Source: an uncultured Clostridia bacterium
GTDB taxonomy: Bacteria; Bacillota; Clostridia; TANB77; CAG-508
DNA length: 64,000 nt
Assembly (NCBI GenBank): GCA_944386685.1
Contig: CALXCA010000001.1
Coordinates: 78,105 to 142,104, forward strand
Direction of reading: 5' to 3'
Positions 1 through 64,000 of this stretch are shown in pieces; within the stretch, counting starts at the first letter, position 1; every line of letters starts with the position of its first letter. Below the pieces are notes generated by a model. The model had not been told where the DNA came from. It did not search any database and worked only from the letters and a program-made list of their open reading frames with translations. A program made the position numbers and the translations under genes.

Positions 1-2552
1 TTGTATCAAATTCTACTAATACATAATATCTTCCTTCTGGTACATCATCAAATTGATATTTTCCATTACTATCTGTTCTTTTAGTAATTATTGCTCCTCT
101 TTCATTTTGTAAAAATTGTTGTGTATCTAAATTATATAAATAAACTGTTAAACCTTCTTTAAATCCCTCTTCATTATCAAATTTTCCATTTTCATTTTCA
201 TCTAGCCAAGCTGAACCTGTAACAGAATATTTATTTGTTGTTGGTTCTTCTGGTTGATTTGGGTTATCTGGATTACTAGGATTATCTGGAGTTGTTGGAT
301 CTGTTGTTGGGTTATCTGGTAAATCTGGATTTTCTGGTGTTACAACAACTTCTTTTTCTCCAGTTTCTTTAAATACTTTATTTGTAATTATATTTGATTC
401 TCTTGTTTTTATTTCCTCTCCAGCAATTGTTGCTTTATTTTCTATTATTTCATCATAATTTGCTTCTTCAATCAATTTTACTCTAGCTTTAATTTTAAGA
501 GTAATTACCTCATCATTTTTTATGTTCATTGTTAATTTTATTCTAGGTTCTTCATTACTATCTTTTTGGTTTGCATCACTTATTTGATTTGCACTCCATA
601 CTCTATTAACTGGGGTAACTGTTAACTCTGGCTTACCTTCTGCATTAGTTGTTGTTCTTACTTCATTGTCATTATACTCAACTTCTTCCACCTTTAAAAT
701 ATTTGGAATATAATCTTCAAAATTTACAACTGTATATCCACCAAATGAATCTTGTGCTTTTCCAACATTTTCAATTGTGTATACATATGTTAATTCATCT
801 AAAGATTCTAATGTTTCTCCATTTCTTTCTGAAGATTGTGTTATTTTAACAGCTTCTCTTGAGCCTTCTGCTATTGTTTCATTTGATTTATAAACATTTC
901 CACTATCTGTAGTAACATTTGCAGAAACTCTAACTTTGTAAGAATAGTTATCTATATCTTCTAATGAATTTACTGCTTTTGTAGTAAATCCTATTTGATA
1001 TACTTCTCCCATTCCCTCAACTGGTATTGTTAATACTCCATCTTCACTTCTTTGATATTCTATATTTTCCCCTTCTGAAGAATAAACACTTTCAATTTCA
1101 AAGAATTCAGGTAATTTAATTGTTACTGTTGCATTCATAGGATCTAATTCTTCTAATCCCTTTAAATCATTTACTCTATATAAATTTAATAGATATTTCC
1201 ATTTATTTCTTCCAGTGCCTGATTCACTACTTGTAAGTACAGCATTTATTTCACTTAATTTTAAATTATGAGTTATTTTGTATGTATTTATAACTTCATC
1301 ATCAACTAATGTATCTATACTTACTTCTATATTTTCCATATAATTTGGATTTACATCTTTATCTACAGATTCTCCAGCATATTGATTATAAAGTTTATCT
1401 ATAACATATTCAATTGCCTCTGTTATTTCTTCTTCTGTTGCATCTGGTTTTTCTTCTAATGTAATTTCTCTTAAAACTTTTCTTCTAAGTTCCCATCTTT
1501 CAGCATCTTTTAAAGACTCATATCCTTCTGTTCCTGTTACTCTTTCTCCCATTTCAGCTAAATAAGTAGTCATAACTCTATCATGTAATTCTCTTGTATC
1601 TAACCCCTCTATTGCTTGTAATTCAAAAGAATATTCTTTAGTTTCTCCTGCTGTTAATATATCTACATCAATTTCATATTTTTTTAATTCAGAATCAGAA
1701 TTATATCCATATCCAAATTCACCTTGTTTCATAGGTACATATTCTAAAAAGTCTGGTATATTTGCTACAATTTTTATATCATTTACTTTTTTATCAGAAG
1801 TATTTGTAATTTTAACTTCATATTTTATTATTTCATTTTCATAAATAATATCATCATTATTTAATACTGTATCTCCTCTAATAGCTTTTGTTTCTACTAG
1901 AATTCCTTCAGCATAATTTTTTGTGCCTTCTGTTTCATCTATTTTTTCTATTGTTTTTATTTCTGTAGAGTTTACAACTTGTATTTCTTGGTTATATGTT
2001 GCTTCTCCACATTTCATAATTAAATTTGTTGTTTTAGAAGTAATATCTTGTTTTAATATAATATTAGCTACAATTCTAATATTTGCTCCTTTTACTATAC
2101 CACCTATTTGATGTTTTGTTTGTTTTCCATTTAAAGAAACTTTTATTACTTGGTTTCCATTCTCATTTGTTTCTACAGTATATTCTCCTAATGTTAATTC
2201 ATCTTCATATAATAATTTAACATCATCTATTATTACCTTTTCTACTTCTGAAGGTAATTCAAAATATACTGTTGGATTTTCAAACAATTTACTATCTTCA
2301 GTATCTGTTTCTAAAACTCCTGTTATTATAACCTCATTTTGTACTTTATTAGTAAATTGATTGTAATTTAAACTCATACTAATTTTTTCTGTAGTTTCTG
2401 TCGCTGTTGATTGTTGGTTTTCTGTAACTTCAACTGCAATAGATGCTACTGTTAAAAAATTAGTATTAAAGAACATCGCAATTAACAATAAAACGGCACA
2501 TATTTTTTTGATAATTGTTAAGTTGTTCTTTTTGTCTAATTGTTTAATCATT
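1..2552 (-). CDS. Giant surface adhesin paralogue. The N-terminus is in the window and the 3' end runs off the left edge.
   Basis: Minus-strand ATG at 2552. Translation MIKQLDKKNNLTIIKKICAVLLLIAMFFNTNF... stays open to position 1, so it is absent from the ORF track (no stop in window). It is colinear without net indels with aa 1-850 of the 2812-aa ORF (window pos 1 aligns to ~8788, 2552 to ~11338). Confidence 0.8.
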
Positions 2553-2639
2553 TGTTTTTACCCCTTTCAAAAAGCTTGTTAAAAAACTAAGCTTATAAAT
2601 ATAACACTTTTAACCATATTTTTGCATATAAAGTTTTTA

Positions 2640-2780
2640 ATGTCAACATTCGACTATTTCCGATTTTTTCTATTCACTTAAGGAAGTACATTTTACCAAA
2701 ATTTATTACATTTTTATTATTTTTTTGTTACATTTTGTCAAAATAATTGGTCTATTTTTCTAAAAATGTTAGGGAATACT
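2640..2780 (-). promoter_or_regulatory. Conserved 141-bp upstream block, copy 1 (about -90 to -230 from the adhesin paralogue start)
   Basis: Near-identical to 11432..11572. Read on the minus strand it contains TGGTAAAAT (extended -10-like) and ends in TTGACA. The ~90 bp between the block and each ATG are not conserved. Confidence 0.55.
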
Positions 2781-2801
2781 TATGTTTGAGTTCTATAAAA
2801 C

Positions 2802-2833
2802 AAGAATAGCAAGGTTTTTTCCTTGCTATTCTT
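2802..2833 (-). terminator. Rho-independent terminator of the 2812-aa gene
   Basis: Perfect 13-bp stem AAGAATAGCAAGG/CCTTGCTATTCTT with a 6-nt loop, followed on the minus strand by GTTTTAT. It lies 67 nt after the stop at 2900. Confidence 0.7.
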
Positions 2834-2899
2834 AAATTTTTTATCAATTTTTTTCTTTTGTATTTTTAATATTTTTTCTTAAGTTTCTTGTTCTTTAGA

Positions 2900-5800
2900 T
2901 TATTTATTTAGCACTTTCTTTTTAATAAATATTACACCTATTACTAGAACAATTAATCCTATTCCTATTGTTGTTATATATATGATATTTGATATTATCA
3001 CACCAGTTGGTGGTGTAATTGTTGTTCTTACACTATCCTCATCTGTCTCTTTTGCATGTTCTGGTATTAAATTTCCTGGTGTTGTATCATTTACTCTATT
3101 ATACGTATTTTCATTTTTGTCTTTATTTTGGCTATATCCTATATATTCTAGTATCTCTACATCATTTGTATATTTCATTTCATCACTTGCTGAAAGTAAT
3201 TTACTTACATCATATTTTATTGCTTTTGTTTCTCCTATTGGTACTAATGAATCATTTGGATCTGAGAATGAGTCTGATGTAAATAGTATATATTTTCCCT
3301 CTACTAAAGCCTTTTCAACATCTTCTGTAATTAATCTATATGTTTTTTCTCCTGTTGCTTCCATTACTTTATGTTCTGTTAAGTCTTTTACTTCAACTAC
3401 GTCCCATCCTCCTCTTTTTAATTCATCTAAGTCTACATCTATATCTGGTGTTAAGTAATCTCCTAACATTCCTATTCTTACACCTACAGGCATACTTCCT
3501 TTTTCTCCGTAATAATAGTAATTTCTTTCATTAGCTACATCTGTATCATTTGTTATTGCATAAATTGGATAATCTAATTCAGAATCATTTGTTATAGAAA
3601 TTGTGTATTCTTGTTTTATTGTTGAACCATTTATTAACTCTGTATCCATTTCTATTGGCACAAAATCTTCTATTCCTGGTCTTACATATGGTAAGTCTGA
3701 ATCTGGATTACTTGGATCTCCTTTTATTAATACTTGACCATTTCCTAATGTTAACTCTAAGTCTGTTGTTTGTTTATCTACTCTTAAATTTACAATTGGT
3801 CTTTCTATTAATCCAAAATCTATGTTTTGTAATTTGAATTCATGGTCTATTATTCCATTTTCTTGTGAACTTAATGTTGAATCTATATTTTGATCATTAA
3901 ATTGTTCAACACCTAGTTGAATATATGGTGTATATGCTTCCATTTCTGAATATGAATATTTAGAACTATCATTTACGTTTTCATTATTTAATCTTGCTGA
4001 TTGTTCATGATATGCTCTATATTCTACATCATCAACACCATCTGAATATCTTGTTCCTAAATTGTCATTTAAGAACCATGATGTTTCTGTATCTCCTTCT
4101 GACCAATCTCCATTTAAGTGTGGTATTCCATCATTTGATGTATTTATTGCTTTTCTTATATAATCTGATGTTATTATTGTAGATTTATATTCTCTTGCTT
4201 TTATTGGGTCATTTTTAACTTGTGTTCCATTGTTGAAGATTAATGTACTCTTTCCTTCTCCACTTATATTTTCTCCATATGTGTATCTTATTACATAGTT
4301 ATCTGCTACTACACCTTCAAATGTGTAATTTCCGTTTTCATCTGTCCATGTTACTGCATCTTCTATTAATGGTTGTTTTCCCGTTCCATCTGTTTTATAT
4401 AATTTAGATACTTCATATGTGTGTTTTGATGTTACATTATCTCTTGCCATTGTAGAATCATACATTTCATTTGCTCCTACTGGTACTAACAATAATTCTA
4501 CTTTTACATTTGACATTACACTTTCACCATCATCATATATACCATTTCCAAGTCTTTGGTTTTCTGCTAATTTTTCTTCTTCTGCTTTATCTTCAAATAC
4601 TGTTCCTGATATTGATGTTTGACTTCCTGTTGTAAATATTATTGTTGGTGCTATTGTTGTGTCATCTTCAAATGTATCTGTTATAAATCTGTTTTGGTCA
4701 TCTATTTCTACTTGTGCATTTCTTGGTGCTGAATCTTGGTCTATACTTGCATATTCATATAATGTTGTATCATTTCTTCCTTGTAATTTTTCTTCATTAT
4801 TTGAATATGTACTATATGATTTTATTTCTGCCATAAAGTCAAGTTTTAATCCTGTATATGTTTCTCCATTTAAGTTTAATACTATATTATCTTGTAAAAT
4901 TGTAGCTATAACATCTGCTTTTGCTCTAAATGTTACTTCTAATACTTCTTGGCTCTTATTATTTATTGTTTTATTTGGTAAATTATTTAAATTTAATATT
5001 AATTCTTTCATTGTACCATTTATATTTGTTCCATCTGTTGTTTGTACTGCTGGTTCGCCTTCGAAGTTGTATGAAATAGCTTCTAATTCACTATTGTAAT
5101 TTACTGTTATTTCATTTATTTTTGATTTTAATGTATCTGAATTATTTTCTAAGTATATTTTATATGTTACATCTGCATATACATCTCCATTTTCTCCTGT
5201 TGTTCCATTATTTCCACTATATACTATTGTAGATTCATGTGTTAATCTTTGATAATACATGTTTTTAATGTTTTGGAATCTTTCTTCTAAGTTTGTATCA
5301 TCACTTTGTACAATTAATGTTCCATATTTATATACATGGTTATATCCATTTACATTTAAATCTATTCTTGCTAAATCACTTTCTATTTCTAAGTCTACTT
5401 GTTCTCTTAAGTATAATCCTAAGTTTACTGCTTTTATTTCATCTGAATATCCTGTTGTATTTCTTATTGGGTCATAATATGTTTTAAAGTCATAATTTTT
5501 ATATGTTGTTGCTTTTATGTGATATATGTCTTCTCCATATGCTTCTGGATTTCCTTCTGGTGTTTGCATATTTTTTCCATATTGTATACTTGATCTATGT
5601 TGTTCTTCACTTTGATAACTTATTTGGTCTGGATATTCTGTTCCTGCTGGATCTATTACTTTTCCTGTTGATTCTCCATTACCATTTATTTGATCTTTTG
5701 CATCTATTATTGAGAATCTTTCATTTAATTGTATTCTTTGTGTTGCATCTTCATCAGAATTTCCTGATGATATTTCTTCTGATGCTTTTGATACATCATA

Positions 5801-8800
5801 TAGTTTTGGATCTGAATTTAAATCTACATTTCTGTATTTTACACCATTGTATTCAAATTCTACCCAATATTCACTTGCTCTTCTTAATAATACATGTGTA
5901 TCTTTGTAGTTTGCATCATCTGATCCTGGTGTTGTACCAAAGTCGTATGTTTTGTCTGTTCTTATACCAAATACATAATTTCCATTATCATCTGTCCATG
6001 TTTCGTGTACTACATTGTTTACTGGGTCATGTAAATATACTTTTACTTTTGGTAATCTTATATCAGAATCTTCTAGTAAATTATTTCTTGCATTATATTG
6101 TCCATCATCCCAAACTGTACCAGAAACTTTTGCATATTTCATTTCATTTTCTATTGTGAATATATTTGTTTGGAATATATTACTTCCTATTTGTTCTTCA
6201 TTTGGATCATTTGCTTTTACAACAACTGAATTCCCTGTTATAACATTTCCAAATTGGTCTCTTATTTCTACATCTCTTCCTGATGTATTTGTTACTGTAA
6301 CTGTTTGGTCTGATGTATATAAGAAGTCTGGTACTATAATTTGTCCATTTACATTTGTTGTATAAGTAACGGTAGGAACAGCTACTTCTGTTGTATATGT
6401 TGCTCCTCCACTTGTTGTACTTGAGTTTGGTCTCATGAATCCAGTAACATCAAATGTTAATCCCGAAACTCCTTGTCCTGTAGATTTATCTACAGCTTGT
6501 ATTAAAACTTTTCCTGTTTCATCAGATACTTGTCTTTTTATTTTTAATTCATAAACAACTCCATAATCTGGATGATTTATAGCTTTTAGTTCGTTTCCTT
6601 CACTATCTATTATTTTTCCGTAATCTGCATCATCTACTACATATCCATTTGCTGGGTTGTAAACTTCTCTTATGTAGAATGTTCTTTCTTCTGTTCCTTC
6701 ATCTAGTAATAAGTCATATACTCTTACTTCTCCATTATCATCAGTAGTATATCTTACTACTCCATTTGAGCCATGCTTGTCCTCCGGCAATAGATTTAAT
6801 ACTTCAATAACTACTCCTGGTAATGGTTCTTTTGTTACCATATCAACTTTTTTGAAGTATAAGTTACCTGTAACCTTTTTGTTTGTTACTGATACTGTAA
6901 CTAAAGTATCATTAGCTGATATATCTACTGTGTATGTTTTTCCAATTTCATAGTTATATCCATATGGTGCTTCAATTTCTGTTATTGTATGTGATCCTAC
7001 AAATATCATGTCTATTTTTTCACCAGATGCTACTGTTCTTCCATCTATTTCGAATACACATCCTGGTAAAACATTTCCTGTGTCATAATCATATTTATTT
7101 ATTTGAACTTTTTTAGGAAAGTTTTCTGGTCCAAAACTTGTGCTGTCATCCCATATATATGTTATTGGTTTTGTTATTCTAAATGTAGAACTACATGAAG
7201 TTCCTCCTAAAGGTAATCCATAAAAATCATAATAAGGATGATCATTATCATGGTTCGTATGACATTCTTGTTTTGTACCTGTTGTTCCATCATCATTTTC
7301 TACTTCTACATCTTCACATTCTTCATAACATGCACAATGGCACCAATGAACTTCATTAGATGCTGTACAACCATATGGAGATGGACTATGTATATCAGTA
7401 AAATGTACAGCCGCTTGATATTCAGCAGTTGTTGTTATTTGAGTTACTTCAATATATGTTGTATCACATGTTTTTACTGCATCTATTGTCGCACCTAATA
7501 TAAATTCTGCTCCAGAGCAAGGTATTGAAATTGTGCCTCCTCCTGCAGGTACAACTCCAGTTCCTCCTCCACCTGTACAAGTTACTGTTATAACTGTATC
7601 TCCTGGTGCTCCTGTCCAATCATTTACTGTTACATTTGCTAAAAATGTTGATTGTCCTGTTATTGTTAATGTTGCAGATATACTTATATCTCCTTTTGGC
7701 GTTCCATCGTCATTAATAAAGTCTTGATATTCATTCCACTTAGTTGTAGAAGTACTTGATATAACTCCATGTCCCAGTGGGCATGGTTGTTTTCCTGCAA
7801 TCCAACCATTAGCATTTAATTCTGCAATTTCTGCCATTCCCTCTGGAGTTAATGCACCAAGGTCATTACCAAAAGCATCCCATCCCCAACCAGTTACTGG
7901 TTCGCCAGTAGCTGGATTTATATTGGTAATAGTTTGGTTTGGAACAGCACTTTGAACATTATCAGCAAAAGCTCTTGAATTAAATCCTAAAACAGTAAAC
8001 ATCATTAAAATAATTAAGAATGTTTTTTTATTAATTCCGCTCTTTTTGCTTAAAATTTTATAGATAATTGTTAAAATTACTATAAATCCTATTATTCCAG
8101 CAATTATTCCCATAGCTTGTTTTATTCCTGTTGATACACCAATTAATACTTGTGTACTATCTGTATCATTTTCTGTATTTTTGTCTTCTATATGTTTTGC
8201 ATTTTCACTTATTTCTATTTTTGTTACATTAGTAAATGTTCCTGCTGATTTATCATCTAATGTCTTAGATAATATTAATTTTGCTTCTAAGCTTTCACCT
8301 GGTTGTATTTCTTGTGTTCTATAACTTACATTACTTAAATTATATGACATAGATTTTACCCAATCAGTATTTAACTCTGAATGGAAATCTAGTTGTTCAG
8401 GTATTTGTGCAACAATTTCATTTACACTTCCTGCTAATTCTCCAACATTTGTTACTCTTATTTTGTATTCTATTACAACTGTAGAACCAACAAATTGTTT
8501 TGAATGGATTTCTATTTTTGCAAATTTTTCATCATTAAAATTATATTCTTTTGTTCCTTTACTATTTGTTACTGTTATTTTATTAACAAATTGTTCCATT
8601 TTTAAGTCAAATGTTTTTGTTTTTATTAAACCTATATCTATATTTTCTGTATTTTTATTTAATTCTATTGTATCTGTAATACCTACTATTTTTTGTCCAT
8701 CTGGTAATTTGGCTTGTCTTTGTATAAAATCACAGTTTGTTAATTCGCTTACATCTGTTTTTTGATAATCTGTAATTGTATATTGAGTTGTATCAAATTC

Positions 8801-11338
8801 TACTATTACATAATATCTTCCTTCTGGTACATCTTCAAATGTATATCTACCGTCATTATTTGTTTGTTTTGTAATTATTGCTCCTCTTGAGTTTTGTAAA
8901 AATTGTTGTGTATCTAAATTATATAAATATACTGTTAATCCTTTTTCATATTGTTCTCCATCATCTATTTTTCCATTTTCATTATCATCTAGCCATGCTA
9001 AACCTGTAATTGAATATGTATTTGTTGTAGGTTCATTTGGTTGATTTGGATCTTCTGGTTGTTCTGGAGTTGTAGGATCTGTTGATGGGTCATCTGGTAA
9101 ATCAGGATTTGGTGGATTTACAACAACTTCTTTCTCTCCAGATTCTTTAAATACTGTATTTGTAATAATATTTGATTCTCTAGTTTTTATTTCCTCTCCA
9201 GATACTGTTGCTTGGTTTTCTATTATTTCATTATATTCCTCTTCTTCAATTAATTTTACTCTTGTTTTTATTGTTAAAGTTATACTTTCTCCATTTTTTA
9301 TATTTAATGGTATGGTTATTCTAGGCTCTTTACTACTATCTTTTTCATTTGCTTCTTTTAATTGGATTCCATTCCATACTCTGTTAACTGGTGTTACTGT
9401 TGTTACAAATTTACTGCCTTCTTCTTCAACTGTATTTCTAACATCATTATCATTATATTGTACTTCTAATATTTCTAATATATTTGGAATATAGTCTTCA
9501 AAATTAACTGCTGTATAACCTCCAAAACTTTCTTGTGCTGAACCTATATTTTCTATTGTATATACATATGTTAGTTCATCTAATGGTTCTAATTTTTCTC
9601 CATTTTTTTCTGATGTTTGTGTTATTTTTACTGCTTCCCTTGAACCTTCTACTACTACTTCATTAGATTTATATTCATTTCCTCTTCCTCCATCTACTGA
9701 AACATTTGCAGAAAGTCTTACTTTATAAGAATAATTATCAGTATCTTCCATTAAGTTTTTTGTTTTAAAAGAAACTAATAATGGATATGTTTCATTCATT
9801 TCCTCAATTTTCATTGTAACTAATCCATCTTCACTTATTTCATAAGGTAATTCTTCCATATGATCTAATAATGAATATATTTTTTCTATTTCAAATACTT
9901 CTGGTAATTGAAAAGTAACTGTTGCATTTACATTTTCTAATTCTTCTAAACCAAATAATTTATTGATTCTATATAAAGTTAAATAACAGTTCCAGTTGTT
10001 CCTTGCTACTGTTGATTCTGAGCATGACATTCTTATATTAATTTCATTTAATTTTATACCATGTGTAATTTTATATGTACTTACATTTTCATCTTTTATT
10101 AATGTATTTATTTCTACTTCTACCTTTTCTACATAATCTGGGTTTATGTCTGTATCACGTATTACTTCTATTTTGTCTGAATTTGGATCATATACTTTTT
10201 CATTAATATATTCAAATGCTTCTAATGCTTGTTCTTCTGTTGAATTTGGGTCAATTTCTAATGCAATTTCTCTAACAACGTTTTTTCTAAATTCATATCT
10301 TTCATCTGGTGTCATTGTATCGAAACCATCTGCATTTGTAACTCTTTCATCTAATTCATCAACATATATTTCCATTACTTTATCTTTAAAATCTCTTGTA
10401 TCTAAGTCATCTGTTGGTTGTAATTCAAAAGAATATTCTTGTGTTACACCTGGTTCTATACTTCCAACTTCTATTTCATGTTGCTTTACACTTGAATCTG
10501 GAGCAGTTCCATAACCTATATCACCTGGTTTTAGAGAAACATACCCCATATGTTCTGGAATATTTACTACAATTTTTATATCATCTATTCTTTGGTCTGT
10601 AGTATTTGTTACATTTATTTCATATTTAATTATTTCTAATTCATAAATGATATCGTCATTATTTAATACTGTATCTCCTCTAATAGCTTTTGTTTCTATT
10701 AAAAGACCATTAGCATATGATTTTGTTCCTTCTAAATTATCTACTTCTGATAATGTTTTTATTTCTGCAGAGTTTACTATTTCTAGTTTTTCTTCATATA
10801 TTGCTTCTCCACATTTCATTGTTATATTTGTATCAACAGATTCTATGTCTTGTTTTAACATTATATTAGCTACTACTCTAATATTTGTTCCTTTTATTAT
10901 TCCATCTGTTTGATGCTTTGTTTGTTTTCCTTTTAAAGAAACTTTTATTTGTTGGTTTCCATTTTCATTTGTTTCTACTGTATATTCTCCTAATGTTAAT
11001 TCTTCATCATATAATACTTTAACATCTTCTATTATTACCTTTTCTACTTCTGGTGGTAATTCAAAATATACAGTTGGATTTTCAAACAACTTACTATCTT
11101 CTGTGTCTGTTTCCAACACACCTGTTATAACAACTTCGTTTTGTACTTTATTTGTAAGCTGATTATAACTTAAATTCATACTAATTTTTTCTGCTTCTGC
11201 TGAATTTGAGCTTGCTAAAGCATCAACTGCAAGTGATGCAATTGTGAAAAAATTAGTATTTAAAAATAATGCAATAAGCAATAAAATTGCACACATTTTC
11301 TTGATAATTTGTGCATTATGTTTTTTCTTAGTTTGCAT
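2900..11338 (-). CDS. Giant cell-surface protein (2812 aa) built from two modules
   Basis: N-terminal signal peptide. DUF11-like conserved-repeat motif (LTYVYTIENIGSAQ...EDYIPNIL). Pro/Thr linker (PPNPDLPDDPSTDPTTPEQPEDPNQPNEPT). SdrD-B/Cna-B-like domains (GLAWLDDNENGKIDDGE...TNNDGRYTFEDVPEGRYYV; KVTGNLYFKKVD...LPGVVIEV). Cys-rich region (HWCHCACYEECED). C-terminal TPPTG plus hydrophobic helix plus KKK tail. See findings for the internal anchor and signal peptide. Confidence 0.85.
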   Translation of the reverse strand: MQTKKKHNAQIIKKMCAILLLIALFLNTNFFTIASLAVDALASSNSAEAEKISMNLSYNQLTNKVQNEVVITGVLETDTEDSKLFENPTVYFELPPEVEKVIIEDVKVLYDEELTLGEYTVETNENGNQQIKVSLKGKQTKHQTDGIIKGTNIRVVANIMLKQDIESVDTNITMKCGEAIYEEKLEIVNSAEIKTLSEVDNLEGTKSYANGLLIETKAIRGDTVLNNDDIIYELEIIKYEINVTNTTDQRIDDIKIVVNIPEHMGYVSLKPGDIGYGTAPDSSVKQHEIEVGSIEPGVTQEYSFELQPTDDLDTRDFKDKVMEIYVDELDERVTNADGFDTMTPDERYEFRKNVVREIALEIDPNSTEEQALEAFEYINEKVYDPNSDKIEVIRDTDINPDYVEKVEVEINTLIKDENVSTYKITHGIKLNEINIRMSCSESTVARNNWNCYLTLYRINKLFGLEELENVNATVTFQLPEVFEIEKIYSLLDHMEELPYEISEDGLVTMKIEEMNETYPLLVSFKTKNLMEDTDNYSYKVRLSANVSVDGGRGNEYKSNEVVVEGSREAVKITQTSEKNGEKLEPLDELTYVYTIENIGSAQESFGGYTAVNFEDYIPNILEILEVQYNDNDVRNTVEEEGSKFVTTVTPVNRVWNGIQLKEANEKDSSKEPRITIPLNIKNGESITLTIKTRVKLIEEEEYNEIIENQATVSGEEIKTRESNIITNTVFKESGEKEVVVNPPNPDLPDDPSTDPTTPEQPEDPNQPNEPTTNTYSITGLAWLDDNENGKIDDGEQYEKGLTVYLYNLDTQQFLQNSRGAIITKQTNNDGRYTFEDVPEGRYYVIVEFDTTQYTITDYQKTDVSELTNCDFIQRQAKLPDGQKIVGITDTIELNKNTENIDIGLIKTKTFDLKMEQFVNKITVTNSKGTKEYNFNDEKFAKIEIHSKQFVGSTVVIEYKIRVTNVGELAGSVNEIVAQIPEQLDFHSELNTDWVKSMSYNLSNVSYRTQEIQPGESLEAKLILSKTLDDKSAGTFTNVTKIEISENAKHIEDKNTENDTDSTQVLIGVSTGIKQAMGIIAGIIGFIVILTIIYKILSKKSGINKKTFLIILMMFTVLGFNSRAFADNVQSAVPNQTITNINPATGEPVTGWGWDAFGNDLGALTPEGMAEIAELNANGWIAGKQPCPLGHGVISSTSTTKWNEYQDFINDDGTPKGDISISATLTITGQSTFLANVTVNDWTGAPGDTVITVTCTGGGGTGVVPAGGGTISIPCSGAEFILGATIDAVKTCDTTYIEVTQITTTAEYQAAVHFTDIHSPSPYGCTASNEVHWCHCACYEECEDVEVENDDGTTGTKQECHTNHDNDHPYYDFYGLPLGGTSCSSTFRITKPITYIWDDSTSFGPENFPKKVQINKYDYDTGNVLPGCVFEIDGRTVASGEKIDMIFVGSHTITEIEAPYGYNYEIGKTYTVDISANDTLVTVSVTNKKVTGNLYFKKVDMVTKEPLPGVVIEVLNLLPEDKHGSNGVVRYTTDDNGEVRVYDLLLDEGTEERTFYIREVYNPANGYVVDDADYGKIIDSEGNELKAINHPDYGVVYELKIKRQVSDETGKVLIQAVDKSTGQGVSGLTFDVTGFMRPNSSTTSGGATYTTEVAVPTVTYTTNVNGQIIVPDFLYTSDQTVTVTNTSGRDVEIRDQFGNVITGNSVVVKANDPNEEQIGSNIFQTNIFTIENEMKYAKVSGTVWDDGQYNARNNLLEDSDIRLPKVKVYLHDPVNNVVHETWTDDNGNYVFGIRTDKTYDFGTTPGSDDANYKDTHVLLRRASEYWVEFEYNGVKYRNVDLNSDPKLYDVSKASEEISSGNSDEDATQRIQLNERFSIIDAKDQINGNGESTGKVIDPAGTEYPDQISYQSEEQHRSSIQYGKNMQTPEGNPEAYGEDIYHIKATTYKNYDFKTYYDPIRNTTGYSDEIKAVNLGLYLREQVDLEIESDLARIDLNVNGYNHVYKYGTLIVQSDDTNLEERFQNIKNMYYQRLTHESTIVYSGNNGTTGENGDVYADVTYKIYLENNSDTLKSKINEITVNYNSELEAISYNFEGEPAVQTTDGTNINGTMKELILNLNNLPNKTINNKSQEVLEVTFRAKADVIATILQDNIVLNLNGETYTGLKLDFMAEIKSYSTYSNNEEKLQGRNDTTLYEYASIDQDSAPRNAQVEIDDQNRFITDTFEDDTTIAPTIIFTTGSQTSISGTVFEDKAEEEKLAENQRLGNGIYDDGESVMSNVKVELLLVPVGANEMYDSTMARDNVTSKHTYEVSKLYKTDGTGKQPLIEDAVTWTDENGNYTFEGVVADNYVIRYTYGENISGEGKSTLIFNNGTQVKNDPIKAREYKSTIITSDYIRKAINTSNDGIPHLNGDWSEGDTETSWFLNDNLGTRYSDGVDDVEYRAYHEQSARLNNENVNDSSKYSYSEMEAYTPYIQLGVEQFNDQNIDSTLSSQENGIIDHEFKLQNIDFGLIERPIVNLRVDKQTTDLELTLGNGQVLIKGDPSNPDSDLPYVRPGIEDFVPIEMDTELINGSTIKQEYTISITNDSELDYPIYAITNDTDVANERNYYYYGEKGSMPVGVRIGMLGDYLTPDIDVDLDELKRGGWDVVEVKDLTEHKVMEATGEKTYRLITEDVEKALVEGKYILFTSDSFSDPNDSLVPIGETKAIKYDVSKLLSASDEMKYTNDVEILEYIGYSQNKDKNENTYNRVNDTTPGNLIPEHAKETDEDSVRTTITPPTGVIISNIIYITTIGIGLIVLVIGVIFIKKKVLNK

Positions 11339-11431
11339 TTGCTTAAACCTCCTTTGTGAACTTATAGTTACTAGAACTACATTTAACTATTATTTTTTTA
11401 CTTTACTTCATTGTCACACATATTATAGTTC

Positions 11432-11572
11432 ATGTCAACATTCGACTATTTCCGATTTTTTCTATTCACTTAAGGAAGTACATTTTACCAACTTTTATTA
11501 CATTTTTATTAATTTTTTGTTACAATTTGACAAAATAATATCCCATATTTTCTAAAACAGTTAGGGAATACT
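11432..11572 (-). promoter_or_regulatory. Conserved 141-bp upstream block, copy 2
   Basis: Same length and near-identical sequence to 2640..2780 (atgtcaacattcgactatttccgattttttctattcacttaaggaagtacattttacca...gttagggaatact). Confidence 0.55.
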
Positions 11573-11670
11573 AGTTAAAATGTCATTTAAAATTTACAAT
11601 CTCTTCACAAAAAGTTATAGAATTTAATAATTTTTATGATATATTATTAGTAAAAATTTTAAGGCAAGGC

Positions 11671-11706
11671 AAAAAAAATATGGAATCTATTTATTAGACT
11701 CCATAT
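11671..11706 (-). terminator. Rho-independent terminator of the 1771-aa gene
   Basis: On the minus strand: ATATGGAGTC-taataaata-GATTCCATAT followed by TTTTTTTT. The single non-Watson-Crick position is a G.U wobble only on the minus-strand RNA. Confidence 0.75.
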
Positions 11707-11759
11707 TTTTTATTATTTGTTATTTTATCAACTTTTTTAGTTATTGTATTTTTTCAATG

Positions 11760-14700
11760 TTATAATACAAACCTCTTAATTAATACAATTCCTACTAATA
11801 CAATTGCTAATAATCCTAAACCTAATCCAAAGAAGGTTTTTGCAATACCTGTTGAAACTGCTAATATAACTTGTGCTGTATCTATATCATCTTCTCCTGG
11901 TACTTGATTATCAGGTGTTGAATCTTTATCTGGAACATCATGTTCATTATCATCTTCTGATATTTCTGCTGTATTTGTTTTTAGTGCTAAGTTATTTTCT
12001 CCATTTATCCATGTTAATATAACTTCTACTGTTGCACTTTCTCCTGGTTGTAATAATGTTCCTTCAAGTAGTCTTGTAGAAATAACATTGTTTCCTTCAT
12101 CTGTCCATCCTGGATTGTCTGCTGCTTCAAATCTTAAGCCTTCTGGTACATAATCTGTTATTTCTGTTGCATATCCTGCAATATCTCCTTCATTGGTTAT
12201 TTTTATTCCAAATCCGAATTTTACTACAACATCACTTAGTTTTTTTCTGTGTAATTCAACTTTTACAAGTGGTTCTGGATCTTCTGTTCCATCATATCCT
12301 GTTTCAGATACTTTTTCTTGACCATCTTCTATAACAATTACTTTTGTTACATATTTTAGTAATGCTAAATCAAAATATTCTACTTTAACATTTTCTATGT
12401 CTTGGTCATCTTCTCCTTCATTCCACTCATCTGGAGTTGAATCTTCATCATCTATTTCTTCTCCATCTTCATCTGTATCATCAGATATTTGTGCATGGTT
12501 TGTTATTATATAAGAATTTGAGTTAGGATCTTTTACTTTAAATGCTATTTGTACATCATGATATGATAAGTTATCTATATTTCCATCAAATGCATTTAGT
12601 AAAAATTCTCCATCTTCTGTTTCATTTTCTTTAGATAAATATGTTGTTTTTACTTTAACTGCTTCATCTACATTTTCTGTTTCATTTCCATCAGCATCAT
12701 ACATTTTCCATAAGTATTGGATATTTGTTTCATGTTCTGGTAAAAATTCTAAATATTCTGGAATATCATCTGTTATTTCACTTGCATATCCTGAAGTTTC
12801 TCCTTCATTATATACTCTTATTGTATATGTTACAACATCATCAACATGTAATAAAACAGGTTCTTTTGTATGTTCATATGTTATTTTACCATCTTCGTAT
12901 TTTACTTGTGGTACTCTTGTTGTAACATCAGTTTCCCCAACTTGTGTGATGAATTTTCTTAGTGCTAAATCAAATACTGGTACATATATTTTTTCAAAGT
13001 CGTCATCGTCTTCGTTTCCTGGTACATAATCTTTTCCTATTTCTTCATCTTTATATGTTGGTAAGTCACTGTCTTCTGGTAAATATCCATCTTCTTCCAT
13101 GTTGTCAGATTCTGAATCTATGTCTTCTTCTATTATTGTTTCTCCATATTTGTATTCAGATATTTCTGCTATATTTGTTAATTTATCTCCTTGTTGAACT
13201 TCTTCTGTTACAATACATTCTATTTTTACATCTGTATAGTCTAATTCCCCTGAAGTTTTATCAAATTTTTCTAGTTCTGTATTTGCTGTATAAGTTGTAA
13301 TAACTTTTCTACCATCTTCTGATACTGTCCAGCCGTAGTCTTTATTTATTTGACTGTTTTCATCAAATTGTAAATGTGGTGGTAAATAGTCTGTTATTTC
13401 ACTTGCATATCCATCTATGCTTCCTTCATTATATACTCTTATTGTATATATTACATGGTCTCCAACTTTTACTTTTAAAGGTTCTTTTGTATGGTTATAT
13501 ATTGCTGTTGTTCCTGTTCCATCTACTAATGGTGTTACATCTACATCTGGCTCTCTTGTATATGTTCCGTCATTATCTTTTAGTTCTTTATCATTTACGG
13601 CTGTAATGAATTTTCTTAAGCTTAAATCTAATGTTGGAATATATATTTTTTCAAAGTCGTCATCATCTTCGTTTCCTGGTACATAATCTTTTCCTATTTC
13701 ATTGTCTTTATAATCTGGTAAATCCTTATCATCTGGTAAATAATTATCTTCTTCCATATTGTCTGATTCTGAATCTATGTCTTCTTCTACTATTGTGTCA
13801 TCATATTTGTATTCAGATATTTCTGCTATATTTGTTAATTTATCATTTGGTTTTACTTGTGGTGTTACTATACATTCTATTTTTACATCTGTATAGTCTA
13901 ACTCTCCTGTAGTTTTATCAAATGCTTTTAATTCTGTATTTGCTGTATAATTTGTTACTACTTTTCTTCCATCTTGTGATACTGTCCATCCGTAGTCTTT
14001 ATTTATTTGGCTATTTTCGTCAAATTGTAAATATGGTGGTAAATAGTCTGTTATCTCACTTGCATATGCATCTATACTTCCCTCGTTATATACTCTTATT
14101 GTATATATTACGTGGTCATCTATATCTACTTGTACAGGCTCTTTTGTGTGATTATATATTGCTGTTGTATCTGTTCCATCTATTAATGGTGTTACATCTA
14201 CATCTGGCTCTCTTGTATATGTTCCATCTGCTTCTTTTAGTTCTTTATCATTTACGGCTGTAATGAATTTTCTTAGACTTAAGTCTAAATATTGTAATTT
14301 TACTTTTTCTATGTCTTCATCGTCTTCCCCTAACCATTCATCTGGTGTTGAGTCTATATCATCTATTTCTTCTCCATTTTCATCTGTATCATCAGATATT
14401 TGTGCATAGTTTGTTAATATTCTATCTGATGTTTGAGGTTCTACTACTTTACATAGTACTGGAACATCTATGTAATCTGGGTTTTGCTCACTTATATTTC
14501 CATCTGGATTTAATGCTTGTAATAAAGCTTTTTCTCCTTTTTCTTCTGCCATTCCGTCTTTTTTAAAGTAGTCTGTTGTAATTACTGTTTTTCCTAATGA
14601 GTCTTGATAACTTTCTACATTCCATAAGTAATCTGCATTTATACTACTATCTACTACATATTCTAATCCTTCTGGAATTGAGTCTTTTATTAGGCTTGCA

Positions 14701-17075
14701 TATCCATTTATTTCTCCATGATTATATACTCTTATTGTGTATAATACATAATCTCCAGTTTGTACTAGTACTGGTGTTTTATCATGGTCTTTAAACATTA
14801 CTGTATCTGTAATTTGTTCTCCATTTACTGTTGTTCCAACTTGGTCTCTATGGTAAATTCCAGTTACTATTGGTGCTCTTGTAAACGTTTTTCCATCTGC
14901 TTCTAGTAAATATTCATCATCTTCTATTGTAGGTCCATCATGACTTACTGCTGCTATAAATTTCTTTAAGCCTAGATCAAATATTTTTTTCTCTGGTAAT
15001 AGTTCTAGTTTTTCAAAGTCATCATCATCTTGTTCACCCTCATAATATTTATTACTATCTCCTAATTCGTCTTTTTTGTAATCATCTTTTCCTGTATATC
15101 CTACATCTTCTCCTGATGTATTTAATGAACTATTATTTACATTTGGAGAGTTGTCTGGTTGTGAATCTCTATCATCAATATTAGAGTCGTTAGAGTCTTC
15201 TGCTATCCATGCAACATTTGTTAGTGTTACTGTATTTTCTTTTATTTCGCTTTCATCACCTGTTGAAATAACTGGTGTTTCTTGTGTTACTCTACATTTA
15301 AATGTTATTGTTTCCCAATCTAGTTCTTCTCCAACAACTGTATGTGCTTTTAGGTCATTTACTTCTACAGAATCATCTATTGTGAATAATATTGTTTTTG
15401 GTTTTAATGTTTCTCCTCCAACTACTAAGCTTGATGATGTTGGATTATATGATGATTTGTATGTATTTGTTTTTCCATCTTTTCTTGTTGATGTATATAC
15501 TCCACCATTTTCTTCTATAAATTGTAATCCATCTGGTAATTGGTCTATTATTTTACTTGCATATCCATCAATTAGTCCCTCATTATATACTGTTATAGAA
15601 TATGTTACTATGTCTCCTGTTTTTATTGTTACAGGGTCTTTTCTATGTGCATAATGTGCTGTTGTTGATGTTGTATCTAATGGAGTTACTGTAACTACAG
15701 GTTTTCTTGTATCTATTGTTACTTTTTGTCCATCTCTTGTAATTTCTGCTATATTTTTACGTAATGCTAAATCGAAGTCTGTTGTGTCTGCTGTAAATTC
15801 TACTTCTATTGTTTCTGGTTTTCTATTAATTTCTACCAATGGTTGTTCTCCATCAAGTGTTATTTCTGTATCTGTTTCTGTTCCTTTTAGCCATAATGTT
15901 TTTTGTGTTGTTGTGTTTGTAATACTAACAGAAATGTTTACCTTATTGTTATTGCTTTTATCAAATGTTAAATAAAATTCTTGGTCATTTTTTATTAGTT
16001 CGTTTATGTCTGTTGCAATTTCATTTCCATTTACATCTGTAAATTTGTAGTCAACATTTTGTCCAGAGCCATTTTGTACTACTAGTTCTACATCATAATC
16101 TGTTGCTCCATTGTTTAAGATTTTTATTGGTCCTACTATATAATTTGTATCTTTTGAGATCATTGTAAGTTTATATTTTCCATCTTGTTGTGTTAATCCA
16201 GATGTATCTATACTAACTCCAGATTGTAATGTATAATTATTTGCATCTGTATATAAACTTGCTCCAGCTTTTGCAGAATCTACTAAGTAGTTATATAATT
16301 TAACTATTTGATCGTTTAAACATGTTCCTTTATCTCCAAGGAATCCATTATCTGCATATACTTCATATGTAAGTCCAGAATCTTCTGTTTTTGTCATCCA
16401 ACCTGTATATCTTGTTCCGTCTGGAGTAACTCCTTCTGTGTAATTATTATATATTTCTTCATTTCCTAATAAATAATTTGTAAAATACCATATTACAGCT
16501 TTTTGAACTGCTATTACTTCTGTTTCTGAAAGTGGTGTTGGCTCATTATACATTGCATAGAAATTTGCATCTATACCTGCTTTTGTTAAATAATCTGTAA
16601 TATTCTCTCCTGGTATATAAAAATTATCTAATAACCATAATAATTCTCTATATACTGGTCCACTTGGGTCTAAAAGCTCTTTTATTAAGTCGCTATTTCC
16701 ATTATCCACCAATCTATCTAATAAGCTTTGTCTTTCTTTTTGTAAATCATAATATAAATTATATTCTACAATTCCTTCTGGATTTCTTCCATTATCCCAT
16801 GTTTCTCCATAATCTGCCTTAATACAATATAAGTTTCTTGGATTTGTTACTTTATCTGTAATATTATTGGAATTATATTGGTTTAATTCCCATATATATT
16901 TTCCATTTATTTGGATTGGGTCTCCAATTCCATATCCTATTCCGGAATCATTTGCTTTTCCTAAGTTTACATATATTGTAGCATCATTTTTGGCATAACT
17001 TATTACATATGTTAGTGATACACATAATATTGCTATTATTGCTACAAAAAGCCAGATTTTTCTTTTCATAATCAA
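11760..17075 (-). CDS. Repeat-rich surface adhesin (1771 aa) with a possible N-terminal thioester-type domain
   Basis: Signal peptide MIMKRKIWLFVAIIAILCV. Cys84 (NLYCIKADYG) and Gln191 (TEVIAVQKAVIWYFTN) resemble the thioester-domain Cys/Gln pair. There are about 7 DUF11-like repeats (DL[SA]LRKFI...VIYTIRVYNEG.I.GYASEITDYLP..LQF) separated by acidic DxDSxPD/EDDDDFEK linkers. The C-terminus is VILAVSTGIAKTFFGLGLGLLAIVLVGIVLIKRFVL. Confidence 0.85.
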   Translation of the reverse strand: MIMKRKIWLFVAIIAILCVSLTYVISYAKNDATIYVNLGKANDSGIGYGIGDPIQINGKYIWELNQYNSNNITDKVTNPRNLYCIKADYGETWDNGRNPEGIVEYNLYYDLQKERQSLLDRLVDNGNSDLIKELLDPSGPVYRELLWLLDNFYIPGENITDYLTKAGIDANFYAMYNEPTPLSETEVIAVQKAVIWYFTNYLLGNEEIYNNYTEGVTPDGTRYTGWMTKTEDSGLTYEVYADNGFLGDKGTCLNDQIVKLYNYLVDSAKAGASLYTDANNYTLQSGVSIDTSGLTQQDGKYKLTMISKDTNYIVGPIKILNNGATDYDVELVVQNGSGQNVDYKFTDVNGNEIATDINELIKNDQEFYLTFDKSNNNKVNISVSITNTTTQKTLWLKGTETDTEITLDGEQPLVEINRKPETIEVEFTADTTDFDLALRKNIAEITRDGQKVTIDTRKPVVTVTPLDTTSTTAHYAHRKDPVTIKTGDIVTYSITVYNEGLIDGYASKIIDQLPDGLQFIEENGGVYTSTRKDGKTNTYKSSYNPTSSSLVVGGETLKPKTILFTIDDSVEVNDLKAHTVVGEELDWETITFKCRVTQETPVISTGDESEIKENTVTLTNVAWIAEDSNDSNIDDRDSQPDNSPNVNNSSLNTSGEDVGYTGKDDYKKDELGDSNKYYEGEQDDDDFEKLELLPEKKIFDLGLKKFIAAVSHDGPTIEDDEYLLEADGKTFTRAPIVTGIYHRDQVGTTVNGEQITDTVMFKDHDKTPVLVQTGDYVLYTIRVYNHGEINGYASLIKDSIPEGLEYVVDSSINADYLWNVESYQDSLGKTVITTDYFKKDGMAEEKGEKALLQALNPDGNISEQNPDYIDVPVLCKVVEPQTSDRILTNYAQISDDTDENGEEIDDIDSTPDEWLGEDDEDIEKVKLQYLDLSLRKFITAVNDKELKEADGTYTREPDVDVTPLIDGTDTTAIYNHTKEPVQVDIDDHVIYTIRVYNEGSIDAYASEITDYLPPYLQFDENSQINKDYGWTVSQDGRKVVTNYTANTELKAFDKTTGELDYTDVKIECIVTPQVKPNDKLTNIAEISEYKYDDTIVEEDIDSESDNMEEDNYLPDDKDLPDYKDNEIGKDYVPGNEDDDDFEKIYIPTLDLSLRKFITAVNDKELKDNDGTYTREPDVDVTPLVDGTGTTAIYNHTKEPLKVKVGDHVIYTIRVYNEGSIDGYASEITDYLPPHLQFDENSQINKDYGWTVSEDGRKVITTYTANTELEKFDKTSGELDYTDVKIECIVTEEVQQGDKLTNIAEISEYKYGETIIEEDIDSESDNMEEDGYLPEDSDLPTYKDEEIGKDYVPGNEDDDDFEKIYVPVFDLALRKFITQVGETDVTTRVPQVKYEDGKITYEHTKEPVLLHVDDVVTYTIRVYNEGETSGYASEITDDIPEYLEFLPEHETNIQYLWKMYDADGNETENVDEAVKVKTTYLSKENETEDGEFLLNAFDGNIDNLSYHDVQIAFKVKDPNSNSYIITNHAQISDDTDEDGEEIDDEDSTPDEWNEGEDDQDIENVKVEYFDLALLKYVTKVIVIEDGQEKVSETGYDGTEDPEPLVKVELHRKKLSDVVVKFGFGIKITNEGDIAGYATEITDYVPEGLRFEAADNPGWTDEGNNVISTRLLEGTLLQPGESATVEVILTWINGENNLALKTNTAEISEDDNEHDVPDKDSTPDNQVPGEDDIDTAQVILAVSTGIAKTFFGLGLGLLAIVLVGIVLIKRFVL
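12975..14289 (-). repeat. Two tandem ~657-bp (219-aa) near-identical repeat units inside the 1771-aa gene
   Basis: Units begin LDLSLRKFITAVNDKELK(EA/DN)DGTYTREPDVDVTPL and end NEDDDDFEKIY(I/V)P. The spurious plus-strand ORFs 12962.. and 13631.. are near-identical with a 657-nt offset. Confidence 0.8.
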
Positions 17076-17218
17076 TTCTTCCTTTCTTAATGTCTTAAAC
17101 TATATTTTATTTTAAAATAAAATTTTTATGTTTTTAACTTTATTTAAACTTAGTGTTTCAAAAAAATTATATGTTTTATATATTTTCTATAAAATATAGC
17201 TAGTTTCATACATAATAT

Positions 17219-17248
17219 ATTATACTTTATTTTGTCAATAAAAGTCAA
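17219..17248 (-). promoter_or_regulatory. Candidate sigma-A promoter for the 1771-aa adhesin
   Basis: Minus strand TTGACT (17248..17243), 18-bp spacer, TATAAT (17224..17219). It sits ~145 nt upstream of the ATG at 17075. Confidence 0.4.
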
Positions 17249-17571
17249 TGGAAATTTGAATATTTTAGGACTTTTTGTTAATGAATATAAGTCTTTTATA
17301 ATCTAGTAACGAATTTTTTAGTTTTTTCATAATATATTTAATAAGAACTATTAGAACAAATAAGAAAATCTTTGATTTTCTTTAATTTGTTCTCGCCCGA
17401 TTTGAATTTTCGACTGCAAGGAGAAAATCTCAAAGAGCTAGCGATTGTAGCTTTTTATACAACAGGAAAGTATAACTTTCCTATTGTATAAATAAAAGGC
17501 CAACCGTTTAAATATATTTTTTATATCTATATTTGCTTTACGGACTAACTAAGAAAGGAATGATTTTTATT

Positions 17572-18111
17572 ATGGACAAAAATATGAATAATTTAATTGA
17601 TAATGTAAAAAAGATGATTGATAATGGGAATATCCCACCAGAATTACAGCAAATGATAAATAATTTTCAGAGCCAACCAAATAATGTTTCTCAAGAGTAC
17701 AAAAATTCAGTTCAAAATAGCTCTGCAAATCAAAATTCTAATCCTACAAATAGTAATTTTGATGTCAGTTCTCTTATGAATCAAATTCCGCCTGATATGC
17801 TTAATAATTTAAGTTCTATGTTAAATTCAAGTAATTCTAGCAGTTCAAATACTGCACAGAATTATAATAATAATTCTCAAAATAGTTCTAGTAATAACAA
17901 TAATTTTAACATAGACATAAATACTATAATGAAAATGAAATCTATTATGGAAAAAATGAATAATAATGATGACCCTAGAGCTAATTTATTATATTCTCTA
18001 AAACCATATTTACGTGATAGTAAAAAAGAAAAAGTTGACCAATATGTTAATATGTTAAATATAACAAAAATAGCTGAATTTATGAATAATAATGATGATA
18101 AAAAGAAATAA
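17572..18111 (+). CDS. Hypothetical Asn/Ser-rich low-complexity protein
   Basis: The ORF-track frame starts at 17533. The preferred start is ATG 17572 (MDKNMNN...), about 12 nt after AAAGGAA. No domain recognised. Confidence 0.5.
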   Translation: MDKNMNNLIDNVKKMIDNGNIPPELQQMINNFQSQPNNVSQEYKNSVQNSSANQNSNPTNSNFDVSSLMNQIPPDMLNNLSSMLNSSNSSSSNTAQNYNNNSQNSSSNNNNFNIDINTIMKMKSIMEKMNNNDDPRANLLYSLKPYLRDSKKEKVDQYVNMLNITKIAEFMNNNDDKKK

Positions 18112-18207
18112 ATTTTATATTATGGTTTGAACAAAACAAATAAAGTTATTAGTTTGAAAGAATTTCTTTCATTACTTTGTTTGCTTAGGAAAGGAATGTG
18201 AGTTTAT

Positions 18208-18648
18208 ATGCCAAATTATTATAGGTTTCATTTACCTTTTCAAAATTATAGACCTTATAGAAAAATTGCATATTACCCAAATCAACATCAAAACATAAGA
18301 TCCTTTATGAATAAAGGATCTGCTTTTAACAATTTTCAAAATAGTAATAACATAAATAATATAAACAGTAATATCAACAATAACAATACGTCTAGCAATT
18401 TAGATAATACTAAAAAATCATATTATTGTGAAAATTTAAAATCTAATTCTTTTTCTAATAATGAAAATATAGAAAAAGGTAAATTCTCTAAGAATTTACC
18501 CCCTAATTCTGATTTTGTATTAGATTTATTTGGATTGCATTTATATTTTGATGATGTTTTAATTTTAGGTCTACTATTTTTTTTGTATAAAGAAGATGTT
18601 AAAGATGAAGGATTATTTTTAGCTTTAATTTTGTTGCTCATTAGCTAG
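18208..18648 (+). CDS. Hypothetical Asn-rich protein with a C-terminal hydrophobic segment
   Basis: ORF with AGGAAAGGAA upstream. C-terminal LILGLLFFLYKEDVKDEGLFLALILLLIS. No domain recognised. Confidence 0.4.
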   Translation: MPNYYRFHLPFQNYRPYRKIAYYPNQHQNIRSFMNKGSAFNNFQNSNNINNINSNINNNNTSSNLDNTKKSYYCENLKSNSFSNNENIEKGKFSKNLPPNSDFVLDLFGLHLYFDDVLILGLLFFLYKEDVKDEGLFLALILLLIS

Positions 18649-18737
18649 TTTCTATATATGCTTATTTGATGTAATCATTATAATAATTTTAGATTTACTT
18701 AGTTTTGTATAATATAATTAATTATAATAATTTTACA

Positions 18738-19367
18738 TTACCAAGTTTCTATTTTTATTTTATTACCTTTTACACATATAAATGCTCTATGAACTGATAA
18801 TTCTTCATTTTTATCTATTTCTCTAACAATGTTTGATATTCTTACTTGAACTGCATCTAAGAGTCCAGCAGTAACAATTGCTCCTTTATTTCCTTTTGCT
18901 CCAGCATGTGCTAATCCTCTTAATGCTCCTTGTACTATTATATTATCTCCTGCTACAACCTCTGCTCCTGCATTTACATCACCTATTATCACTATACTTC
19001 CATCAAATTCAAGTCTTTGGCCAGAGCGTAATGAGCCTGTATGAAATAATGTTTCTGAATTTTCTATATTTTCTTTATAACTCCTTATTATGCTGTGTAA
19101 CCCTAAACTTGTAGGTGTGTCAAATGATACTGTTACATTTAAATGTTCTGTAATATTGCTTTTTACTTCTTGTAATTCATCATCAGATAATATTTTTCCT
19201 GTTACCCTAATAGGAGTTTTTTCGTCTTTATATAATTTTGCTAATTCCACCATTTTTTCATCTAATTCATTTATTATTTCTTCTTTTGTTGCATTATCTT
19301 CTATTTTAACCAGAGTTTCTTCTTTTTTTAAATTTATACTAATACAACTCATTAAATTTTCCTCCAT
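18738..19367 (-). CDS. minC: Septum site-determining protein MinC
   Basis: C-terminal beta-helix repeat motif IIGDVNAGAEVVAGDNIIVQGALRGLAHAGAKGN. Positioned after mreBCD-PBP2. Confidence 0.8.
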   Translation of the reverse strand: MEENLMSCISINLKKEETLVKIEDNATKEEIINELDEKMVELAKLYKDEKTPIRVTGKILSDDELQEVKSNITEHLNVTVSFDTPTSLGLHSIIRSYKENIENSETLFHTGSLRSGQRLEFDGSIVIIGDVNAGAEVVAGDNIIVQGALRGLAHAGAKGNKGAIVTAGLLDAVQVRISNIVREIDKNEELSVHRAFICVKGNKIKIETW

Positions 19368-19379
19368 AAATATTATGTC

Positions 19380-21512
19380 TTATCTCATTTGTTCTGTATA
19401 AGGAATTGCTGTTAAACTTTCTTCTACAGATGATGTTTCATTCATTCCAAAATATTGGTCTAGCACATCTCTTGCTACTTCTGCAGCATAATTTCCATGT
19501 CCACCATTTTCTACTAATACAACTACTGCCACTTCTGGATTTTCATATGGTGCAAAACATACAAACCATGCATTTACAATATCTTTTTGATTTTCATCAA
19601 CACCTGCTTCTGCAGATCCTGTTTTTCCTGCAACTTCTACTTTAAAATCTTTAAATCTACTATATGCTGTTCCTCCTGCTTCACTTGTTGCCATTCTCAT
19701 TCCTTCTCTTGCAATTTGTATATTTTCTGGATTTATTTGAATTCCATCATCAGTATTATCTATTCCTAGTTTTTGATTTACAAAATTATCAATTTCTTCT
19801 TTTGGTACTTCTGTTCCATCTGCATTTAATATTGTTTTTACAATTGTTGGTTGTACAATTGTTCCTCCATTTGCTATTGAAGATATATATTTAGCAATTT
19901 GTACAGGTGTAAAGCTATTATCACCTTGTCCTATTGATGCATTTAATGTATCTCCTGGTCCCCAACCCTCTTCTCTTTGTGCTAATGTTCCTGTTTGTTC
20001 ACTTGGTAGTTCTATTCCTGTTTTCTTTCCTAATCCAAAGTGTAATGCATATTTAGAAATTGCATCTATTCCTGTTCTATCTCCAGTTTCGTAGAAAAAG
20101 TAGTTACAAGAATGTTGTAATGCTTGTGTTACATTTACATATCCATGTCCTCTGTGATAACTTGTATAATACCAACATTTCATTTCTAGCCCATATTTTC
20201 TATATACTCCTGTATCATTTATTTTTTCTTTTGGTGTAATTGTTCCAGATTCTAGTCCTGAAATTGCTGTTATCATTTTAAATATTGAACCAGGTTCATA
20301 TGTTCCTTGTATTGCTTTGTTTAATAATGGGTGTGTTTTACTATCATTCATGTAATTCCATTTATCTGTTTCTAATTTTCCAACAAACCATTGTGGCTCA
20401 TATGATGGATAACTTGCCATTGCTAATACATCTCCGGTATTTACATCCATAACAACTGCAGATCCTCCTCTTGCATCATATGTTTCTGCAAATCCTCCAG
20501 ATTTTATTTTTTCTACACAATTAGCTAATGCTTCTTCTGTTACTTTTTGTAAATTTGCATCTATTGTTAATACAACATCACTTCCTGCTATTGCATCTTT
20601 TGTTGTATATTCACCTGTAATTGTTCCATCTACAGACATTTCTACTTGTTTTTCTCCACTTGTCCCTTTTAAATATTCTTCAAATACCGCTTCTATACCT
20701 GTTTTCCCTATAATATCATCCATTTCATAGGTATCTTTTCTTTCTTTATATTCATCATCACTTATCGTTCTAGTATATCCTATAACATGTGCAGCAAGTG
20801 TTCCATTATTATATGTTCTAACTGATTTTGTATCTATACTTACTCCAGGAAATTCACTATTCCTTTCATTTATTTGAGCAACAACTACATCATTTACATC
20901 TTCCGCAATAGTTATTGACTTTGTTGCACTATATCCTGTGGTTGCAATTAAATATCTTATTGAAATTATTTTTCTTATATCTTCTACATTATCATTTGTA
21001 ATTTGGTATTTTGATTTAAATTTATTAAAAGCTTCTTCTGCAGTTGCTTCTTGTTCTATTTTATTTTTTTCTTTCCAATTTTCTAGTTCTTCTCCAGAAA
21101 TAGTATATTCAAATGGATTTATTTTTATTGGAAAATCATCTTTATAACTAACTTGTTGTTCATTTAGTAAATTAACTAAATTTAATATGCATTTATTTAA
21201 ATCTTCATCTGAAATATTAGTTTTTATTAGCTCTATATTATTTACAGCCCTAACTCCAGCAAGCTCATTTCCACTTCTATCTAAAATTGAACCTCTAGAT
21301 GAATCTATCTTTATAACTCTTGATAATCTAGTATTTGATTGTTCTCTATAAGATTCTCCATTTACTATTTGCAAATTAAATAATTGAGCAATAAGAATTA
21401 TTCCAATTGCATATACAAGAATTACAATTATATTAAATCTTAAATTAATTTGTTCAACACCAACTTCTCTTTCCCATGTTGTATCTTTATCAAAACTAAC
21501 TCTCTTGTTCAA
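19380..21512 (-). CDS. mrdA: Penicillin-binding protein 2 (elongation transpeptidase)
   Basis: N-terminal TM. Transpeptidase motifs: PGSIFK (SxxK), SCN (SxN) and KTGSAE (KTG). Positioned after mreD. Confidence 0.85.
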   Translation of the reverse strand: MNKRVSFDKDTTWEREVGVEQINLRFNIIVILVYAIGIILIAQLFNLQIVNGESYREQSNTRLSRVIKIDSSRGSILDRSGNELAGVRAVNNIELIKTNISDEDLNKCILNLVNLLNEQQVSYKDDFPIKINPFEYTISGEELENWKEKNKIEQEATAEEAFNKFKSKYQITNDNVEDIRKIISIRYLIATTGYSATKSITIAEDVNDVVVAQINERNSEFPGVSIDTKSVRTYNNGTLAAHVIGYTRTISDDEYKERKDTYEMDDIIGKTGIEAVFEEYLKGTSGEKQVEMSVDGTITGEYTTKDAIAGSDVVLTIDANLQKVTEEALANCVEKIKSGGFAETYDARGGSAVVMDVNTGDVLAMASYPSYEPQWFVGKLETDKWNYMNDSKTHPLLNKAIQGTYEPGSIFKMITAISGLESGTITPKEKINDTGVYRKYGLEMKCWYYTSYHRGHGYVNVTQALQHSCNYFFYETGDRTGIDAISKYALHFGLGKKTGIELPSEQTGTLAQREEGWGPGDTLNASIGQGDNSFTPVQIAKYISSIANGGTIVQPTIVKTILNADGTEVPKEEIDNFVNQKLGIDNTDDGIQINPENIQIAREGMRMATSEAGGTAYSRFKDFKVEVAGKTGSAEAGVDENQKDIVNAWFVCFAPYENPEVAVVVLVENGGHGNYAAEVARDVLDQYFGMNETSSVEESLTAIPYTEQMR

Positions 21513-21567
21513 CTATTCACCCTCTTTCAAATTATAGTTTGTTTTTGTTTTACAATCACAATTTAAA

Positions 21568-22140
21568 TTAAAAATATCTTGTTAAAATCTTATCTCCTTT
21601 TATTTCGCTTTCTACTTCATATCCAAAGTTACGTATTAGTGGATATAGTATAATTATTATAAATATATTATAAATTGTTTCTAATAAAAGTATTTTTATA
21701 AATGCTAATATTTCAACATTCATTTCAAAAACAAATATTTGTAGAGTATATACTGCAATTTCATAAATTATTGTACTTAATGCTCCTACAAAAACAATAA
21801 TTAATCTGTTGTCTTTTGAAAAATTTTTGTCAAAAATTCCTGCTATAATTCCAACAAGTGCTAGGCATACTGATGTTATACCTATAGTTTTTCCAATCCA
21901 TAAATCAATTAAAATTCCATATAAAATCCCATAAATTGTTGCTATACTTCTGCCTGTATATAGTCCTATAAATAATATTAATATAACAAACAAATTAGGT
22001 TTTACTCCTGCAATTGTAAAGTTTGTAAAAAATATAGATTGTAATAGATATATAAAAATAAATGCCAAAATTAGAAACACATGTATTAATAATTTTTTCA
22101 TTTTAAATTTTATTCCTTTCTTATTTCCATTACTAAGCAT
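21568..22140 (-). CDS. mreD: Rod shape-determining protein MreD
   Basis: Polytopic membrane protein directly after mreC. The true start is probably the internal MKKLLIHVF. Confidence 0.7.
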   Translation of the reverse strand: MLSNGNKKGIKFKMKKLLIHVFLILAFIFIYLLQSIFFTNFTIAGVKPNLFVILILFIGLYTGRSIATIYGILYGILIDLWIGKTIGITSVCLALVGIIAGIFDKNFSKDNRLIIVFVGALSTIIYEIAVYTLQIFVFEMNVEILAFIKILLLETIYNIFIIIILYPLIRNFGYEVESEIKGDKILTRYF

Positions 22141-22220
22141 ATATTACTATTAAAGTATTTTTTAATAAAATTTTATTTAAATAGTATTATTGTTTTATAA
22201 TTAATTCTTATAATTATTTT

Positions 22221-23036
22221 TTATTGTACTATTACAAGAACTGTTTCTAATTTATCAAAATCTACTGCTGTTTCTATAATTGCATATGAATCTATTTTAT
22301 TAGTTCCATCAGATACACTTTTTATTCTTCCTACATATATTCCTTTGGTATATATTCCTCCCATACCAGAAGTTTCTACACTATCTCCTTGAATTACATT
22401 TGCATCTATACTTAAGTTTGTTGCTTTTAATGTTGATTCGTTTTCTATTGTTCCTTTACATATCATATTTTCTCTTGTTGTACTTGTTAAACAACTTGTA
22501 GAACTAGCACTATCTACTATTGTTTGTATTTTGGCTGTTGTAGGTGTTGTAGAAACAACATATCCTACTAGACCCTCTTCTGCTATTACTGTCATATTTT
22601 CTTTTATACCATTATCAGACCCTATATTTATTAATAGTGTTTTAGAATAATTACTTATATCTCTTGAAATTATTGTTCCTGGTATAGTTGTATATTCTGT
22701 ATATTTTTCTGCCAAATTTAATTGTTGCTTTAATTGTTCATTTTCTGTTTTCATTACTTCAAATTCTCTTAAACTTTTTTCTAATTCACTATTTTGTTGC
22801 TTTAATTGTTCATTTTCTGCTTTTAAAGTCTCAATATTTTCAAAAAATTTATCATTATTATTTATTTTGTTTTTTAAATATGTTAAACCATTTTGAATAG
22901 GCACAACTACAACATTTGCAATGTTTTCAATTATAGAAGTGTTTTCTGTACTTTTATTTGTAAAAATAACAAGTAATACTAATATTATTATTGTTATTAT
23001 TACTCCTATTGCACCAACATTCTTGTTTTTTTCCAT
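22221..23036 (-). CDS. mreC: Rod shape-determining protein MreC
   Basis: N-terminal TM, a coiled coil (ENEQLKQQ twice), and a C-terminal beta domain GLVGYV...GGIYTKGIYVGRI. Confidence 0.85.
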   Translation of the reverse strand: MEKNKNVGAIGVIITIIILVLLVIFTNKSTENTSIIENIANVVVVPIQNGLTYLKNKINNNDKFFENIETLKAENEQLKQQNSELEKSLREFEVMKTENEQLKQQLNLAEKYTEYTTIPGTIISRDISNYSKTLLINIGSDNGIKENMTVIAEEGLVGYVVSTTPTTAKIQTIVDSASSTSCLTSTTRENMICKGTIENESTLKATNLSIDANVIQGDSVETSGMGGIYTKGIYVGRIKSVSDGTNKIDSYAIIETAVDFDKLETVLVIVQ

Positions 23037-23104
23037 ACTAAATAATCATTCCTCTCTCAAGGCATAAATAGGCTGTAAAAAACTTTTTCCAACCTTTTTC
23101 CTCT

Positions 23105-24142
23105 TTATCTTTTTCTAGCATTTTTTAAAACTGTTCTTAATTTTTCTATTTCTTGTAATGTTTTACCTGTTCCTCTAACAACACAATCTAGAGGATCTTC
23201 CGCAACATATGCGGGCATTCCAGTTTCTAAACTTATTAATTTATCTAAATTTTGTATTAATGCTCCTCCACCAGATAATACAATTCCTTTTTCCATTATG
23301 TCAGAAGCTAATTCTGGTGGTGTTTTTTCTAAACTTATTTTTATAACTTCAACAATTTGTGCAATTGATTCTTTTATTGCTACTTCCACTTGGCTAGATG
23401 TTATTACATCTGTTCTTGGTAAGCCTGTAGAAATATCTCTCCCCTTTATTTCCATAGTCATTTGAGTCATTAATGGCATTGCACATCCTAATTCTTTTTT
23501 TATTTGTTCTGCCGTTATTTCCCCAATTATCATATTCATTTCTTTTTTTACGTAATTAATAATATCTTCGTCTAATTCATCTCCGGCAATTCTTATAGAA
23601 TTACTTAATACTGTGCCTCCCAAAGATATAACTGCAACTTCTGTTGTTCCTCCGCCAATATCTACAATAATATTACCACTTGGTTCTTCTATTTGTATTC
23701 CTGCCCCAATTGCTGCAGCCATAGGCTCTTCTATTAAATATACTTCTCTTGCTCCAGCATGTATAATAGTTTCTTCTACTGCTCTTTCTTCTACCTCCGT
23801 AATTCCAGATGGAACACCTACAATAACTCTAGGTCTTATTGCATTATATTTTTTACATACTTTCTCCATTATATTTTTTAATAATAATTTTGTAGCAGTA
23901 AAATCTGCTATTACTCCATCTTTTATTGGTCTTATTGCACTAATTTCTTTTGGAGTTCTGCCTAACATCTCTTTAGCTTCAGTTCCTACGGCAATAACTG
24001 CTCCTGTTTTATTATCTATTGCTATAACTGATGGTTCTCTAAATACAATACCTTTTCCTTTAATTGTAACTAATATATTTGCAGTGCCTAAGTCTATCCC
24101 TATATCTTTAGAGTTAAATGATAATAAACTCATTTTAAACAT
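23105..24142 (-). CDS. mreB: Rod shape-determining actin homologue MreB
   Basis: KDIGIDLGTANILV, IIVDIGGGTTEVAVISLGG and VLSGGGALIQNLDKLIS motifs. Confidence 0.95.
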   Translation of the reverse strand: MFKMSLLSFNSKDIGIDLGTANILVTIKGKGIVFREPSVIAIDNKTGAVIAVGTEAKEMLGRTPKEISAIRPIKDGVIADFTATKLLLKNIMEKVCKKYNAIRPRVIVGVPSGITEVEERAVEETIIHAGAREVYLIEEPMAAAIGAGIQIEEPSGNIIVDIGGGTTEVAVISLGGTVLSNSIRIAGDELDEDIINYVKKEMNMIIGEITAEQIKKELGCAMPLMTQMTMEIKGRDISTGLPRTDVITSSQVEVAIKESIAQIVEVIKISLEKTPPELASDIMEKGIVLSGGGALIQNLDKLISLETGMPAYVAEDPLDCVVRGTGKTLQEIEKLRTVLKNARKR

Positions 24143-24845
24143 TCCTTCCTAGTTCCTCTATTTTCGCAAAAATACTTATATAATTATAATTTCCAATTAT
24201 TATATGGTCTAAAAATTGTAATTCAAGTATTTTAGATGCTTGAATTATTCTTTTAGTAAATTCTATATCACTTTTACTTGGCATTGTGTCTCCAGATGGG
24301 TGATTATGAATTAATATAAATTTTAAAGCTTGTGTTTTTAAAATTTCGTGAAATATAATTTGTATATTTGCATTTACAAAATTTTTTGCACCTTTTGCAA
24401 TGTCTTTGATTTTAAGTAATTTGTTTTTATTATCTAATATTGCAACTTTTAATATCTCTTGTGTTTCATATCTCATTTCTTCAAATAATAAGTCTCCAAT
24501 ATCTTGTGTTTTTAAAATTCTTGTTCCTATGAGTTTGTCTGTTCCGTTCATTCTAGAAGCTAGTTCACATATTGCCTTAATTTGTATTGCTTTTACTTTT
24601 CCTATTCCTTTTATTTTGGTTAATTCTTCTATTGTTATTTCTCTTAAAAAACTTAAATTATTTTTATCTTTCTTATCACTTAATGTTAATATTCTTTGAG
24701 CTAATTGTATTGATGATTCTTCTTTTGTCCCACTTTTTATTATAATTGCTAATAGTTCTGCATTTGTTAATGTTTTTTCTCCATTTTGTTCTAATTTTTC
24801 GTATGGTCTTTCTGTAATTGGTAAATGTTTCATTTTAATTGACAT
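24135..24845 (-). CDS. radC: RadC/JAMM-family protein
   Basis: HhH region (GIGKVKAIQIKA) and JAMM motif HNHPSGDTMPSKSD. Overlaps the mreB start by 8 nt. Confidence 0.9.
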   Translation of the reverse strand: MSIKMKHLPITERPYEKLEQNGEKTLTNAELLAIIIKSGTKEESSIQLAQRILTLSDKKDKNNLSFLREITIEELTKIKGIGKVKAIQIKAICELASRMNGTDKLIGTRILKTQDIGDLLFEEMRYETQEILKVAILDNKNKLLKIKDIAKGAKNFVNANIQIIFHEILKTQALKFILIHNHPSGDTMPSKSDIEFTKRIIQASKILELQFLDHIIIGNYNYISIFAKIEELGRNV

Positions 24846-25108
24846 ATTAAATATAATTCCTTTCCTTTTTATTCCTCATTTTTATGTCAATTATTTTTTA
24901 TGTTCCTTACGGATTTCCCCAATTATTGTGTTTATATTATACATTGCTTTTGTGTTTTTTTCAAGTATTATTATATAATAAAATATTAATTATCACTTAA
25001 AATTATAATTTATTACTTAACTGGGAATAATTTCACTTTCTAATAAATATATTTTTATTGTATAATAAATATATATCTATTTATCTATAAGAAAGGATTT
25101 TGCTACTG

Positions 25109-25618
25109 ATGAGATTAAAAAAAATTACTAATAATAAAATAAAAATTTATTTTACTTTTGAAGATATGAATTCTTGCCATATATCTAAAGATTTATTGTT
25201 TTCTGATAATTATATAGCACAAAATTTATTGCAACTTTTTTTGGAGAAAGCTGAAAAAGAATTAAATTTTACAGTAGATGAGGAAAATTTACTTGTTGAA
25301 GTTATAAGTTTAAATAATGGTTTTGTATTTACAATTACTCGTATAATCTCTGATTCTAATTTTGATAGTAATACATATGTTTTTTATAAATTTGAAAATT
25401 TTAATAATTTTATAGCTTTTTGTACATATATAAAAAATATGAATTGGTCGGTTTTCCAAAATTTCCAATTATATATTTATAATGATTCTTTTTATTTAGT
25501 AACAGATTATAATTTATCTAAAGAATTCCATATGGTATTAAGCGAATTTGGTGTAAGATATAAGTATTCTCAACGGTTTTTATGGATTTTTAAACGAATA
25601 TGGAAAAATGCTTTTTAA
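25109..25618 (+). CDS. MecA-like adaptor protein (short form)
   Basis: MRLKKITNNKIKIYFTFEDM...LLVEVISLNNGFVFTIT resembles the MecA N-terminal pattern. GAAAGGA lies 11 nt upstream of ATG 25109 (the track ORF starts at TTG 25100). Confidence 0.5.
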   Translation: MRLKKITNNKIKIYFTFEDMNSCHISKDLLFSDNYIAQNLLQLFLEKAEKELNFTVDEENLLVEVISLNNGFVFTITRIISDSNFDSNTYVFYKFENFNNFIAFCTYIKNMNWSVFQNFQLYIYNDSFYLVTDYNLSKEFHMVLSEFGVRYKYSQRFLWIFKRIWKNAF

Positions 25619-25657
25619 TACTGATGCTATTAATAATTGTATAAATTTATTTTTAAC

Positions 25658-25762
25658 ATAGGAAACAATATAAAACTTTAAGTTACTTAGCCTCAAAGTG
25701 AAAATATAATTTTAAATATAAAAATTTTATTTTCAAAAGAAAAATTGATTTTTCCTATTCAA
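25658..25762. repeat. Intergenic nested-palindrome element, copy A
   Basis: ataggaaacaatat...gaaaata(t)aattttaaatataaaaattttattttcaaaagaaa...tttcctattcaa. Matches 58396..58483. Lies between convergent genes. Confidence 0.7.
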
Positions 25763-25802
25763 AAAAAGATTTCCTATATTTAAATTATATAGAAAATCTT
25801 TT
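25761..25802 (-). terminator. Rho-independent terminator of the M23 peptidase gene
   Basis: 16-bp stem AAAAGATTTTCTATAT/ATATAGGAAATCTTTT (one G.U on the minus RNA), then a T-run. Confidence 0.7.
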
Positions 25803-25810
25803 TTATTTTT

Positions 25811-26809
25811 TTAATATAAATAGTTTTGTGGGTTATATGCAACTCCATTTACTCTAATTTCTAAATGCAAATGATTTCCTGTACTATTTCCTGTTGAACC
25901 AACAGCAGCAATTACTTCTCCTTGTTTTATTTGTTGACCAACTGTTGCATATAATTTATTGCAATGTCCATAATATGTTTCTACACCATTTCCGTGAGAA
26001 ATTACTATAAGTTTTCCATATGAACCTTTTGTTCCAGAAAATGTAACTGTTCCTGATGCTGCTGCTTTTATAGGTGTATTTCTTGGTGCTGCAATATCTA
26101 ATCCTGTATGTAAATTTGACCTTATTCTACTATCTGCTGCAAATCTAGATGTTATTACTCCTGATATTGGCTTTATTAAATCTATTCCTAATGGGACTTT
26201 TTTATATGATATATTAAATGATGTATTAACTTTTCCAGAACTTGCAGTTACTACTTGCTTTTTAGGTTCTTCTACTTTTTTAACATATAAATTTGCTACT
26301 ACTGTATCTACTTCTGTAAATTCTTTTAACTCTACATCGTAAATTTCTGTAATTGTTATTTGGTCTATATTTGTACTTTCTTTTTCTTTTAGTTTATTTA
26401 CTACTTCTTCTGCTTTTGCAAAGTCTGCTACATATGCCTTTTCTTCTTCTCCTAATAATATAGCATAATATTTATAGTATTTTACTCCTGATTGTTTTAC
26501 TTTTTCTAGTATTTCGTCATCATTTGTGACAACATTTCTTTTTAGCAAACATAACTTATACTCTGGTAAAGCTTCTATTTGCACAAATGCTAAATTTGCA
26601 TCTCCATCCCCATTTTCCATATAATCATTTATATTTTTTTGTAATTTAGTTTTATTTTTACTATATCCTACTTGTTCACCATTTATTGAAACAGTATATA
26701 TAGGTTTAAAAAATAAAACTACTGCACATATTATTAATAATATAGATATAAATAGCAAAATTGTAAGTTTCATAGATTTTCTTGCAAATACTAATATATT
26801 TTTTACCAT
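25811..26809 (-). CDS. Membrane-anchored M23/LytM-family metallopeptidase
   Basis: N-terminal TM. HTGLDIAAP ... GSYGKLIVISHGNGVETYYGH ... GNSTGNHLHLEIRVNG (HxxxD and HxH zinc motifs intact). Confidence 0.85.
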   Translation of the reverse strand: MVKNILVFARKSMKLTILLFISILLIICAVVLFFKPIYTVSINGEQVGYSKNKTKLQKNINDYMENGDGDANLAFVQIEALPEYKLCLLKRNVVTNDDEILEKVKQSGVKYYKYYAILLGEEEKAYVADFAKAEEVVNKLKEKESTNIDQITITEIYDVELKEFTEVDTVVANLYVKKVEEPKKQVVTASSGKVNTSFNISYKKVPLGIDLIKPISGVITSRFAADSRIRSNLHTGLDIAAPRNTPIKAAASGTVTFSGTKGSYGKLIVISHGNGVETYYGHCNKLYATVGQQIKQGEVIAAVGSTGNSTGNHLHLEIRVNGVAYNPQNYLY

Positions 26810-26961
26810 TAATTTTTTCTCCTGTTCATTTTTTTACATTTGATTGTATTTTATACTAATTTTTATATTTTTTTCAATTTATTATTTTTGCTATTTTATA
26901 CTTTGTACTTTTTATTTTCTCTTTTTTATTCTATTTTTCTTTTGTTTTCTCTTTTTTCTAT

Positions 26962-27213
26962 TTATAGTATTTGTTTTTTTATTGTTTCTATTTCTCCTAT
27001 TTCTGCTTTTTCGTTTGTTACTATATATCCTTTTAGTTTTGCTATTTTTACTAATTCATATAGCATACTTTCATTATTATTTCTTATTTGTTGAACTATT
27101 TGTCTTATTCCTATATTTTCCGCTTCACATATTGTATTTTCATACATATTTATATCAGATTTTAAATTTAAAATTAAATCATTAATCATTATTTTTTCTT
27201 CCATATCTTCCAT
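26962..27213 (-). CDS. CotF-like spore coat protein (small)
   Basis: INDLILNLKSDINMYENTICEAENIGIRQIVQQIRNNNESMLYELVKIAKLKGY fits the Coat F helix pattern. Confidence 0.5.
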   Translation of the reverse strand: MEDMEEKIMINDLILNLKSDINMYENTICEAENIGIRQIVQQIRNNNESMLYELVKIAKLKGYIVTNEKAEIGEIETIKKQIL

Positions 27214-27395
27214 TTTAATAAAAACTTTTTTGAGTCTTTTAAATTTTTTATAAATTATAAAAAGGCTCTAATTATACATTTTTATTATTTCCTTTATAAT
27301 ATATTTAGATTTTTAAACAAGGATATATCTATAAACCTATTTGTTTGCATAATTTTTTTAAATATATTATTAATACTAAAGTATTTATTCATATT

Positions 27396-27584
27396 CTAAC
27401 TATTTAAAAAACTAATAAATTGTTGTTTTGCATTTAATGAATCTTGTGCTATATTATTTAATAATTGTTGAATCTGCACGTCTTTTATTTGTGTTAAATA
27501 AAAATTAACTTTTTGATATTTATTTTCATTTTCTAAAACAATTTGCTTTATTTGTTGTAACTCAACTTTTGTTAAATCTGTCAT
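27396..27584 (-). CDS. Small helical protein, possible partner of the coat-F-like protein
   Basis: 62-aa ORF in the same orientation. Helical, with QQLLNNIAQDSLNAKQQF. No firm family. Confidence 0.35.
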   Translation of the reverse strand: MTDLTKVELQQIKQIVLENENKYQKVNFYLTQIKDVQIQQLLNNIAQDSLNAKQQFISFLNS

Positions 27585-27650
27585 AAAAAAATATTCCTTT
27601 CTAAATTTTATATTATTTTTGTGTGCATCCGTTTGAGCGAAGCTCTTTTC

Positions 27651-27682
27651 TTGAATAGAAAAAAGCGATTTTTCCTATTCAA
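27651..27682. repeat. Intergenic element, collapsed copy C (terminal inverted repeats only), likely the pcrA terminator
   Basis: ttgaatagaaaaaagcgatttttcctattcaa has the same TTGAATAGGAAA/TTTCCTATTCAA arms as copies A and B. It lies 90 nt downstream of the pcrA stop. Confidence 0.6.
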
Positions 27683-27771
27683 TAAAAAAGAAGTTGAAAA
27701 AACATTATTAATTCAAAAATTTTTTAATCTTTTTCCAACTTCTTTTTTTATTATTCTCAAATTTTATTCTT

Positions 27772-30021
27772 TTATTCTAAAATTTCTAAATTCGCAAATT
27801 TTGCCATTAATCTTTTATGTCCAAATTTGTTAAAATTAATGTCTACTTTTAAGTCATCACCTTCTGGTTCAACATAATTAATAATGCCCTCTCCAAATTT
27901 TTTATGATATACTTTTGTTCCTGTTTTATATTCAGAAAAGTTTACAACTTGTTTTTCTGGCTTTTTATTTAGACTATTTAAAAAGCTTTCTGCTGTTCTA
28001 AATGCAAAATTATTATTTTTGCTTCCATAACTCCAGGTATAATTGCTTTCTTTAAATTCTTCACTTTCTTTATTGTTTTTCTTTCCAATAGCTTCTTCAT
28101 AGCCATCTAACATGGTTTCTGGAATTTCTGTTAAAAATCTTGATGGTGGATTATATGTTGTAGAACCATATGTTGTACGTTGTTTACTTCTTGTTAAAAA
28201 TAGTCTTTCTTTTGCTCTTGTTATACCTACATAGCATAAACGTCTTTCTTCTTCTATTTCTTTGTCTTCTCCTATAGCTCTATATCCTGGGAATACTCCT
28301 TCTTCCATTCCTACTAAAAATACTACAGGAAATTCTAGTCCTTTTGCACTATGTAATGTCATTAATGTAATAGAATCTTCTGTTTCTTCCATATTATCTA
28401 AATCACTTGATAATGTTATTCCCTCTAAAAATTCACTTAGTGTATTTTCTGCATTTTCTTTTTCAAATTCTATTGCTACATTTAAAAATTCTTCTAAGTT
28501 TGCTATTCTATTTTTAGATTCTTCTGTATCTTCAACTTCTAATGCTTTTAAATATCCTGTATTTTCTAATACTTTTTCGATTAATTTTGATAATTTTAAA
28601 TTATCTTTTTGTTTGAAGAATTCTTCCATGCAGTTTATAAATTCTCTTGAATTTGAATATACTCTATTTAGTCCGTAAGTTTGAGCATTTTTTATTATTT
28701 CATACATAGATGTGTTATTTTGTCCTGCTAGTTGCTCTATTGCCTCTATACTTGTTCTTCCTATTCCTCTTTTTGGTTCATTAATTATTCTATTAAAACT
28801 TAAATTATCTGATGGATTTTGTATTAATCTTAAATAAGATATAATATCTTTTATTTCTTTTCTTTCATAGAATTTTAATCCTCCAACAATTTTATATGGT
28901 ACCATTTCTCTTCTTAAAATATCTTCTATTGCTCTTGATTGGGTGTTCATTCTATATAATACAGCAAAGTCTGAATATTTATATTTTTCTTGTCTTCTTA
29001 AATGTTCTATTTGTTCAACTATATATCTTCCTTCATCATATTCATTATCTGAACAATATATTTTTGGTAATTCTCCTTTTTCATTTTCTGTCCATAACTT
29101 TTTTTCATATTTTACTTCATTATTTTTTATTATTTCATTTGCTACATTTAATATATTTCCTGTGCATCTGTAATTTTGCTCTAATTTAATAATTTTTGTT
29201 CCAGGAAAGTCTTTTTCAAAATTTAATATATTTGTTATATCAGCTCCTCTAAAACTATAAATTCCTTGATCGTTATCGCCAACCGCTGTAATGTTTCCAT
29301 ATTTTGAAGCTAACATTGTAACTAGTGTAAATTGAGATTTGTTTGTATCTTGATATTCATCAACCAAAATATATTGGAATTTATTTGTATAATATTCTAA
29401 TACATCTACATTTTCTTGTAATATCTTTATTGTATAATTAATTATATCATCAAAATCTATTGCATTATTTTCTCTTAATTTTTGTTGATATAAATCAAAT
29501 ACTTTTGATATTGTTTCTCTTCTAAAGTCTCCTTTTACTTTTGCTTTATATTGGTCTGGTTCTAGCATATCATTTTTTGCATTACTAATCTCATATAAAC
29601 ATGATTTTTCATTTAAGACTTTTTCATCTATATTTAGTTCTTTTAAACATCTTTTTACTAAATTTTTTTGGTCTGTCGTGTCAAAAATTATAAATGATGA
29701 ATCAAATCCAATTCTGTCTATAAATTTTCTTAAAATTCTTACACATATTGAATGAAATGTTCCCATCCATATATCTTTAGCAGAATCTCCTACTAGGTTT
29801 GCTATTCTTTCTTTCATTTCATTTGCTGCTTTATTTGTAAATGTAATAGCTAATATATTCCATGGTAATACATTTTTAGATTTTATTAAATATGCTATTT
29901 TGTATGTTAATACTTTTGTTTTCCCGCTTCCTGCTCCTGCTATTACTAAACATGGTCCTTCTGTATTTATAACTGCTTCGTATTGTTTATTATTTAATCC
30001 TTTAAGTATTTCTTCTTCCAT
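27772..30021 (-). CDS. pcrA: ATP-dependent DNA helicase PcrA (UvrD family)
   Basis: AGAGSGKTKVLT (Walker A), VDEYQDTN, TLHSAKGLEF, CYVGITRAKE. Confidence 0.95.
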   Translation of the reverse strand: MEEEILKGLNNKQYEAVINTEGPCLVIAGAGSGKTKVLTYKIAYLIKSKNVLPWNILAITFTNKAANEMKERIANLVGDSAKDIWMGTFHSICVRILRKFIDRIGFDSSFIIFDTTDQKNLVKRCLKELNIDEKVLNEKSCLYEISNAKNDMLEPDQYKAKVKGDFRRETISKVFDLYQQKLRENNAIDFDDIINYTIKILQENVDVLEYYTNKFQYILVDEYQDTNKSQFTLVTMLASKYGNITAVGDNDQGIYSFRGADITNILNFEKDFPGTKIIKLEQNYRCTGNILNVANEIIKNNEVKYEKKLWTENEKGELPKIYCSDNEYDEGRYIVEQIEHLRRQEKYKYSDFAVLYRMNTQSRAIEDILRREMVPYKIVGGLKFYERKEIKDIISYLRLIQNPSDNLSFNRIINEPKRGIGRTSIEAIEQLAGQNNTSMYEIIKNAQTYGLNRVYSNSREFINCMEEFFKQKDNLKLSKLIEKVLENTGYLKALEVEDTEESKNRIANLEEFLNVAIEFEKENAENTLSEFLEGITLSSDLDNMEETEDSITLMTLHSAKGLEFPVVFLVGMEEGVFPGYRAIGEDKEIEEERRLCYVGITRAKERLFLTRSKQRTTYGSTTYNPPSRFLTEIPETMLDGYEEAIGKKNNKESEEFKESNYTWSYGSKNNNFAFRTAESFLNSLNKKPEKQVVNFSEYKTGTKVYHKKFGEGIINYVEPEGDDLKVDINFNKFGHKRLMAKFANLEILE

Positions 30022-30295
30022 TATTCTTTTTATGATATATTTAATATTTTATATATCATTTGCTCCTTTCCCATATAAAATTTTTATAATTTTATATGTA
30101 TTTTGATAATACTACATATACTTTTATTTAATTATAACAATTTTGATATGTTTTTTTATTTATATTTTGTTCGAATATCTGTTTGTGATTATACTATATA
30201 TTTTTTATTTTGACAAGAGTTATATTATCATTTTTCACATTTTTTTTAATATAATTTTAATAACTATTATTTGCGAGAAAGGAACAGAATTTATT

Positions 30296-31039
30296 ATGAA
30301 TAATATGTTAAATTCAATTTTTATTGGATTATTTTTTGGAACAATTGGTACAACAGTTGGTGGAATAATAGGTTGTTTATTAAAAAATAATTCTAACAAA
30401 CTTTTAAGTTTTACATTATCTTTTGCTGCTGGCTTAATGATGTCTGTTATATGTTTTGATTTAATTCCAGAAGCTTTAAATTTAAGTAGTTTAACTAATG
30501 TAATTATAGGTATTATAGTAGGATTATTTACTATGATATTTTTTGAAGTTTTAGTTGATAAAAAATTTAATTCAAATAAAAATATAAAAAGTTCTATGAC
30601 AAATAATTTATTAAAAACAGGTATTGTTGTTAGTATAGGTTTAGCAATACATAATATTCCAGAAGGTTTAGCTATTGGCTCTGGTTTTGAAGCTTCAACA
30701 AAATTAGGTTTTTCTCTTGCTTTAGCAATTTGTTTTCATGATATTCCAGAAGGAATTTCTATGGCTCTCCCTATGAAAGCAGGTGGAATGAAAATTTATA
30801 AAATAATGTTTTATGTTATTTTATCTGGAATTGCAACAGGCTTTGGGGCTTTTATAGGTTATATAATTGGAAATATCTATTATCCAATTATTGCTACATG
30901 CTTAGGCTTTGCAGCTGGTGCTATGCTTTATATTGTTTCTGGTGAATTAGTTCCTGAATCAAATAAATTGTATACTGGTAAATTATCAACAATTGCAAAT
31001 ATTTTAGGTTTTTTAATTGGAATTTTTGTAAATAGATAA
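30296..31039 (+). CDS. zupT: ZIP-family zinc transporter (ZupT-like)
   Basis: HNIPEGLAIG and FHDIPEGISMALP motifs. True start is ATG 30296 after GAGAAAGGAAC. The track ORF start at 30143 is an AT-rich read-through. Confidence 0.8.
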   Translation: MNNMLNSIFIGLFFGTIGTTVGGIIGCLLKNNSNKLLSFTLSFAAGLMMSVICFDLIPEALNLSSLTNVIIGIIVGLFTMIFFEVLVDKKFNSNKNIKSSMTNNLLKTGIVVSIGLAIHNIPEGLAIGSGFEASTKLGFSLALAICFHDIPEGISMALPMKAGGMKIYKIMFYVILSGIATGFGAFIGYIIGNIYYPIIATCLGFAAGAMLYIVSGELVPESNKLYTGKLSTIANILGFLIGIFVNR

Positions 31040-31040
31040 A

Positions 31041-31075
31041 AAAATTTGAACTACAAAAAGTAGTTCAAATTTTTT
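31041..31075. terminator. Bidirectional terminator between zupT and prfA
   Basis: Perfect 14-bp stem AAAATTTGAACTAC/GTAGTTCAAATTTT with a 5-nt loop. T-run on the plus strand and A-run upstream. Confidence 0.8.
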
Positions 31076-31081
31076 ATAATC

Positions 31082-32143
31082 TTATTCTTCTTCTCCTTTT
31101 AATCTTTCTGCTCTATCTGCTGCAATAAGATTATCTATCATTTCATCTAAATCTCCATTTAAAAAATTTTCCATTTGGAAAATGCTCATTCCTATTCTAT
31201 GGTCTGTAATACGTCCTTGAGGATAATTATATGTACGAATTTTTTCACTTCTATCTCCACTGCCAACTTGGCTTTTTCTTGCATTTGCTATTTCTGAATC
31301 TTGTTTTTCTTTTTCCATATTATAAAGCCTAGAACGTAACATTTTCATAGCATATTCTCTATTTTGTAGTTGTGATCTTTCTGTTTGACATTCTACTACA
31401 ATTCCTGTAGGTTCATGTATAAGTCTTACGGCGGAAGATGTTTTGTTTACATGTTGTCCTCCAGCACCTGATGCCCTAAACACTTCCATTTTTATATCTG
31501 CTGGATTTATTTCTATTTCTACATCTTCTACTACAGGTAATACGGCTACAGTTGCTGTAGAAGTATGTATTCTTCCACTACTTTCCGTATCAGGAACTCT
31601 TTGCACTCTATGAACTCCACTCTCAAATTTTAATCTACTATATGCTCCTTTTCCAACTACCATAAAAGATATTTCTTTATAACCACCTAATTCTGTTTCA
31701 TTTTCATTTAAAATTTCAATCTTCCAGTGCTTTCTTTCCGCATACATTGAATACATTCTAAATAATGTTCCTGCAAATAATGCTGCTTCTTCTCCACCTG
31801 CTCCTGCCCTAATCTCACAAATAGTATTTTTATCATCATTTGGATCTTTTGGAATTAATAATGCTTTTAGTTCTTCTTCTATATGTGGAAGATTTTCTTT
31901 TGCTTCATAATAATCTGCTTCTGCTAATTCCTTAAGTTCTTTATCTTCCATCATTTCTTTAGCTTCTTCCATTCTTTGTTTTTGTTTTTTATATTCCCTA
32001 TATTTTTGTACAACTTCTTCTATTGAACTATGTTCTTTTATTAGTTTTTGCCATTCAGCTTGATTTGCAATAATTTCTGGATCACTTATTAATTTTGTTA
32101 ATTCTTCATATCTTTTTTCTACTGCCTCTAGTTTATCAAACAT
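31082..32143 (-). CDS. prfA: Peptide chain release factor 1
   Basis: [15 protein letters not shown]..., [11 protein letters not shown] (GGQ). ATG at 32143 is preceded by AAAAGGAG. The track start at 32206 is an over-extension. Confidence 0.95.
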
Positions 32144-32222
32144 AAATATTCTCCTTTTCCTTTTTTTAACATATAATATTATATAATAAAATATCATTTT
32201 TTTCAAGTATTTTTAGAAATCC

Positions 32223-34187
32223 TTATAATTCTATAAATTTAAAATTAATTAAATTTTGCTCTAAAATTGTTCGTTCTCTTTTTGTACATGTAAAAATAAT
32301 TATCTGCTTATTATAATATTCTTTATCTAAAAATAATAATATATTTTTTAATCTTTCATCATCAAAATATGCAAATGTTTCATCTAAAATTATTGGCATA
32401 TTTTCTTTCGTAATTTCATCTAACATTGCTAATCTTAAAGAAAGATATAATTGGTCAATTGTACCTATGCTTAATCTTTCTGCTGGAATATAATTTCCAT
32501 TATCTAATTCTACAATTAAACCTTGTTCATCATTAAAAATTAATCTATTATATTTATTATTAGTTATTTTTGAAATTATAGTAGATAATTTATTTGTAAA
32601 TTCTGGGCTAATGTCATTTTTCATTTTTTCATATGCTTTTTCAAATAAATTTTTTGCAAGTTCTATTGATTCATTTTCTTCATTTAATTCTGATAGTTGT
32701 TGTGATAATATTTCTTGTTCTTCCTCTAAATTTGATAAATTTTCTAATTCTTTTTCTATATTATCTTTTTTAAATTCTAATTTATTTAATTCATATTTAA
32801 AATTGTCAATTTTATTTTCAATTAATATAGTATTTTTTTCTATATTATTATAATTTATTATTTCATTTATTTCTTCTTTATTTAATTTTATTGAATATTT
32901 TTTTATTAAATTATTTTTTTCTGAATTAAATAAAAATATATTTTTATTTTTTTCTTTTTCTATTTCATTATTTATTTTTTCAAAATTTTCATTAATTAAT
33001 TTATATTGATTATTTAATTCATTAATTTCTTTTTGATTATTTTCCAAATTATTATTTATATTATTTTTTATTTTTTTAATTTTTTTATTTATATTTATTA
33101 TTTTAAATAAATATATAAAAATAATTATTAAAATTGGCAAAAACAAAATATATTTTAAATAATTTATTTTTTCTGGAATAAATATAAAACTAATAATATT
33201 TAATATGATTAAAATAAATAATATTAAATTATATTTTTTAAATATTTTATTTTTTATTTTTTTATTTTTTTCTAATAAATCATTATTATTTTTTATATCA
33301 TTATTTTCTAAATTTTTATTATTTATTTTTTTATTTAAATCTATTTTTTTATAATTATTTTCTTCATTAATTTTTTCTTTTATTTTCATTTTTTCTTCAT
33401 TTATTTCTGTTTTATCATAAATATTTTTTATTTCTTTTAATAAATTATTTTTTATATTTTCTTTATTAATTTTATTTTCTATTTCATTTATTTTTTCCTG
33501 AATTTCAAATTGAATATTTTTATTATTTTTTAATTCTTCTATTTTTTTATTATTTTCTTCTAATTTTTTTTGTATTATATTTATTGGCTTTTCTCTGCTT
33601 CTTTCTGTTCCAATTTTTTCCAATTGTATTTTGTTTAATTTGTCTATCGTCTTTTGGTATGATACATTATCTTCCCCTGTTCCCAATAGGTTTGAAATTT
33701 TCTGAATCATCATATATTGATTCTCTCTCCCAATTTTTACCTCTTGTTGTTGAGAAACAGCTGTTGATAAATACATATTTAGATTAAAATTTGTTTGCTC
33801 ATAAAAAAATTCGCTTCCATTTTTTTTATTTATATTATATTCATCAGAAATTTCGTTTCCTTTTTCGTCAAATATTTTTGGATTTTTTTTATTAAATTCT
33901 CTAAATATTTCATATTTATTTTTATTTTCTAATTCATAAATTATTTTTCCAGAATATTCTGTACTATCCCATGGTGCATATTTTTCAAAATCAGAAATTT
34001 CTTTTCCATTTTTATTTTTAGAAATTCCAAATAAAATATTATTTATAAAATTTACTATTGTTGATTTTCCACTTTCATTTTTTCCATAAATAATATTTAA
34101 ATGATTTTCTAAATTAATTTCTTTATTTTTTATTTTTCCATATGAATTTATTTTTATTTTATTTATTTTCAAAATAAATCCCTCCAT
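32223..34187 (-). CDS. SbcC/YhaN-like SMC-type ATPase with a central TM hairpin
   Basis: Walker A GKNESGKST. C-terminal LSIGTIDQLYLSLRLA plus IILDETFAYFDD. Asn/Lys/Glu-rich coiled coil interrupted by YNLILFILIILNIISFIFIP...YILFLPILIIIFIYLF. Confidence 0.75.
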   Translation of the reverse strand: MEGFILKINKIKINSYGKIKNKEINLENHLNIIYGKNESGKSTIVNFINNILFGISKNKNGKEISDFEKYAPWDSTEYSGKIIYELENKNKYEIFREFNKKNPKIFDEKGNEISDEYNINKKNGSEFFYEQTNFNLNMYLSTAVSQQQEVKIGRENQYMMIQKISNLLGTGEDNVSYQKTIDKLNKIQLEKIGTERSREKPINIIQKKLEENNKKIEELKNNKNIQFEIQEKINEIENKINKENIKNNLLKEIKNIYDKTEINEEKMKIKEKINEENNYKKIDLNKKINNKNLENNDIKNNNDLLEKNKKIKNKIFKKYNLILFILIILNIISFIFIPEKINYLKYILFLPILIIIFIYLFKIININKKIKKIKNNINNNLENNQKEINELNNQYKLINENFEKINNEIEKEKNKNIFLFNSEKNNLIKKYSIKLNKEEINEIINYNNIEKNTILIENKIDNFKYELNKLEFKKDNIEKELENLSNLEEEQEILSQQLSELNEENESIELAKNLFEKAYEKMKNDISPEFTNKLSTIISKITNNKYNRLIFNDEQGLIVELDNGNYIPAERLSIGTIDQLYLSLRLAMLDEITKENMPIILDETFAYFDDERLKNILLFLDKEYYNKQIIIFTCTKRERTILEQNLINFKFIEL

Positions 34188-34206
34188 ATTTTATTATAAT
34201 ATTTTT

Positions 34207-35277
34207 TTATTCTAAAATTTCCATTCCTATTTCAAATGCTCTATTAATTATATTTTTATTATATGGATTATTTTCTAATTCTTTTAATATTTCTTTTGCA
34301 AATAATCCTCTTAAATTATTTTCTTTTGATATTTTTTCTATATTATAATTAATTGTTGTTTTATTTTTTATTTTTATTATTTTTTCATCTAATTGATATT
34401 TATATATATCATTAATATTTATTTCAAAATTTCTTTTTCCTGTTAATATTATTTCATATAAATTATTATTTAAAAAAGTTAAGAAATTTATTTTTTCAAT
34501 TAATTCTTCTATAGAATTTATTTCTGTACAATTTATTTCTGTTTTTTCAAATTGAATATCATCTAATTTTATGAATTTCAATTTATTTTTTTGTTTTGTT
34601 ATTTCTCCAACAACCATTCCATGTTCACCTAATTCATCAAATCCCATTGCAATTGTTGAACCTGGATATATTATTTTTCCATGTTCCTCGAAATTATTTT
34701 TATGAATATGTCCTAATGCAATATAATCAAAACCTTTTCCTTCAAGACTTTTTTTACTCATAGAATTATATTGCATATCTTCTAGATTTGCTCCGTCTAA
34801 AGTTCCATGAATAATTAATATATTAATTTTATTTTTATTTTCTATATTAAATTGGTTGAAATTTAAACCAGAACAATAAAAATCATTAAATCCAAATCCA
34901 TATATATCTGCTTCTTCTGTTTCTACTTTTTGTAATTCTGAAGTAAATATATGTACATTATCATTCCAGATAAAATTATTATAAAAAGAATTTTTTAAAA
35001 ATGGGTCATGATTTCCTGGTGAAATAAAAATTTGTGTTTCGCCTATTTCTTTAAATAATTCATTTAAATATTCGATAGTTGATTTTCTCACATATTCATG
35101 TTCATATAAATCTCCAGATATAAAAAAATATTTTGTATGGTTTTCTTTTATATATTCTATTATTTTTTTTAATATTTTTCTTTGGTCATATCTCCTTTGT
35201 TCACCTATACCATTTTTATCTGAAAGCATTTTAAATTGTGCATCTAAATGCATATCTGCTATATGTACAAAATTCAT
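34207..35277 (-). CDS. SbcD/Mre11-family nuclease (YhaO-like)
   Basis: Calcineurin-like phosphoesterase motifs: HIADMHLD, ISGDLYE, PGNHD, IIHGT, LGHIH. Confidence 0.85.
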   Translation of the reverse strand: MNFVHIADMHLDAQFKMLSDKNGIGEQRRYDQRKILKKIIEYIKENHTKYFFISGDLYEHEYVRKSTIEYLNELFKEIGETQIFISPGNHDPFLKNSFYNNFIWNDNVHIFTSELQKVETEEADIYGFGFNDFYCSGLNFNQFNIENKNKINILIIHGTLDGANLEDMQYNSMSKKSLEGKGFDYIALGHIHKNNFEEHGKIIYPGSTIAMGFDELGEHGMVVGEITKQKNKLKFIKLDDIQFEKTEINCTEINSIEELIEKINFLTFLNNNLYEIILTGKRNFEININDIYKYQLDEKIIKIKNKTTINYNIEKISKENNLRGLFAKEILKELENNPYNKNIINRAFEIGMEILE

Positions 35278-35513
35278 TTTTTATTTTTTTCGTATAAATT
35301 TTTATATAGAAATATTTTGTATGTAATATTTTTATAAAAAATTTTATTATACGATTTCTCCTTTCTTTTGTTTATAATTATATTTATTTTATTGTTTATC
35401 ACAATTAATCTGAAATATATAATTTTTTATAAAAAATTATAGCTATATTTTACAACATTTGTTCTGTTTTTTCAATATTTAGTAATAAATTTATATAAAA
35501 TTAAGCTTTTTAA

Positions 35514-35535
35514 AAGGCTACTTTACAGTAGCCTT
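35514..35535 (-). terminator. Hairpin terminator after the coupling-protein gene
   Basis: AAGGCTACT-gtaa-AGTAGCCTT, followed by TT on the minus strand. It lies 17 nt after the stop at 35552. The T-tract is short. Confidence 0.5.
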
Positions 35536-35551
35536 AGTTTAGATTAATATC

Positions 35552-37627
35552 TTATTCATTATCATCATCAATTGGTCCAAATAATTCATCAAATTTAGCT
35601 TCTAATTCTTTTTGTAAATCATATGTATCTTCTTCATCAACAATTGGTGCTTGTTTTGGAATTTCTTCTTGTTCTATATCTCCAAATGCATCTTCAGAAA
35701 TTGTTGCAATATTATTTGTATTTTGTTGTTCTTCATTTCTTGAATTTACATTTAAGTTATTGTTTTCTGCTTTTATTTTTTGTACTTTATTTGGTACTTC
35801 TTCTTTTTGTTCTGATTGTTCATCATCAAATAAATCATCTAATGATTCTATTTTCATATCTTTAACTTGATTTTCTGTTTTGTCTTCAGTCCATGGATTA
35901 TATGGATTAAATTTTCTCCATGTTCCACGGTCTATCTGACCTATATCATTATGACTTATTTCTGCTCTTCTTAAACTGTTTTCCATATTTTTATGTTTAA
36001 AATAATAAAATTTATTTGCTTTTACTGGTTTTATTCCTTTTTCAAAAATAATACATAAATCATTATCTAATCTTCTTAATTCATCTGGTGTCATAAGTGC
36101 TCTTGCCATTACTTGGTCTGAATCACTTGTTCCTGTTCTATGATGTTGTTTATCTCTATTTATAGATATACTTTCTCTTTCAATTGTTTTTTCCCCTAAT
36201 GCTTTTGAGAAATATTCTACTGTTTTATAAGAGTTACTTCCTAAAAATACGTGTGTGTCACAGTTACCTATTATTGTTTCATATGATTTATCATATATTG
36301 CTTCTAATTGGTCTAAGTTTTGTAATATAACACTAAATGATATTTTTCTACTTCTTGATGTTGATATTTTTTTATCAAAATCTGGAATTTTCCCTATATT
36401 GGCAAACTCGTCTAATATAAAGTATGTTGGAACTTTTAATTTTCCTCCATTATCATCTGCAAAATTGTATAGTTGTTGTATCATCTGTGCAAAGAAAATT
36501 GTTAGTAAAAAGTCATATGCTGTATGTGTATCTGAAGATATTACATATACAGCTGTTTTTTTACTTCCTATATCCTCAAATTTAATTGTGTCTGTTGATG
36601 TTAATTCTGCAATTTCTTTTGAGTCAAACTTACCTAATTTTGATTGTAATGTACTTAAAATTGAACTATATGTTTTTTCTGGGGCAATTTCTATTGATTT
36701 ATAGTTCATTCTTGCAGGATGGTCATATGGTAATTTACTCATTAATTCTGTTAATAAGTTACTTCCACCATTAGAATTTGCAGCTCTTACAAGTTCTGCA
36801 CAACTTGCTAAGTTTTGCTCTTCTTCTGGTCTTGTTGCCATTAAATAGTAAATTAATGCTTTTAATAACATTTCTGCAGAGTCATCCCAGAATGGATCTG
36901 ATCCTCCAGAATCTGTTTTTTGACCTTTTACTATTGTATTTGCTATAACATCTACATCTATTTCTGAAGAAATATGCATTAATGGATTATAACCATCACT
37001 ATTTTGTGGTTTTACTAAATTTAAAACTTTTATTTCATATCCATTTTGTTTTAAATATCCAGCTGTTCTATCATATAATTCTCCTTTAGGATCTGTAAAT
37101 ACATATGACCCTAGTTGTTGAAAAGCATTAGGTATTGAATATGAAGCAGATTTACCAGATCCAGAACCTCCGACTACTAATACATTTACATTTCCTCTTT
37201 TATCAACTGGTAAATAGTTATCTTCTGCAAGAATTATTCCTTTTTTATTACTTAAAACCTGATATTGCTCTCCATTTCTGCTCCAATCACTTGAACCATG
37301 TTCCATATCAGTATATTCATTTTTTGGTGATGATTTTATTAATCCTATAACCATTAAAATTGCATATATAATTGTAAATAGTCCAATATTTTTTAAATAT
37401 TGTAAAAAAATTCCCTCAGTAAATAGTGTTCCAAAAGATTGGAATATGTGTTGCATTGAATTAACAAGTCCATCAAATCCAGCTGTTATATCATTTTGTA
37501 CTTGTGCCTCATGTATTGCAATTGTTACAGGCATAACTAATACTATGGATATAAATAACCATAGTATTGCAAAAATAATAAAATATTTTCTTGTTCTTCT
37601 GATTGCACCAGATATTTTGTAATTCAT
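35552..37627 (-). CDS. Type IV secretion coupling protein (VirD4/TraG family)
   Basis: Two N-terminal TM helices. Walker A VLVVGGSGSGKSASYSIPN. Walker B YFILDEFANIGKIPDF. Acidic C-terminal tail (...EEDTYDLQKELEAKFDELFGPIDDDNE). Confidence 0.85.
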   Translation of the reverse strand: MNYKISGAIRRTRKYFIIFAILWLFISIVLVMPVTIAIHEAQVQNDITAGFDGLVNSMQHIFQSFGTLFTEGIFLQYLKNIGLFTIIYAILMVIGLIKSSPKNEYTDMEHGSSDWSRNGEQYQVLSNKKGIILAEDNYLPVDKRGNVNVLVVGGSGSGKSASYSIPNAFQQLGSYVFTDPKGELYDRTAGYLKQNGYEIKVLNLVKPQNSDGYNPLMHISSEIDVDVIANTIVKGQKTDSGGSDPFWDDSAEMLLKALIYYLMATRPEEEQNLASCAELVRAANSNGGSNLLTELMSKLPYDHPARMNYKSIEIAPEKTYSSILSTLQSKLGKFDSKEIAELTSTDTIKFEDIGSKKTAVYVISSDTHTAYDFLLTIFFAQMIQQLYNFADDNGGKLKVPTYFILDEFANIGKIPDFDKKISTSRSRKISFSVILQNLDQLEAIYDKSYETIIGNCDTHVFLGSNSYKTVEYFSKALGEKTIERESISINRDKQHHRTGTSDSDQVMARALMTPDELRRLDNDLCIIFEKGIKPVKANKFYYFKHKNMENSLRRAEISHNDIGQIDRGTWRKFNPYNPWTEDKTENQVKDMKIESLDDLFDDEQSEQKEEVPNKVQKIKAENNNLNVNSRNEEQQNTNNIATISEDAFGDIEQEEIPKQAPIVDEEDTYDLQKELEAKFDELFGPIDDDNE

Positions 37628-37651
37628 TTATAAATCACCTTCTCTTTGGTT

Positions 37652-37951
37652 TTATTTTATTGGGTCATCTTCTTTTCCTTTAATATCTCTATCTTTTTTA
37701 GATTTACTTGTGTTATTATCTTTTTTAGCTGTTTTATCTTTTTCTGTATTAGAATATGCTTTTATAACCATATATTCTGTTGGTACAACTTCTCTATATA
37801 GTTTTCCTTTTGCTTCTAATTCAAATAATTGTTTTGTTTCCTCTCCAGCCTTTGCTCCTATTTCTTTAACAGTTTGATTTATTTGCATTCCTACTATAAT
37901 TGTTTTATCTTTTAAACCTGCTGGTCTTTTCTTTACTGTGTGATTCCCCAT
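37652..37951 (-). CDS. Hypothetical 99-aa protein with a Lys/Asp-rich tail (cassette gene 2)
   Basis: ORF 24 nt upstream of the T4CP gene on the same strand. RBS GGAGGATATT before the ATG. No recognised domain. Confidence 0.6.
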   Translation of the reverse strand: MGNHTVKKRPAGLKDKTIIVGMQINQTVKEIGAKAGEETKQLFELEAKGKLYREVVPTEYMVIKAYSNTEKDKTAKKDNNTSKSKKDRDIKGKEDDPIK

Positions 37952-37970
37952 AGTAAAATATCCTCCTTAA

Positions 37971-38486
37971 TTATTCACCTCTTACTTCAAAAGCGAAATA
38001 AGATTTATATGGTTTTAATTTACATTTTCCCTTTACTTTATTTTCTTTTTCATCAAAATAAAGCCTTGGTTTAATTTCTTCTGTAGTTTCAGGATCAATA
38101 ACACATATGTCCCTTTTTAAATTAGGGGTATAGTTAAAATCTTTAAATTCCTGTTCTTCTTCTGAATATAATGTATCAAATTTAAAAGCTGAAGGATTTT
38201 TGGCAATTCTTACTTCATCATCAATCAAAATGCCAGAATTAATAATAACCTTTTCTCCAGCAAACGAAAGAATTGCTAGTTGGTTTCCTTGTGGTTGTGG
38301 ATTATCTACATAAAAAGTTTTTCTTCTTGAGTTTCCCCTTATTTCCTCTGTGTAGTCTAGTCTTTCAACTGTATATTTAGGATATTCTTTCAAAAAGTCT
38401 TTTTCTGTTTTATTTATTTGATAAATAACTGTATTAACACCTTGTGGATCTGTTATACTAAAATGTTTTCCTTGTAACATATCCAT
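37971..38486 (-). CDS. Hypothetical 171-aa protein (cassette gene 1)
   Basis: ORF 19 nt upstream of the 99-aa gene. RBS AGAGAGGAAAA. No recognised domain. Confidence 0.6.
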   Translation of the reverse strand: MDMLQGKHFSITDPQGVNTVIYQINKTEKDFLKEYPKYTVERLDYTEEIRGNSRRKTFYVDNPQPQGNQLAILSFAGEKVIINSGILIDDEVRIAKNPSAFKFDTLYSEEEQEFKDFNYTPNLKRDICVIDPETTEEIKPRLYFDEKENKVKGKCKLKPYKSYFAFEVRGE

Positions 38487-38553
38487 TTTTATTTTCCTCT
38501 CTTTCCATGTTAATCCATAGAATTATCTTTTGTAAAGCAAATTGCCAATATTA

Positions 38554-38582
38554 ATTATATCTTATTTTACTGGCTTTGTCAA
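38554..38582 (-). promoter_or_regulatory. Consensus sigma-A promoter of the 3-gene T4CP cassette
   Basis: Minus strand TTGACA (38582..38577), exactly 17 bp (aagccagtaaaataaga), TATAAT (38559..38554). It sits ~68 nt upstream of ATG 38486. Confidence 0.75.
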
Positions 38583-38710
38583 TATTTTTTATTGTTTATG
38601 TTAAATTATTTAGTTGTTCTTTTAATTTTATATTTTTAAATTTAACTGTAAAATAAATATTTTTGGTTTTAACATATATATTTATTATAATTTATTTGCT
38701 TTTTACATCT

Positions 38711-39592
38711 TTAAACTTTTCTAGGATTAAATTTTGATATTTCTTTTAATTTTTTAAATATTTCTTTTTCTTCTTTAGAAATTTTATCTGGAACAACAAT
38801 TTCTATTTTTCCTATTAATTTTCCTCTTTCTCCATTTTTCATTTTATATCCTTTACCTGGAATTTCAAAAACTTCTCCAGATTGTACTCCATTTGGAACA
38901 TAAATTTGTGTTTCAGAATCATCTATTGATTTAACTTTTAATTTTGTTCCAAGTACCGCTTCCCATGGTGTAATTGGAATTACTGTATATAAATCATTAT
39001 TTCTTAGTTGATATTTTTTACTATCTTCTATATTTATTTTAATATATAAATCTCCATTTTTACCACCATTTTTACCTGGTTTTCCTTGACCTGCTAATCT
39101 TATTTTTTCTGAATTTTTAACTCCTTCTGGCAATTTCATTGTGATTTTTTTATTATTATTTTCTATATCTTTTAAAAGTATTGTTTTATTTGCTCCAAAA
39201 AAGCCTTCTTCAATAGTAATATTTATTTCAGTCTCAATGTCTTCTCCATTAATTGCTGGTATTGTTGATTGTCCAATTTCTTCTTTTGTATCATTATTTC
39301 CAAAAAACATTCCAAAAAATTCTCCAGCCATTTGGCTTGTTGTTTTTACATGATTTTTCTTTCTTCCAATTGCATAATTCCATGTTCTATCATACTTACG
39401 CTTTGTTGATGTTTCTGAAAGAATTTTATATGCTTCATTTATGTCTTTTATTTTCTCTTCTGCAAGTTTATTTCCAACATTAACATCTGGATGATATTTT
39501 TTAGCTTGTTTTCTATATGCTGTTTTTATTTGTTCTAATGTAACTCTATTATCTTCTAATTCTAGTATTTTGTAGTAGTCTTTAAATTTCAT
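38711..39592 (-). CDS. J-domain co-chaperone, CbpA-like (no zinc-finger domain)
   Basis: DYYKILELE...KKYHPDVN (HPD) plus a DnaJ C-terminal substrate-binding fold (GEDIETEINITIEE...GKPGKNGGKNGDLYIKI). Confidence 0.8.
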   Translation of the reverse strand: MKFKDYYKILELEDNRVTLEQIKTAYRKQAKKYHPDVNVGNKLAEEKIKDINEAYKILSETSTKRKYDRTWNYAIGRKKNHVKTTSQMAGEFFGMFFGNNDTKEEIGQSTIPAINGEDIETEINITIEEGFFGANKTILLKDIENNNKKITMKLPEGVKNSEKIRLAGQGKPGKNGGKNGDLYIKINIEDSKKYQLRNNDLYTVIPITPWEAVLGTKLKVKSIDDSETQIYVPNGVQSGEVFEIPGKGYKMKNGERGKLIGKIEIVVPDKISKEEKEIFKKLKEISKFNPRKV

Positions 39593-39612
39593 TTGATATC
39601 CCCCAATACAAT

Positions 39613-39645
39613 AAAAAATTGGTACACTTATTATACCAATTTTTT
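39613..39645 (-). terminator. Terminator after murF
   Basis: AAAAAATTGGTA-9 nt-TACCAATTTTTT hairpin, 11 nt after the murF stop. Confidence 0.6.
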
Positions 39646-39655
39646 TTCAAAAAAT

Positions 39656-41026
39656 CTATAGTTTTTGACAAATTTCGTAAAATTTCATTGCATTTGATGC
39701 TTTAATTAATACAACATCTCCCTCTCTTAAAATTTCTTTTAATTTGTCTAGAATTTCTTCATTAGTTTGTACTTTTATAATCTGTAAATTTTTGTTTTCT
39801 TTTGCACCTTCTATTATTTTTTCTGAATACTTTCCTCTACATATTAAAATATTAATTTTGTTTTTGGCAACTTCTTCTCCTACTTTTTGGTGTAATTCTT
39901 CAGAAAATTCTCCAAGTTCAAGCATATCTCCTAAAACAGCAATTTTTCTTACATCTGTACGTTTCCTTAGATATTCTAAACTTGCTTTCATAGATTCGTA
40001 ACTTGCATTATAACTATCATTTATTATTGTTGCTCCATTTTTTAACTCTTTTATATCCATTCTTTTTTTAGTTAACTCAAATGTAGATATTCCATTTTGA
40101 ATTTGTTCATTCGATAAACCAAATATTTTTCCAACCATAATTCCACATAATGCATTATATATAAAGTGTTCTCCTCCAATTGGTACATCAATTTCTATGT
40201 TTTCTTTATTTTCTATATTTGCCAAAAATGTGCTATTTTCTTCGCCTAGTTGAATATCCTTTGCCATAATTTTACTTTTATTTGTTATTCCATATGTATG
40301 TATTTCAATCATTTTTTTATTTTTCTCAAACCAATTATGTAGTAAATCATTATCATTGTTAATTACTATTTTAGGAATTTCCATTCCCTCTAGAATTTCT
40401 AGTTTGGCTTTTAATATATTCTCTCTTGAACCTAAATTTCCTATATGTGATGTTCCTATATTTGTAATAACTGCTAATGTTGGTTTTGCAATTTGTGTTA
40501 ATAATCTAATTTCTCCAAAATGATTCATTCCCATTTCTACAACTAGTGCTTCATGATTTTTTAGTCTTAAAATTGTCATTGGTAAACCTATATTATTATT
40601 AAAATTTCCTTCTGTTTTTAGTGTTTTAAATTTTTGGCTAAGTACATTTGCAACAATATCTTTTGTACTTGTTTTTCCAACACTTCCTGTTATTGCAACT
40701 ACAGGTATGTTATATTGTTTTCTTTTATATTTAGCAAGTTCGTATAATGCATTTAAAGTATCTTCTACTTCTATTATAATTTTATCTTTATATTCTTTTT
40801 TTTCGTTTTCAGTAATATTCTTTTTTGAAATAATTACAGCTTTTGCTCCTGAATCTAATGCTTGTTTCCAAAAGTCACTACCATCAAATTTATCTCCTTT
40901 TATTCCAATATATATATCACCATTTTGAATTGTTCTCGTATCTTTAGAAAAATTCTCCACTTCACTTTCTAAATTTCCTATAATTAATTTTCCTTTTGTT
41001 ACATTTAAAATTTCTTCTACTTTCAT
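39656..41026 (-). CDS. murF: UDP-N-acetylmuramoyl-tripeptide--D-alanyl-D-alanine ligase
   Basis: VAITGSVGKTSTKD P-loop. Mur ligase middle and C-terminal domains (NDSYNAS, LGDMLELG). Confidence 0.9.
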   Translation of the reverse strand: MKVEEILNVTKGKLIIGNLESEVENFSKDTRTIQNGDIYIGIKGDKFDGSDFWKQALDSGAKAVIISKKNITENEKKEYKDKIIIEVEDTLNALYELAKYKRKQYNIPVVAITGSVGKTSTKDIVANVLSQKFKTLKTEGNFNNNIGLPMTILRLKNHEALVVEMGMNHFGEIRLLTQIAKPTLAVITNIGTSHIGNLGSRENILKAKLEILEGMEIPKIVINNDNDLLHNWFEKNKKMIEIHTYGITNKSKIMAKDIQLGEENSTFLANIENKENIEIDVPIGGEHFIYNALCGIMVGKIFGLSNEQIQNGISTFELTKKRMDIKELKNGATIINDSYNASYESMKASLEYLRKRTDVRKIAVLGDMLELGEFSEELHQKVGEEVAKNKINILICRGKYSEKIIEGAKENKNLQIIKVQTNEEILDKLKEILREGDVVLIKASNAMKFYEICQKL

Positions 41027-41117
41027 AATTACTCTTAATCCTTTCTCCCATAATATTATATTATTTAAAGATTAATAATGCAACTTTTTTCAAAACATTT
41101 CCTTGCAAAGTGTATAA

Positions 41118-41164
41118 AAAAGATTATTGGTTAAATATATTTATAATTTAACCAATAATCTTTT
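41118..41164 (-). terminator. Terminator of the SASP gene
   Basis: Perfect 19-bp stem AAAAGATTATTGGTTAAAT/ATTTAACCAATAATCTTTT. Confidence 0.7.
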
Positions 41165-41192
41165 AATTTACAATATTTTTATTATCTAAAAA

Positions 41193-41372
41193 CTATTTGT
41201 TTTCTACTGCTCTATTAGCAATTTCTATAGCTTTTGAAACAATATTACCACATGTTTTAGAAGAAACATTTTCCCAGCTTCCACCATCTTTTTTTACTTG
41301 ATCATAAACACCTAATTCTTTTGCTATTTCTGTTCGTAAGTTTTCAGATATTAATTTGCTGTTTCTTGACAT
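41193..41372 (-). CDS. ssp: Small acid-soluble spore protein, alpha/beta type (59 aa; not in the ORF track)
   Basis: My translation: MSRNSKLISENLRTEIAKELGVYDQVKKDGGSWENVSSKTCGNIVSKAIEIANRAVENK. It has the two conserved SASP blocks (EIAKELGV and GNIVSKAIEIA). RBS GAAAGGAGAC. Confidence 0.8.
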   Translation of the reverse strand: MSRNSKLISENLRTEIAKELGVYDQVKKDGGSWENVSSKTCGNIVSKAIEIANRAVENK

Positions 41373-41507
41373 AATCTAAAGTCTCCTTTCAAATTTCAAT
41401 CTGTTTTTTACGGACCGTTTTTGAAAATATTATTTAATATTTTCAATTATATTATCTTCAAAAAAAATTTTTTTATAATAAAAATTTTTTTCACTTTTGT
41501 TGCAATT

Positions 41508-42950
41508 TTACTCAGTTAAAGTTCCATTTTCTGTATTAGTTAATATAAGTGTATCTTCTTCTTTACCTGTTTGTGCATTTACATATGTCAAAAATTCTAT
41601 TTCATTAATATTTCCTTTTATTTCGTAACATAAAATTTCTGTATTAAATTCTGTTGGTATAATTGCTAGTCTTTTTACTTCATATTGAGTTGATTTAGAA
41701 ATATTTTTTGTTGCTTCTTCTTCTGATATTAATTTTGTTGGAATTTCTCTTTCACAATGATTGTTTAAATATCCTGTAGTTTCTATTCCTATAATTTCTC
41801 CATTATCTAATGCTATTTTAACTTTTATTAAATCTGGATATATAATAATATCTCCTTGTTTATATGCATAGTTTACTGTTATAAAGCCACTATTTTTTAG
41901 ACTATATGTTTCTTGCATATTTATATATCCTTTTGAATTTAAGAAATCCTTTCCTTTTTGAATTGCTTCTTGTTCTGTAATATTTTCTCCATTTATATCT
42001 CTATCATAATTCATAAAAACTATATGTCCACCTTTTTTAGAAATAGAAATACCAATTGTTTTATCTTCGTTTGTAATTATTTCAAATCTATATACTGGAA
42101 TGTTTCCATTTTCTACAAAACCATTGTTTTTAGTTTCTTTTATTTTATCTTTTCCTACAAATTCTTCTGCTAATTGTTTTGCCTGCTCTTCTGTTATTTC
42201 CTCTCCTGTTAATCCTTTTCGTTCGTTATTTGTTAAATGTTCAGAATAAGCTCCATCATATATTAATCCTGTATATTCATGGAAATTTTCTTCTACAAAA
42301 TTAAAATTACTTACTTGTGATATATCAGAATCTTCTGAATTATTTTTTAAATCTTCCCAATTTAATGTACCATTATTTAATTCTTCCAACATTTCTGTTA
42401 ATGTATTAGATAAATCGTTAGCATAATTATATAATTCTTGAATTTTAGCCATTTCTTCATCTGTTAAGTTTTCTCCATTCATATTTTTATTAAATAGCGA
42501 ATAACTATATTCACTTACTTGATTTAAAAATTTTTCAGTATTTTCTATTTCTTGACTTTCAATTGGAAGCATAACTAAATAACACATTGCTAAATTTGCT
42601 TCTCTCCATACATGAGAAAGTGTTTTTAAACCATGTGTTGCATCTTTAGAAATTAATGCCTTTGCTAAGTATATTTTAGTGTTTTGTACTCTATCTACAA
42701 TTTCATATAGTGATTGATTATTATCATTTTCTACAACTGTTGCATAAGAAATATTTTTATTGTATAAATTAACTGCAAGTATTATAGAAACTATAATTAA
42801 TACAATTGTTATTGCACTCCAAATTTTATTCATTCCTTTTATATTACTCATTTTTACCACCATATTATCTGTTTTATTTAGTTTGAGCTGTTCCTTTTCT
42901 GTTGGGGTGGGTCCCTTTTTGTGCTTTTTTGTGTTCACAGATAATAACAT
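41508..42950 (-). CDS. ypeB: Germination protein YpeB (PepSY domains)
   Basis: N-terminal TM and the conserved YpeB N-domain (LSHVWREANLAMCYL...). C-terminal PepSY-like repeats. The true start may be the internal MSNIKGMNKIW. Confidence 0.75.
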   Translation of the reverse strand: MLLSVNTKKHKKGPTPTEKEQLKLNKTDNMVVKMSNIKGMNKIWSAITIVLIIVSIILAVNLYNKNISYATVVENDNNQSLYEIVDRVQNTKIYLAKALISKDATHGLKTLSHVWREANLAMCYLVMLPIESQEIENTEKFLNQVSEYSYSLFNKNMNGENLTDEEMAKIQELYNYANDLSNTLTEMLEELNNGTLNWEDLKNNSEDSDISQVSNFNFVEENFHEYTGLIYDGAYSEHLTNNERKGLTGEEITEEQAKQLAEEFVGKDKIKETKNNGFVENGNIPVYRFEIITNEDKTIGISISKKGGHIVFMNYDRDINGENITEQEAIQKGKDFLNSKGYINMQETYSLKNSGFITVNYAYKQGDIIIYPDLIKVKIALDNGEIIGIETTGYLNNHCEREIPTKLISEEEATKNISKSTQYEVKRLAIIPTEFNTEILCYEIKGNINEIEFLTYVNAQTGKEEDTLILTNTENGTLTE

Positions 42951-43080
42951 TTCCTTTCTTCAATTTTAATATTTTTTAAGTTTTTCTTATTTTTGCAAAT
43001 TTTTGAAAAAATTATACATTTATTTATTTTTTTATGATAAAATAATTGCAAATAAAGAATAGCTATAAAATATGTATAAT

Positions 43081-43140
43081 AGGTTTATGGGTAAATCCTT
43101 TTTAAAAACCTAAATATTCATACAAGGAATAGAATTTATT
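43081..43140 (+). promoter_or_regulatory. Conserved 60-nt leader, copy 1 (upstream of the ugtP-like gene)
   Basis: 46/60 ungapped identity with 53446..53505, including a 20/21 core ccttt.taaaaacctaaatat. TATAAT lies immediately 5' (43075..43080). Shared AAGGAAT RBS. Confidence 0.6.
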
Positions 43141-44268
43141 ATGAAAGTACTTATTTTTTATGCAAAATATGGTGGAGGGCATTTATCTGCTGCTCGCTCT
43201 ATTGAATCTTGTATTAATGAAAATTTTAAAAATATTGATGTTGAATTAATAGATTTTATGGAATATGCTAGTAAAGAATTTAATAAAATTACAACAAGAG
43301 CTTATTCAGAAATGGCAAAAAAAGCACCAAAAACATGGGGACATTTATATTGGGAATCTCAAAAAGGTCCACTAGCACATATTAGCACAACTTCAAACAA
43401 AATATTATCTATAAAATTAAAAAAACTTATAACAGAAAAAGGTCCAGATTTAATTATATCTACACATCCTTTTTCAAGTCAAATATGTGGATTTTTAAAA
43501 AAACATAATAAAATAAATTGTAAAATTGCAACAGTTATAACAGATTTTGCTTCACATGACCAATGGTTAGTATATAATAATTATATTGATTATTTTTTTG
43601 TTGCATGTAACGAAATGGAAAATGAGCTTTATGAAAAAGGTATAACAAAAAATAAAGTTTTTGTTACAGGAATTCCAATTTCAAATAGATTTTTATTTAA
43701 CTATGATAAAAAAACACTTTTTAAAGATTTTAATTTAAGTCCAAATAAAAAAACAATATTATTTTTTGGTGGAGGAGAATTTGGTTTAGGAAAAAACTTT
43801 ACATTAGAAGTATTTAAAGCTTTTGTAGAGCATTCAAATGATGTCCAAATAATTGCAATTTCTGGGAAAAATCAAAAATTAAAATTAGCTTTCCAGAGTA
43901 TTGTATTAGAAAAACATACAGAGCAAAATGTTCAAATTTTTGAATATACTAATAAAGTTCCAGAATTAATGAGTATATCAGATTTAGTTGTTACAAAACC
44001 AGGCGGTTTAACTTCTTCAGAAAGTCTTGCTTCTGGTTTACCAATTGTAATTATAAATCCTATCCCTGGGCAAGAAGAAGAAAATGCAGAATATTTAGTA
44101 AAAAATCATTCTGCTATTTGGATAAAAAAAGATGACAATATTAATTTTATAGTAAATAGTCTTTTATTGGATACAAAAAAATTAGATGAAATGAAAAGAA
44201 ATGCAAAACTTATTGCAAAACCAAATTCTACATATAATATTTGTAAAATTTTATTTGATAAAACTTAA
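43141..44268 (+). CDS. ugtP: Diacylglycerol glycosyltransferase (UgtP/MGDG-synthase family, GT28)
   Basis: YGGGH near the N-terminus, ITDF, VTGIPI, VVTKPGGLTSSESLASGLPIVIINPIPGQEEENAEYL. Colinear with B. subtilis UgtP from memory. Confidence 0.85.
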   Translation: MKVLIFYAKYGGGHLSAARSIESCINENFKNIDVELIDFMEYASKEFNKITTRAYSEMAKKAPKTWGHLYWESQKGPLAHISTTSNKILSIKLKKLITEKGPDLIISTHPFSSQICGFLKKHNKINCKIATVITDFASHDQWLVYNNYIDYFFVACNEMENELYEKGITKNKVFVTGIPISNRFLFNYDKKTLFKDFNLSPNKKTILFFGGGEFGLGKNFTLEVFKAFVEHSNDVQIIAISGKNQKLKLAFQSIVLEKHTEQNVQIFEYTNKVPELMSISDLVVTKPGGLTSSESLASGLPIVIINPIPGQEEENAEYLVKNHSAIWIKKDDNINFIVNSLLLDTKKLDEMKRNAKLIAKPNSTYNICKILFDKT

Positions 44269-44275
44269 GTTAAAA

Positions 44276-44332
44276 TGCAGAATTAAAATTTGGGTACATT
44301 ACATACTTAAAAATTTTAATTCTGCACTTTTT
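44276..44332 (+). terminator. ugtP terminator, shared with convergent recR
   Basis: Perfect 16-bp stem TGCAGAATTAAAATTT/AAATTTTAATTCTGCA with a 19-nt loop, then CTTTTT. Confidence 0.7.
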
Positions 44333-44348
44333 ACAATTCAAGGAAAAG

Positions 44349-44948
44349 TTATAATTCTCTTCTTCCCTCTAATGCTTTTGTAAGTGTTATTTCATCTGTA
44401 TATTCTAAGTCTCCACCTACAGGAATTCCATGTGCTATTCTAGTTACTTTTACACCTAAAGGTTTTATTAGTTTTGATAAATACATTGCTGTTGCTTCTC
44501 CTTCTACCCTAGGGTTTGTAGCCAAAATAACTTCTTTAACATGTCCATCCATTAGTCTTGATAATAATTCTTTTATTTTTATATCATCTGGTCCTATTCC
44601 ATTCATTGGAGAAATAGAACCATGTAAAACATGATAAACTCCTTTAAATTCATGTGTTTTTTCCATTGCGACAATATCTCTTACATCTTCTACTACGCAT
44701 ATTTGGCTTTGATCTCTTTTGGGATTTCCGCATATTGGGCATGGATCTGTATCCGAAATGTTCCAACATTTACTACAATATTTTAAATTTTTCTTGGCAT
44801 TTATAATCGCATTAACAAATTCATCTGTTTCTTCTTGTGAAGAATTTAATATATAAAAAGCTAATCTTGCAGCTGTTTTATTTCCTATACTAGGAAGTTT
44901 TTCAAAACTTTCTATTAATTTTTCTATTGATGGTGAATATAATGACAT
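44349..44948 (-). CDS. recR: Recombination protein RecR
   Basis: HhH ([14 protein letters not shown]), C4 zinc finger ([16 protein letters not shown]) and a Toprim domain. Confidence 0.95.
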
Positions 44949-44980
44949 TTATTTAAGCCTCCATTATATATGAATAATTT

Positions 44981-45325
44981 TTACATTATACCTGGTATAT
45001 TAAATTTTCCCATTGATGCAGTTTGTGCATCATCTACTTGTTTAAATGCTTGATTAATACATGTAACTATTAAATCTTGTAACATTTCTACATCATCAGG
45101 GTCAACAACTTCTTTTTGTATATTCAAATTTAATATTTGTTTTTGTCCATTAACCCTTACGCTTACAGCATTTCCACCGGCAGAAGCTTCAAATTCTTTT
45201 GTTGCTAGTTCTTGTTGAGATTTCTCTAAATCTGCTTGCATTTTTTTTGCTTCTTTCATTAAGCTATTAATATTCATTCCTCCAAATCCTCCCATACCTC
45301 CTGGGAATCCTCCTCTTTTTGACAT
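44981..45325 (-). CDS. ybaB: Nucleoid-associated protein YbaB/EbfC
   Basis: MNINSLMKEAKKMQ...GGNAVSVRVNG. Positioned between dnaX and recR. Confidence 0.9.
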   Translation of the reverse strand: MSKRGGFPGGMGGFGGMNINSLMKEAKKMQADLEKSQQELATKEFEASAGGNAVSVRVNGQKQILNLNIQKEVVDPDDVEMLQDLIVTCINQAFKQVDDAQTASMGKFNIPGIM

Positions 45326-45351
45326 TTTTAATTTCCTCCTTATTTAAATTT

Positions 45352-46962
45352 TTATTCTACAACATCAAATGGAATATCAAATCCATCTGCAAATTTAGTT
45401 AATTCTTGTTCTTCATTTGTTTCTTGCTTTTTTGGTTTTGCCTCTATATATTTTATATTCATTTCTTTACCATAAGCCATTGAAACTTGTTTTATTAATT
45501 CTTGTTTGTTTTCTGGCTTTTCTAAAACTGTCTTTCCAAATGATGTTATTCCTCCTGGGAACTGAATTCCTATTGTCATATCATTAATCTCTACGGCATT
45601 AGTGTTTATTAAATTTGTATATAAAACTATTTTTCCATCTTGTTTTAAGTGATTGACTATGTCTTTCCAGTTGTGTGATTTATTACTATTTGTTGAATTA
45701 AAATTATTAGATGTTTCTATTTTTTTTGTCTCTGGTGGTTTACTTATATAACTTGTTTGTGCCCTAGGTCTACCACTAGTACTTCTTAAATAATTTTCTA
45801 TTTTATCAAGCCTAGCATAAATATCTTGATTTCCATTACTAGAAGTATTTCCGCTTCCATTTGGATTATTACCATTATCAAAACTTTCATTATCACATAG
45901 TTTTATAATTCCTGCTTCAAAAACTATTGTTCTTTGTGTTGATGATTTCATTTTAGTATCTAGCAAAGATAGTTCTGATATTAACCTTATTGCTCTAGAT
46001 TTTGAAATTTTTTCTGCTAATTCCTTTAATCTAGAAAAGTCTTCTTCATTATAAATTGTTAATTTTTGATTTGTTTTTACCATTAAAATATCTTTTATGT
46101 ATTTTATCATTTCCCATAGAAGATTACTAATATCTTTTCCATCTTCTATTATTGCTGTAATTACTTCCATTGCTTTATCTATATTATATTCAATAATTCC
46201 TTGAGTAATTCCATGAATATATTCTAATTTTGGAATTCCTACAAGTTCTTTTATTTTATTTTCATCTATTTGATTTTCTCCATCTTGTGTACATCTTTCT
46301 AATATTGATAAAGCATCTCTCATTGCTCCTTCTGATAATTCTGCAATAATATTTAATGCTTGTTTTGTAGCTTTTACATCAGTTTCTAAACATACTTGCT
46401 CAAGTCTTTTTACTATATCTTCATTAGATATTCTTTTAAAATCAAATCTTTGGCATCTAGATAAAATTGTTGCTGGTAATTTCTGTGGCTCTGTTGTTGC
46501 TAAAATAAATTTAACATGTTCTGGTGGTTCTTCTAATGTTTTTAATAGTGCATTAAAAGCTCCTTGTGATAACATATGAACTTCGTCTATAATATATACT
46601 CTATATTTTGCTTTTGTTGGCAAGAAATTAACTTCTTCCCTAATAGAACGTATATCTTCAACACTATTATTTGAAGCTGCATCCATTTCTACAATATCTG
46701 TTAATGAGCCTGAAAGTGCAGATTTACATATTTCACATTCATTACATGGCTCCCCATCTTTAGGATTTAAGCAATTTATTGCTCTTGCTAAAACTTTTGC
46801 TGAAGTTGTTTTTCCTGTACCTCTTACACCATTAAACAAATATGCATGTCCTACTCTATTAGCTATAATTTGATTTTTTAAAGTTCTTGTAATATGTTCT
46901 TGACCTACCATTTCTGAAAATGTTTGTGGTCTAAACTTTCTATAAAGAGCTGTGTACCCCAT
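45352..46962 (-). CDS. dnaX: DNA polymerase III subunit gamma/tau
   Basis: MGYTALYRKFRPQTF..., GVRGTGKTT, zinc module CNECEIC, IIDEVHMLS. The ATG at 46962 is preferred. The 21 extra N-terminal codons in the track ORF overlap the SRP RNA. Confidence 0.95.
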   Translation of the reverse strand: MGYTALYRKFRPQTFSEMVGQEHITRTLKNQIIANRVGHAYLFNGVRGTGKTTSAKVLARAINCLNPKDGEPCNECEICKSALSGSLTDIVEMDAASNNSVEDIRSIREEVNFLPTKAKYRVYIIDEVHMLSQGAFNALLKTLEEPPEHVKFILATTEPQKLPATILSRCQRFDFKRISNEDIVKRLEQVCLETDVKATKQALNIIAELSEGAMRDALSILERCTQDGENQIDENKIKELVGIPKLEYIHGITQGIIEYNIDKAMEVITAIIEDGKDISNLLWEMIKYIKDILMVKTNQKLTIYNEEDFSRLKELAEKISKSRAIRLISELSLLDTKMKSSTQRTIVFEAGIIKLCDNESFDNGNNPNGSGNTSSNGNQDIYARLDKIENYLRSTSGRPRAQTSYISKPPETKKIETSNNFNSTNSNKSHNWKDIVNHLKQDGKIVLYTNLINTNAVEINDMTIGIQFPGGITSFGKTVLEKPENKQELIKQVSMAYGKEMNIKYIEAKPKKQETNEEQELTKFADGFDIPFDVVE

Positions 46963-46993
46963 ATTATATATCACATCCTTTATAATAAATAAT

Positions 46994-47129
46994 GGTGTGA
47001 TTCCTAATCTCTCTATGGAAAGCAATTCTCACATAAAAGTATCTACTTATTGCTGCTTCCTCCCGGACCTGACAAGATTCATAGGCTTCTATTGAGTTTG
47101 CTCTCCATACAGAGGTCAGTGATCATACC
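46994..47129 (-). ncRNA. ffs: Signal recognition particle RNA (short, 4.5S-like, ~136 nt)
   Basis: Minus strand contains GUCAGGUCCGGGAGGAAGCAGC (domain IV motif). The 5' 32 nt pair with the 3' 32 nt (25 Watson-Crick plus 2 G.U by hand). The 5' end sits 7 nt after a consensus promoter. Classical tadA-ffs-dnaX synteny. Confidence 0.85.
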
Positions 47130-47135
47130 ATTACT

Positions 47136-47164
47136 ATTATATACTGCATTAGTTAATTTTGCAA
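47136..47164 (-). promoter_or_regulatory. Sigma-A promoter of the SRP RNA
   Basis: TTGCAA (47164..47159), 17 bp, TATAAT (47141..47136). Confidence 0.75.
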
Positions 47165-47288
47165 GTAAAATATTATTTTTTTTGCTATAGTTAAATATTT
47201 TTTGCTAAAGTTCAGTAATAAATTTTAATATCTTAATAATTACATAAATTTCTCACTAAACTGTAAAATTTTTATGTTATAGTTTTAA

Positions 47289-48035
47289 TTAGTTATCAAT
47301 CCTTTTAAATACTAAGTTACTTAAATCTGTTATTTCTATACCATTAGTACCTTTTTCTATCACTTCTTTAGCTGGAATATCTATATTAATATTTGATTGA
47401 TATTTTTTTCCAGTTGTTAAATTAATAATTATATCAAAAGATATTGCTGTTTTTATATCTTCTTCAGATATATTTGTTAATTGCAATAATTTGCTATAAT
47501 CAATTTCTTGAGCATCATTTGAAATATAATTTGCTAAATTATTAATTCCATATCTAAATGCAACAATTCCACCTTGATTAGAAATTTTTTGTTCTTTAAT
47601 ATTAGATTCTAAATCTCCTGTATATGTAATTTGAGTAATTTTATTTTCTTCTAAATTGTTGAACATTGTATTTTCATCTTTTATAGGTCTATAGCAGTTA
47701 GCTTCTCCTTTTGTATTATTTTTATTAATTATTATATTATTTATATCAATACTTTCTATTATTTCTGTTTTATTATATTTAGAATTTTTCTCTAAATAAA
47801 TATATATATCATTATTTTCTGATACCAAAAGGTTCCATCTTTCTGGTTGATTTTCTTTTTCTGTTCCTTCTACACTTTGTGCAATAATAATTTTTGTAAT
47901 ATTAAATGGTAAATTAGATTCTCCTTTAACTTGATATCTTAATATGTATAATCCTATTGCACTTAGTATTGCAAAAAATATTATAACTATTATAATTGCA
48001 TGAATTACTTTTTTCTTTGTACTTTTATTATACAT
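47289..48035 (-). CDS. Hypothetical membrane-anchored protein (248 aa)
   Basis: N-terminal TM HAIIIVIIFFAILSAIGLYIL. Overlaps the tadA stop by 8 nt. No recognised domain. Confidence 0.6.
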   Translation of the reverse strand: MYNKSTKKKVIHAIIIVIIFFAILSAIGLYILRYQVKGESNLPFNITKIIIAQSVEGTEKENQPERWNLLVSENNDIYIYLEKNSKYNKTEIIESIDINNIIINKNNTKGEANCYRPIKDENTMFNNLEENKITQITYTGDLESNIKEQKISNQGGIVAFRYGINNLANYISNDAQEIDYSKLLQLTNISEEDIKTAISFDIIINLTTGKKYQSNINIDIPAKEVIEKGTNGIEITDLSNLVFKRIDN

Positions 48036-48486
48036 TCTTACTTTTTCTTAACTCCTTAAAAAATTGTTTTAACATGTTTTTACATTCTTCTTGCAAAATT
48101 CCTTTTTCTACTTCTACTTTATGATTAAATGTAAAATCTTCAAATAAGTTTAAAACTGAGCCAACAGCACCTGTTTTTTCGTCCATTGTGCCTATATATA
48201 CTTTTTTTATTCTAGAATTTATAATTGCTCCTGCACACATTGCACAAGGTTCTAATGTAACATACATTTCACAATCTATCAATCTCCATGCACTTAATTT
48301 TTTACTTGCTTTTTGAATTGCTATTATTTCTGCATGTTTAGTTGTGTCTTCCTTTGTTTCTTTTAAGTTATGCCCTCTAGCTATAATTTTACCATCTTTA
48401 ACAATTACTGCTCCAACTGGTATTTCTAATTTTTTATATGCTTTTTTGGCTTCTTTTAAAGCTTCTTTCATAAACTTTTCTTGCAT
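48028..48486 (-). CDS. tadA: tRNA-specific adenosine deaminase
   Basis: HAEIIAI and PCAMCAGAI zinc-binding motifs. Confidence 0.95.
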   Translation of the reverse strand: MQEKFMKEALKEAKKAYKKLEIPVGAVIVKDGKIIARGHNLKETKEDTTKHAEIIAIQKASKKLSAWRLIDCEMYVTLEPCAMCAGAIINSRIKKVYIGTMDEKTGAVGSVLNLFEDFTFNHKVEVEKGILQEECKNMLKQFFKELRKSKNV

Positions 48487-48582
48487 TTTTTCCTCACATA
48501 TTGTGTAACTTTTTAAATAATTTTTATTTTTGCCTGTTTTTCGCTTATATTTCGCCTAATTTATTTTATAGTTCTGTAAAAG

Positions 48583-48658
<76 letters not shown>

Positions 48659-48882
48659 AAATCAATTTTTTCAAAAAATATTATAATATAACACTTCAAA
48701 AAAAGCAAGAATAAATATTAGTAATTTAGTTTTAATTTTACAATATTGACAAATATGTTATAATAATTATTATATAAATAATATTTTAATTTACTTTTTA
48801 TATTAGAACAATTTTTATATGTATATAATATCAGAAAGGAGTATATGATTATTTAATTTCTTAAATAAATCATAAAATTTTT

Positions 48883-49602
48883 ATGCAACACATTTTAAGT
48901 AAAATGAGAAAAGCAATTGAAGAATATAATATGATTGAAGATGGAGATAAAATTGCTGTTTGTTTATCTGGTGGTAAAGATTCTATAACAATGTTAAATG
49001 GATTAAAAGCATTGCAACGCTTCTACCCTAAGCATTTCGATTTAATAGCAATAACAATAAATCCTGGTTTTGAAAATTTTGATACAACTATTATTGAAAA
49101 AAATTGTGATGAGGTTGGCATTCCTTTATTTTTAGAAAATAGCCACATTAAAGAAATTGTTTTTGATATTAGAAAAGAAAAAAATCCATGTTCATTATGT
49201 GCAAATTTACGTAGAGGAATTATTAATACTATTGCAATCAGAGAAAACTGTAATAAAATAGCACTTGGTCATAATATGGATGATGTTATAGAAACATTTT
49301 TATTAAATTTAAAATATGCAGGTAATATTTCAACATTTTCTCCAAAAAGTTATATGGATAGAAGTAAAATTACAATGATTAGACCATTAATTTTTTTAAC
49401 AGAAAAAGATACAAATCATTTTGTTAAAAAATATAATAAATCTGTACTTCCAAAAGTATGCCCAATGGATGAAAATACTAAAAGAGAAAAAATTAAAGAA
49501 GAAATTTTTACTTGGCAAAAAGATATCCCTACAATAAAAGCTAATATTTTTGGAGCAATTTCAAGAAATCTTCCAGCCTGGAAAAAAGAAGCGGATAATT
49601 AA
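48883..49602 (+). CDS. PP-loop ATPase, TtcA-like tRNA 2-thiocytidine synthase family
   Basis: VCLSGGKDS PP-loop. CSLC and CP Cys motifs. Confidence 0.75.
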   Translation: MQHILSKMRKAIEEYNMIEDGDKIAVCLSGGKDSITMLNGLKALQRFYPKHFDLIAITINPGFENFDTTIIEKNCDEVGIPLFLENSHIKEIVFDIRKEKNPCSLCANLRRGIINTIAIRENCNKIALGHNMDDVIETFLLNLKYAGNISTFSPKSYMDRSKITMIRPLIFLTEKDTNHFVKKYNKSVLPKVCPMDENTKREKIKEEIFTWQKDIPTIKANIFGAISRNLPAWKKEADN

Positions 49603-49605
49603 GTA

Positions 49606-49644
49606 AAGAATCTAAATTATTAAAGTCTAATAATTTAGATTCTT
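49606..49644. terminator. Hairpin between convergent ttcA-like and pgm genes
   Basis: Perfect 16-bp stem AAGAATCTAAATTATT/AATAATTTAGATTCTT with a 7-nt loop. No strong T-run. Confidence 0.5.
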
Positions 49645-49655
49645 CTTGTAGTTAT

Positions 49656-51386
49656 TTATGCATTTCTTACTAATTTATCCATTTCAATTTTTAAATTATT
49701 TAATTTTTGTGTTGCATCTTCTTCATCTTTGCCTTTTACACCCATATAAAGTTTAATTTTTGGCTCTGTACCAGATGGTCTTACACAACACCATGAATTA
49801 TCTTCTAATTCATAATAAAGAACATTAGATTTTGGCAAATTTGCTTTACTCTCTTTTCCTGTACTCATATTTTTTACATAGTCTTTACTTATATCTTTAA
49901 AAATATTTACTTTATATTCTCCTATTTTTAATATGTCTTTATTTCTCATATTTGTCATCATAGATTTTATTTTCTCTGCACCATCGGCACCTTCTAGTAC
50001 AATTGATATTTGATCTTCTTTATAATAACCATATTTCTCATAAATTTTCATCATTTGGTCCCATAATGTCATCCCTTTAGATTTATAGTATGCTGTTGCT
50101 TCACATAAAGACATTACTGCTGAAATTCCATCTTTATCTCTTGCATAATCACCTATTAAGCATCCATAACTTTCTTCAAAGCCAAATACATATGTTTTAT
50201 CTTTATTTTCTTCTGCTTTTTTTATAACTGCTCCTATATTTTTAAATCCTGTTAAAACTTCTATACACTCTAATCCGTAATAATCAGCTATTGCTTTAGC
50301 TAAATCTGAAGAAACTATTGTAGTAATTAACATTCCATTTTTAGGTAATAATCCTTTTTCTTTCATTTGAGAAATTCTATATTCTGCAATTAAAAGTGCA
50401 GACATATTTCCTGTATAAGTCATATATTCACCTGTTTTTGTGTCTTTTGCATATATCCCTAATCTATCTGCATCAGGATCTGTAGCAAGTACAACATCTG
50501 CATCTACTTTTTTTGCTAATTCTAGTGCTAATTTAAATGCTTTTTTATCTTCAGGGTTAGGGTAATCTACTGTTGGGAAGTTGCCATCTGGTTTTTCTTG
50601 TTCTGGAACAACATACACATTTTCAAATCCCAATTCTTTTAAAAGTCTTGATGCAACAGTATTTCCTGTTCCATGTAATGGTGTATAAACTATTTTTAAT
50701 TTTTTACCTTGTTCTTTTACTATTTCTGGATTTAGTACAAGTTTTTTTAATGTATCTATATATTTGTCATCTATTTCTTTCCCTATAATATTAAATAATC
50801 CTTTTTTAACAGCTTCTTCTTTACTTATTGTTTTTATTTCTTTAAAATCTTTTATAGCTCTTACTTTTTCAATTATTTCTTTGTCTCTAGGTTCTACTAT
50901 TTGTGAGCCATCATCCCAATAAACCTTGTATCCGTTGTACTTTGGTGGATTATGGCTTGCTGTTATCATTATTCCTGATGTACAATGCAATTCTCTAACT
51001 GCAAAAGATAGTTCTGGAACAGGTCTTAAACTTTCAAATAAATATGTTTTTATTCCATTTGCATTTAATATTAACGCTGTTTGTAAACTAAATTCATCAG
51101 ACATTTTTCTTGAATCATAACTTATTGCAACACCTTTTTCTTGTGTTCCTTGTTCTATTATGTAGTTAGCTAATCCTTGTGTTGCTTTTCCAACTGTATA
51201 TTTATTCATTCTGTTTGTTCCCATTCCAATTACACCACGAAGTCCAGCTGTTCCAAATTCAAGTTCTTTATAAAATCTGTCCTTAATTTCTTCTTCATTA
51301 CCTTTTATTCCTAATAATTCTTTTTTTGTTTCTTCATCAAATGCTGGATCTGTACACCATTTTTCATATTCTTCTAAATAATTCAT
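49656..51386 (-). CDS. pgcA: Phosphoglucomutase/phosphomannomutase (PgcA-like)
   Basis: Active-site loop TASHNPPKYNGYK. DPDADR metal loop. Confidence 0.9.
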   Translation of the reverse strand: MNYLEEYEKWCTDPAFDEETKKELLGIKGNEEEIKDRFYKELEFGTAGLRGVIGMGTNRMNKYTVGKATQGLANYIIEQGTQEKGVAISYDSRKMSDEFSLQTALILNANGIKTYLFESLRPVPELSFAVRELHCTSGIMITASHNPPKYNGYKVYWDDGSQIVEPRDKEIIEKVRAIKDFKEIKTISKEEAVKKGLFNIIGKEIDDKYIDTLKKLVLNPEIVKEQGKKLKIVYTPLHGTGNTVASRLLKELGFENVYVVPEQEKPDGNFPTVDYPNPEDKKAFKLALELAKKVDADVVLATDPDADRLGIYAKDTKTGEYMTYTGNMSALLIAEYRISQMKEKGLLPKNGMLITTIVSSDLAKAIADYYGLECIEVLTGFKNIGAVIKKAEENKDKTYVFGFEESYGCLIGDYARDKDGISAVMSLCEATAYYKSKGMTLWDQMMKIYEKYGYYKEDQISIVLEGADGAEKIKSMMTNMRNKDILKIGEYKVNIFKDISKDYVKNMSTGKESKANLPKSNVLYYELEDNSWCCVRPSGTEPKIKLYMGVKGKDEEDATQKLNNLKIEMDKLVRNA

Positions 51387-51487
51387 ATTCTTTTCCTTTC
51401 TAGTTTTGTCATTTATTTTTTACAAAACTCTTTTGTTTTTTAAATTTAAATAGCTACTGATTTTCACCAGTAGCAATATTATATACT

Positions 51488-52741
51488 TTATAATAAATGA
51501 TTGAATTTTCTATATAGTTCTCTTGCTGTTTCTGGACTATCTGTTCCTGTAGCATTTTTTACAGGGGCAAATTCTTCTTCTCTTTTTACTCTCATTATTG
51601 CCATATCATCTAATTCTCCAAAAGCATCAAAAAGAAAAGCTTCAAATTTATATGCATTTGGTCCATCTGGCTCTACCTTTTTTCCATTTTCATCTATATA
51701 TGTTGCTTTTTTAAATGCTGTATGGTATGGTAATGGTTTACTTCCCATTCTTTCTATTGCATCAATATTAAATAAATTACATAAAATATGAGACTCTCCA
51801 TATACAAGTTCACCATTATTATCAACTTGTTCTGCCATTTCTTTTGGTATTTCTGTGTATTCTATAACAGATGGTCTGCCATTCTTTTTACAAAATACTC
51901 CTACCTTTTCTTGAGGATTTGCTTTTACAACTGATTTTCCTGCGGCTGTAACATTTTTATCAATTGCTATACCCATTAATACTGGGTCTACCATTTTTAC
52001 TAAACAATTATCTACTCCACCAATAAATACCCATTCAGCTCCAAGTTCTCTCATCTTTTTTGTCATTCCATTTTTAACTAAGGCTTGATAAATTCCTCCA
52101 TGTCCATTTGCAGCTTCCTTAACTAAGCCATCTTCACCTATTAAGATTTTTCCTTCCATATCCATCATTGGTAATTCTTCTTGTTTAAAGAAGAATAAGT
52201 TTTTATCTTTTTCATATCCAAAGTATCTGTTTTTTGCAAAAAATTCAATTGTGTCATCATTATTCTCTCTACTTGTCATAATAAACCATGGAATTGTAAC
52301 ACCATATTTATGTCCTTGTTCTTTTAATCCATCACTTAATAATTCAAATAATGATTTGTGTGATTCTAATCCAATATCATATGTTCCTTTTGGACCATTA
52401 TGTCCTAATCTTGTCCCTTGTCCACCAGCCATTGTTACTGCTACTAATTTTCTATTTTTTATAGCTTCAACACCAATCGCTTGATATTTTTTATAATTAT
52501 CATATAATTTATCTTTATCTACATAATCTATTGGTTTTATATTAAAATCTTCTACTTTGGTTTCTTTTTTGGTATTTTCATATAGATTTTTCATAAGGTC
52601 AAAATCAATACCTTTTATCTGTTGTATTAATTCTTTTTGGTTTTTTTCATTTAAGTGTTCAAATCCATTTAATAGGTGTTCTTGAGAGTATTTTTTTAGA
52701 GTCCATTTGATTTCATCTAAATTTTCGTCCATAGTTTTCAT
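51488..52741 (-). CDS. UDP-sugar pyrophosphorylase, UDPGP (eukaryotic-type) family
   Basis: MAGGQGTRLG nucleotide-binding loop, NGHGGIY, EKFIFD-like FEAFLFDAF. Confidence 0.8.
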   Translation of the reverse strand: MKTMDENLDEIKWTLKKYSQEHLLNGFEHLNEKNQKELIQQIKGIDFDLMKNLYENTKKETKVEDFNIKPIDYVDKDKLYDNYKKYQAIGVEAIKNRKLVAVTMAGGQGTRLGHNGPKGTYDIGLESHKSLFELLSDGLKEQGHKYGVTIPWFIMTSRENNDDTIEFFAKNRYFGYEKDKNLFFFKQEELPMMDMEGKILIGEDGLVKEAANGHGGIYQALVKNGMTKKMRELGAEWVFIGGVDNCLVKMVDPVLMGIAIDKNVTAAGKSVVKANPQEKVGVFCKKNGRPSVIEYTEIPKEMAEQVDNNGELVYGESHILCNLFNIDAIERMGSKPLPYHTAFKKATYIDENGKKVEPDGPNAYKFEAFLFDAFGELDDMAIMRVKREEEFAPVKNATGTDSPETARELYRKFNHLL

Positions 52742-52833
52742 CCTTTCTTAGTTACATAAGATAAATATACACTATTTGGTCGAAAATATCAATAGTTTAT
52801 AAAAATTTTTTTATTTATTGTAGAATTTTGTCA

Positions 52834-53271
52834 TTAAACTTTAGTAATCCCTAGAGAATTAAGGTTTTTGTCATGTGTTGATACAATTTTTGGAATTTCT
52901 TTTTCAACTTCTTGTAAGTTATAACAATCTATAATTTTTAAATTTTCTATATCCATATCCATTAATTTATTTGTCTTTTGCTCTATAAAATCTTTTGTTC
53001 CTACTAGTATTACATTTGAATTATTTTGAATGTTTTTTATATCTGATGAGTTCCATTTTAAATTTAAAATATTGTTTTTCATATTTTTATCTAAATTTAC
53101 TTTTGAAATAAGTTCATTTATTGATTGATTTAAATTCTTTTCACTAATTATATTAATTGGCTCATTCTCCTGTATTTTTTCATTTAAATATGGCAATAAA
53201 ATCATTTCTAAATGAAAGTCACTTACATAAAAATTACATATTTTTTCTATCTTTTTATTTTCAATAATCAT
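52834..53271 (-). CDS. Hypothetical protein (145 aa)
   Basis: ORF with a plausible RBS (GAAAGGATGG). No domain recognised. Confidence 0.45.
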   Translation of the reverse strand: MIIENKKIEKICNFYVSDFHLEMILLPYLNEKIQENEPINIISEKNLNQSINELISKVNLDKNMKNNILNLKWNSSDIKNIQNNSNVILVGTKDFIEQKTNKLMDMDIENLKIIDCYNLQEVEKEIPKIVSTHDKNLNSLGITKV

Positions 53272-53445
53272 TTTTTTACCATCCTTTCAATTGATGTTTA
53301 TTGATTACTGGTAAATTTTACCATCTTTTAATTTTTTTGTCAATAGTTAATTAATAATTTGTATAAATTATATTTTTTGGGTAAAAATTATTTTAAAGAA
53401 ATTTTTTTACATTTATACTAATCAAAATTTTTACAATTTTATTAT

Positions 53446-53505
53446 GGGTTTATAGGTGGAGCCTTTATAAAAACCTAAATATATGTGTAAGGAATTAAAT
53501 TAATT
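53446..53505 (+). promoter_or_regulatory. Conserved 60-nt leader, copy 2 (upstream of spoIIR)
   Basis: See 43081..43140. TATTAT lies immediately 5' (53440..53445). The hairpin GGTTT..AGG-tggag-CCT..AAACC shows compensatory changes relative to copy 1 (GGG-taaa-TCC). Confidence 0.6.
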
Positions 53506-54150
53506 ATGAAAAAATTTTTTAAAAATAGTTTTCTCATTTTATTTTTGCTTATAGTTTATATATTATTTTCTGCTCAAAGTTATTCATTCGCAATTTCTTC
53601 AGATTTATCTGATGCAGTTTTTAGATTACATGTTATAGCAAATAGTGACTCTAAAGAAGATCAAGACTTAAAACTAAAAGTTAGAGATAATTTACTTAAC
53701 TATATGAATAATATTTGTTCTAATTGTGAGACAAAAGAAGAAGCTATGAAAATTGCAAACAAAAATAAAGAAATATTTCAAAAAATTGCAGAAGACACAA
53801 TTAAAGAAAACGGTTTTAATTATTCAGTAAAAGTTAATATAAATAATTTTTATTTTCCAACAAAAACTTATGGAGACATCTCTTTACCTGCTGGTTATTA
53901 TGATGCTTTAAGAGTAGAAATTGGTGAGGCAAAAGGTCAAAATTGGTGGTGTGTTATGTTTCCATCTCTATGTTTTATTGATATAAGTTCTGGAGTAATT
54001 GATAAAAGCGGAAAAGAAAAATTAGAAAGCAATGTAGATGAAGAATCTTATAAAGTAATTTCCCAAAGTGAAAATAATTCTAGTATAAAATTCAAATTTA
54101 AAATTATAGAATTTTTTGCACAATACGGACTATTCACTGCAAAAAATTAA
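53506..54150 (+). CDS. spoIIR: Stage II sporulation protein R
   Basis: Signal/TM, then FRLHVIANSDSKEDQDLKLKVRD and NWWCVMFPSLCF motifs. Confidence 0.9.
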   Translation: MKKFFKNSFLILFLLIVYILFSAQSYSFAISSDLSDAVFRLHVIANSDSKEDQDLKLKVRDNLLNYMNNICSNCETKEEAMKIANKNKEIFQKIAEDTIKENGFNYSVKVNINNFYFPTKTYGDISLPAGYYDALRVEIGEAKGQNWWCVMFPSLCFIDISSGVIDKSGKEKLESNVDEESYKVISQSENNSSIKFKFKIIEFFAQYGLFTAKN

Positions 54151-54224
54151 AAAACTATTGTAATATTTACTATTTTATGTTATATTTTATTTGATATTTA
54201 TACACATTATGGGGGTGAATACAT

Positions 54225-55484
54225 TTGGAAAAACTAGTAATAACAGGACAAACTCGCTTAAAAGGTGAAGTTTCTATTAGTGGTGCCAAAAACGCTGCTG
54301 TTGCCATTTTACCTGCAACACTTTTAATTGATGGTATATGCACTATAGAAAATCTTCCAAATATAAGTGATGTTAAAATGTCTTGTAAAATATTAGAAAG
54401 TTTAGGTGCAAAAATAACTTGGAATAATGCAAATGAAATAACTATTGATACTAGAAATATAGAAAAAACAGTCGCTTCAGAGGAATTAACAAGAAAATTT
54501 AGAGCATCTTATTACATTATAGGTAGCATGCTTGGTCGTAAAGGAAACATAACTGTTGGAATGCCAGGTGGATGTAAATTAGGTGCTAGACCAATTGACC
54601 AACATATAAAAGGATTTGAAGCATTAGGAGCAAAAGTAGATACAGCTCAAGGGAAAATTACAGCAAAAGCTTCTAAATTAGTTGGAACTTCTATTTATAT
54701 GGATGTTGTATCTGTTGGAGCAACTATTAATGTTATGCTTGCTGCAGTTCTTGCTGAAGGAACAACTATTATTGATAATGCTGCTAAAGAGCCACATATT
54801 GTTGATGTTGCAAACTTTTTAAATACAATGGGTGCAGATATTCGTGGTGCAGGAACAGATGTTATAAAAATAAACGGTGTTAAAAAATTAACTGGAAATA
54901 GCACATATTCTGTTGTTCCAGATCAAATAGAAGCTGGCACTTTTATGTTAGCAGCTGTTGCAACAAGGGGTAATATTTTAATTAAAAATTGTATTACAAA
55001 ACACTTAGAATCTGTAACTGCAAAAATTACAGAAATTGGTGGACAAGTTGAAGATTATGGTGATAGTATTAGAGTAATTTGTAATAAACGTCCATCTAAA
55101 GCTATTATAAAAACATTACCATATCCAGGCTTCCCTACAGATTTACAACCACAAATGGGAGTAGTTCTTTCTATTGCTGATGGAACAAGCAGAATTATAG
55201 AAAGCATATGGGAATCTAGATTTCAATATACTGATGAACTAAACAAAATGGGTGCTAATATTACTGCACAAGGTAAGTCTGCATTTTTTGAAGGAGTTGA
55301 CAAATTATATGGTGCTCCTGTATATTGTACAGATTTACGAGCTGGTGCAGCACTAATAATTGCTGGAATTACTGCAAAAGGCAAAACAGAAGTTTATAAT
55401 TTAGAACATATTGATAGAGGATATGAAAATATCGAAGAAAAATTTAGAAATCTTGGAGCACAAATAGAAAGAGTTTCTGAATAG
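54225..55484 (+). CDS. murA: UDP-N-acetylglucosamine 1-carboxyvinyltransferase
   Basis: TTG start after GGGGGTGA. KNAAVAILPATLL, catalytic GGCKLGARPID, PGFPTDLQ. Confidence 0.95.
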   Translation: MEKLVITGQTRLKGEVSISGAKNAAVAILPATLLIDGICTIENLPNISDVKMSCKILESLGAKITWNNANEITIDTRNIEKTVASEELTRKFRASYYIIGSMLGRKGNITVGMPGGCKLGARPIDQHIKGFEALGAKVDTAQGKITAKASKLVGTSIYMDVVSVGATINVMLAAVLAEGTTIIDNAAKEPHIVDVANFLNTMGADIRGAGTDVIKINGVKKLTGNSTYSVVPDQIEAGTFMLAAVATRGNILIKNCITKHLESVTAKITEIGGQVEDYGDSIRVICNKRPSKAIIKTLPYPGFPTDLQPQMGVVLSIADGTSRIIESIWESRFQYTDELNKMGANITAQGKSAFFEGVDKLYGAPVYCTDLRAGAALIIAGITAKGKTEVYNLEHIDRGYENIEEKFRNLGAQIERVSE

Positions 55485-55519
55485 TAATATACACAAAAAT
55501 AAAAGAAAGAAGAATACAT

Positions 55520-56311
55520 ATGTTAAATTTTTGTAGTTTATATAGTGGCAGTAGTGGCAATAGTATGTTCGTTGAAAGCGAAAATACCAAATTACTTATT
55601 GATGTTGGAATGAGCTGCAAAAAAATAGAAGAAGCTTTACAATCAATTGATAAAAATATAAATACAATTGATGCAATTCTTATTACTCATGAACATTCTG
55701 ATCATATAAAAGGTTTGTCTACAATATCAAAAAAATATAATATACCTGTTTATACAACAAAAAAAACTTTTGATGCAATGCCTGAGCAAACAGAAGAATT
55801 AATAAATAAAAATTGTTATTTTTTTAATACAAATGATTCTTTTGACATAAAAGACATAAAAATAAAACCCTTTTCAATTCCTCATGATGCTGCTGACCCT
55901 TGTGGTTTCAATATTTGTAATAAAACTCATAAAATCAGTATTGCAACAGATATTGGACACATGACCAAAGATATAGTAAATAATCTTGAAGGAAGTGAAT
56001 TAATTTTATTAGAATCAAATTATGATGTAGAAGTTTTAAAGTGTTGTAAATATCCATTTAATTTAAAAGCACGTATTGCTGGAAGTAATGGACATTTATC
56101 TAATACAATTGCAGGAAAAACAATTTCTTATTTATTAAAAAATAGTAATTTACATACTGCTATTTTAGGACATTTAAGCAAAGAAAGTAATTTTCCAGAA
56201 CTTGCTTATCAAACAACTGTTGATGAGCTTATTAGTACAGGTTGCAATACAGATAATATTAATTTATCCGTTGCTAACAGGGATTTTCCTGGAAATTATA
56301 TTACTTTGTAA
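55520..56311 (+). CDS. MBL-fold metallo-hydrolase (YycJ-like)
   Basis: THEHSDHIKG motif. Confidence 0.8.
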   Translation: MLNFCSLYSGSSGNSMFVESENTKLLIDVGMSCKKIEEALQSIDKNINTIDAILITHEHSDHIKGLSTISKKYNIPVYTTKKTFDAMPEQTEELINKNCYFFNTNDSFDIKDIKIKPFSIPHDAADPCGFNICNKTHKISIATDIGHMTKDIVNNLEGSELILLESNYDVEVLKCCKYPFNLKARIAGSNGHLSNTIAGKTISYLLKNSNLHTAILGHLSKESNFPELAYQTTVDELISTGCNTDNINLSVANRDFPGNYITL

Positions 56312-56789
56312 AAATATATAATAAAAATTAATTTGTTTATTAAATTTTTAATTTTTTAAATTAAAAAATTAAAATTATTATTTTAGATCATTAATTTATA
56401 GTAAATGATAATTATTTATTTTTTGTATTTTTTAATACTTAATTTATAAAAGACATAGGTTTTAGATTTTTAATATTCCTATGTCTTTTAATTATATATA
56501 TAATTGTAAAGAGAATATATAGGAACAATTAATAATAATTAATCTTCTTTAATAATTAAATAGGGGCCTATTATTGAAGAAAAAAATTTTTGACTTAAAT
56601 AAGGAATCTTTTATTTTTATTAATCATTGATTTATGGGGGAAATTTATATATTCCCTTTACAAACTAAATAACTTGAATAAATTTAAAAAACTTTTTTTA
56701 TTATTTAGCTATATATTAACTCATAATTCTATGTTTGTCAACAAAAATCGTTCGACACAATTCGACAATTTGCATCACTATATGAAATA

Positions 56790-57329
56790 TTAGTTAAATA
56801 AAATATTACATATAATAATGGATACAATAATCCCTGTAAGATCTGCTAATAATGCAGGAATTATAATTTTCCTTGTATTCTTAATTTTTATACTACTGCA
56901 ATACACTGCAATTGTATATAAAGTTGTTTCTGTAGAACCCATTATAACAGAAGCAATTAAACCTATATTAGAATCAACACCATTATTTTTTATAATATCT
57001 GTAGCAAGAGCTAATGACGCACTACCAGATATAGGTCTTAATAAAGCAAGAGGCAATATTTCTTTTGGGAAATTAAAAAAGCTTAAAATTGGTTCAATTA
57101 GTTTTGTAATAAAATTTATAATTCCAGAATTATTTAATAAACCTATGGCAAAAAACAGTCCTATTAATGTTGGAAATATAGTAATTGTTATTTCTAAACC
57201 TTTTTTAGCTCCAACTAAAAATAAGTCAAAAACATTTTTCTTTTCTTTAAAACCAAATAAAATAATTAAAAGTATTACTAATGGCATTGCCAATATTGAA
57301 ATATAATTTATTAGTTTTATATTAATCAC
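56790..57329 (-). CDS. spmB: Spore maturation protein B
   Basis: Polytopic nucleoside-recognition (Gate) type membrane protein directly after spmA. Confidence 0.75.
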   Translation of the reverse strand: MINIKLINYISILAMPLVILLIILFGFKEKKNVFDLFLVGAKKGLEITITIFPTLIGLFFAIGLLNNSGIINFITKLIEPILSFFNFPKEILPLALLRPISGSASLALATDIIKNNGVDSNIGLIASVIMGSTETTLYTIAVYCSSIKIKNTRKIIIPALLADLTGIIVSIIICNILFN

Positions 57330-57337
57330 ACTCTTTC

Positions 57338-57919
57338 TTAATTTTTATCTACCTTTATAAGCAATTTTGTCATTACAATTCCCACAACTCCTGCACAAAT
57401 TGTGGAAATCCATACAGGGAAAATTATTTTAGTTGGATTCTCAGAGTTTAAAGCTGTTCTTATTGCAATAACTGTTGTAGGAATAATTTGCAATGAAGCT
57501 GTATTTAATATAATAAGCATCATCATATTATCACTTAATTTTTCTTTTTCTATATTTTCTTTTTGTAATTCTTTCATTGCTTCCAAGCCAAGTGGAGTTG
57601 CAGCATTTCCAAGCCCTAATATATTTGCTATAATATTCATAATAATTTTCTTTTCTGCATTTTCATTTTTATTAATATTCTGAAAAAATTTATTTATAAT
57701 TACTTTTAATAGGCTACTTAAAATATTTACAATTTTTGTATTAGATGCAATTTCCATTATTCCACTCCATAAACAAGTACTTCCTATTAATGTAAGTGTT
57801 AATGTTACAGCACTTTCTGTTGACGCTGTTATCGCTTTATTTAAATCTTCTAAATTTCCATTTACTATTGAAAAAGAAATTGATAAAATAATAAATATTG
57901 GCCATAATATATTTAACAT
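57338..57919 (-). CDS. spmA: Spore maturation protein A
   Basis: MLNILWPIFIILS... Gate-domain membrane protein. Forms the spmA-spmB pair. Confidence 0.75.
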   Translation of the reverse strand: MLNILWPIFIILSISFSIVNGNLEDLNKAITASTESAVTLTLTLIGSTCLWSGIMEIASNTKIVNILSSLLKVIINKFFQNINKNENAEKKIIMNIIANILGLGNAATPLGLEAMKELQKENIEKEKLSDNMMMLIILNTASLQIIPTTVIAIRTALNSENPTKIIFPVWISTICAGVVGIVMTKLLIKVDKN

Positions 57920-58043
57920 ATTTTTCCTTTCATATTTAATAATAATTATTATAGAAAAAAATAAATAGTACTTAAAATTAGTCTATATTTATGTTTTAGG
58001 TTTAAAAAATTTGTAAAAATATAACAAATTTTCAAAAAAATAA

Positions 58044-58072
58044 TTGACGTTATTCAAAATTTATGATATTAT
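58044..58072 (+). promoter_or_regulatory. Sigma-A promoter of abrB
   Basis: TTGACG (58044..58049), 17 bp, TATTAT (58067..58072). RBS AAGGAGGG before the ATG at 58111. Confidence 0.65.
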
Positions 58073-58110
58073 ATACATGAATTGAAAAAAATGTTTAAGG
58101 AGGGCAAATT

Positions 58111-58377
58111 ATGAAGTCAACTGGTATTGTTAGAAAAGTAGATGAATTAGGAAGAATAGTTATTCCAAGAGAAATTAGAAATAAATTTGAAATTGCCGAA
58201 AAAGATCCTTTAGAAATATATGTAGATGGAACTTCTATTATATTAAAAAAATATGAACCAAATTGTATTTTCTGTGGTAATTCAAAAAATCTAGTTACTT
58301 TTAAGGATAGATTATTATGTCCAAAATGTGTAGAAAAAATTACTACACTAGAAGCTACACTAAAAGAAGTAGAATAA
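58111..58377 (+). CDS. abrB: Transition-state regulator AbrB (clostridial type with a C-terminal Cys4 motif)
   Basis: MKSTGIVRKVDELGRIVIPREIR (SpoVT/AbrB swapped hairpin). CIFCG...CPKC. Confidence 0.9.
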   Translation: MKSTGIVRKVDELGRIVIPREIRNKFEIAEKDPLEIYVDGTSIILKKYEPNCIFCGNSKNLVTFKDRLLCPKCVEKITTLEATLKEVE

Positions 58378-58394
58378 AATTCTACTTCTTTTTT
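58364..58394 (+). terminator. abrB rho-independent terminator
   Basis: Perfect 12-bp stem AAGAAGTAGAAT/ATTCTACTTCTT with a 3-nt loop, then a TTTT tail. Confidence 0.8.
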
Positions 58395-58395
58395 C

Positions 58396-58483
58396 TTGAA
58401 TAGGAAACAATATTAAACTTTAGATTTCACAACTCAAAATGAAAATAAAATTTTAAATATAAAAATTTTATTTTCAAAAGAAA
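58396..58483. repeat. Intergenic nested-palindrome element, copy B
   Basis: ttgaataggaaacaatattaaactttag...gaaaataaaattttaaatataaaaattttattttcaaaagaaa. Inner perfect 14-bp inverted repeat GAAAATAAAATTTT/AAAATTTTATTTTC. Lies between convergent abrB and rsmI. Confidence 0.7.
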
Positions 58484-58489
58484 CAATAT

Positions 58490-59317
58490 TTATTTGTCTA
58501 GAAAATTCATATAAACTTCATTTTTATTTAAATTTCTATCTTTTGCAATTTTTTTTATAATTTCTTTTTTAGTTAATCCAATATTTTTATAATATTCATA
58601 ATGTTCTTCTAATGTTAATTTATTTAAAAATTTTTCTTCTTCTTTTTTATCTAAATTTCTTTCAATTATTAATATCATTTCACCTTTAATATTTTCAATA
58701 TTTTCTATTAATTCGTTAATATCTTTTCTAATAAATTCTTCGTGTATTTTCGTTATTTCTCTTGCTAAAACTATGCGTCTATTATTTAATATTTGTTTTA
58801 AGTCTTTAAGTGTTTGCTCCATTTTGTGTGGTGCTTCATATAAAATAATTGTTTTATCAGAGTTTTCTATTTCATTTAATTTTTGTAATCTTAATTTTTT
58901 ATTTAAAGGTAAAAATCCCAAAAAAATAAATTCTTTTGTATCAATACCAGATGCAACTAATGCGTTTATCATTGCACAGGCACCTGGAATAGGAATTACT
59001 TCTATTTTATTCTCAATGGCTTTTCTTATAATTTCCTCTCCAGGGTCACATATTCCTGGTGTTCCAGCATCAGAAACTAATGCTATATTATTACCTTGTT
59101 TTAATTTTTCTATTAAAACATCACTTTTTACATCTTCATTATGTCTATGATAACTTATTAATGGTTTATGAATATCATAATAATTTAATAATTTTAATGT
59201 TTGTCTTGTATCTTCTGCTGCAATTAAATCAATTTCCTTTAATATTTTTAATGCTCTTAATGTTATATCCTCTAAATTTCCAATTGGTGTTGCAACTATA
59301 TATAATTTTCCTAACAT
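58490..59317 (-). CDS. rsmI: 16S rRNA (cytidine1402-2'-O)-methyltransferase
   Basis: LYIVATPIGNLEDITLRALKILKEIDLIAAEDTR. DAGTPGICDPG. Confidence 0.9.
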   Translation of the reverse strand: MLGKLYIVATPIGNLEDITLRALKILKEIDLIAAEDTRQTLKLLNYYDIHKPLISYHRHNEDVKSDVLIEKLKQGNNIALVSDAGTPGICDPGEEIIRKAIENKIEVIPIPGACAMINALVASGIDTKEFIFLGFLPLNKKLRLQKLNEIENSDKTIILYEAPHKMEQTLKDLKQILNNRRIVLAREITKIHEEFIRKDINELIENIENIKGEMILIIERNLDKKEEEKFLNKLTLEEHYEYYKNIGLTKKEIIKKIAKDRNLNKNEVYMNFLDK

Positions 59318-59376
59318 ATTATCATTCCTTTCATATATATATTATCATAATTTATAAAAAATTTAAATATGTACTT

Positions 59377-59680
59377 ATTATTTTTTTATATTTATTATTA
59401 TTATTTATTTATTATTATTAATTTTTGTTATTTATTTATTTTTATTATTTTATTTATTGTTTATTATTATTTTTTTATTATTATTTTTATTTATTATTAT
59501 TTATTTTTGTTATTTATTTTTATTATTTTTATTTATTATTTTCATTTATTATTATTATTATTTATTTTTGTTATTTATTTATTTTTGTTATTTATTTATT
59601 TTTGTTATTTATTTATTTTTATTATTTTATTAATTATTTATTATTTATTTATTATTTATTTTATTTATTTTTATTATTTG
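59377..59680. repeat. Near-pure A/T degenerate tandem-repeat array 1 (T-rich on the plus strand)
   Basis: By my count only 8 G/C in ~304 nt. A 17-bp period is shown by G at 59570, 59587 and 59604 (gttatttatttattttt). Confidence 0.8.
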
Positions 59681-59774
59681 TTTTTAATGTTAGTTTTTTT
59701 AACATTTTTTGTTTTTTTATAATATAATATATTATATTTTATTATATTTTTACATTTTTTTAAGGAGAATAAAT

Positions 59775-59990
59775 ATGGAAAATAGAAATAATTATAATTA
59801 TTTTAATAATAATAGATTTATAGATAAAAATAATTGTTTAAATTATAATAATTGTGATAAAAAAAATAAATTGAATTTTACTTTAATTAAAAATAAAACA
59901 TTTTCCTCATTAAATGAAGTAGAATGTTTTTTAAATAAAATTACTTTAACAAAAAAATATATAAAAATATATAATTTATTTAAAAAATAG
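59775..59990 (+). CDS. Small Asn/Lys-rich hypothetical protein (71 aa)
   Basis: Strong RBS TAAGGAGAAT 8 nt before ATG 59775 (MENRNNYNYFNNN...). The track start at 59709 lies in low-complexity DNA. Confidence 0.5.
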   Translation: MENRNNYNYFNNNRFIDKNNCLNYNNCDKKNKLNFTLIKNKTFSSLNEVECFLNKITLTKKYIKIYNLFKK

Positions 59991-60020
59991 ATTATATATT
60001 TTTATACTTTATTCTAGCTT

Positions 60021-60330
60021 TTTATTTATTTTTTATATATTATTATTTTATTGTTTTATTATTTTTATTTATTTGTTATTTATTTATTTATTTTATTATT
60101 TTTATTTTATTTATTATTTATTTATTTGTTTTATTATTTTTATTTTATTTATCATTTATTTATTTTATTATTTTATTTATTATTTATTTATTTGTTTTAT
60201 TATTTTTATTTATTTGTTATTTATTTATTTTATTATTTTTATTTTATTTATTATTTATTTATTTGTTTTATTATTTATTTGTTTTATTATTTTTATTTTA
60301 TTTATTATTTATTTGTTCGTTTTATTAACT
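60021..60330. repeat. Near-pure A/T degenerate tandem-repeat array 2
   Basis: About 11 G/C in ~310 nt. A ~75-76-bp period is shown by G at 60053, 60128 and 60204, and at 60075 and 60226. Shares the tttgttatttatttatt motif with array 1. Confidence 0.8.
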
Positions 60331-60333
60331 TAT

Positions 60334-60867
60334 TTATTTATTTTTTAAATATATTTCTGATAATTTTTCATTTTTTTCTCCATTAATTAAAAAAGATACT
60401 GAATTAATTTCTTTCAAATTTGTTAATGTGTTTACTATGCTATTAATTATTTTAAATTTTTTTTCCTCATTTTCAAAATTTAAAAATTCATTTGATAAAT
60501 TTAAAATTGCACATCCATTTTCTATTTTTATGTCATTTAATATTGTACCATCTGGAATTAATTTTTTTAGATTACTACTTTGTGGTCCTTTTATTAATAA
60601 ATTCACCATTTCTTTATATGGTTCATTTAATAAATTTTTTGCATTAATTAATTGTGTTTCCGCTTCTAATTCTCCTGTTTCTATATTTTCAAAATACAGG
60701 CTAATTTTTGTTTGTGATTCCTGTTCTTCAGATATTTCTTCTTGTGGCGTATAATCTTGATATTCATCTTCTATTTTTTTTATTTCAATATTTTTAAATA
60801 TAAAAAATATTCCTATAATAATTAAAATAAAAATAATTATAGCTACAACTCTCTTTCTTTTTTTCAT
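60334..60867 (-). CDS. GerM-domain (GerMN) membrane-anchored protein
   Basis: N-terminal TM. ISLYFEN...LLIKGPQSSNLKKLIPDGTILNDIKIENGCAILNLSNEF...IINSIVNTLTNLKEINSVSFLINGE. Confidence 0.7.
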   Translation of the reverse strand: MKKRKRVVAIIIFILIIIGIFFIFKNIEIKKIEDEYQDYTPQEEISEEQESQTKISLYFENIETGELEAETQLINAKNLLNEPYKEMVNLLIKGPQSSNLKKLIPDGTILNDIKIENGCAILNLSNEFLNFENEEKKFKIINSIVNTLTNLKEINSVSFLINGEKNEKLSEIYLKNK

Positions 60868-61060
60868 ATCTAGCCCTCCTTATGTATTTTTAGATAACAT
60901 CTTATTTATTATATAGGTTATCTTGTACTATCATATTGAAATATATTTTCCTTAAAATAATTTTAGAACAAAACTTAAATAAATTTAAAAAAAATTAAAT
61001 AAGAATATATTTATCCTTATTTAATTTTTTCATTAATATTATTTTTAGTATTTATTTAAT

Positions 61061-62347
61061 TTATTCAAAATAGAATTTAAAATTTGTATTTTCATTTAAT
61101 GCCATAACAATTTTATTTATATTATATTCTGTATTTGCAGTATTATCTTTATATACTTTAACTTCTATTATTGTATTTTCTTCATTTTCTTCTAATGACA
61201 TAATTTCATAAAAATTTGAATTATAAAATTTATTTCCTATATAATTTATAAAATCATTTATATTTCCAAAGTTATTTATTTTATATGTTTCATCTAATAA
61301 ATTATATAGATTTTCGTAATCGTAATTATTAATCATTTTCATAATTTTATCAACATTTGTTGAAACTTTTTTTACATTTGATGCAGAAGTATATGTTTGT
61401 TTAAAAGAGTCTGTTATTACAGTATATTCATCTAATTGTACAGTAAATTCCATTGGATAAGTTGCTGATATTATATATCTATTATCATTTTTAGTTTTAA
61501 CTATGAATTTATTATTATCATATTTAGATATTTCTTTTATTTCTGTATCTAATTTATTATTACTATTCATTAAATTTATGTATTCAGTAAATTTAGTAAA
61601 ATCATTTTTAAATCTTAATTCTTTATATTGTTCATCAAGCATATCATATGCTTTCGTTGGATTATTTTTTAATAAATTAACAAAATACTCTGCATATTTA
61701 GTATATATTTCTTCGTCATCTAATCTTAAAAATTCAAATTTATTATGATTATTTGAGACTTCTATATTATTTAATTTTGTTTTTTCTGGTATTTGGCTTA
61801 CATCTGTATAATTATTATTATATAATGGTGTAATTTTAAATGCATTATCACTTAAATCTAAATCTACTATATAAAATCTTTCTTGATTATATATATCATC
61901 ATCAACTACACCTTTTACAATAAATGAGTATAAAGTTTTATCTCTTTTTTCATACATTTCTGTTGCCAAGAAATCATACCCTTGTTCTATATTAGTTAAT
62001 ATATTCTCTTTTGTTAAATTATTTTGTTGTATATAATTTTCATCTAAGTAATCTAATACTTCTACTGCCCCTCCCATTTTTATTGCACTTAAATATTTAT
62101 TTATACATTCTTCTACACTAAAAAAGTAAGTTGCATTTATCACTTTTTCTCTATCTTTAATTGCTTGTTCTTCAATATCACCTTGAGGTTCGTCTTCTAT
62201 TACTATATTTCCATCATTATCTACAATATTTTCTTCATAAAATTTCTTCCTAGAAATCAAAATAATTGTTAATATAATTATAACCAGAATAATTAAAGAA
62301 ATAATAGCAATTAATAGCTTTTTATTTTTCATATTTTTTATCCTCAT
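61061..62347 (-). CDS. Hypothetical membrane-anchored protein (428 aa) with repeated LDExYK modules
   Basis: N-terminal TM. Three modules begin VLDYLDENYIQQ, AYDMLDEQYKELRF and LYNLLDETYKINNF. The C-terminal ~190 aa are paralogous to 63411..64000. Confidence 0.65.
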   Translation of the reverse strand: MRIKNMKNKKLLIAIISLIILVIIILTIILISRKKFYEENIVDNDGNIVIEDEPQGDIEEQAIKDREKVINATYFFSVEECINKYLSAIKMGGAVEVLDYLDENYIQQNNLTKENILTNIEQGYDFLATEMYEKRDKTLYSFIVKGVVDDDIYNQERFYIVDLDLSDNAFKITPLYNNNYTDVSQIPEKTKLNNIEVSNNHNKFEFLRLDDEEIYTKYAEYFVNLLKNNPTKAYDMLDEQYKELRFKNDFTKFTEYINLMNSNNKLDTEIKEISKYDNNKFIVKTKNDNRYIISATYPMEFTVQLDEYTVITDSFKQTYTSASNVKKVSTNVDKIMKMINNYDYENLYNLLDETYKINNFGNINDFINYIGNKFYNSNFYEIMSLEENEENTIIEVKVYKDNTANTEYNINKIVMALNENTNFKFYFE

Positions 62348-62417
62348 ATAATATGTTTATAAGGTTTATTTAATATGAATTTTTATAAACATACTCTTTC
62401 TTTTTTTTATTTACTCT

Positions 62418-62840
62418 CTATTTTTTTGTTACTCTTATTATATAATCAAAATGTCCTTCATTTATAATTCTACTTGTTGAACAATTTTTATAACTAATTT
62501 CTTTTCTTATTTGATTTGTTGATCCTGCTCCATATGTTCCTACCCCATCTCCAGCAAAAACTTCTATATGTCTTGATTGTGAAGCTTTTAATAAGAAGTC
62601 TCCTGGTTGTGGAGTTTCTGTTGCTGTTGTTGCCCATTCCCAGCCATATTGTGATAAATCATAATTTGCTCCAGGAGAGCCCAAAATCCAGCATAAAAAG
62701 TCATTTGTTGATAATTGTACTTGTCCTATAAATTCAGTATATCCATATTGTATTAAAACCCATGTAACAAAAGCACTACAATCAATTCCTCTTGTATTAT
62801 TATTTGACATTTGTTGAGCATAACCTTCATCTGTTATCAT
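62418..62840 (-). CDS. NlpC/P60-family cell-wall hydrolase domain (140 aa; no signal peptide, weak RBS)
   Basis: Catalytic Cys in RGIDCSAFVTWVL and His in SRHIEVFAG. Overlaps the upstream ORF by 14 nt in another frame. Confidence 0.7.
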   Translation of the reverse strand: MITDEGYAQQMSNNNTRGIDCSAFVTWVLIQYGYTEFIGQVQLSTNDFLCWILGSPGANYDLSQYGWEWATTATETPQPGDFLLKASQSRHIEVFAGDGVGTYGAGSTNQIRKEISYKNCSTSRIINEGHFDYIIRVTKK

Positions 62841-63390
62841 TCCGTTGAGATCTTAATATTTCTGGATAGTCCATTATATTACCATTTCTATACCAAAATT
62901 TATAATAAGCAATATAGTCATGAATTTCTTCTGAAATCTGTATTAAATCATCAGAAGCAGAAATTGTAAAATTATTATCACTTTGAATAATATAACTATC
63001 ATCATATATAGAACCCATTTCAGAAGTACTTACATCCCCTGCTTTTACATCATTTTTAAATATATTTGATACTGCTCCAAATGTAGCTAAATAAAATGCT
63101 ACGAATATCAAAGCTAAAATTATTACTCCTATTACAATTAAACTAACAGGAGCTGTATATATTATTAATTGCACTAGTAATTTAAATAAATGCATTGCTG
63201 CTTTAGCTATTATCTTAGCTAATTTTTTTAGTGCTTCCATTGCCATCTGTTTAGCTTTAGCCATTAGGTTGTTTGCAACATCACTAATTTGCTCTACAGT
63301 TTTATCTGCAATTTTTCTTTCCATTTGTGAAACAGGATTATTATCTAAATCTGTTTGTTGCTGTTGTTGTTGGTTATTTTCTTCGTCCAT
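62827..63390 (-). CDS. Membrane protein (187 aa), probable N-terminal part of a split TM-anchored NlpC/P60 hydrolase
   Basis: Gln-rich N-terminus and a TM hairpin (LLVQLIIYTAPVSLIVIGVIILALIFVAFYLATFGAV). Ends ...YYKFWYRNGNIMDYPEILRSQRNDNR, overlapping the P60 ORF. Confidence 0.6.
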   Translation of the reverse strand: MDEENNQQQQQQTDLDNNPVSQMERKIADKTVEQISDVANNLMAKAKQMAMEALKKLAKIIAKAAMHLFKLLVQLIIYTAPVSLIVIGVIILALIFVAFYLATFGAVSNIFKNDVKAGDVSTSEMGSIYDDSYIIQSDNNFTISASDDLIQISEEIHDYIAYYKFWYRNGNIMDYPEILRSQRNDNR

Positions 63391-63410
63391 ATTACACCTC
63401 CTAACTAGTT

Positions 63411-64000
63411 TTAGAAGCTAAAAGACATTTTAAAATCTGTTCCATCTCCTAATTCCATTACAAATTTCATACTTTTGGTCTCTGTTCCATTTTTATTTTT
63501 TAATGTAACATCATATATACAATAACTACCTTGTTCTGTAAATATTGAATATTCTACTTCATTTTGGTCATAAAAATTAGTTTTTAAATAATTTTCTAAA
63601 TCTGTAATATTAGTTAAATTATTTGCTGTTTTAAAACTATCTGCAATTAATGTAGAAACATAATAATAGTTTTTATCATTTAATCCATTTATAAATTTAC
63701 TAATATTAAGTCCTGTTTTTACTCTAGAATCTGATTCTTCATATTTTGTAACAAATTGTGGCAAGTCTACAATGTATTCATCTAATAAAACAGTAAAGTC
63801 CATAATATTATTATTAACTGTGAAGATATAATAATCTTCATAATTTGAATAAGCAACATATTGTTTATTACTATTAAAATAATTTACAGTAAATTTAGAA
63901 AATTCCATGTTTTCAAATTCTGCTAAATTTTGTTGAATATAATTATTAAAATTTTCATAATTATTTTCAAATCTTAAATTTTTATATTTTTCATCAATTA
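63411..64000 (-). CDS. Hypothetical protein, paralogue of the C-terminal half of 61061..62347. The N-terminus lies beyond the window edge.
   Basis: The frame stays open upstream of the track Met (63908) to position 64000 (...IDEKYKNLRFENNYENFNNYIQQNLAEFENMEFSKF...). MDFTVLLDEYIV matches MEFTVQLDEYTV, and KFVMELGDGTDFKMSFSF matches KIVMALNENTNFKFYFE. Confidence 0.7.
   Translation of the reverse strand, partial: IDEKYKNLRFENNYENFNNYIQQNLAEFENMEFSKFTVNYFNSNKQYVAYSNYEDYYIFTVNNNIMDFTVLLDEYIVDLPQFVTKYEESDSRVKTGLNISKFINGLNDKNYYYVSTLIADSFKTANNLTNITDLENYLKTNFYDQNEVEYSIFTEQGSYCIYDVTLKNKNGTETKSMKFVMELGDGTDFKMSFSF

Follow-up and report, generated by a model that had tools for sequence, protein, structure and literature searches.

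A type IV coupling protein (T4CP) is seen as a component of a machine for conjugation or effector secretion. No T4CP is known to work without a channel, whereas the related FtsK/SpoIIIE and Streptomyces TraB proteins do. The latter are membrane-anchored hexameric ATPases of the same superfamily that move DNA without a type IV secretion system (T4SS) channel (PMC3158045). Recruitment of an adaptor by a T4CP tail has precedents as well, namely the F-plasmid TraD tail with TraM and the Legionella DotL tail with IcmSW (PMC7434980). The coupling protein described here belongs to NF045973, which NCBIfam names 'VirD4-like conjugal transfer protein, CD1115 family', as do the T4CPs of Clostridium perfringens plasmid pSXP-169_2 and of a Monoglobus pectinilyticus replicon. 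Conjugative members of the family share with it two N-terminal membrane segments, nucleotide-binding and all-alpha domains and an acidic C-terminus, and the two such members examined are encoded in MobC-relaxase-PcfB/DUF3801-T4CP-PrgI-VirB4 arrays. In what was searched of the literature on orphan, stand-alone or domesticated T4CPs and on the bacterial clade concerned, the cassette reported below was not described, and a T4CP working on its own was not found.

Within the 64-kb window (the whole stretch of DNA analysed) three genes lie on the minus strand in the order p171 (37971..38486), p99 (37652..37951) and T4CP (35552..37627), separated by 19 and 24 nt. They encode a 171-aa protein, the proposed partner of the T4CP tail; a 99-aa protein; and a 691-aa protein of VirD4/TraG type. 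Upstream lies a TTGACA-17-TATAAT promoter (38554..38582, minus strand) that matches the consensus at 12 of 12 positions, and downstream a terminator-like hairpin (35514..35535) with a 9-bp stem, four G-C pairs and a short T-run on the minus strand. The first-pass annotation of this DNA had described such a unit behind a perfect promoter and closed by a hairpin; its ORFs, coordinates and promoter were exactly reproduced, and the hairpin was found, its T-run being short. The flanks that it named (cbpA-like/murF and sbcD/yhaN-like/prfA) match the Pfam assignments, with a J-domain CbpA-type protein and MurF on one side and SbcD-like, AAA_27 Rad50-like and PrfA proteins on the other. Pfam domains across the window are of housekeeping, sporulation and surface-protein types. 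An Rfam scan of the cassette gave no RNA family.

The 691-aa protein is a type IV coupling protein, scoring above curated Pfam and NCBIfam thresholds with 297.7 bits against PF02534 (cut-off 20.1) and 451.7 bits against NF045973 (cut-off 250). Its Pfam matches are T4SS-DNA_transf (2e-88), TraG-D_C (9e-39) and TrwB_AAD_bind (3e-26), and its match to FtsK_SpoIIIE (E 0.089, 12.7 bits) falls below the cut-off of 24. FtsK/HerA-superfamily translocases offer a precedent for a stand-alone motor, but the cassette protein is a T4CP and not an FtsK, and unlike FtsK/SpoIIIE it has no visible DNA-recognition (gamma-like) domain. A Kyte-Doolittle scan places two hydrophobic segments at aa 12-43 and 73-101 (membrane anchor, 37325..37594, minus strand). 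Conservation was scored per 20-residue block over 71 orthologues. The anchor is the least conserved folded part (19-58%). In the cytoplasmic ATPase and all-alpha region (aa 101-540) most blocks reach 84-99%, and a single one stands at 69%. Walker A (GGSGSGKS, aa 153-160, 37148..37171) and Walker B (YFILDE, aa 402-407, 36407..36424), both read from the minus-strand sequence, each lie in a block that is 96% conserved. The hydrophobic segments, the Walker motifs and an acidic tail (pI 4.1) had all been pointed out in the first reading and are confirmed.

The cassette T4CP lacks the neighbours of its conjugative relatives. Searches by tblastn of the 64-kb window and of 80 orthologous loci, each up to 22 kb long, gave no homologue of relaxase, MobC, PcfB, PrgI or VirB4, and no integrase, relaxase or VirB4-type Pfam domain was present in the window, which bears out the initial remark that conjugation genes and an integrase are missing from both flanks. 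The T4SS with relaxase or effector set by which a T4CP is ordinarily accompanied was thus seen neither in the window nor in the 80 loci. One explanation would be that the T4CP is the substrate receptor of a T4SS encoded elsewhere on the chromosome and also domesticated (for instance for DNA release, DNA uptake or effector delivery); p171 and p99 would then serve it as adaptor and as cargo or chaperone. Every T4CP that has been characterised operates with a VirB4-containing channel, and the search covered the window plus some 22 kb surrounding each orthologue. A tail with an adaptor is moreover a design typical of effector-translocating systems such as DotL-IcmSW (PMC7434980). Against this, in the two real elements examined the T4CP has PrgI and its NCBIfam-defined partner family (VirB4-like, CD1110) no more than a few kb away, such genes are found neither in the 64 kb nor in any of the three genomic contexts of the cassette, and genomes of the clade are small, the complete chromosome of one member being 1.55 Mb. 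We consider a distant T4SS unlikely, though less so than the other rival readings weighed below.

A genome scan found relatives of the T4CP in 274 species genomes. The best 80 of these are 64-96% identical, and in 75 of the best 80 p171 is followed by the T4CP. The cassette is carried by at least 75 species-level genomes from uncultured gut Clostridia with low GC, and also by a deeper lineage. Metagenome-assembled genomes (MAGs) with names such as Clostridium sp. CAG:780, 28_12 and 27_14 probably belong to GTDB order TANB77/CAG-508. Synteny, proposed at the outset as a check, shows the same cassette in about 75 species, and the three-gene unit is retained in three different chromosomal contexts overall. 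In the deeper lineage, where p171 is only 30% and the T4CP 42% identical, the unit still has its small ORF in the middle, the motif of the tail and a promoter close to consensus. Identity of the T4CP between genomes correlates with that of dnaJ, murF, prfA, recR, sbcD, ypeB and the MGDG-synthase gene (rho 0.70-0.85), and the cassette is vertically inherited and chromosomal, unlike the conjugative members of the CD1115 family. T4CP and p171 are better conserved than MurF or the J-protein. With dN/dS values of 0.016-0.10 for p171 and 0.085-0.19 for the T4CP, alongside 0.17-0.22 for murF, both genes are evidently under strong purifying selection.

These data bear directly on the suggestion that the cassette is a decaying integrative and conjugative element (ICE) remnant surviving by chance in the source genome. 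The T4CP family is conjugative in origin, and the best plasmid relatives bear the same CD1115 family name, yet they are only 32-37% identical to the cassette protein. A frameshift or stop codon was seen in three of about 78 MAG copies; these are likely to be sequencing or assembly errors, because the downstream reading frames stay conserved. Conservation in about 75 species and a deep lineage, divergence that tracks that of housekeeping genes, low dN/dS, intact and nearly invariant Walker motifs over the 71 orthologues, a perfectly conserved promoter, the lack of an integrase domain in the window, and the lack of any remains of relaxase or other conjugation genes in the window and the 80 loci all speak against decay. 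This reading, one of the two alternatives put forward initially, is already contradicted by the data and is extremely improbable. The other alternative, a domesticated translocation module, is the part of the original proposal that gained support.

Neighbouring genes were considered as further components. The J-domain gene was a candidate fourth member, being adjacent in 74 of 80 loci, and was rejected: it has its own promoter boundary, is not beside the cassette in locus L041, and lies 5 kb off on the opposite strand in L091. The cassette does not require it. SbcD and AAA_27 were likewise set aside as functional partners, since they are not beside the cassette in many loci. The link once drawn to the adjacent Mre11/Rad50-like pair was not supported either, as prfA directly follows the T4CP in 19 loci and the neighbourhood is quite different in two other lineages.

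The promoter is the sole 12/12 consensus match in the region. The AT-rich DNA here shows no general excess of promoter-like sites (32 found, 33 expected). Even so, 72 of 75 orthologous loci retain the perfect match, and its distance from the start codon is fixed, mostly 70-82 nt, while the spacer varies. By its consensus it is of the housekeeping-sigma (sigma-70/sigma-A) type and presumably, by comparison with established consensus sequences, not of the sporulation-sigma type. A spore-specific role, which had been raised as a speculation, is for this reason not favoured. Just upstream of the ribosome-binding site is a small hairpin in the 5' UTR (TTCTATG-GATTAA-CATGGAA, 38503..38522, minus strand). 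Most of the 74 orthologous leaders have a similar hairpin some 20 nt ahead of the start, with some stem variants that preserve pairing.

The tail of the T4CP begins with an acidic, low-complexity and hypervariable linker (about aa 601-668, 35624..35827, minus strand), delimited by alignment and pI, in which aa 601-660 show 11-20% column identity and many gaps. It is followed by the motif YDLQKELEAKFDELFG (aa 669-684, 35576..35623, minus strand), which is near-invariant in orthologues. About 78 orthologues were compared, and only three of them depart from an identical core QKELEAKFDELFG, by one or two residue changes or an in-frame stop; the deep-lineage version reads FDLQEELEKKFDELFG. The motif is lacking in the two plasmid T4CPs checked, which are the two conjugative CD1115-family members examined, and gave no plasmid match by tblastn. 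A conserved motif on the C-terminal tail is characteristic of T4CPs in TraD-TraM and DotL-IcmSW type pairs. As in TraD-TraM and DotL-IcmSW, the cassette combines an acidic disordered C-terminal extension, a conserved short motif at its end and a small co-encoded soluble protein. It differs from those pairs in that binding of p171 to the tail is here deduced from fusion proteins, in having no known relaxosome or effector set, and in that p171 is without detectable sequence similarity to any Pfam family or solved structure, and hence to TraM or IcmS/W.

Neither p171 nor p99 has a significant match in Pfam, NCBIfam, PADLOC or PHROG, in keeping with the earlier remark that no motif was recognisable in them. 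Identity of p171 across loci is 59-98%, with 46 invariant columns. An AF2 model is all-beta, though poor (pLDDT 62.8, from a shallow alignment), and a Foldseek search of this model against the PDB returned noise only, while the p171 profile obtained only chance-level SBDS matches among PDB sequences. We take p171 to be a soluble beta-rich protein of an unannotated domain family. The usual gene order had suggested a diverged PcfB/DUF3801 protein; this was rejected, with no Pfam match and hhalign probabilities of 0.05% and 1% against two PcfB/DUF3801 proteins.

The most informative part of the analysis is the link between p171 and a set of larger proteins; neither this link nor the tail motif had figured in the first reading. 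In a library of 1.8 billion proteins the p171 domain recurs (E 1e-12 to 1e-22) in multidomain proteins that carry a TIR or Ser/Thr kinase domain plus Sel1 repeats. Those of gut Clostridia (for example P0249, P0235 and P0260) contain the beta domain at 27-46% identity, and they also carry the ELxxxFxELFG motif of the T4CP tail. In 24 of 40 multidomain relatives the motif lies 59-100 residues upstream of the domain, compared with 2.5% in shuffled controls and 0 of 24 in downstream windows. Reciprocal profile searches with the T4CP tail motif and the TIR/kinase-Sel1 motif retrieve each other, the latter profile matching the exact T4CP tail site at about 20-23 bits (best control 8.9 bits). An AF2 model of one TIR fusion shows the motif as a helix (pLDDT about 90) with disordered stretches on either side; Foldseek of this better-modelled protein against the PDB matched through the TIR domain only. 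In the fusions, motif and domain share one chain flanked by TIR/kinase and Sel1 parts, whereas the cassette has the motif on the tail of the ATPase and the domain as a protein of its own. The one fusion locus inspected is a solitary gene with no ATPase. From this pairing p171 probably docks on the T4CP tail, although the motif could instead bind another factor or serve as a signal of another kind. In some large relatives an RNxxAH motif at the C-terminus had suggested, on visual inspection, a HEPN domain; this is unconfirmed, since only one sub-threshold Pfam match was obtained (E 0.014). As a point against the reading favoured below, the TIR, kinase and Sel1 settings of the domain look like those of signalling or conflict proteins, a less obvious fit to a housekeeping motor.

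Such architectures, with their TIR, Ser/Thr kinase, Sel1 and possibly HEPN-like parts, are of the immune or conflict type, and invite the reading that the cassette is a defence system, in which the T4CP-like ATPase would act as a sensor or interceptor of conjugative or phage DNA entering the cell, with p171 as the signalling domain and p99 as an arms-race component. The fast evolution of p99 (dN/dS 0.31-0.65) would suit that role, and the T4CP has a weak PADLOC-DB match to mad8 (1.9e-7, 28.9 bits), the only match there of any cassette protein. However, a match of this kind is expected of any T4CP-like P-loop domain and is far below the T4CP match (451 bits), and the cassette lacks an effector domain. 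Typically, defence systems are mobile, occur patchily and gather in islands, whereas this locus is fixed and vertically descended, has housekeeping neighbours and keeps both p171 and the ATPase under very strong purifying selection. Relatives of p171 were moreover found neither among 2.9 million viral contigs nor in plasmids. A defence function thus strikes us as quite improbable.

Every usable locus has, in the position of p99, an ORF of 63-122 aa that stops 23-36 nt short of the T4CP start. The protein is small, mostly basic and hypervariable except for short motifs such as [KR]xPAG..D near the N-terminus and IKAY.GG later, and its only listed database match is a chance-level PHROG hit (E 0.079). 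It could be an accessory factor, a regulator or a substrate.

On balance we lean, by a modest degree, towards the cassette being a domesticated T4CP motor whose tail recruits p171, encoded by a fixed, vertically inherited chromosomal operon. The clade concerned is large and consists of spore-forming gut Clostridia with small genomes and very low GC, in which a T4CP gene from a conjugative element would have become part of this operon. Transcription from the strong housekeeping-type promoter would be constitutive. The T4CP would form a membrane-anchored hexameric ATPase, each subunit with a long acidic tail, disordered and terminating in the invariant helix motif. This motif would recruit the co-encoded 171-aa beta-domain protein; p99 would be the third component, as accessory, regulator or cargo. 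The T4CP would then work as a recruitment or translocation motor that is driven by ATP, stands alone and does not depend on any neighbouring T4SS. We favour a nucleic-acid or nucleoprotein substrate because the best-conserved parts are the nucleotide-binding domain and the all-alpha domain (for substrate or DNA binding); this is the weakest step of the explanation. A bolder version, which we advance tentatively and with some doubt, is that the captured protein is a constitutively expressed, quasi-essential motor across an order-level clade, that its acidic-aromatic helix docks on a new beta domain in a module reused in TIR/kinase-Sel1 signalling proteins of other Clostridia, and that DNA or protein is moved across or along the membrane without a T4SS channel.

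A T4CP kept for so long without a nearby T4SS, under housekeeping-level selection and with a conserved promoter and two dedicated partners, would be new, and if the reading is true it would be a clear example of an ATPase from a mobile element being put to a cellular use. Neither the tail motif nor the p171 domain carries an annotation today; together they would constitute a testable new protein-interaction module linking an ATPase motor to TIR/kinase-Sel1 proteins. The cassette would also offer a tractable entry into the biology of abundant uncultured bacteria of the human and animal gut.

Three minus-strand ORFs make up the cassette, coding for p171 (37971-38486, 171 aa), p99 (37652-37951, 99 aa) and a VirD4/TraG-type type IV coupling protein, or T4CP (35552-37627, 691 aa), with intergenic gaps of 19 and 24 nt. 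This layout precisely matches the first-pass annotation, and the TTGACA-17-TATAAT promoter (38582..38554, minus strand) and the hairpin at 35514-35535 described there were recovered. Identification of the large protein as a T4CP also holds: it matches the Pfam families T4SS-DNA_transf (2e-88), TraG-D_C and TrwB_AAD_bind, scores 451.7 bits against the NCBIfam model 'VirD4-like conjugal transfer protein, CD1115 family' (cut-off 250 bits), and carries two hydrophobic N-terminal segments, Walker A (GGSGSGKS), Walker B (YFILDE) and an acidic tail. No family in Pfam, NCBIfam, PADLOC or PHROGs matches p171 or p99 significantly.

The window (G+C 25%) otherwise encodes housekeeping and sporulation functions, including MinC, PBP2, MreBCD, RadC, MecA, PcrA, PrfA, MurF, YpeB, DnaX-YbaB-RecR, SpoIIR, MurA and Coat_F. 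Two giant predicted surface proteins are found on the minus strand, one of 2812 aa with SpaA/SdrD_B domains (2900-11338) and one of 1771 aa with six DUF11 repeats (11760-17075). The only Rfam matches were an SRP RNA (47013-47107) and a tRNA gene (48586-48658), both on the minus strand.

No integrase, relaxase or T4SS domain occurs among the domains of the window. MobC, relaxase, PcfB/DUF3801, PrgI and VirB4 partners gave no tblastn match in the window or in the 80 loci carrying its closest T4CP relatives, confirming that the T4CP lacks conjugation partners nearby. In contrast, two plasmid T4CPs of the CD1115 family that were examined sit in arrays of MobC, relaxase, PcfB/DUF3801, T4CP, PrgI and VirB4 (CD1110 family), and plasmid members of the family are only 32-37% identical to the cassette protein. 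Relatives of p171 were found on none of 72,556 plasmids and none of 2.9 million viral contigs. It is possible, if unlikely, that the T4CP serves a T4SS encoded elsewhere in the genome. As a separate candidate identity, p171 as a diverged PcfB/DUF3801 was rejected on comparison with PcfB/DUF3801 proteins.

In the public assembly collection, 66 blocks contain the exact T4CP sequence, and gene order is identical in all eight places listed. Scanning a single genome for each GTDB species returned relatives in 274 genomes. The best 80 of these are 64-96% identical; with few exceptions they come from the gut of humans, rabbits, goats or chickens and bear the label uncultured Clostridia, Clostridiales or Clostridium. 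All genomes compared are MAGs, and one of the 80 is a complete chromosome (OV788638.1, 1.55 Mb). Just upstream of the T4CP, with the small ORF in between, 75 of the best 80 loci carry a p171 orthologue (59-98% identical). Identity of the T4CP to the window copy tracks that of dnaJ, murF, prfA, recR, sbcD, ypeB and the MGDG-synthase gene (Spearman 0.70-0.85), and MurF and the CbpA-type J-domain protein (J-protein) encoded upstream are each less conserved than either the T4CP or p171. Against close relatives, dN/dS was 0.016-0.10 for p171, 0.085-0.19 for the T4CP, 0.17-0.22 for murF and 0.31-0.65 for p99. Of 75 loci, 72 retain the perfect promoter; its distance to the start codon is mostly 70-82 nt, and its spacer is freely variable. 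Such a pattern marks a set of genes that has been inherited vertically and whose function is under housekeeping-level constraint. It does not fit an ICE remnant, one of the two origins proposed earlier; the conservation data contradict ICE decay, and we consider it extremely improbable. We are highly confident that the cassette has a function, is not mobile and descends vertically.

Over 71 T4CP orthologues, conservation is 19-58% in the membrane anchor, mostly 84-99% in the ATPase and all-alpha domains (aa 101-540, with one block at 69%) and 11-20% in the linker (aa 601-660), rising again at the extreme C-terminus. The T4CP is interrupted in three MAG copies, by a frameshift at loci L064 (about 10356) and L088 (about 10461) and by an in-frame stop in the tail at L086 (about 5560). 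One of the two single frameshifts falls within the Walker A codons, and the L086 stop lies within the tail motif. These lesions are likely sequencing errors because the downstream reading frames stay conserved; otherwise they would be very recent.

The cassette is kept as a unit in three chromosomal settings. Commonly the J-protein gene lies upstream and sbcD (36 loci) or prfA (19 loci) downstream. At locus L041 an ABC-F ATPase gene is upstream and HNH, SDR and AddB genes are downstream, while in a deep lineage (L091, L092 and L094; 28% G+C) the neighbours are a VanW-like gene and dnaX-ybaB-recR. Deep-lineage p171 and T4CP are about 30% and 42% identical to those of the cassette, and the order there is beta-domain protein, 55-aa ORF and T4CP behind TTGTAA-17-TATAAT. 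Compared with plasmid T4CPs, this T4CP gives 34-36% identity and about 290 bits; against the cassette clade the values rise to 42% and about 500 bits, which places it nearer to the latter. Since the unit is conserved across all three settings, the functional unit consists of the three genes, with the J-protein and the SbcD/Rad50-like pair as neighbours rather than members; the earlier idea of that pair as a partner is not borne out, the cassette being retained in settings without it. The J-protein (38711-39592, minus strand) has J and DnaJ_C domains without the zinc finger. Of 80 loci, 74 have its gene immediately upstream of the cassette. L041 has no copy in that position, and in L091 the gene is on the opposite strand at a distance of 5 kb; the association may reflect nothing more than ancestral synteny. 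The Rad50-like AAA_27 protein (32223-34187, minus strand), paired with an SbcD-like phosphoesterase (34207-35277), has weak PADLOC LmuB/PbeC matches and two strongly hydrophobic segments in its central part (aa 314-370), where a coiled coil is expected, and would be a membrane-inserted Rad50-like protein.

The conserved promoter appears to be of the housekeeping-sigma consensus type, which would argue against the sporulation-specific role raised earlier. A leader hairpin, TTCTATG-GATTAA-CATGGAA (38503-38522, minus strand), lies immediately upstream of the ribosome-binding site. Most of 74 orthologous leaders have a similar hairpin ~20 nt before the start, with stem variants that preserve pairing (e.g. 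AATATGG/CCATATT), and it could be an mRNA stabiliser or translational control element.

Every p171-T4CP interval contains an ORF of 63-122 aa at the p99 position, ending 23-36 nt before the T4CP start. These fast-evolving proteins are mostly basic (median pI 8.9), no hydrophobic segment was found in them, and recurring sequence is confined to short islands: [KR]xPAG..D close to the N-terminus and IKAY.GG further on. p99 could be a disordered accessory factor, regulator or cargo.

Every T4CP orthologue ends in YDLQKELEAKFDELFG plus a few acidic residues, preceded by about 60 hypervariable acidic residues; the deep-lineage version is FDLQEELEKKFDELFG. The motif is absent from both plasmid T4CPs examined, and a tail search of plasmids found no match. 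A second, semi-conserved acidic-aromatic motif, SLDDLFDD (aa 595-602; 35820-35845, minus strand), and a third in more distant orthologues, DAPILPM, may be docking sites for other partners.

Searching 1.84 billion representative proteins with p171 (HMMER) yielded 333 matches, among them stand-alone proteins (identity down to 27%) and 40 proteins of 377-1049 aa with the unannotated beta domain internally (E 1e-12 to 1e-22). All 19 large proteins scanned with Pfam contain Sel1 repeats, a subset having an N-terminal TIR domain or Ser/Thr kinase. In 24 of the 40 an ELxxxFxELFG motif lies 59-100 residues upstream of the domain (P0295, NADEELEAKFEELFGP; P0249, VDDELDAKFEEIFG), compared with 2.5% of shuffled upstream regions and none of 24 control windows placed downstream. 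A profile built from the 24 motifs locates the T4CP tails at aa 669-685 (20-23 bits, against 8.9 bits for the best true control among about 1450 ORFs) and does not match the two plasmid T4CPs; in the reverse search the top four matches were fusion proteins. When P0249, a TIR fusion, was modelled with AF2 (41 sequences, pLDDT 81), beta domain and motif both reached about 90, the motif as a predicted helix (aa 163-175) flanked by disordered segments. Because motif and domain are fused in one chain in many proteins elsewhere and split in the cassette over two proteins that are probably co-transcribed, the classical argument points to a physical or functional interaction, and we infer with moderate confidence that the T4CP tail recruits p171. 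Such an arrangement would resemble the tails of TraD and DotL, which bind TraM and IcmSW, respectively (PMC7434980).

The multidomain proteins form an unannotated family in gut Clostridia MAGs, a few of them labelled Lachnospiraceae (P0218-P0321, P0325-P0364 and locus L124, 8001-9494), with a variable N-terminus (TIR, Ser/Thr kinase or unknown), ELxxxFxELFG, the p171-like beta domain and Sel1 repeats. Some members have a C-terminal RNxxAH motif, in a region that may be HEPN-like; one gave a sub-threshold Pfam match to HEPN.

The TIR/kinase-Sel1 relatives of p171 and the fast evolution of p99 would suit a role in conflict or defence, but the cassette is fixed in position, vertically inherited, strongly constrained and without an effector, and we regard such a role as rather improbable. 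The domesticated module already suggested by the first-pass annotation is the account we favour, backed by vertical descent and strong constraint. Here a constitutively expressed T4CP motor would have p171 bound to its tails and would work with no dedicated channel encoded next to it, which we think somewhat better than an even prospect. The heaviest constraint falls on the nucleotide-binding and all-alpha domains, and for that reason we lean, with low confidence, towards a nucleic-acid substrate. Literature searches returned no account of a stand-alone vertically inherited T4CP, of the cassette or of the motif-domain module. By sequence the protein is a bona fide T4CP, yet its gene context is not the one that characterises the family, and it is accompanied by a new partner domain.
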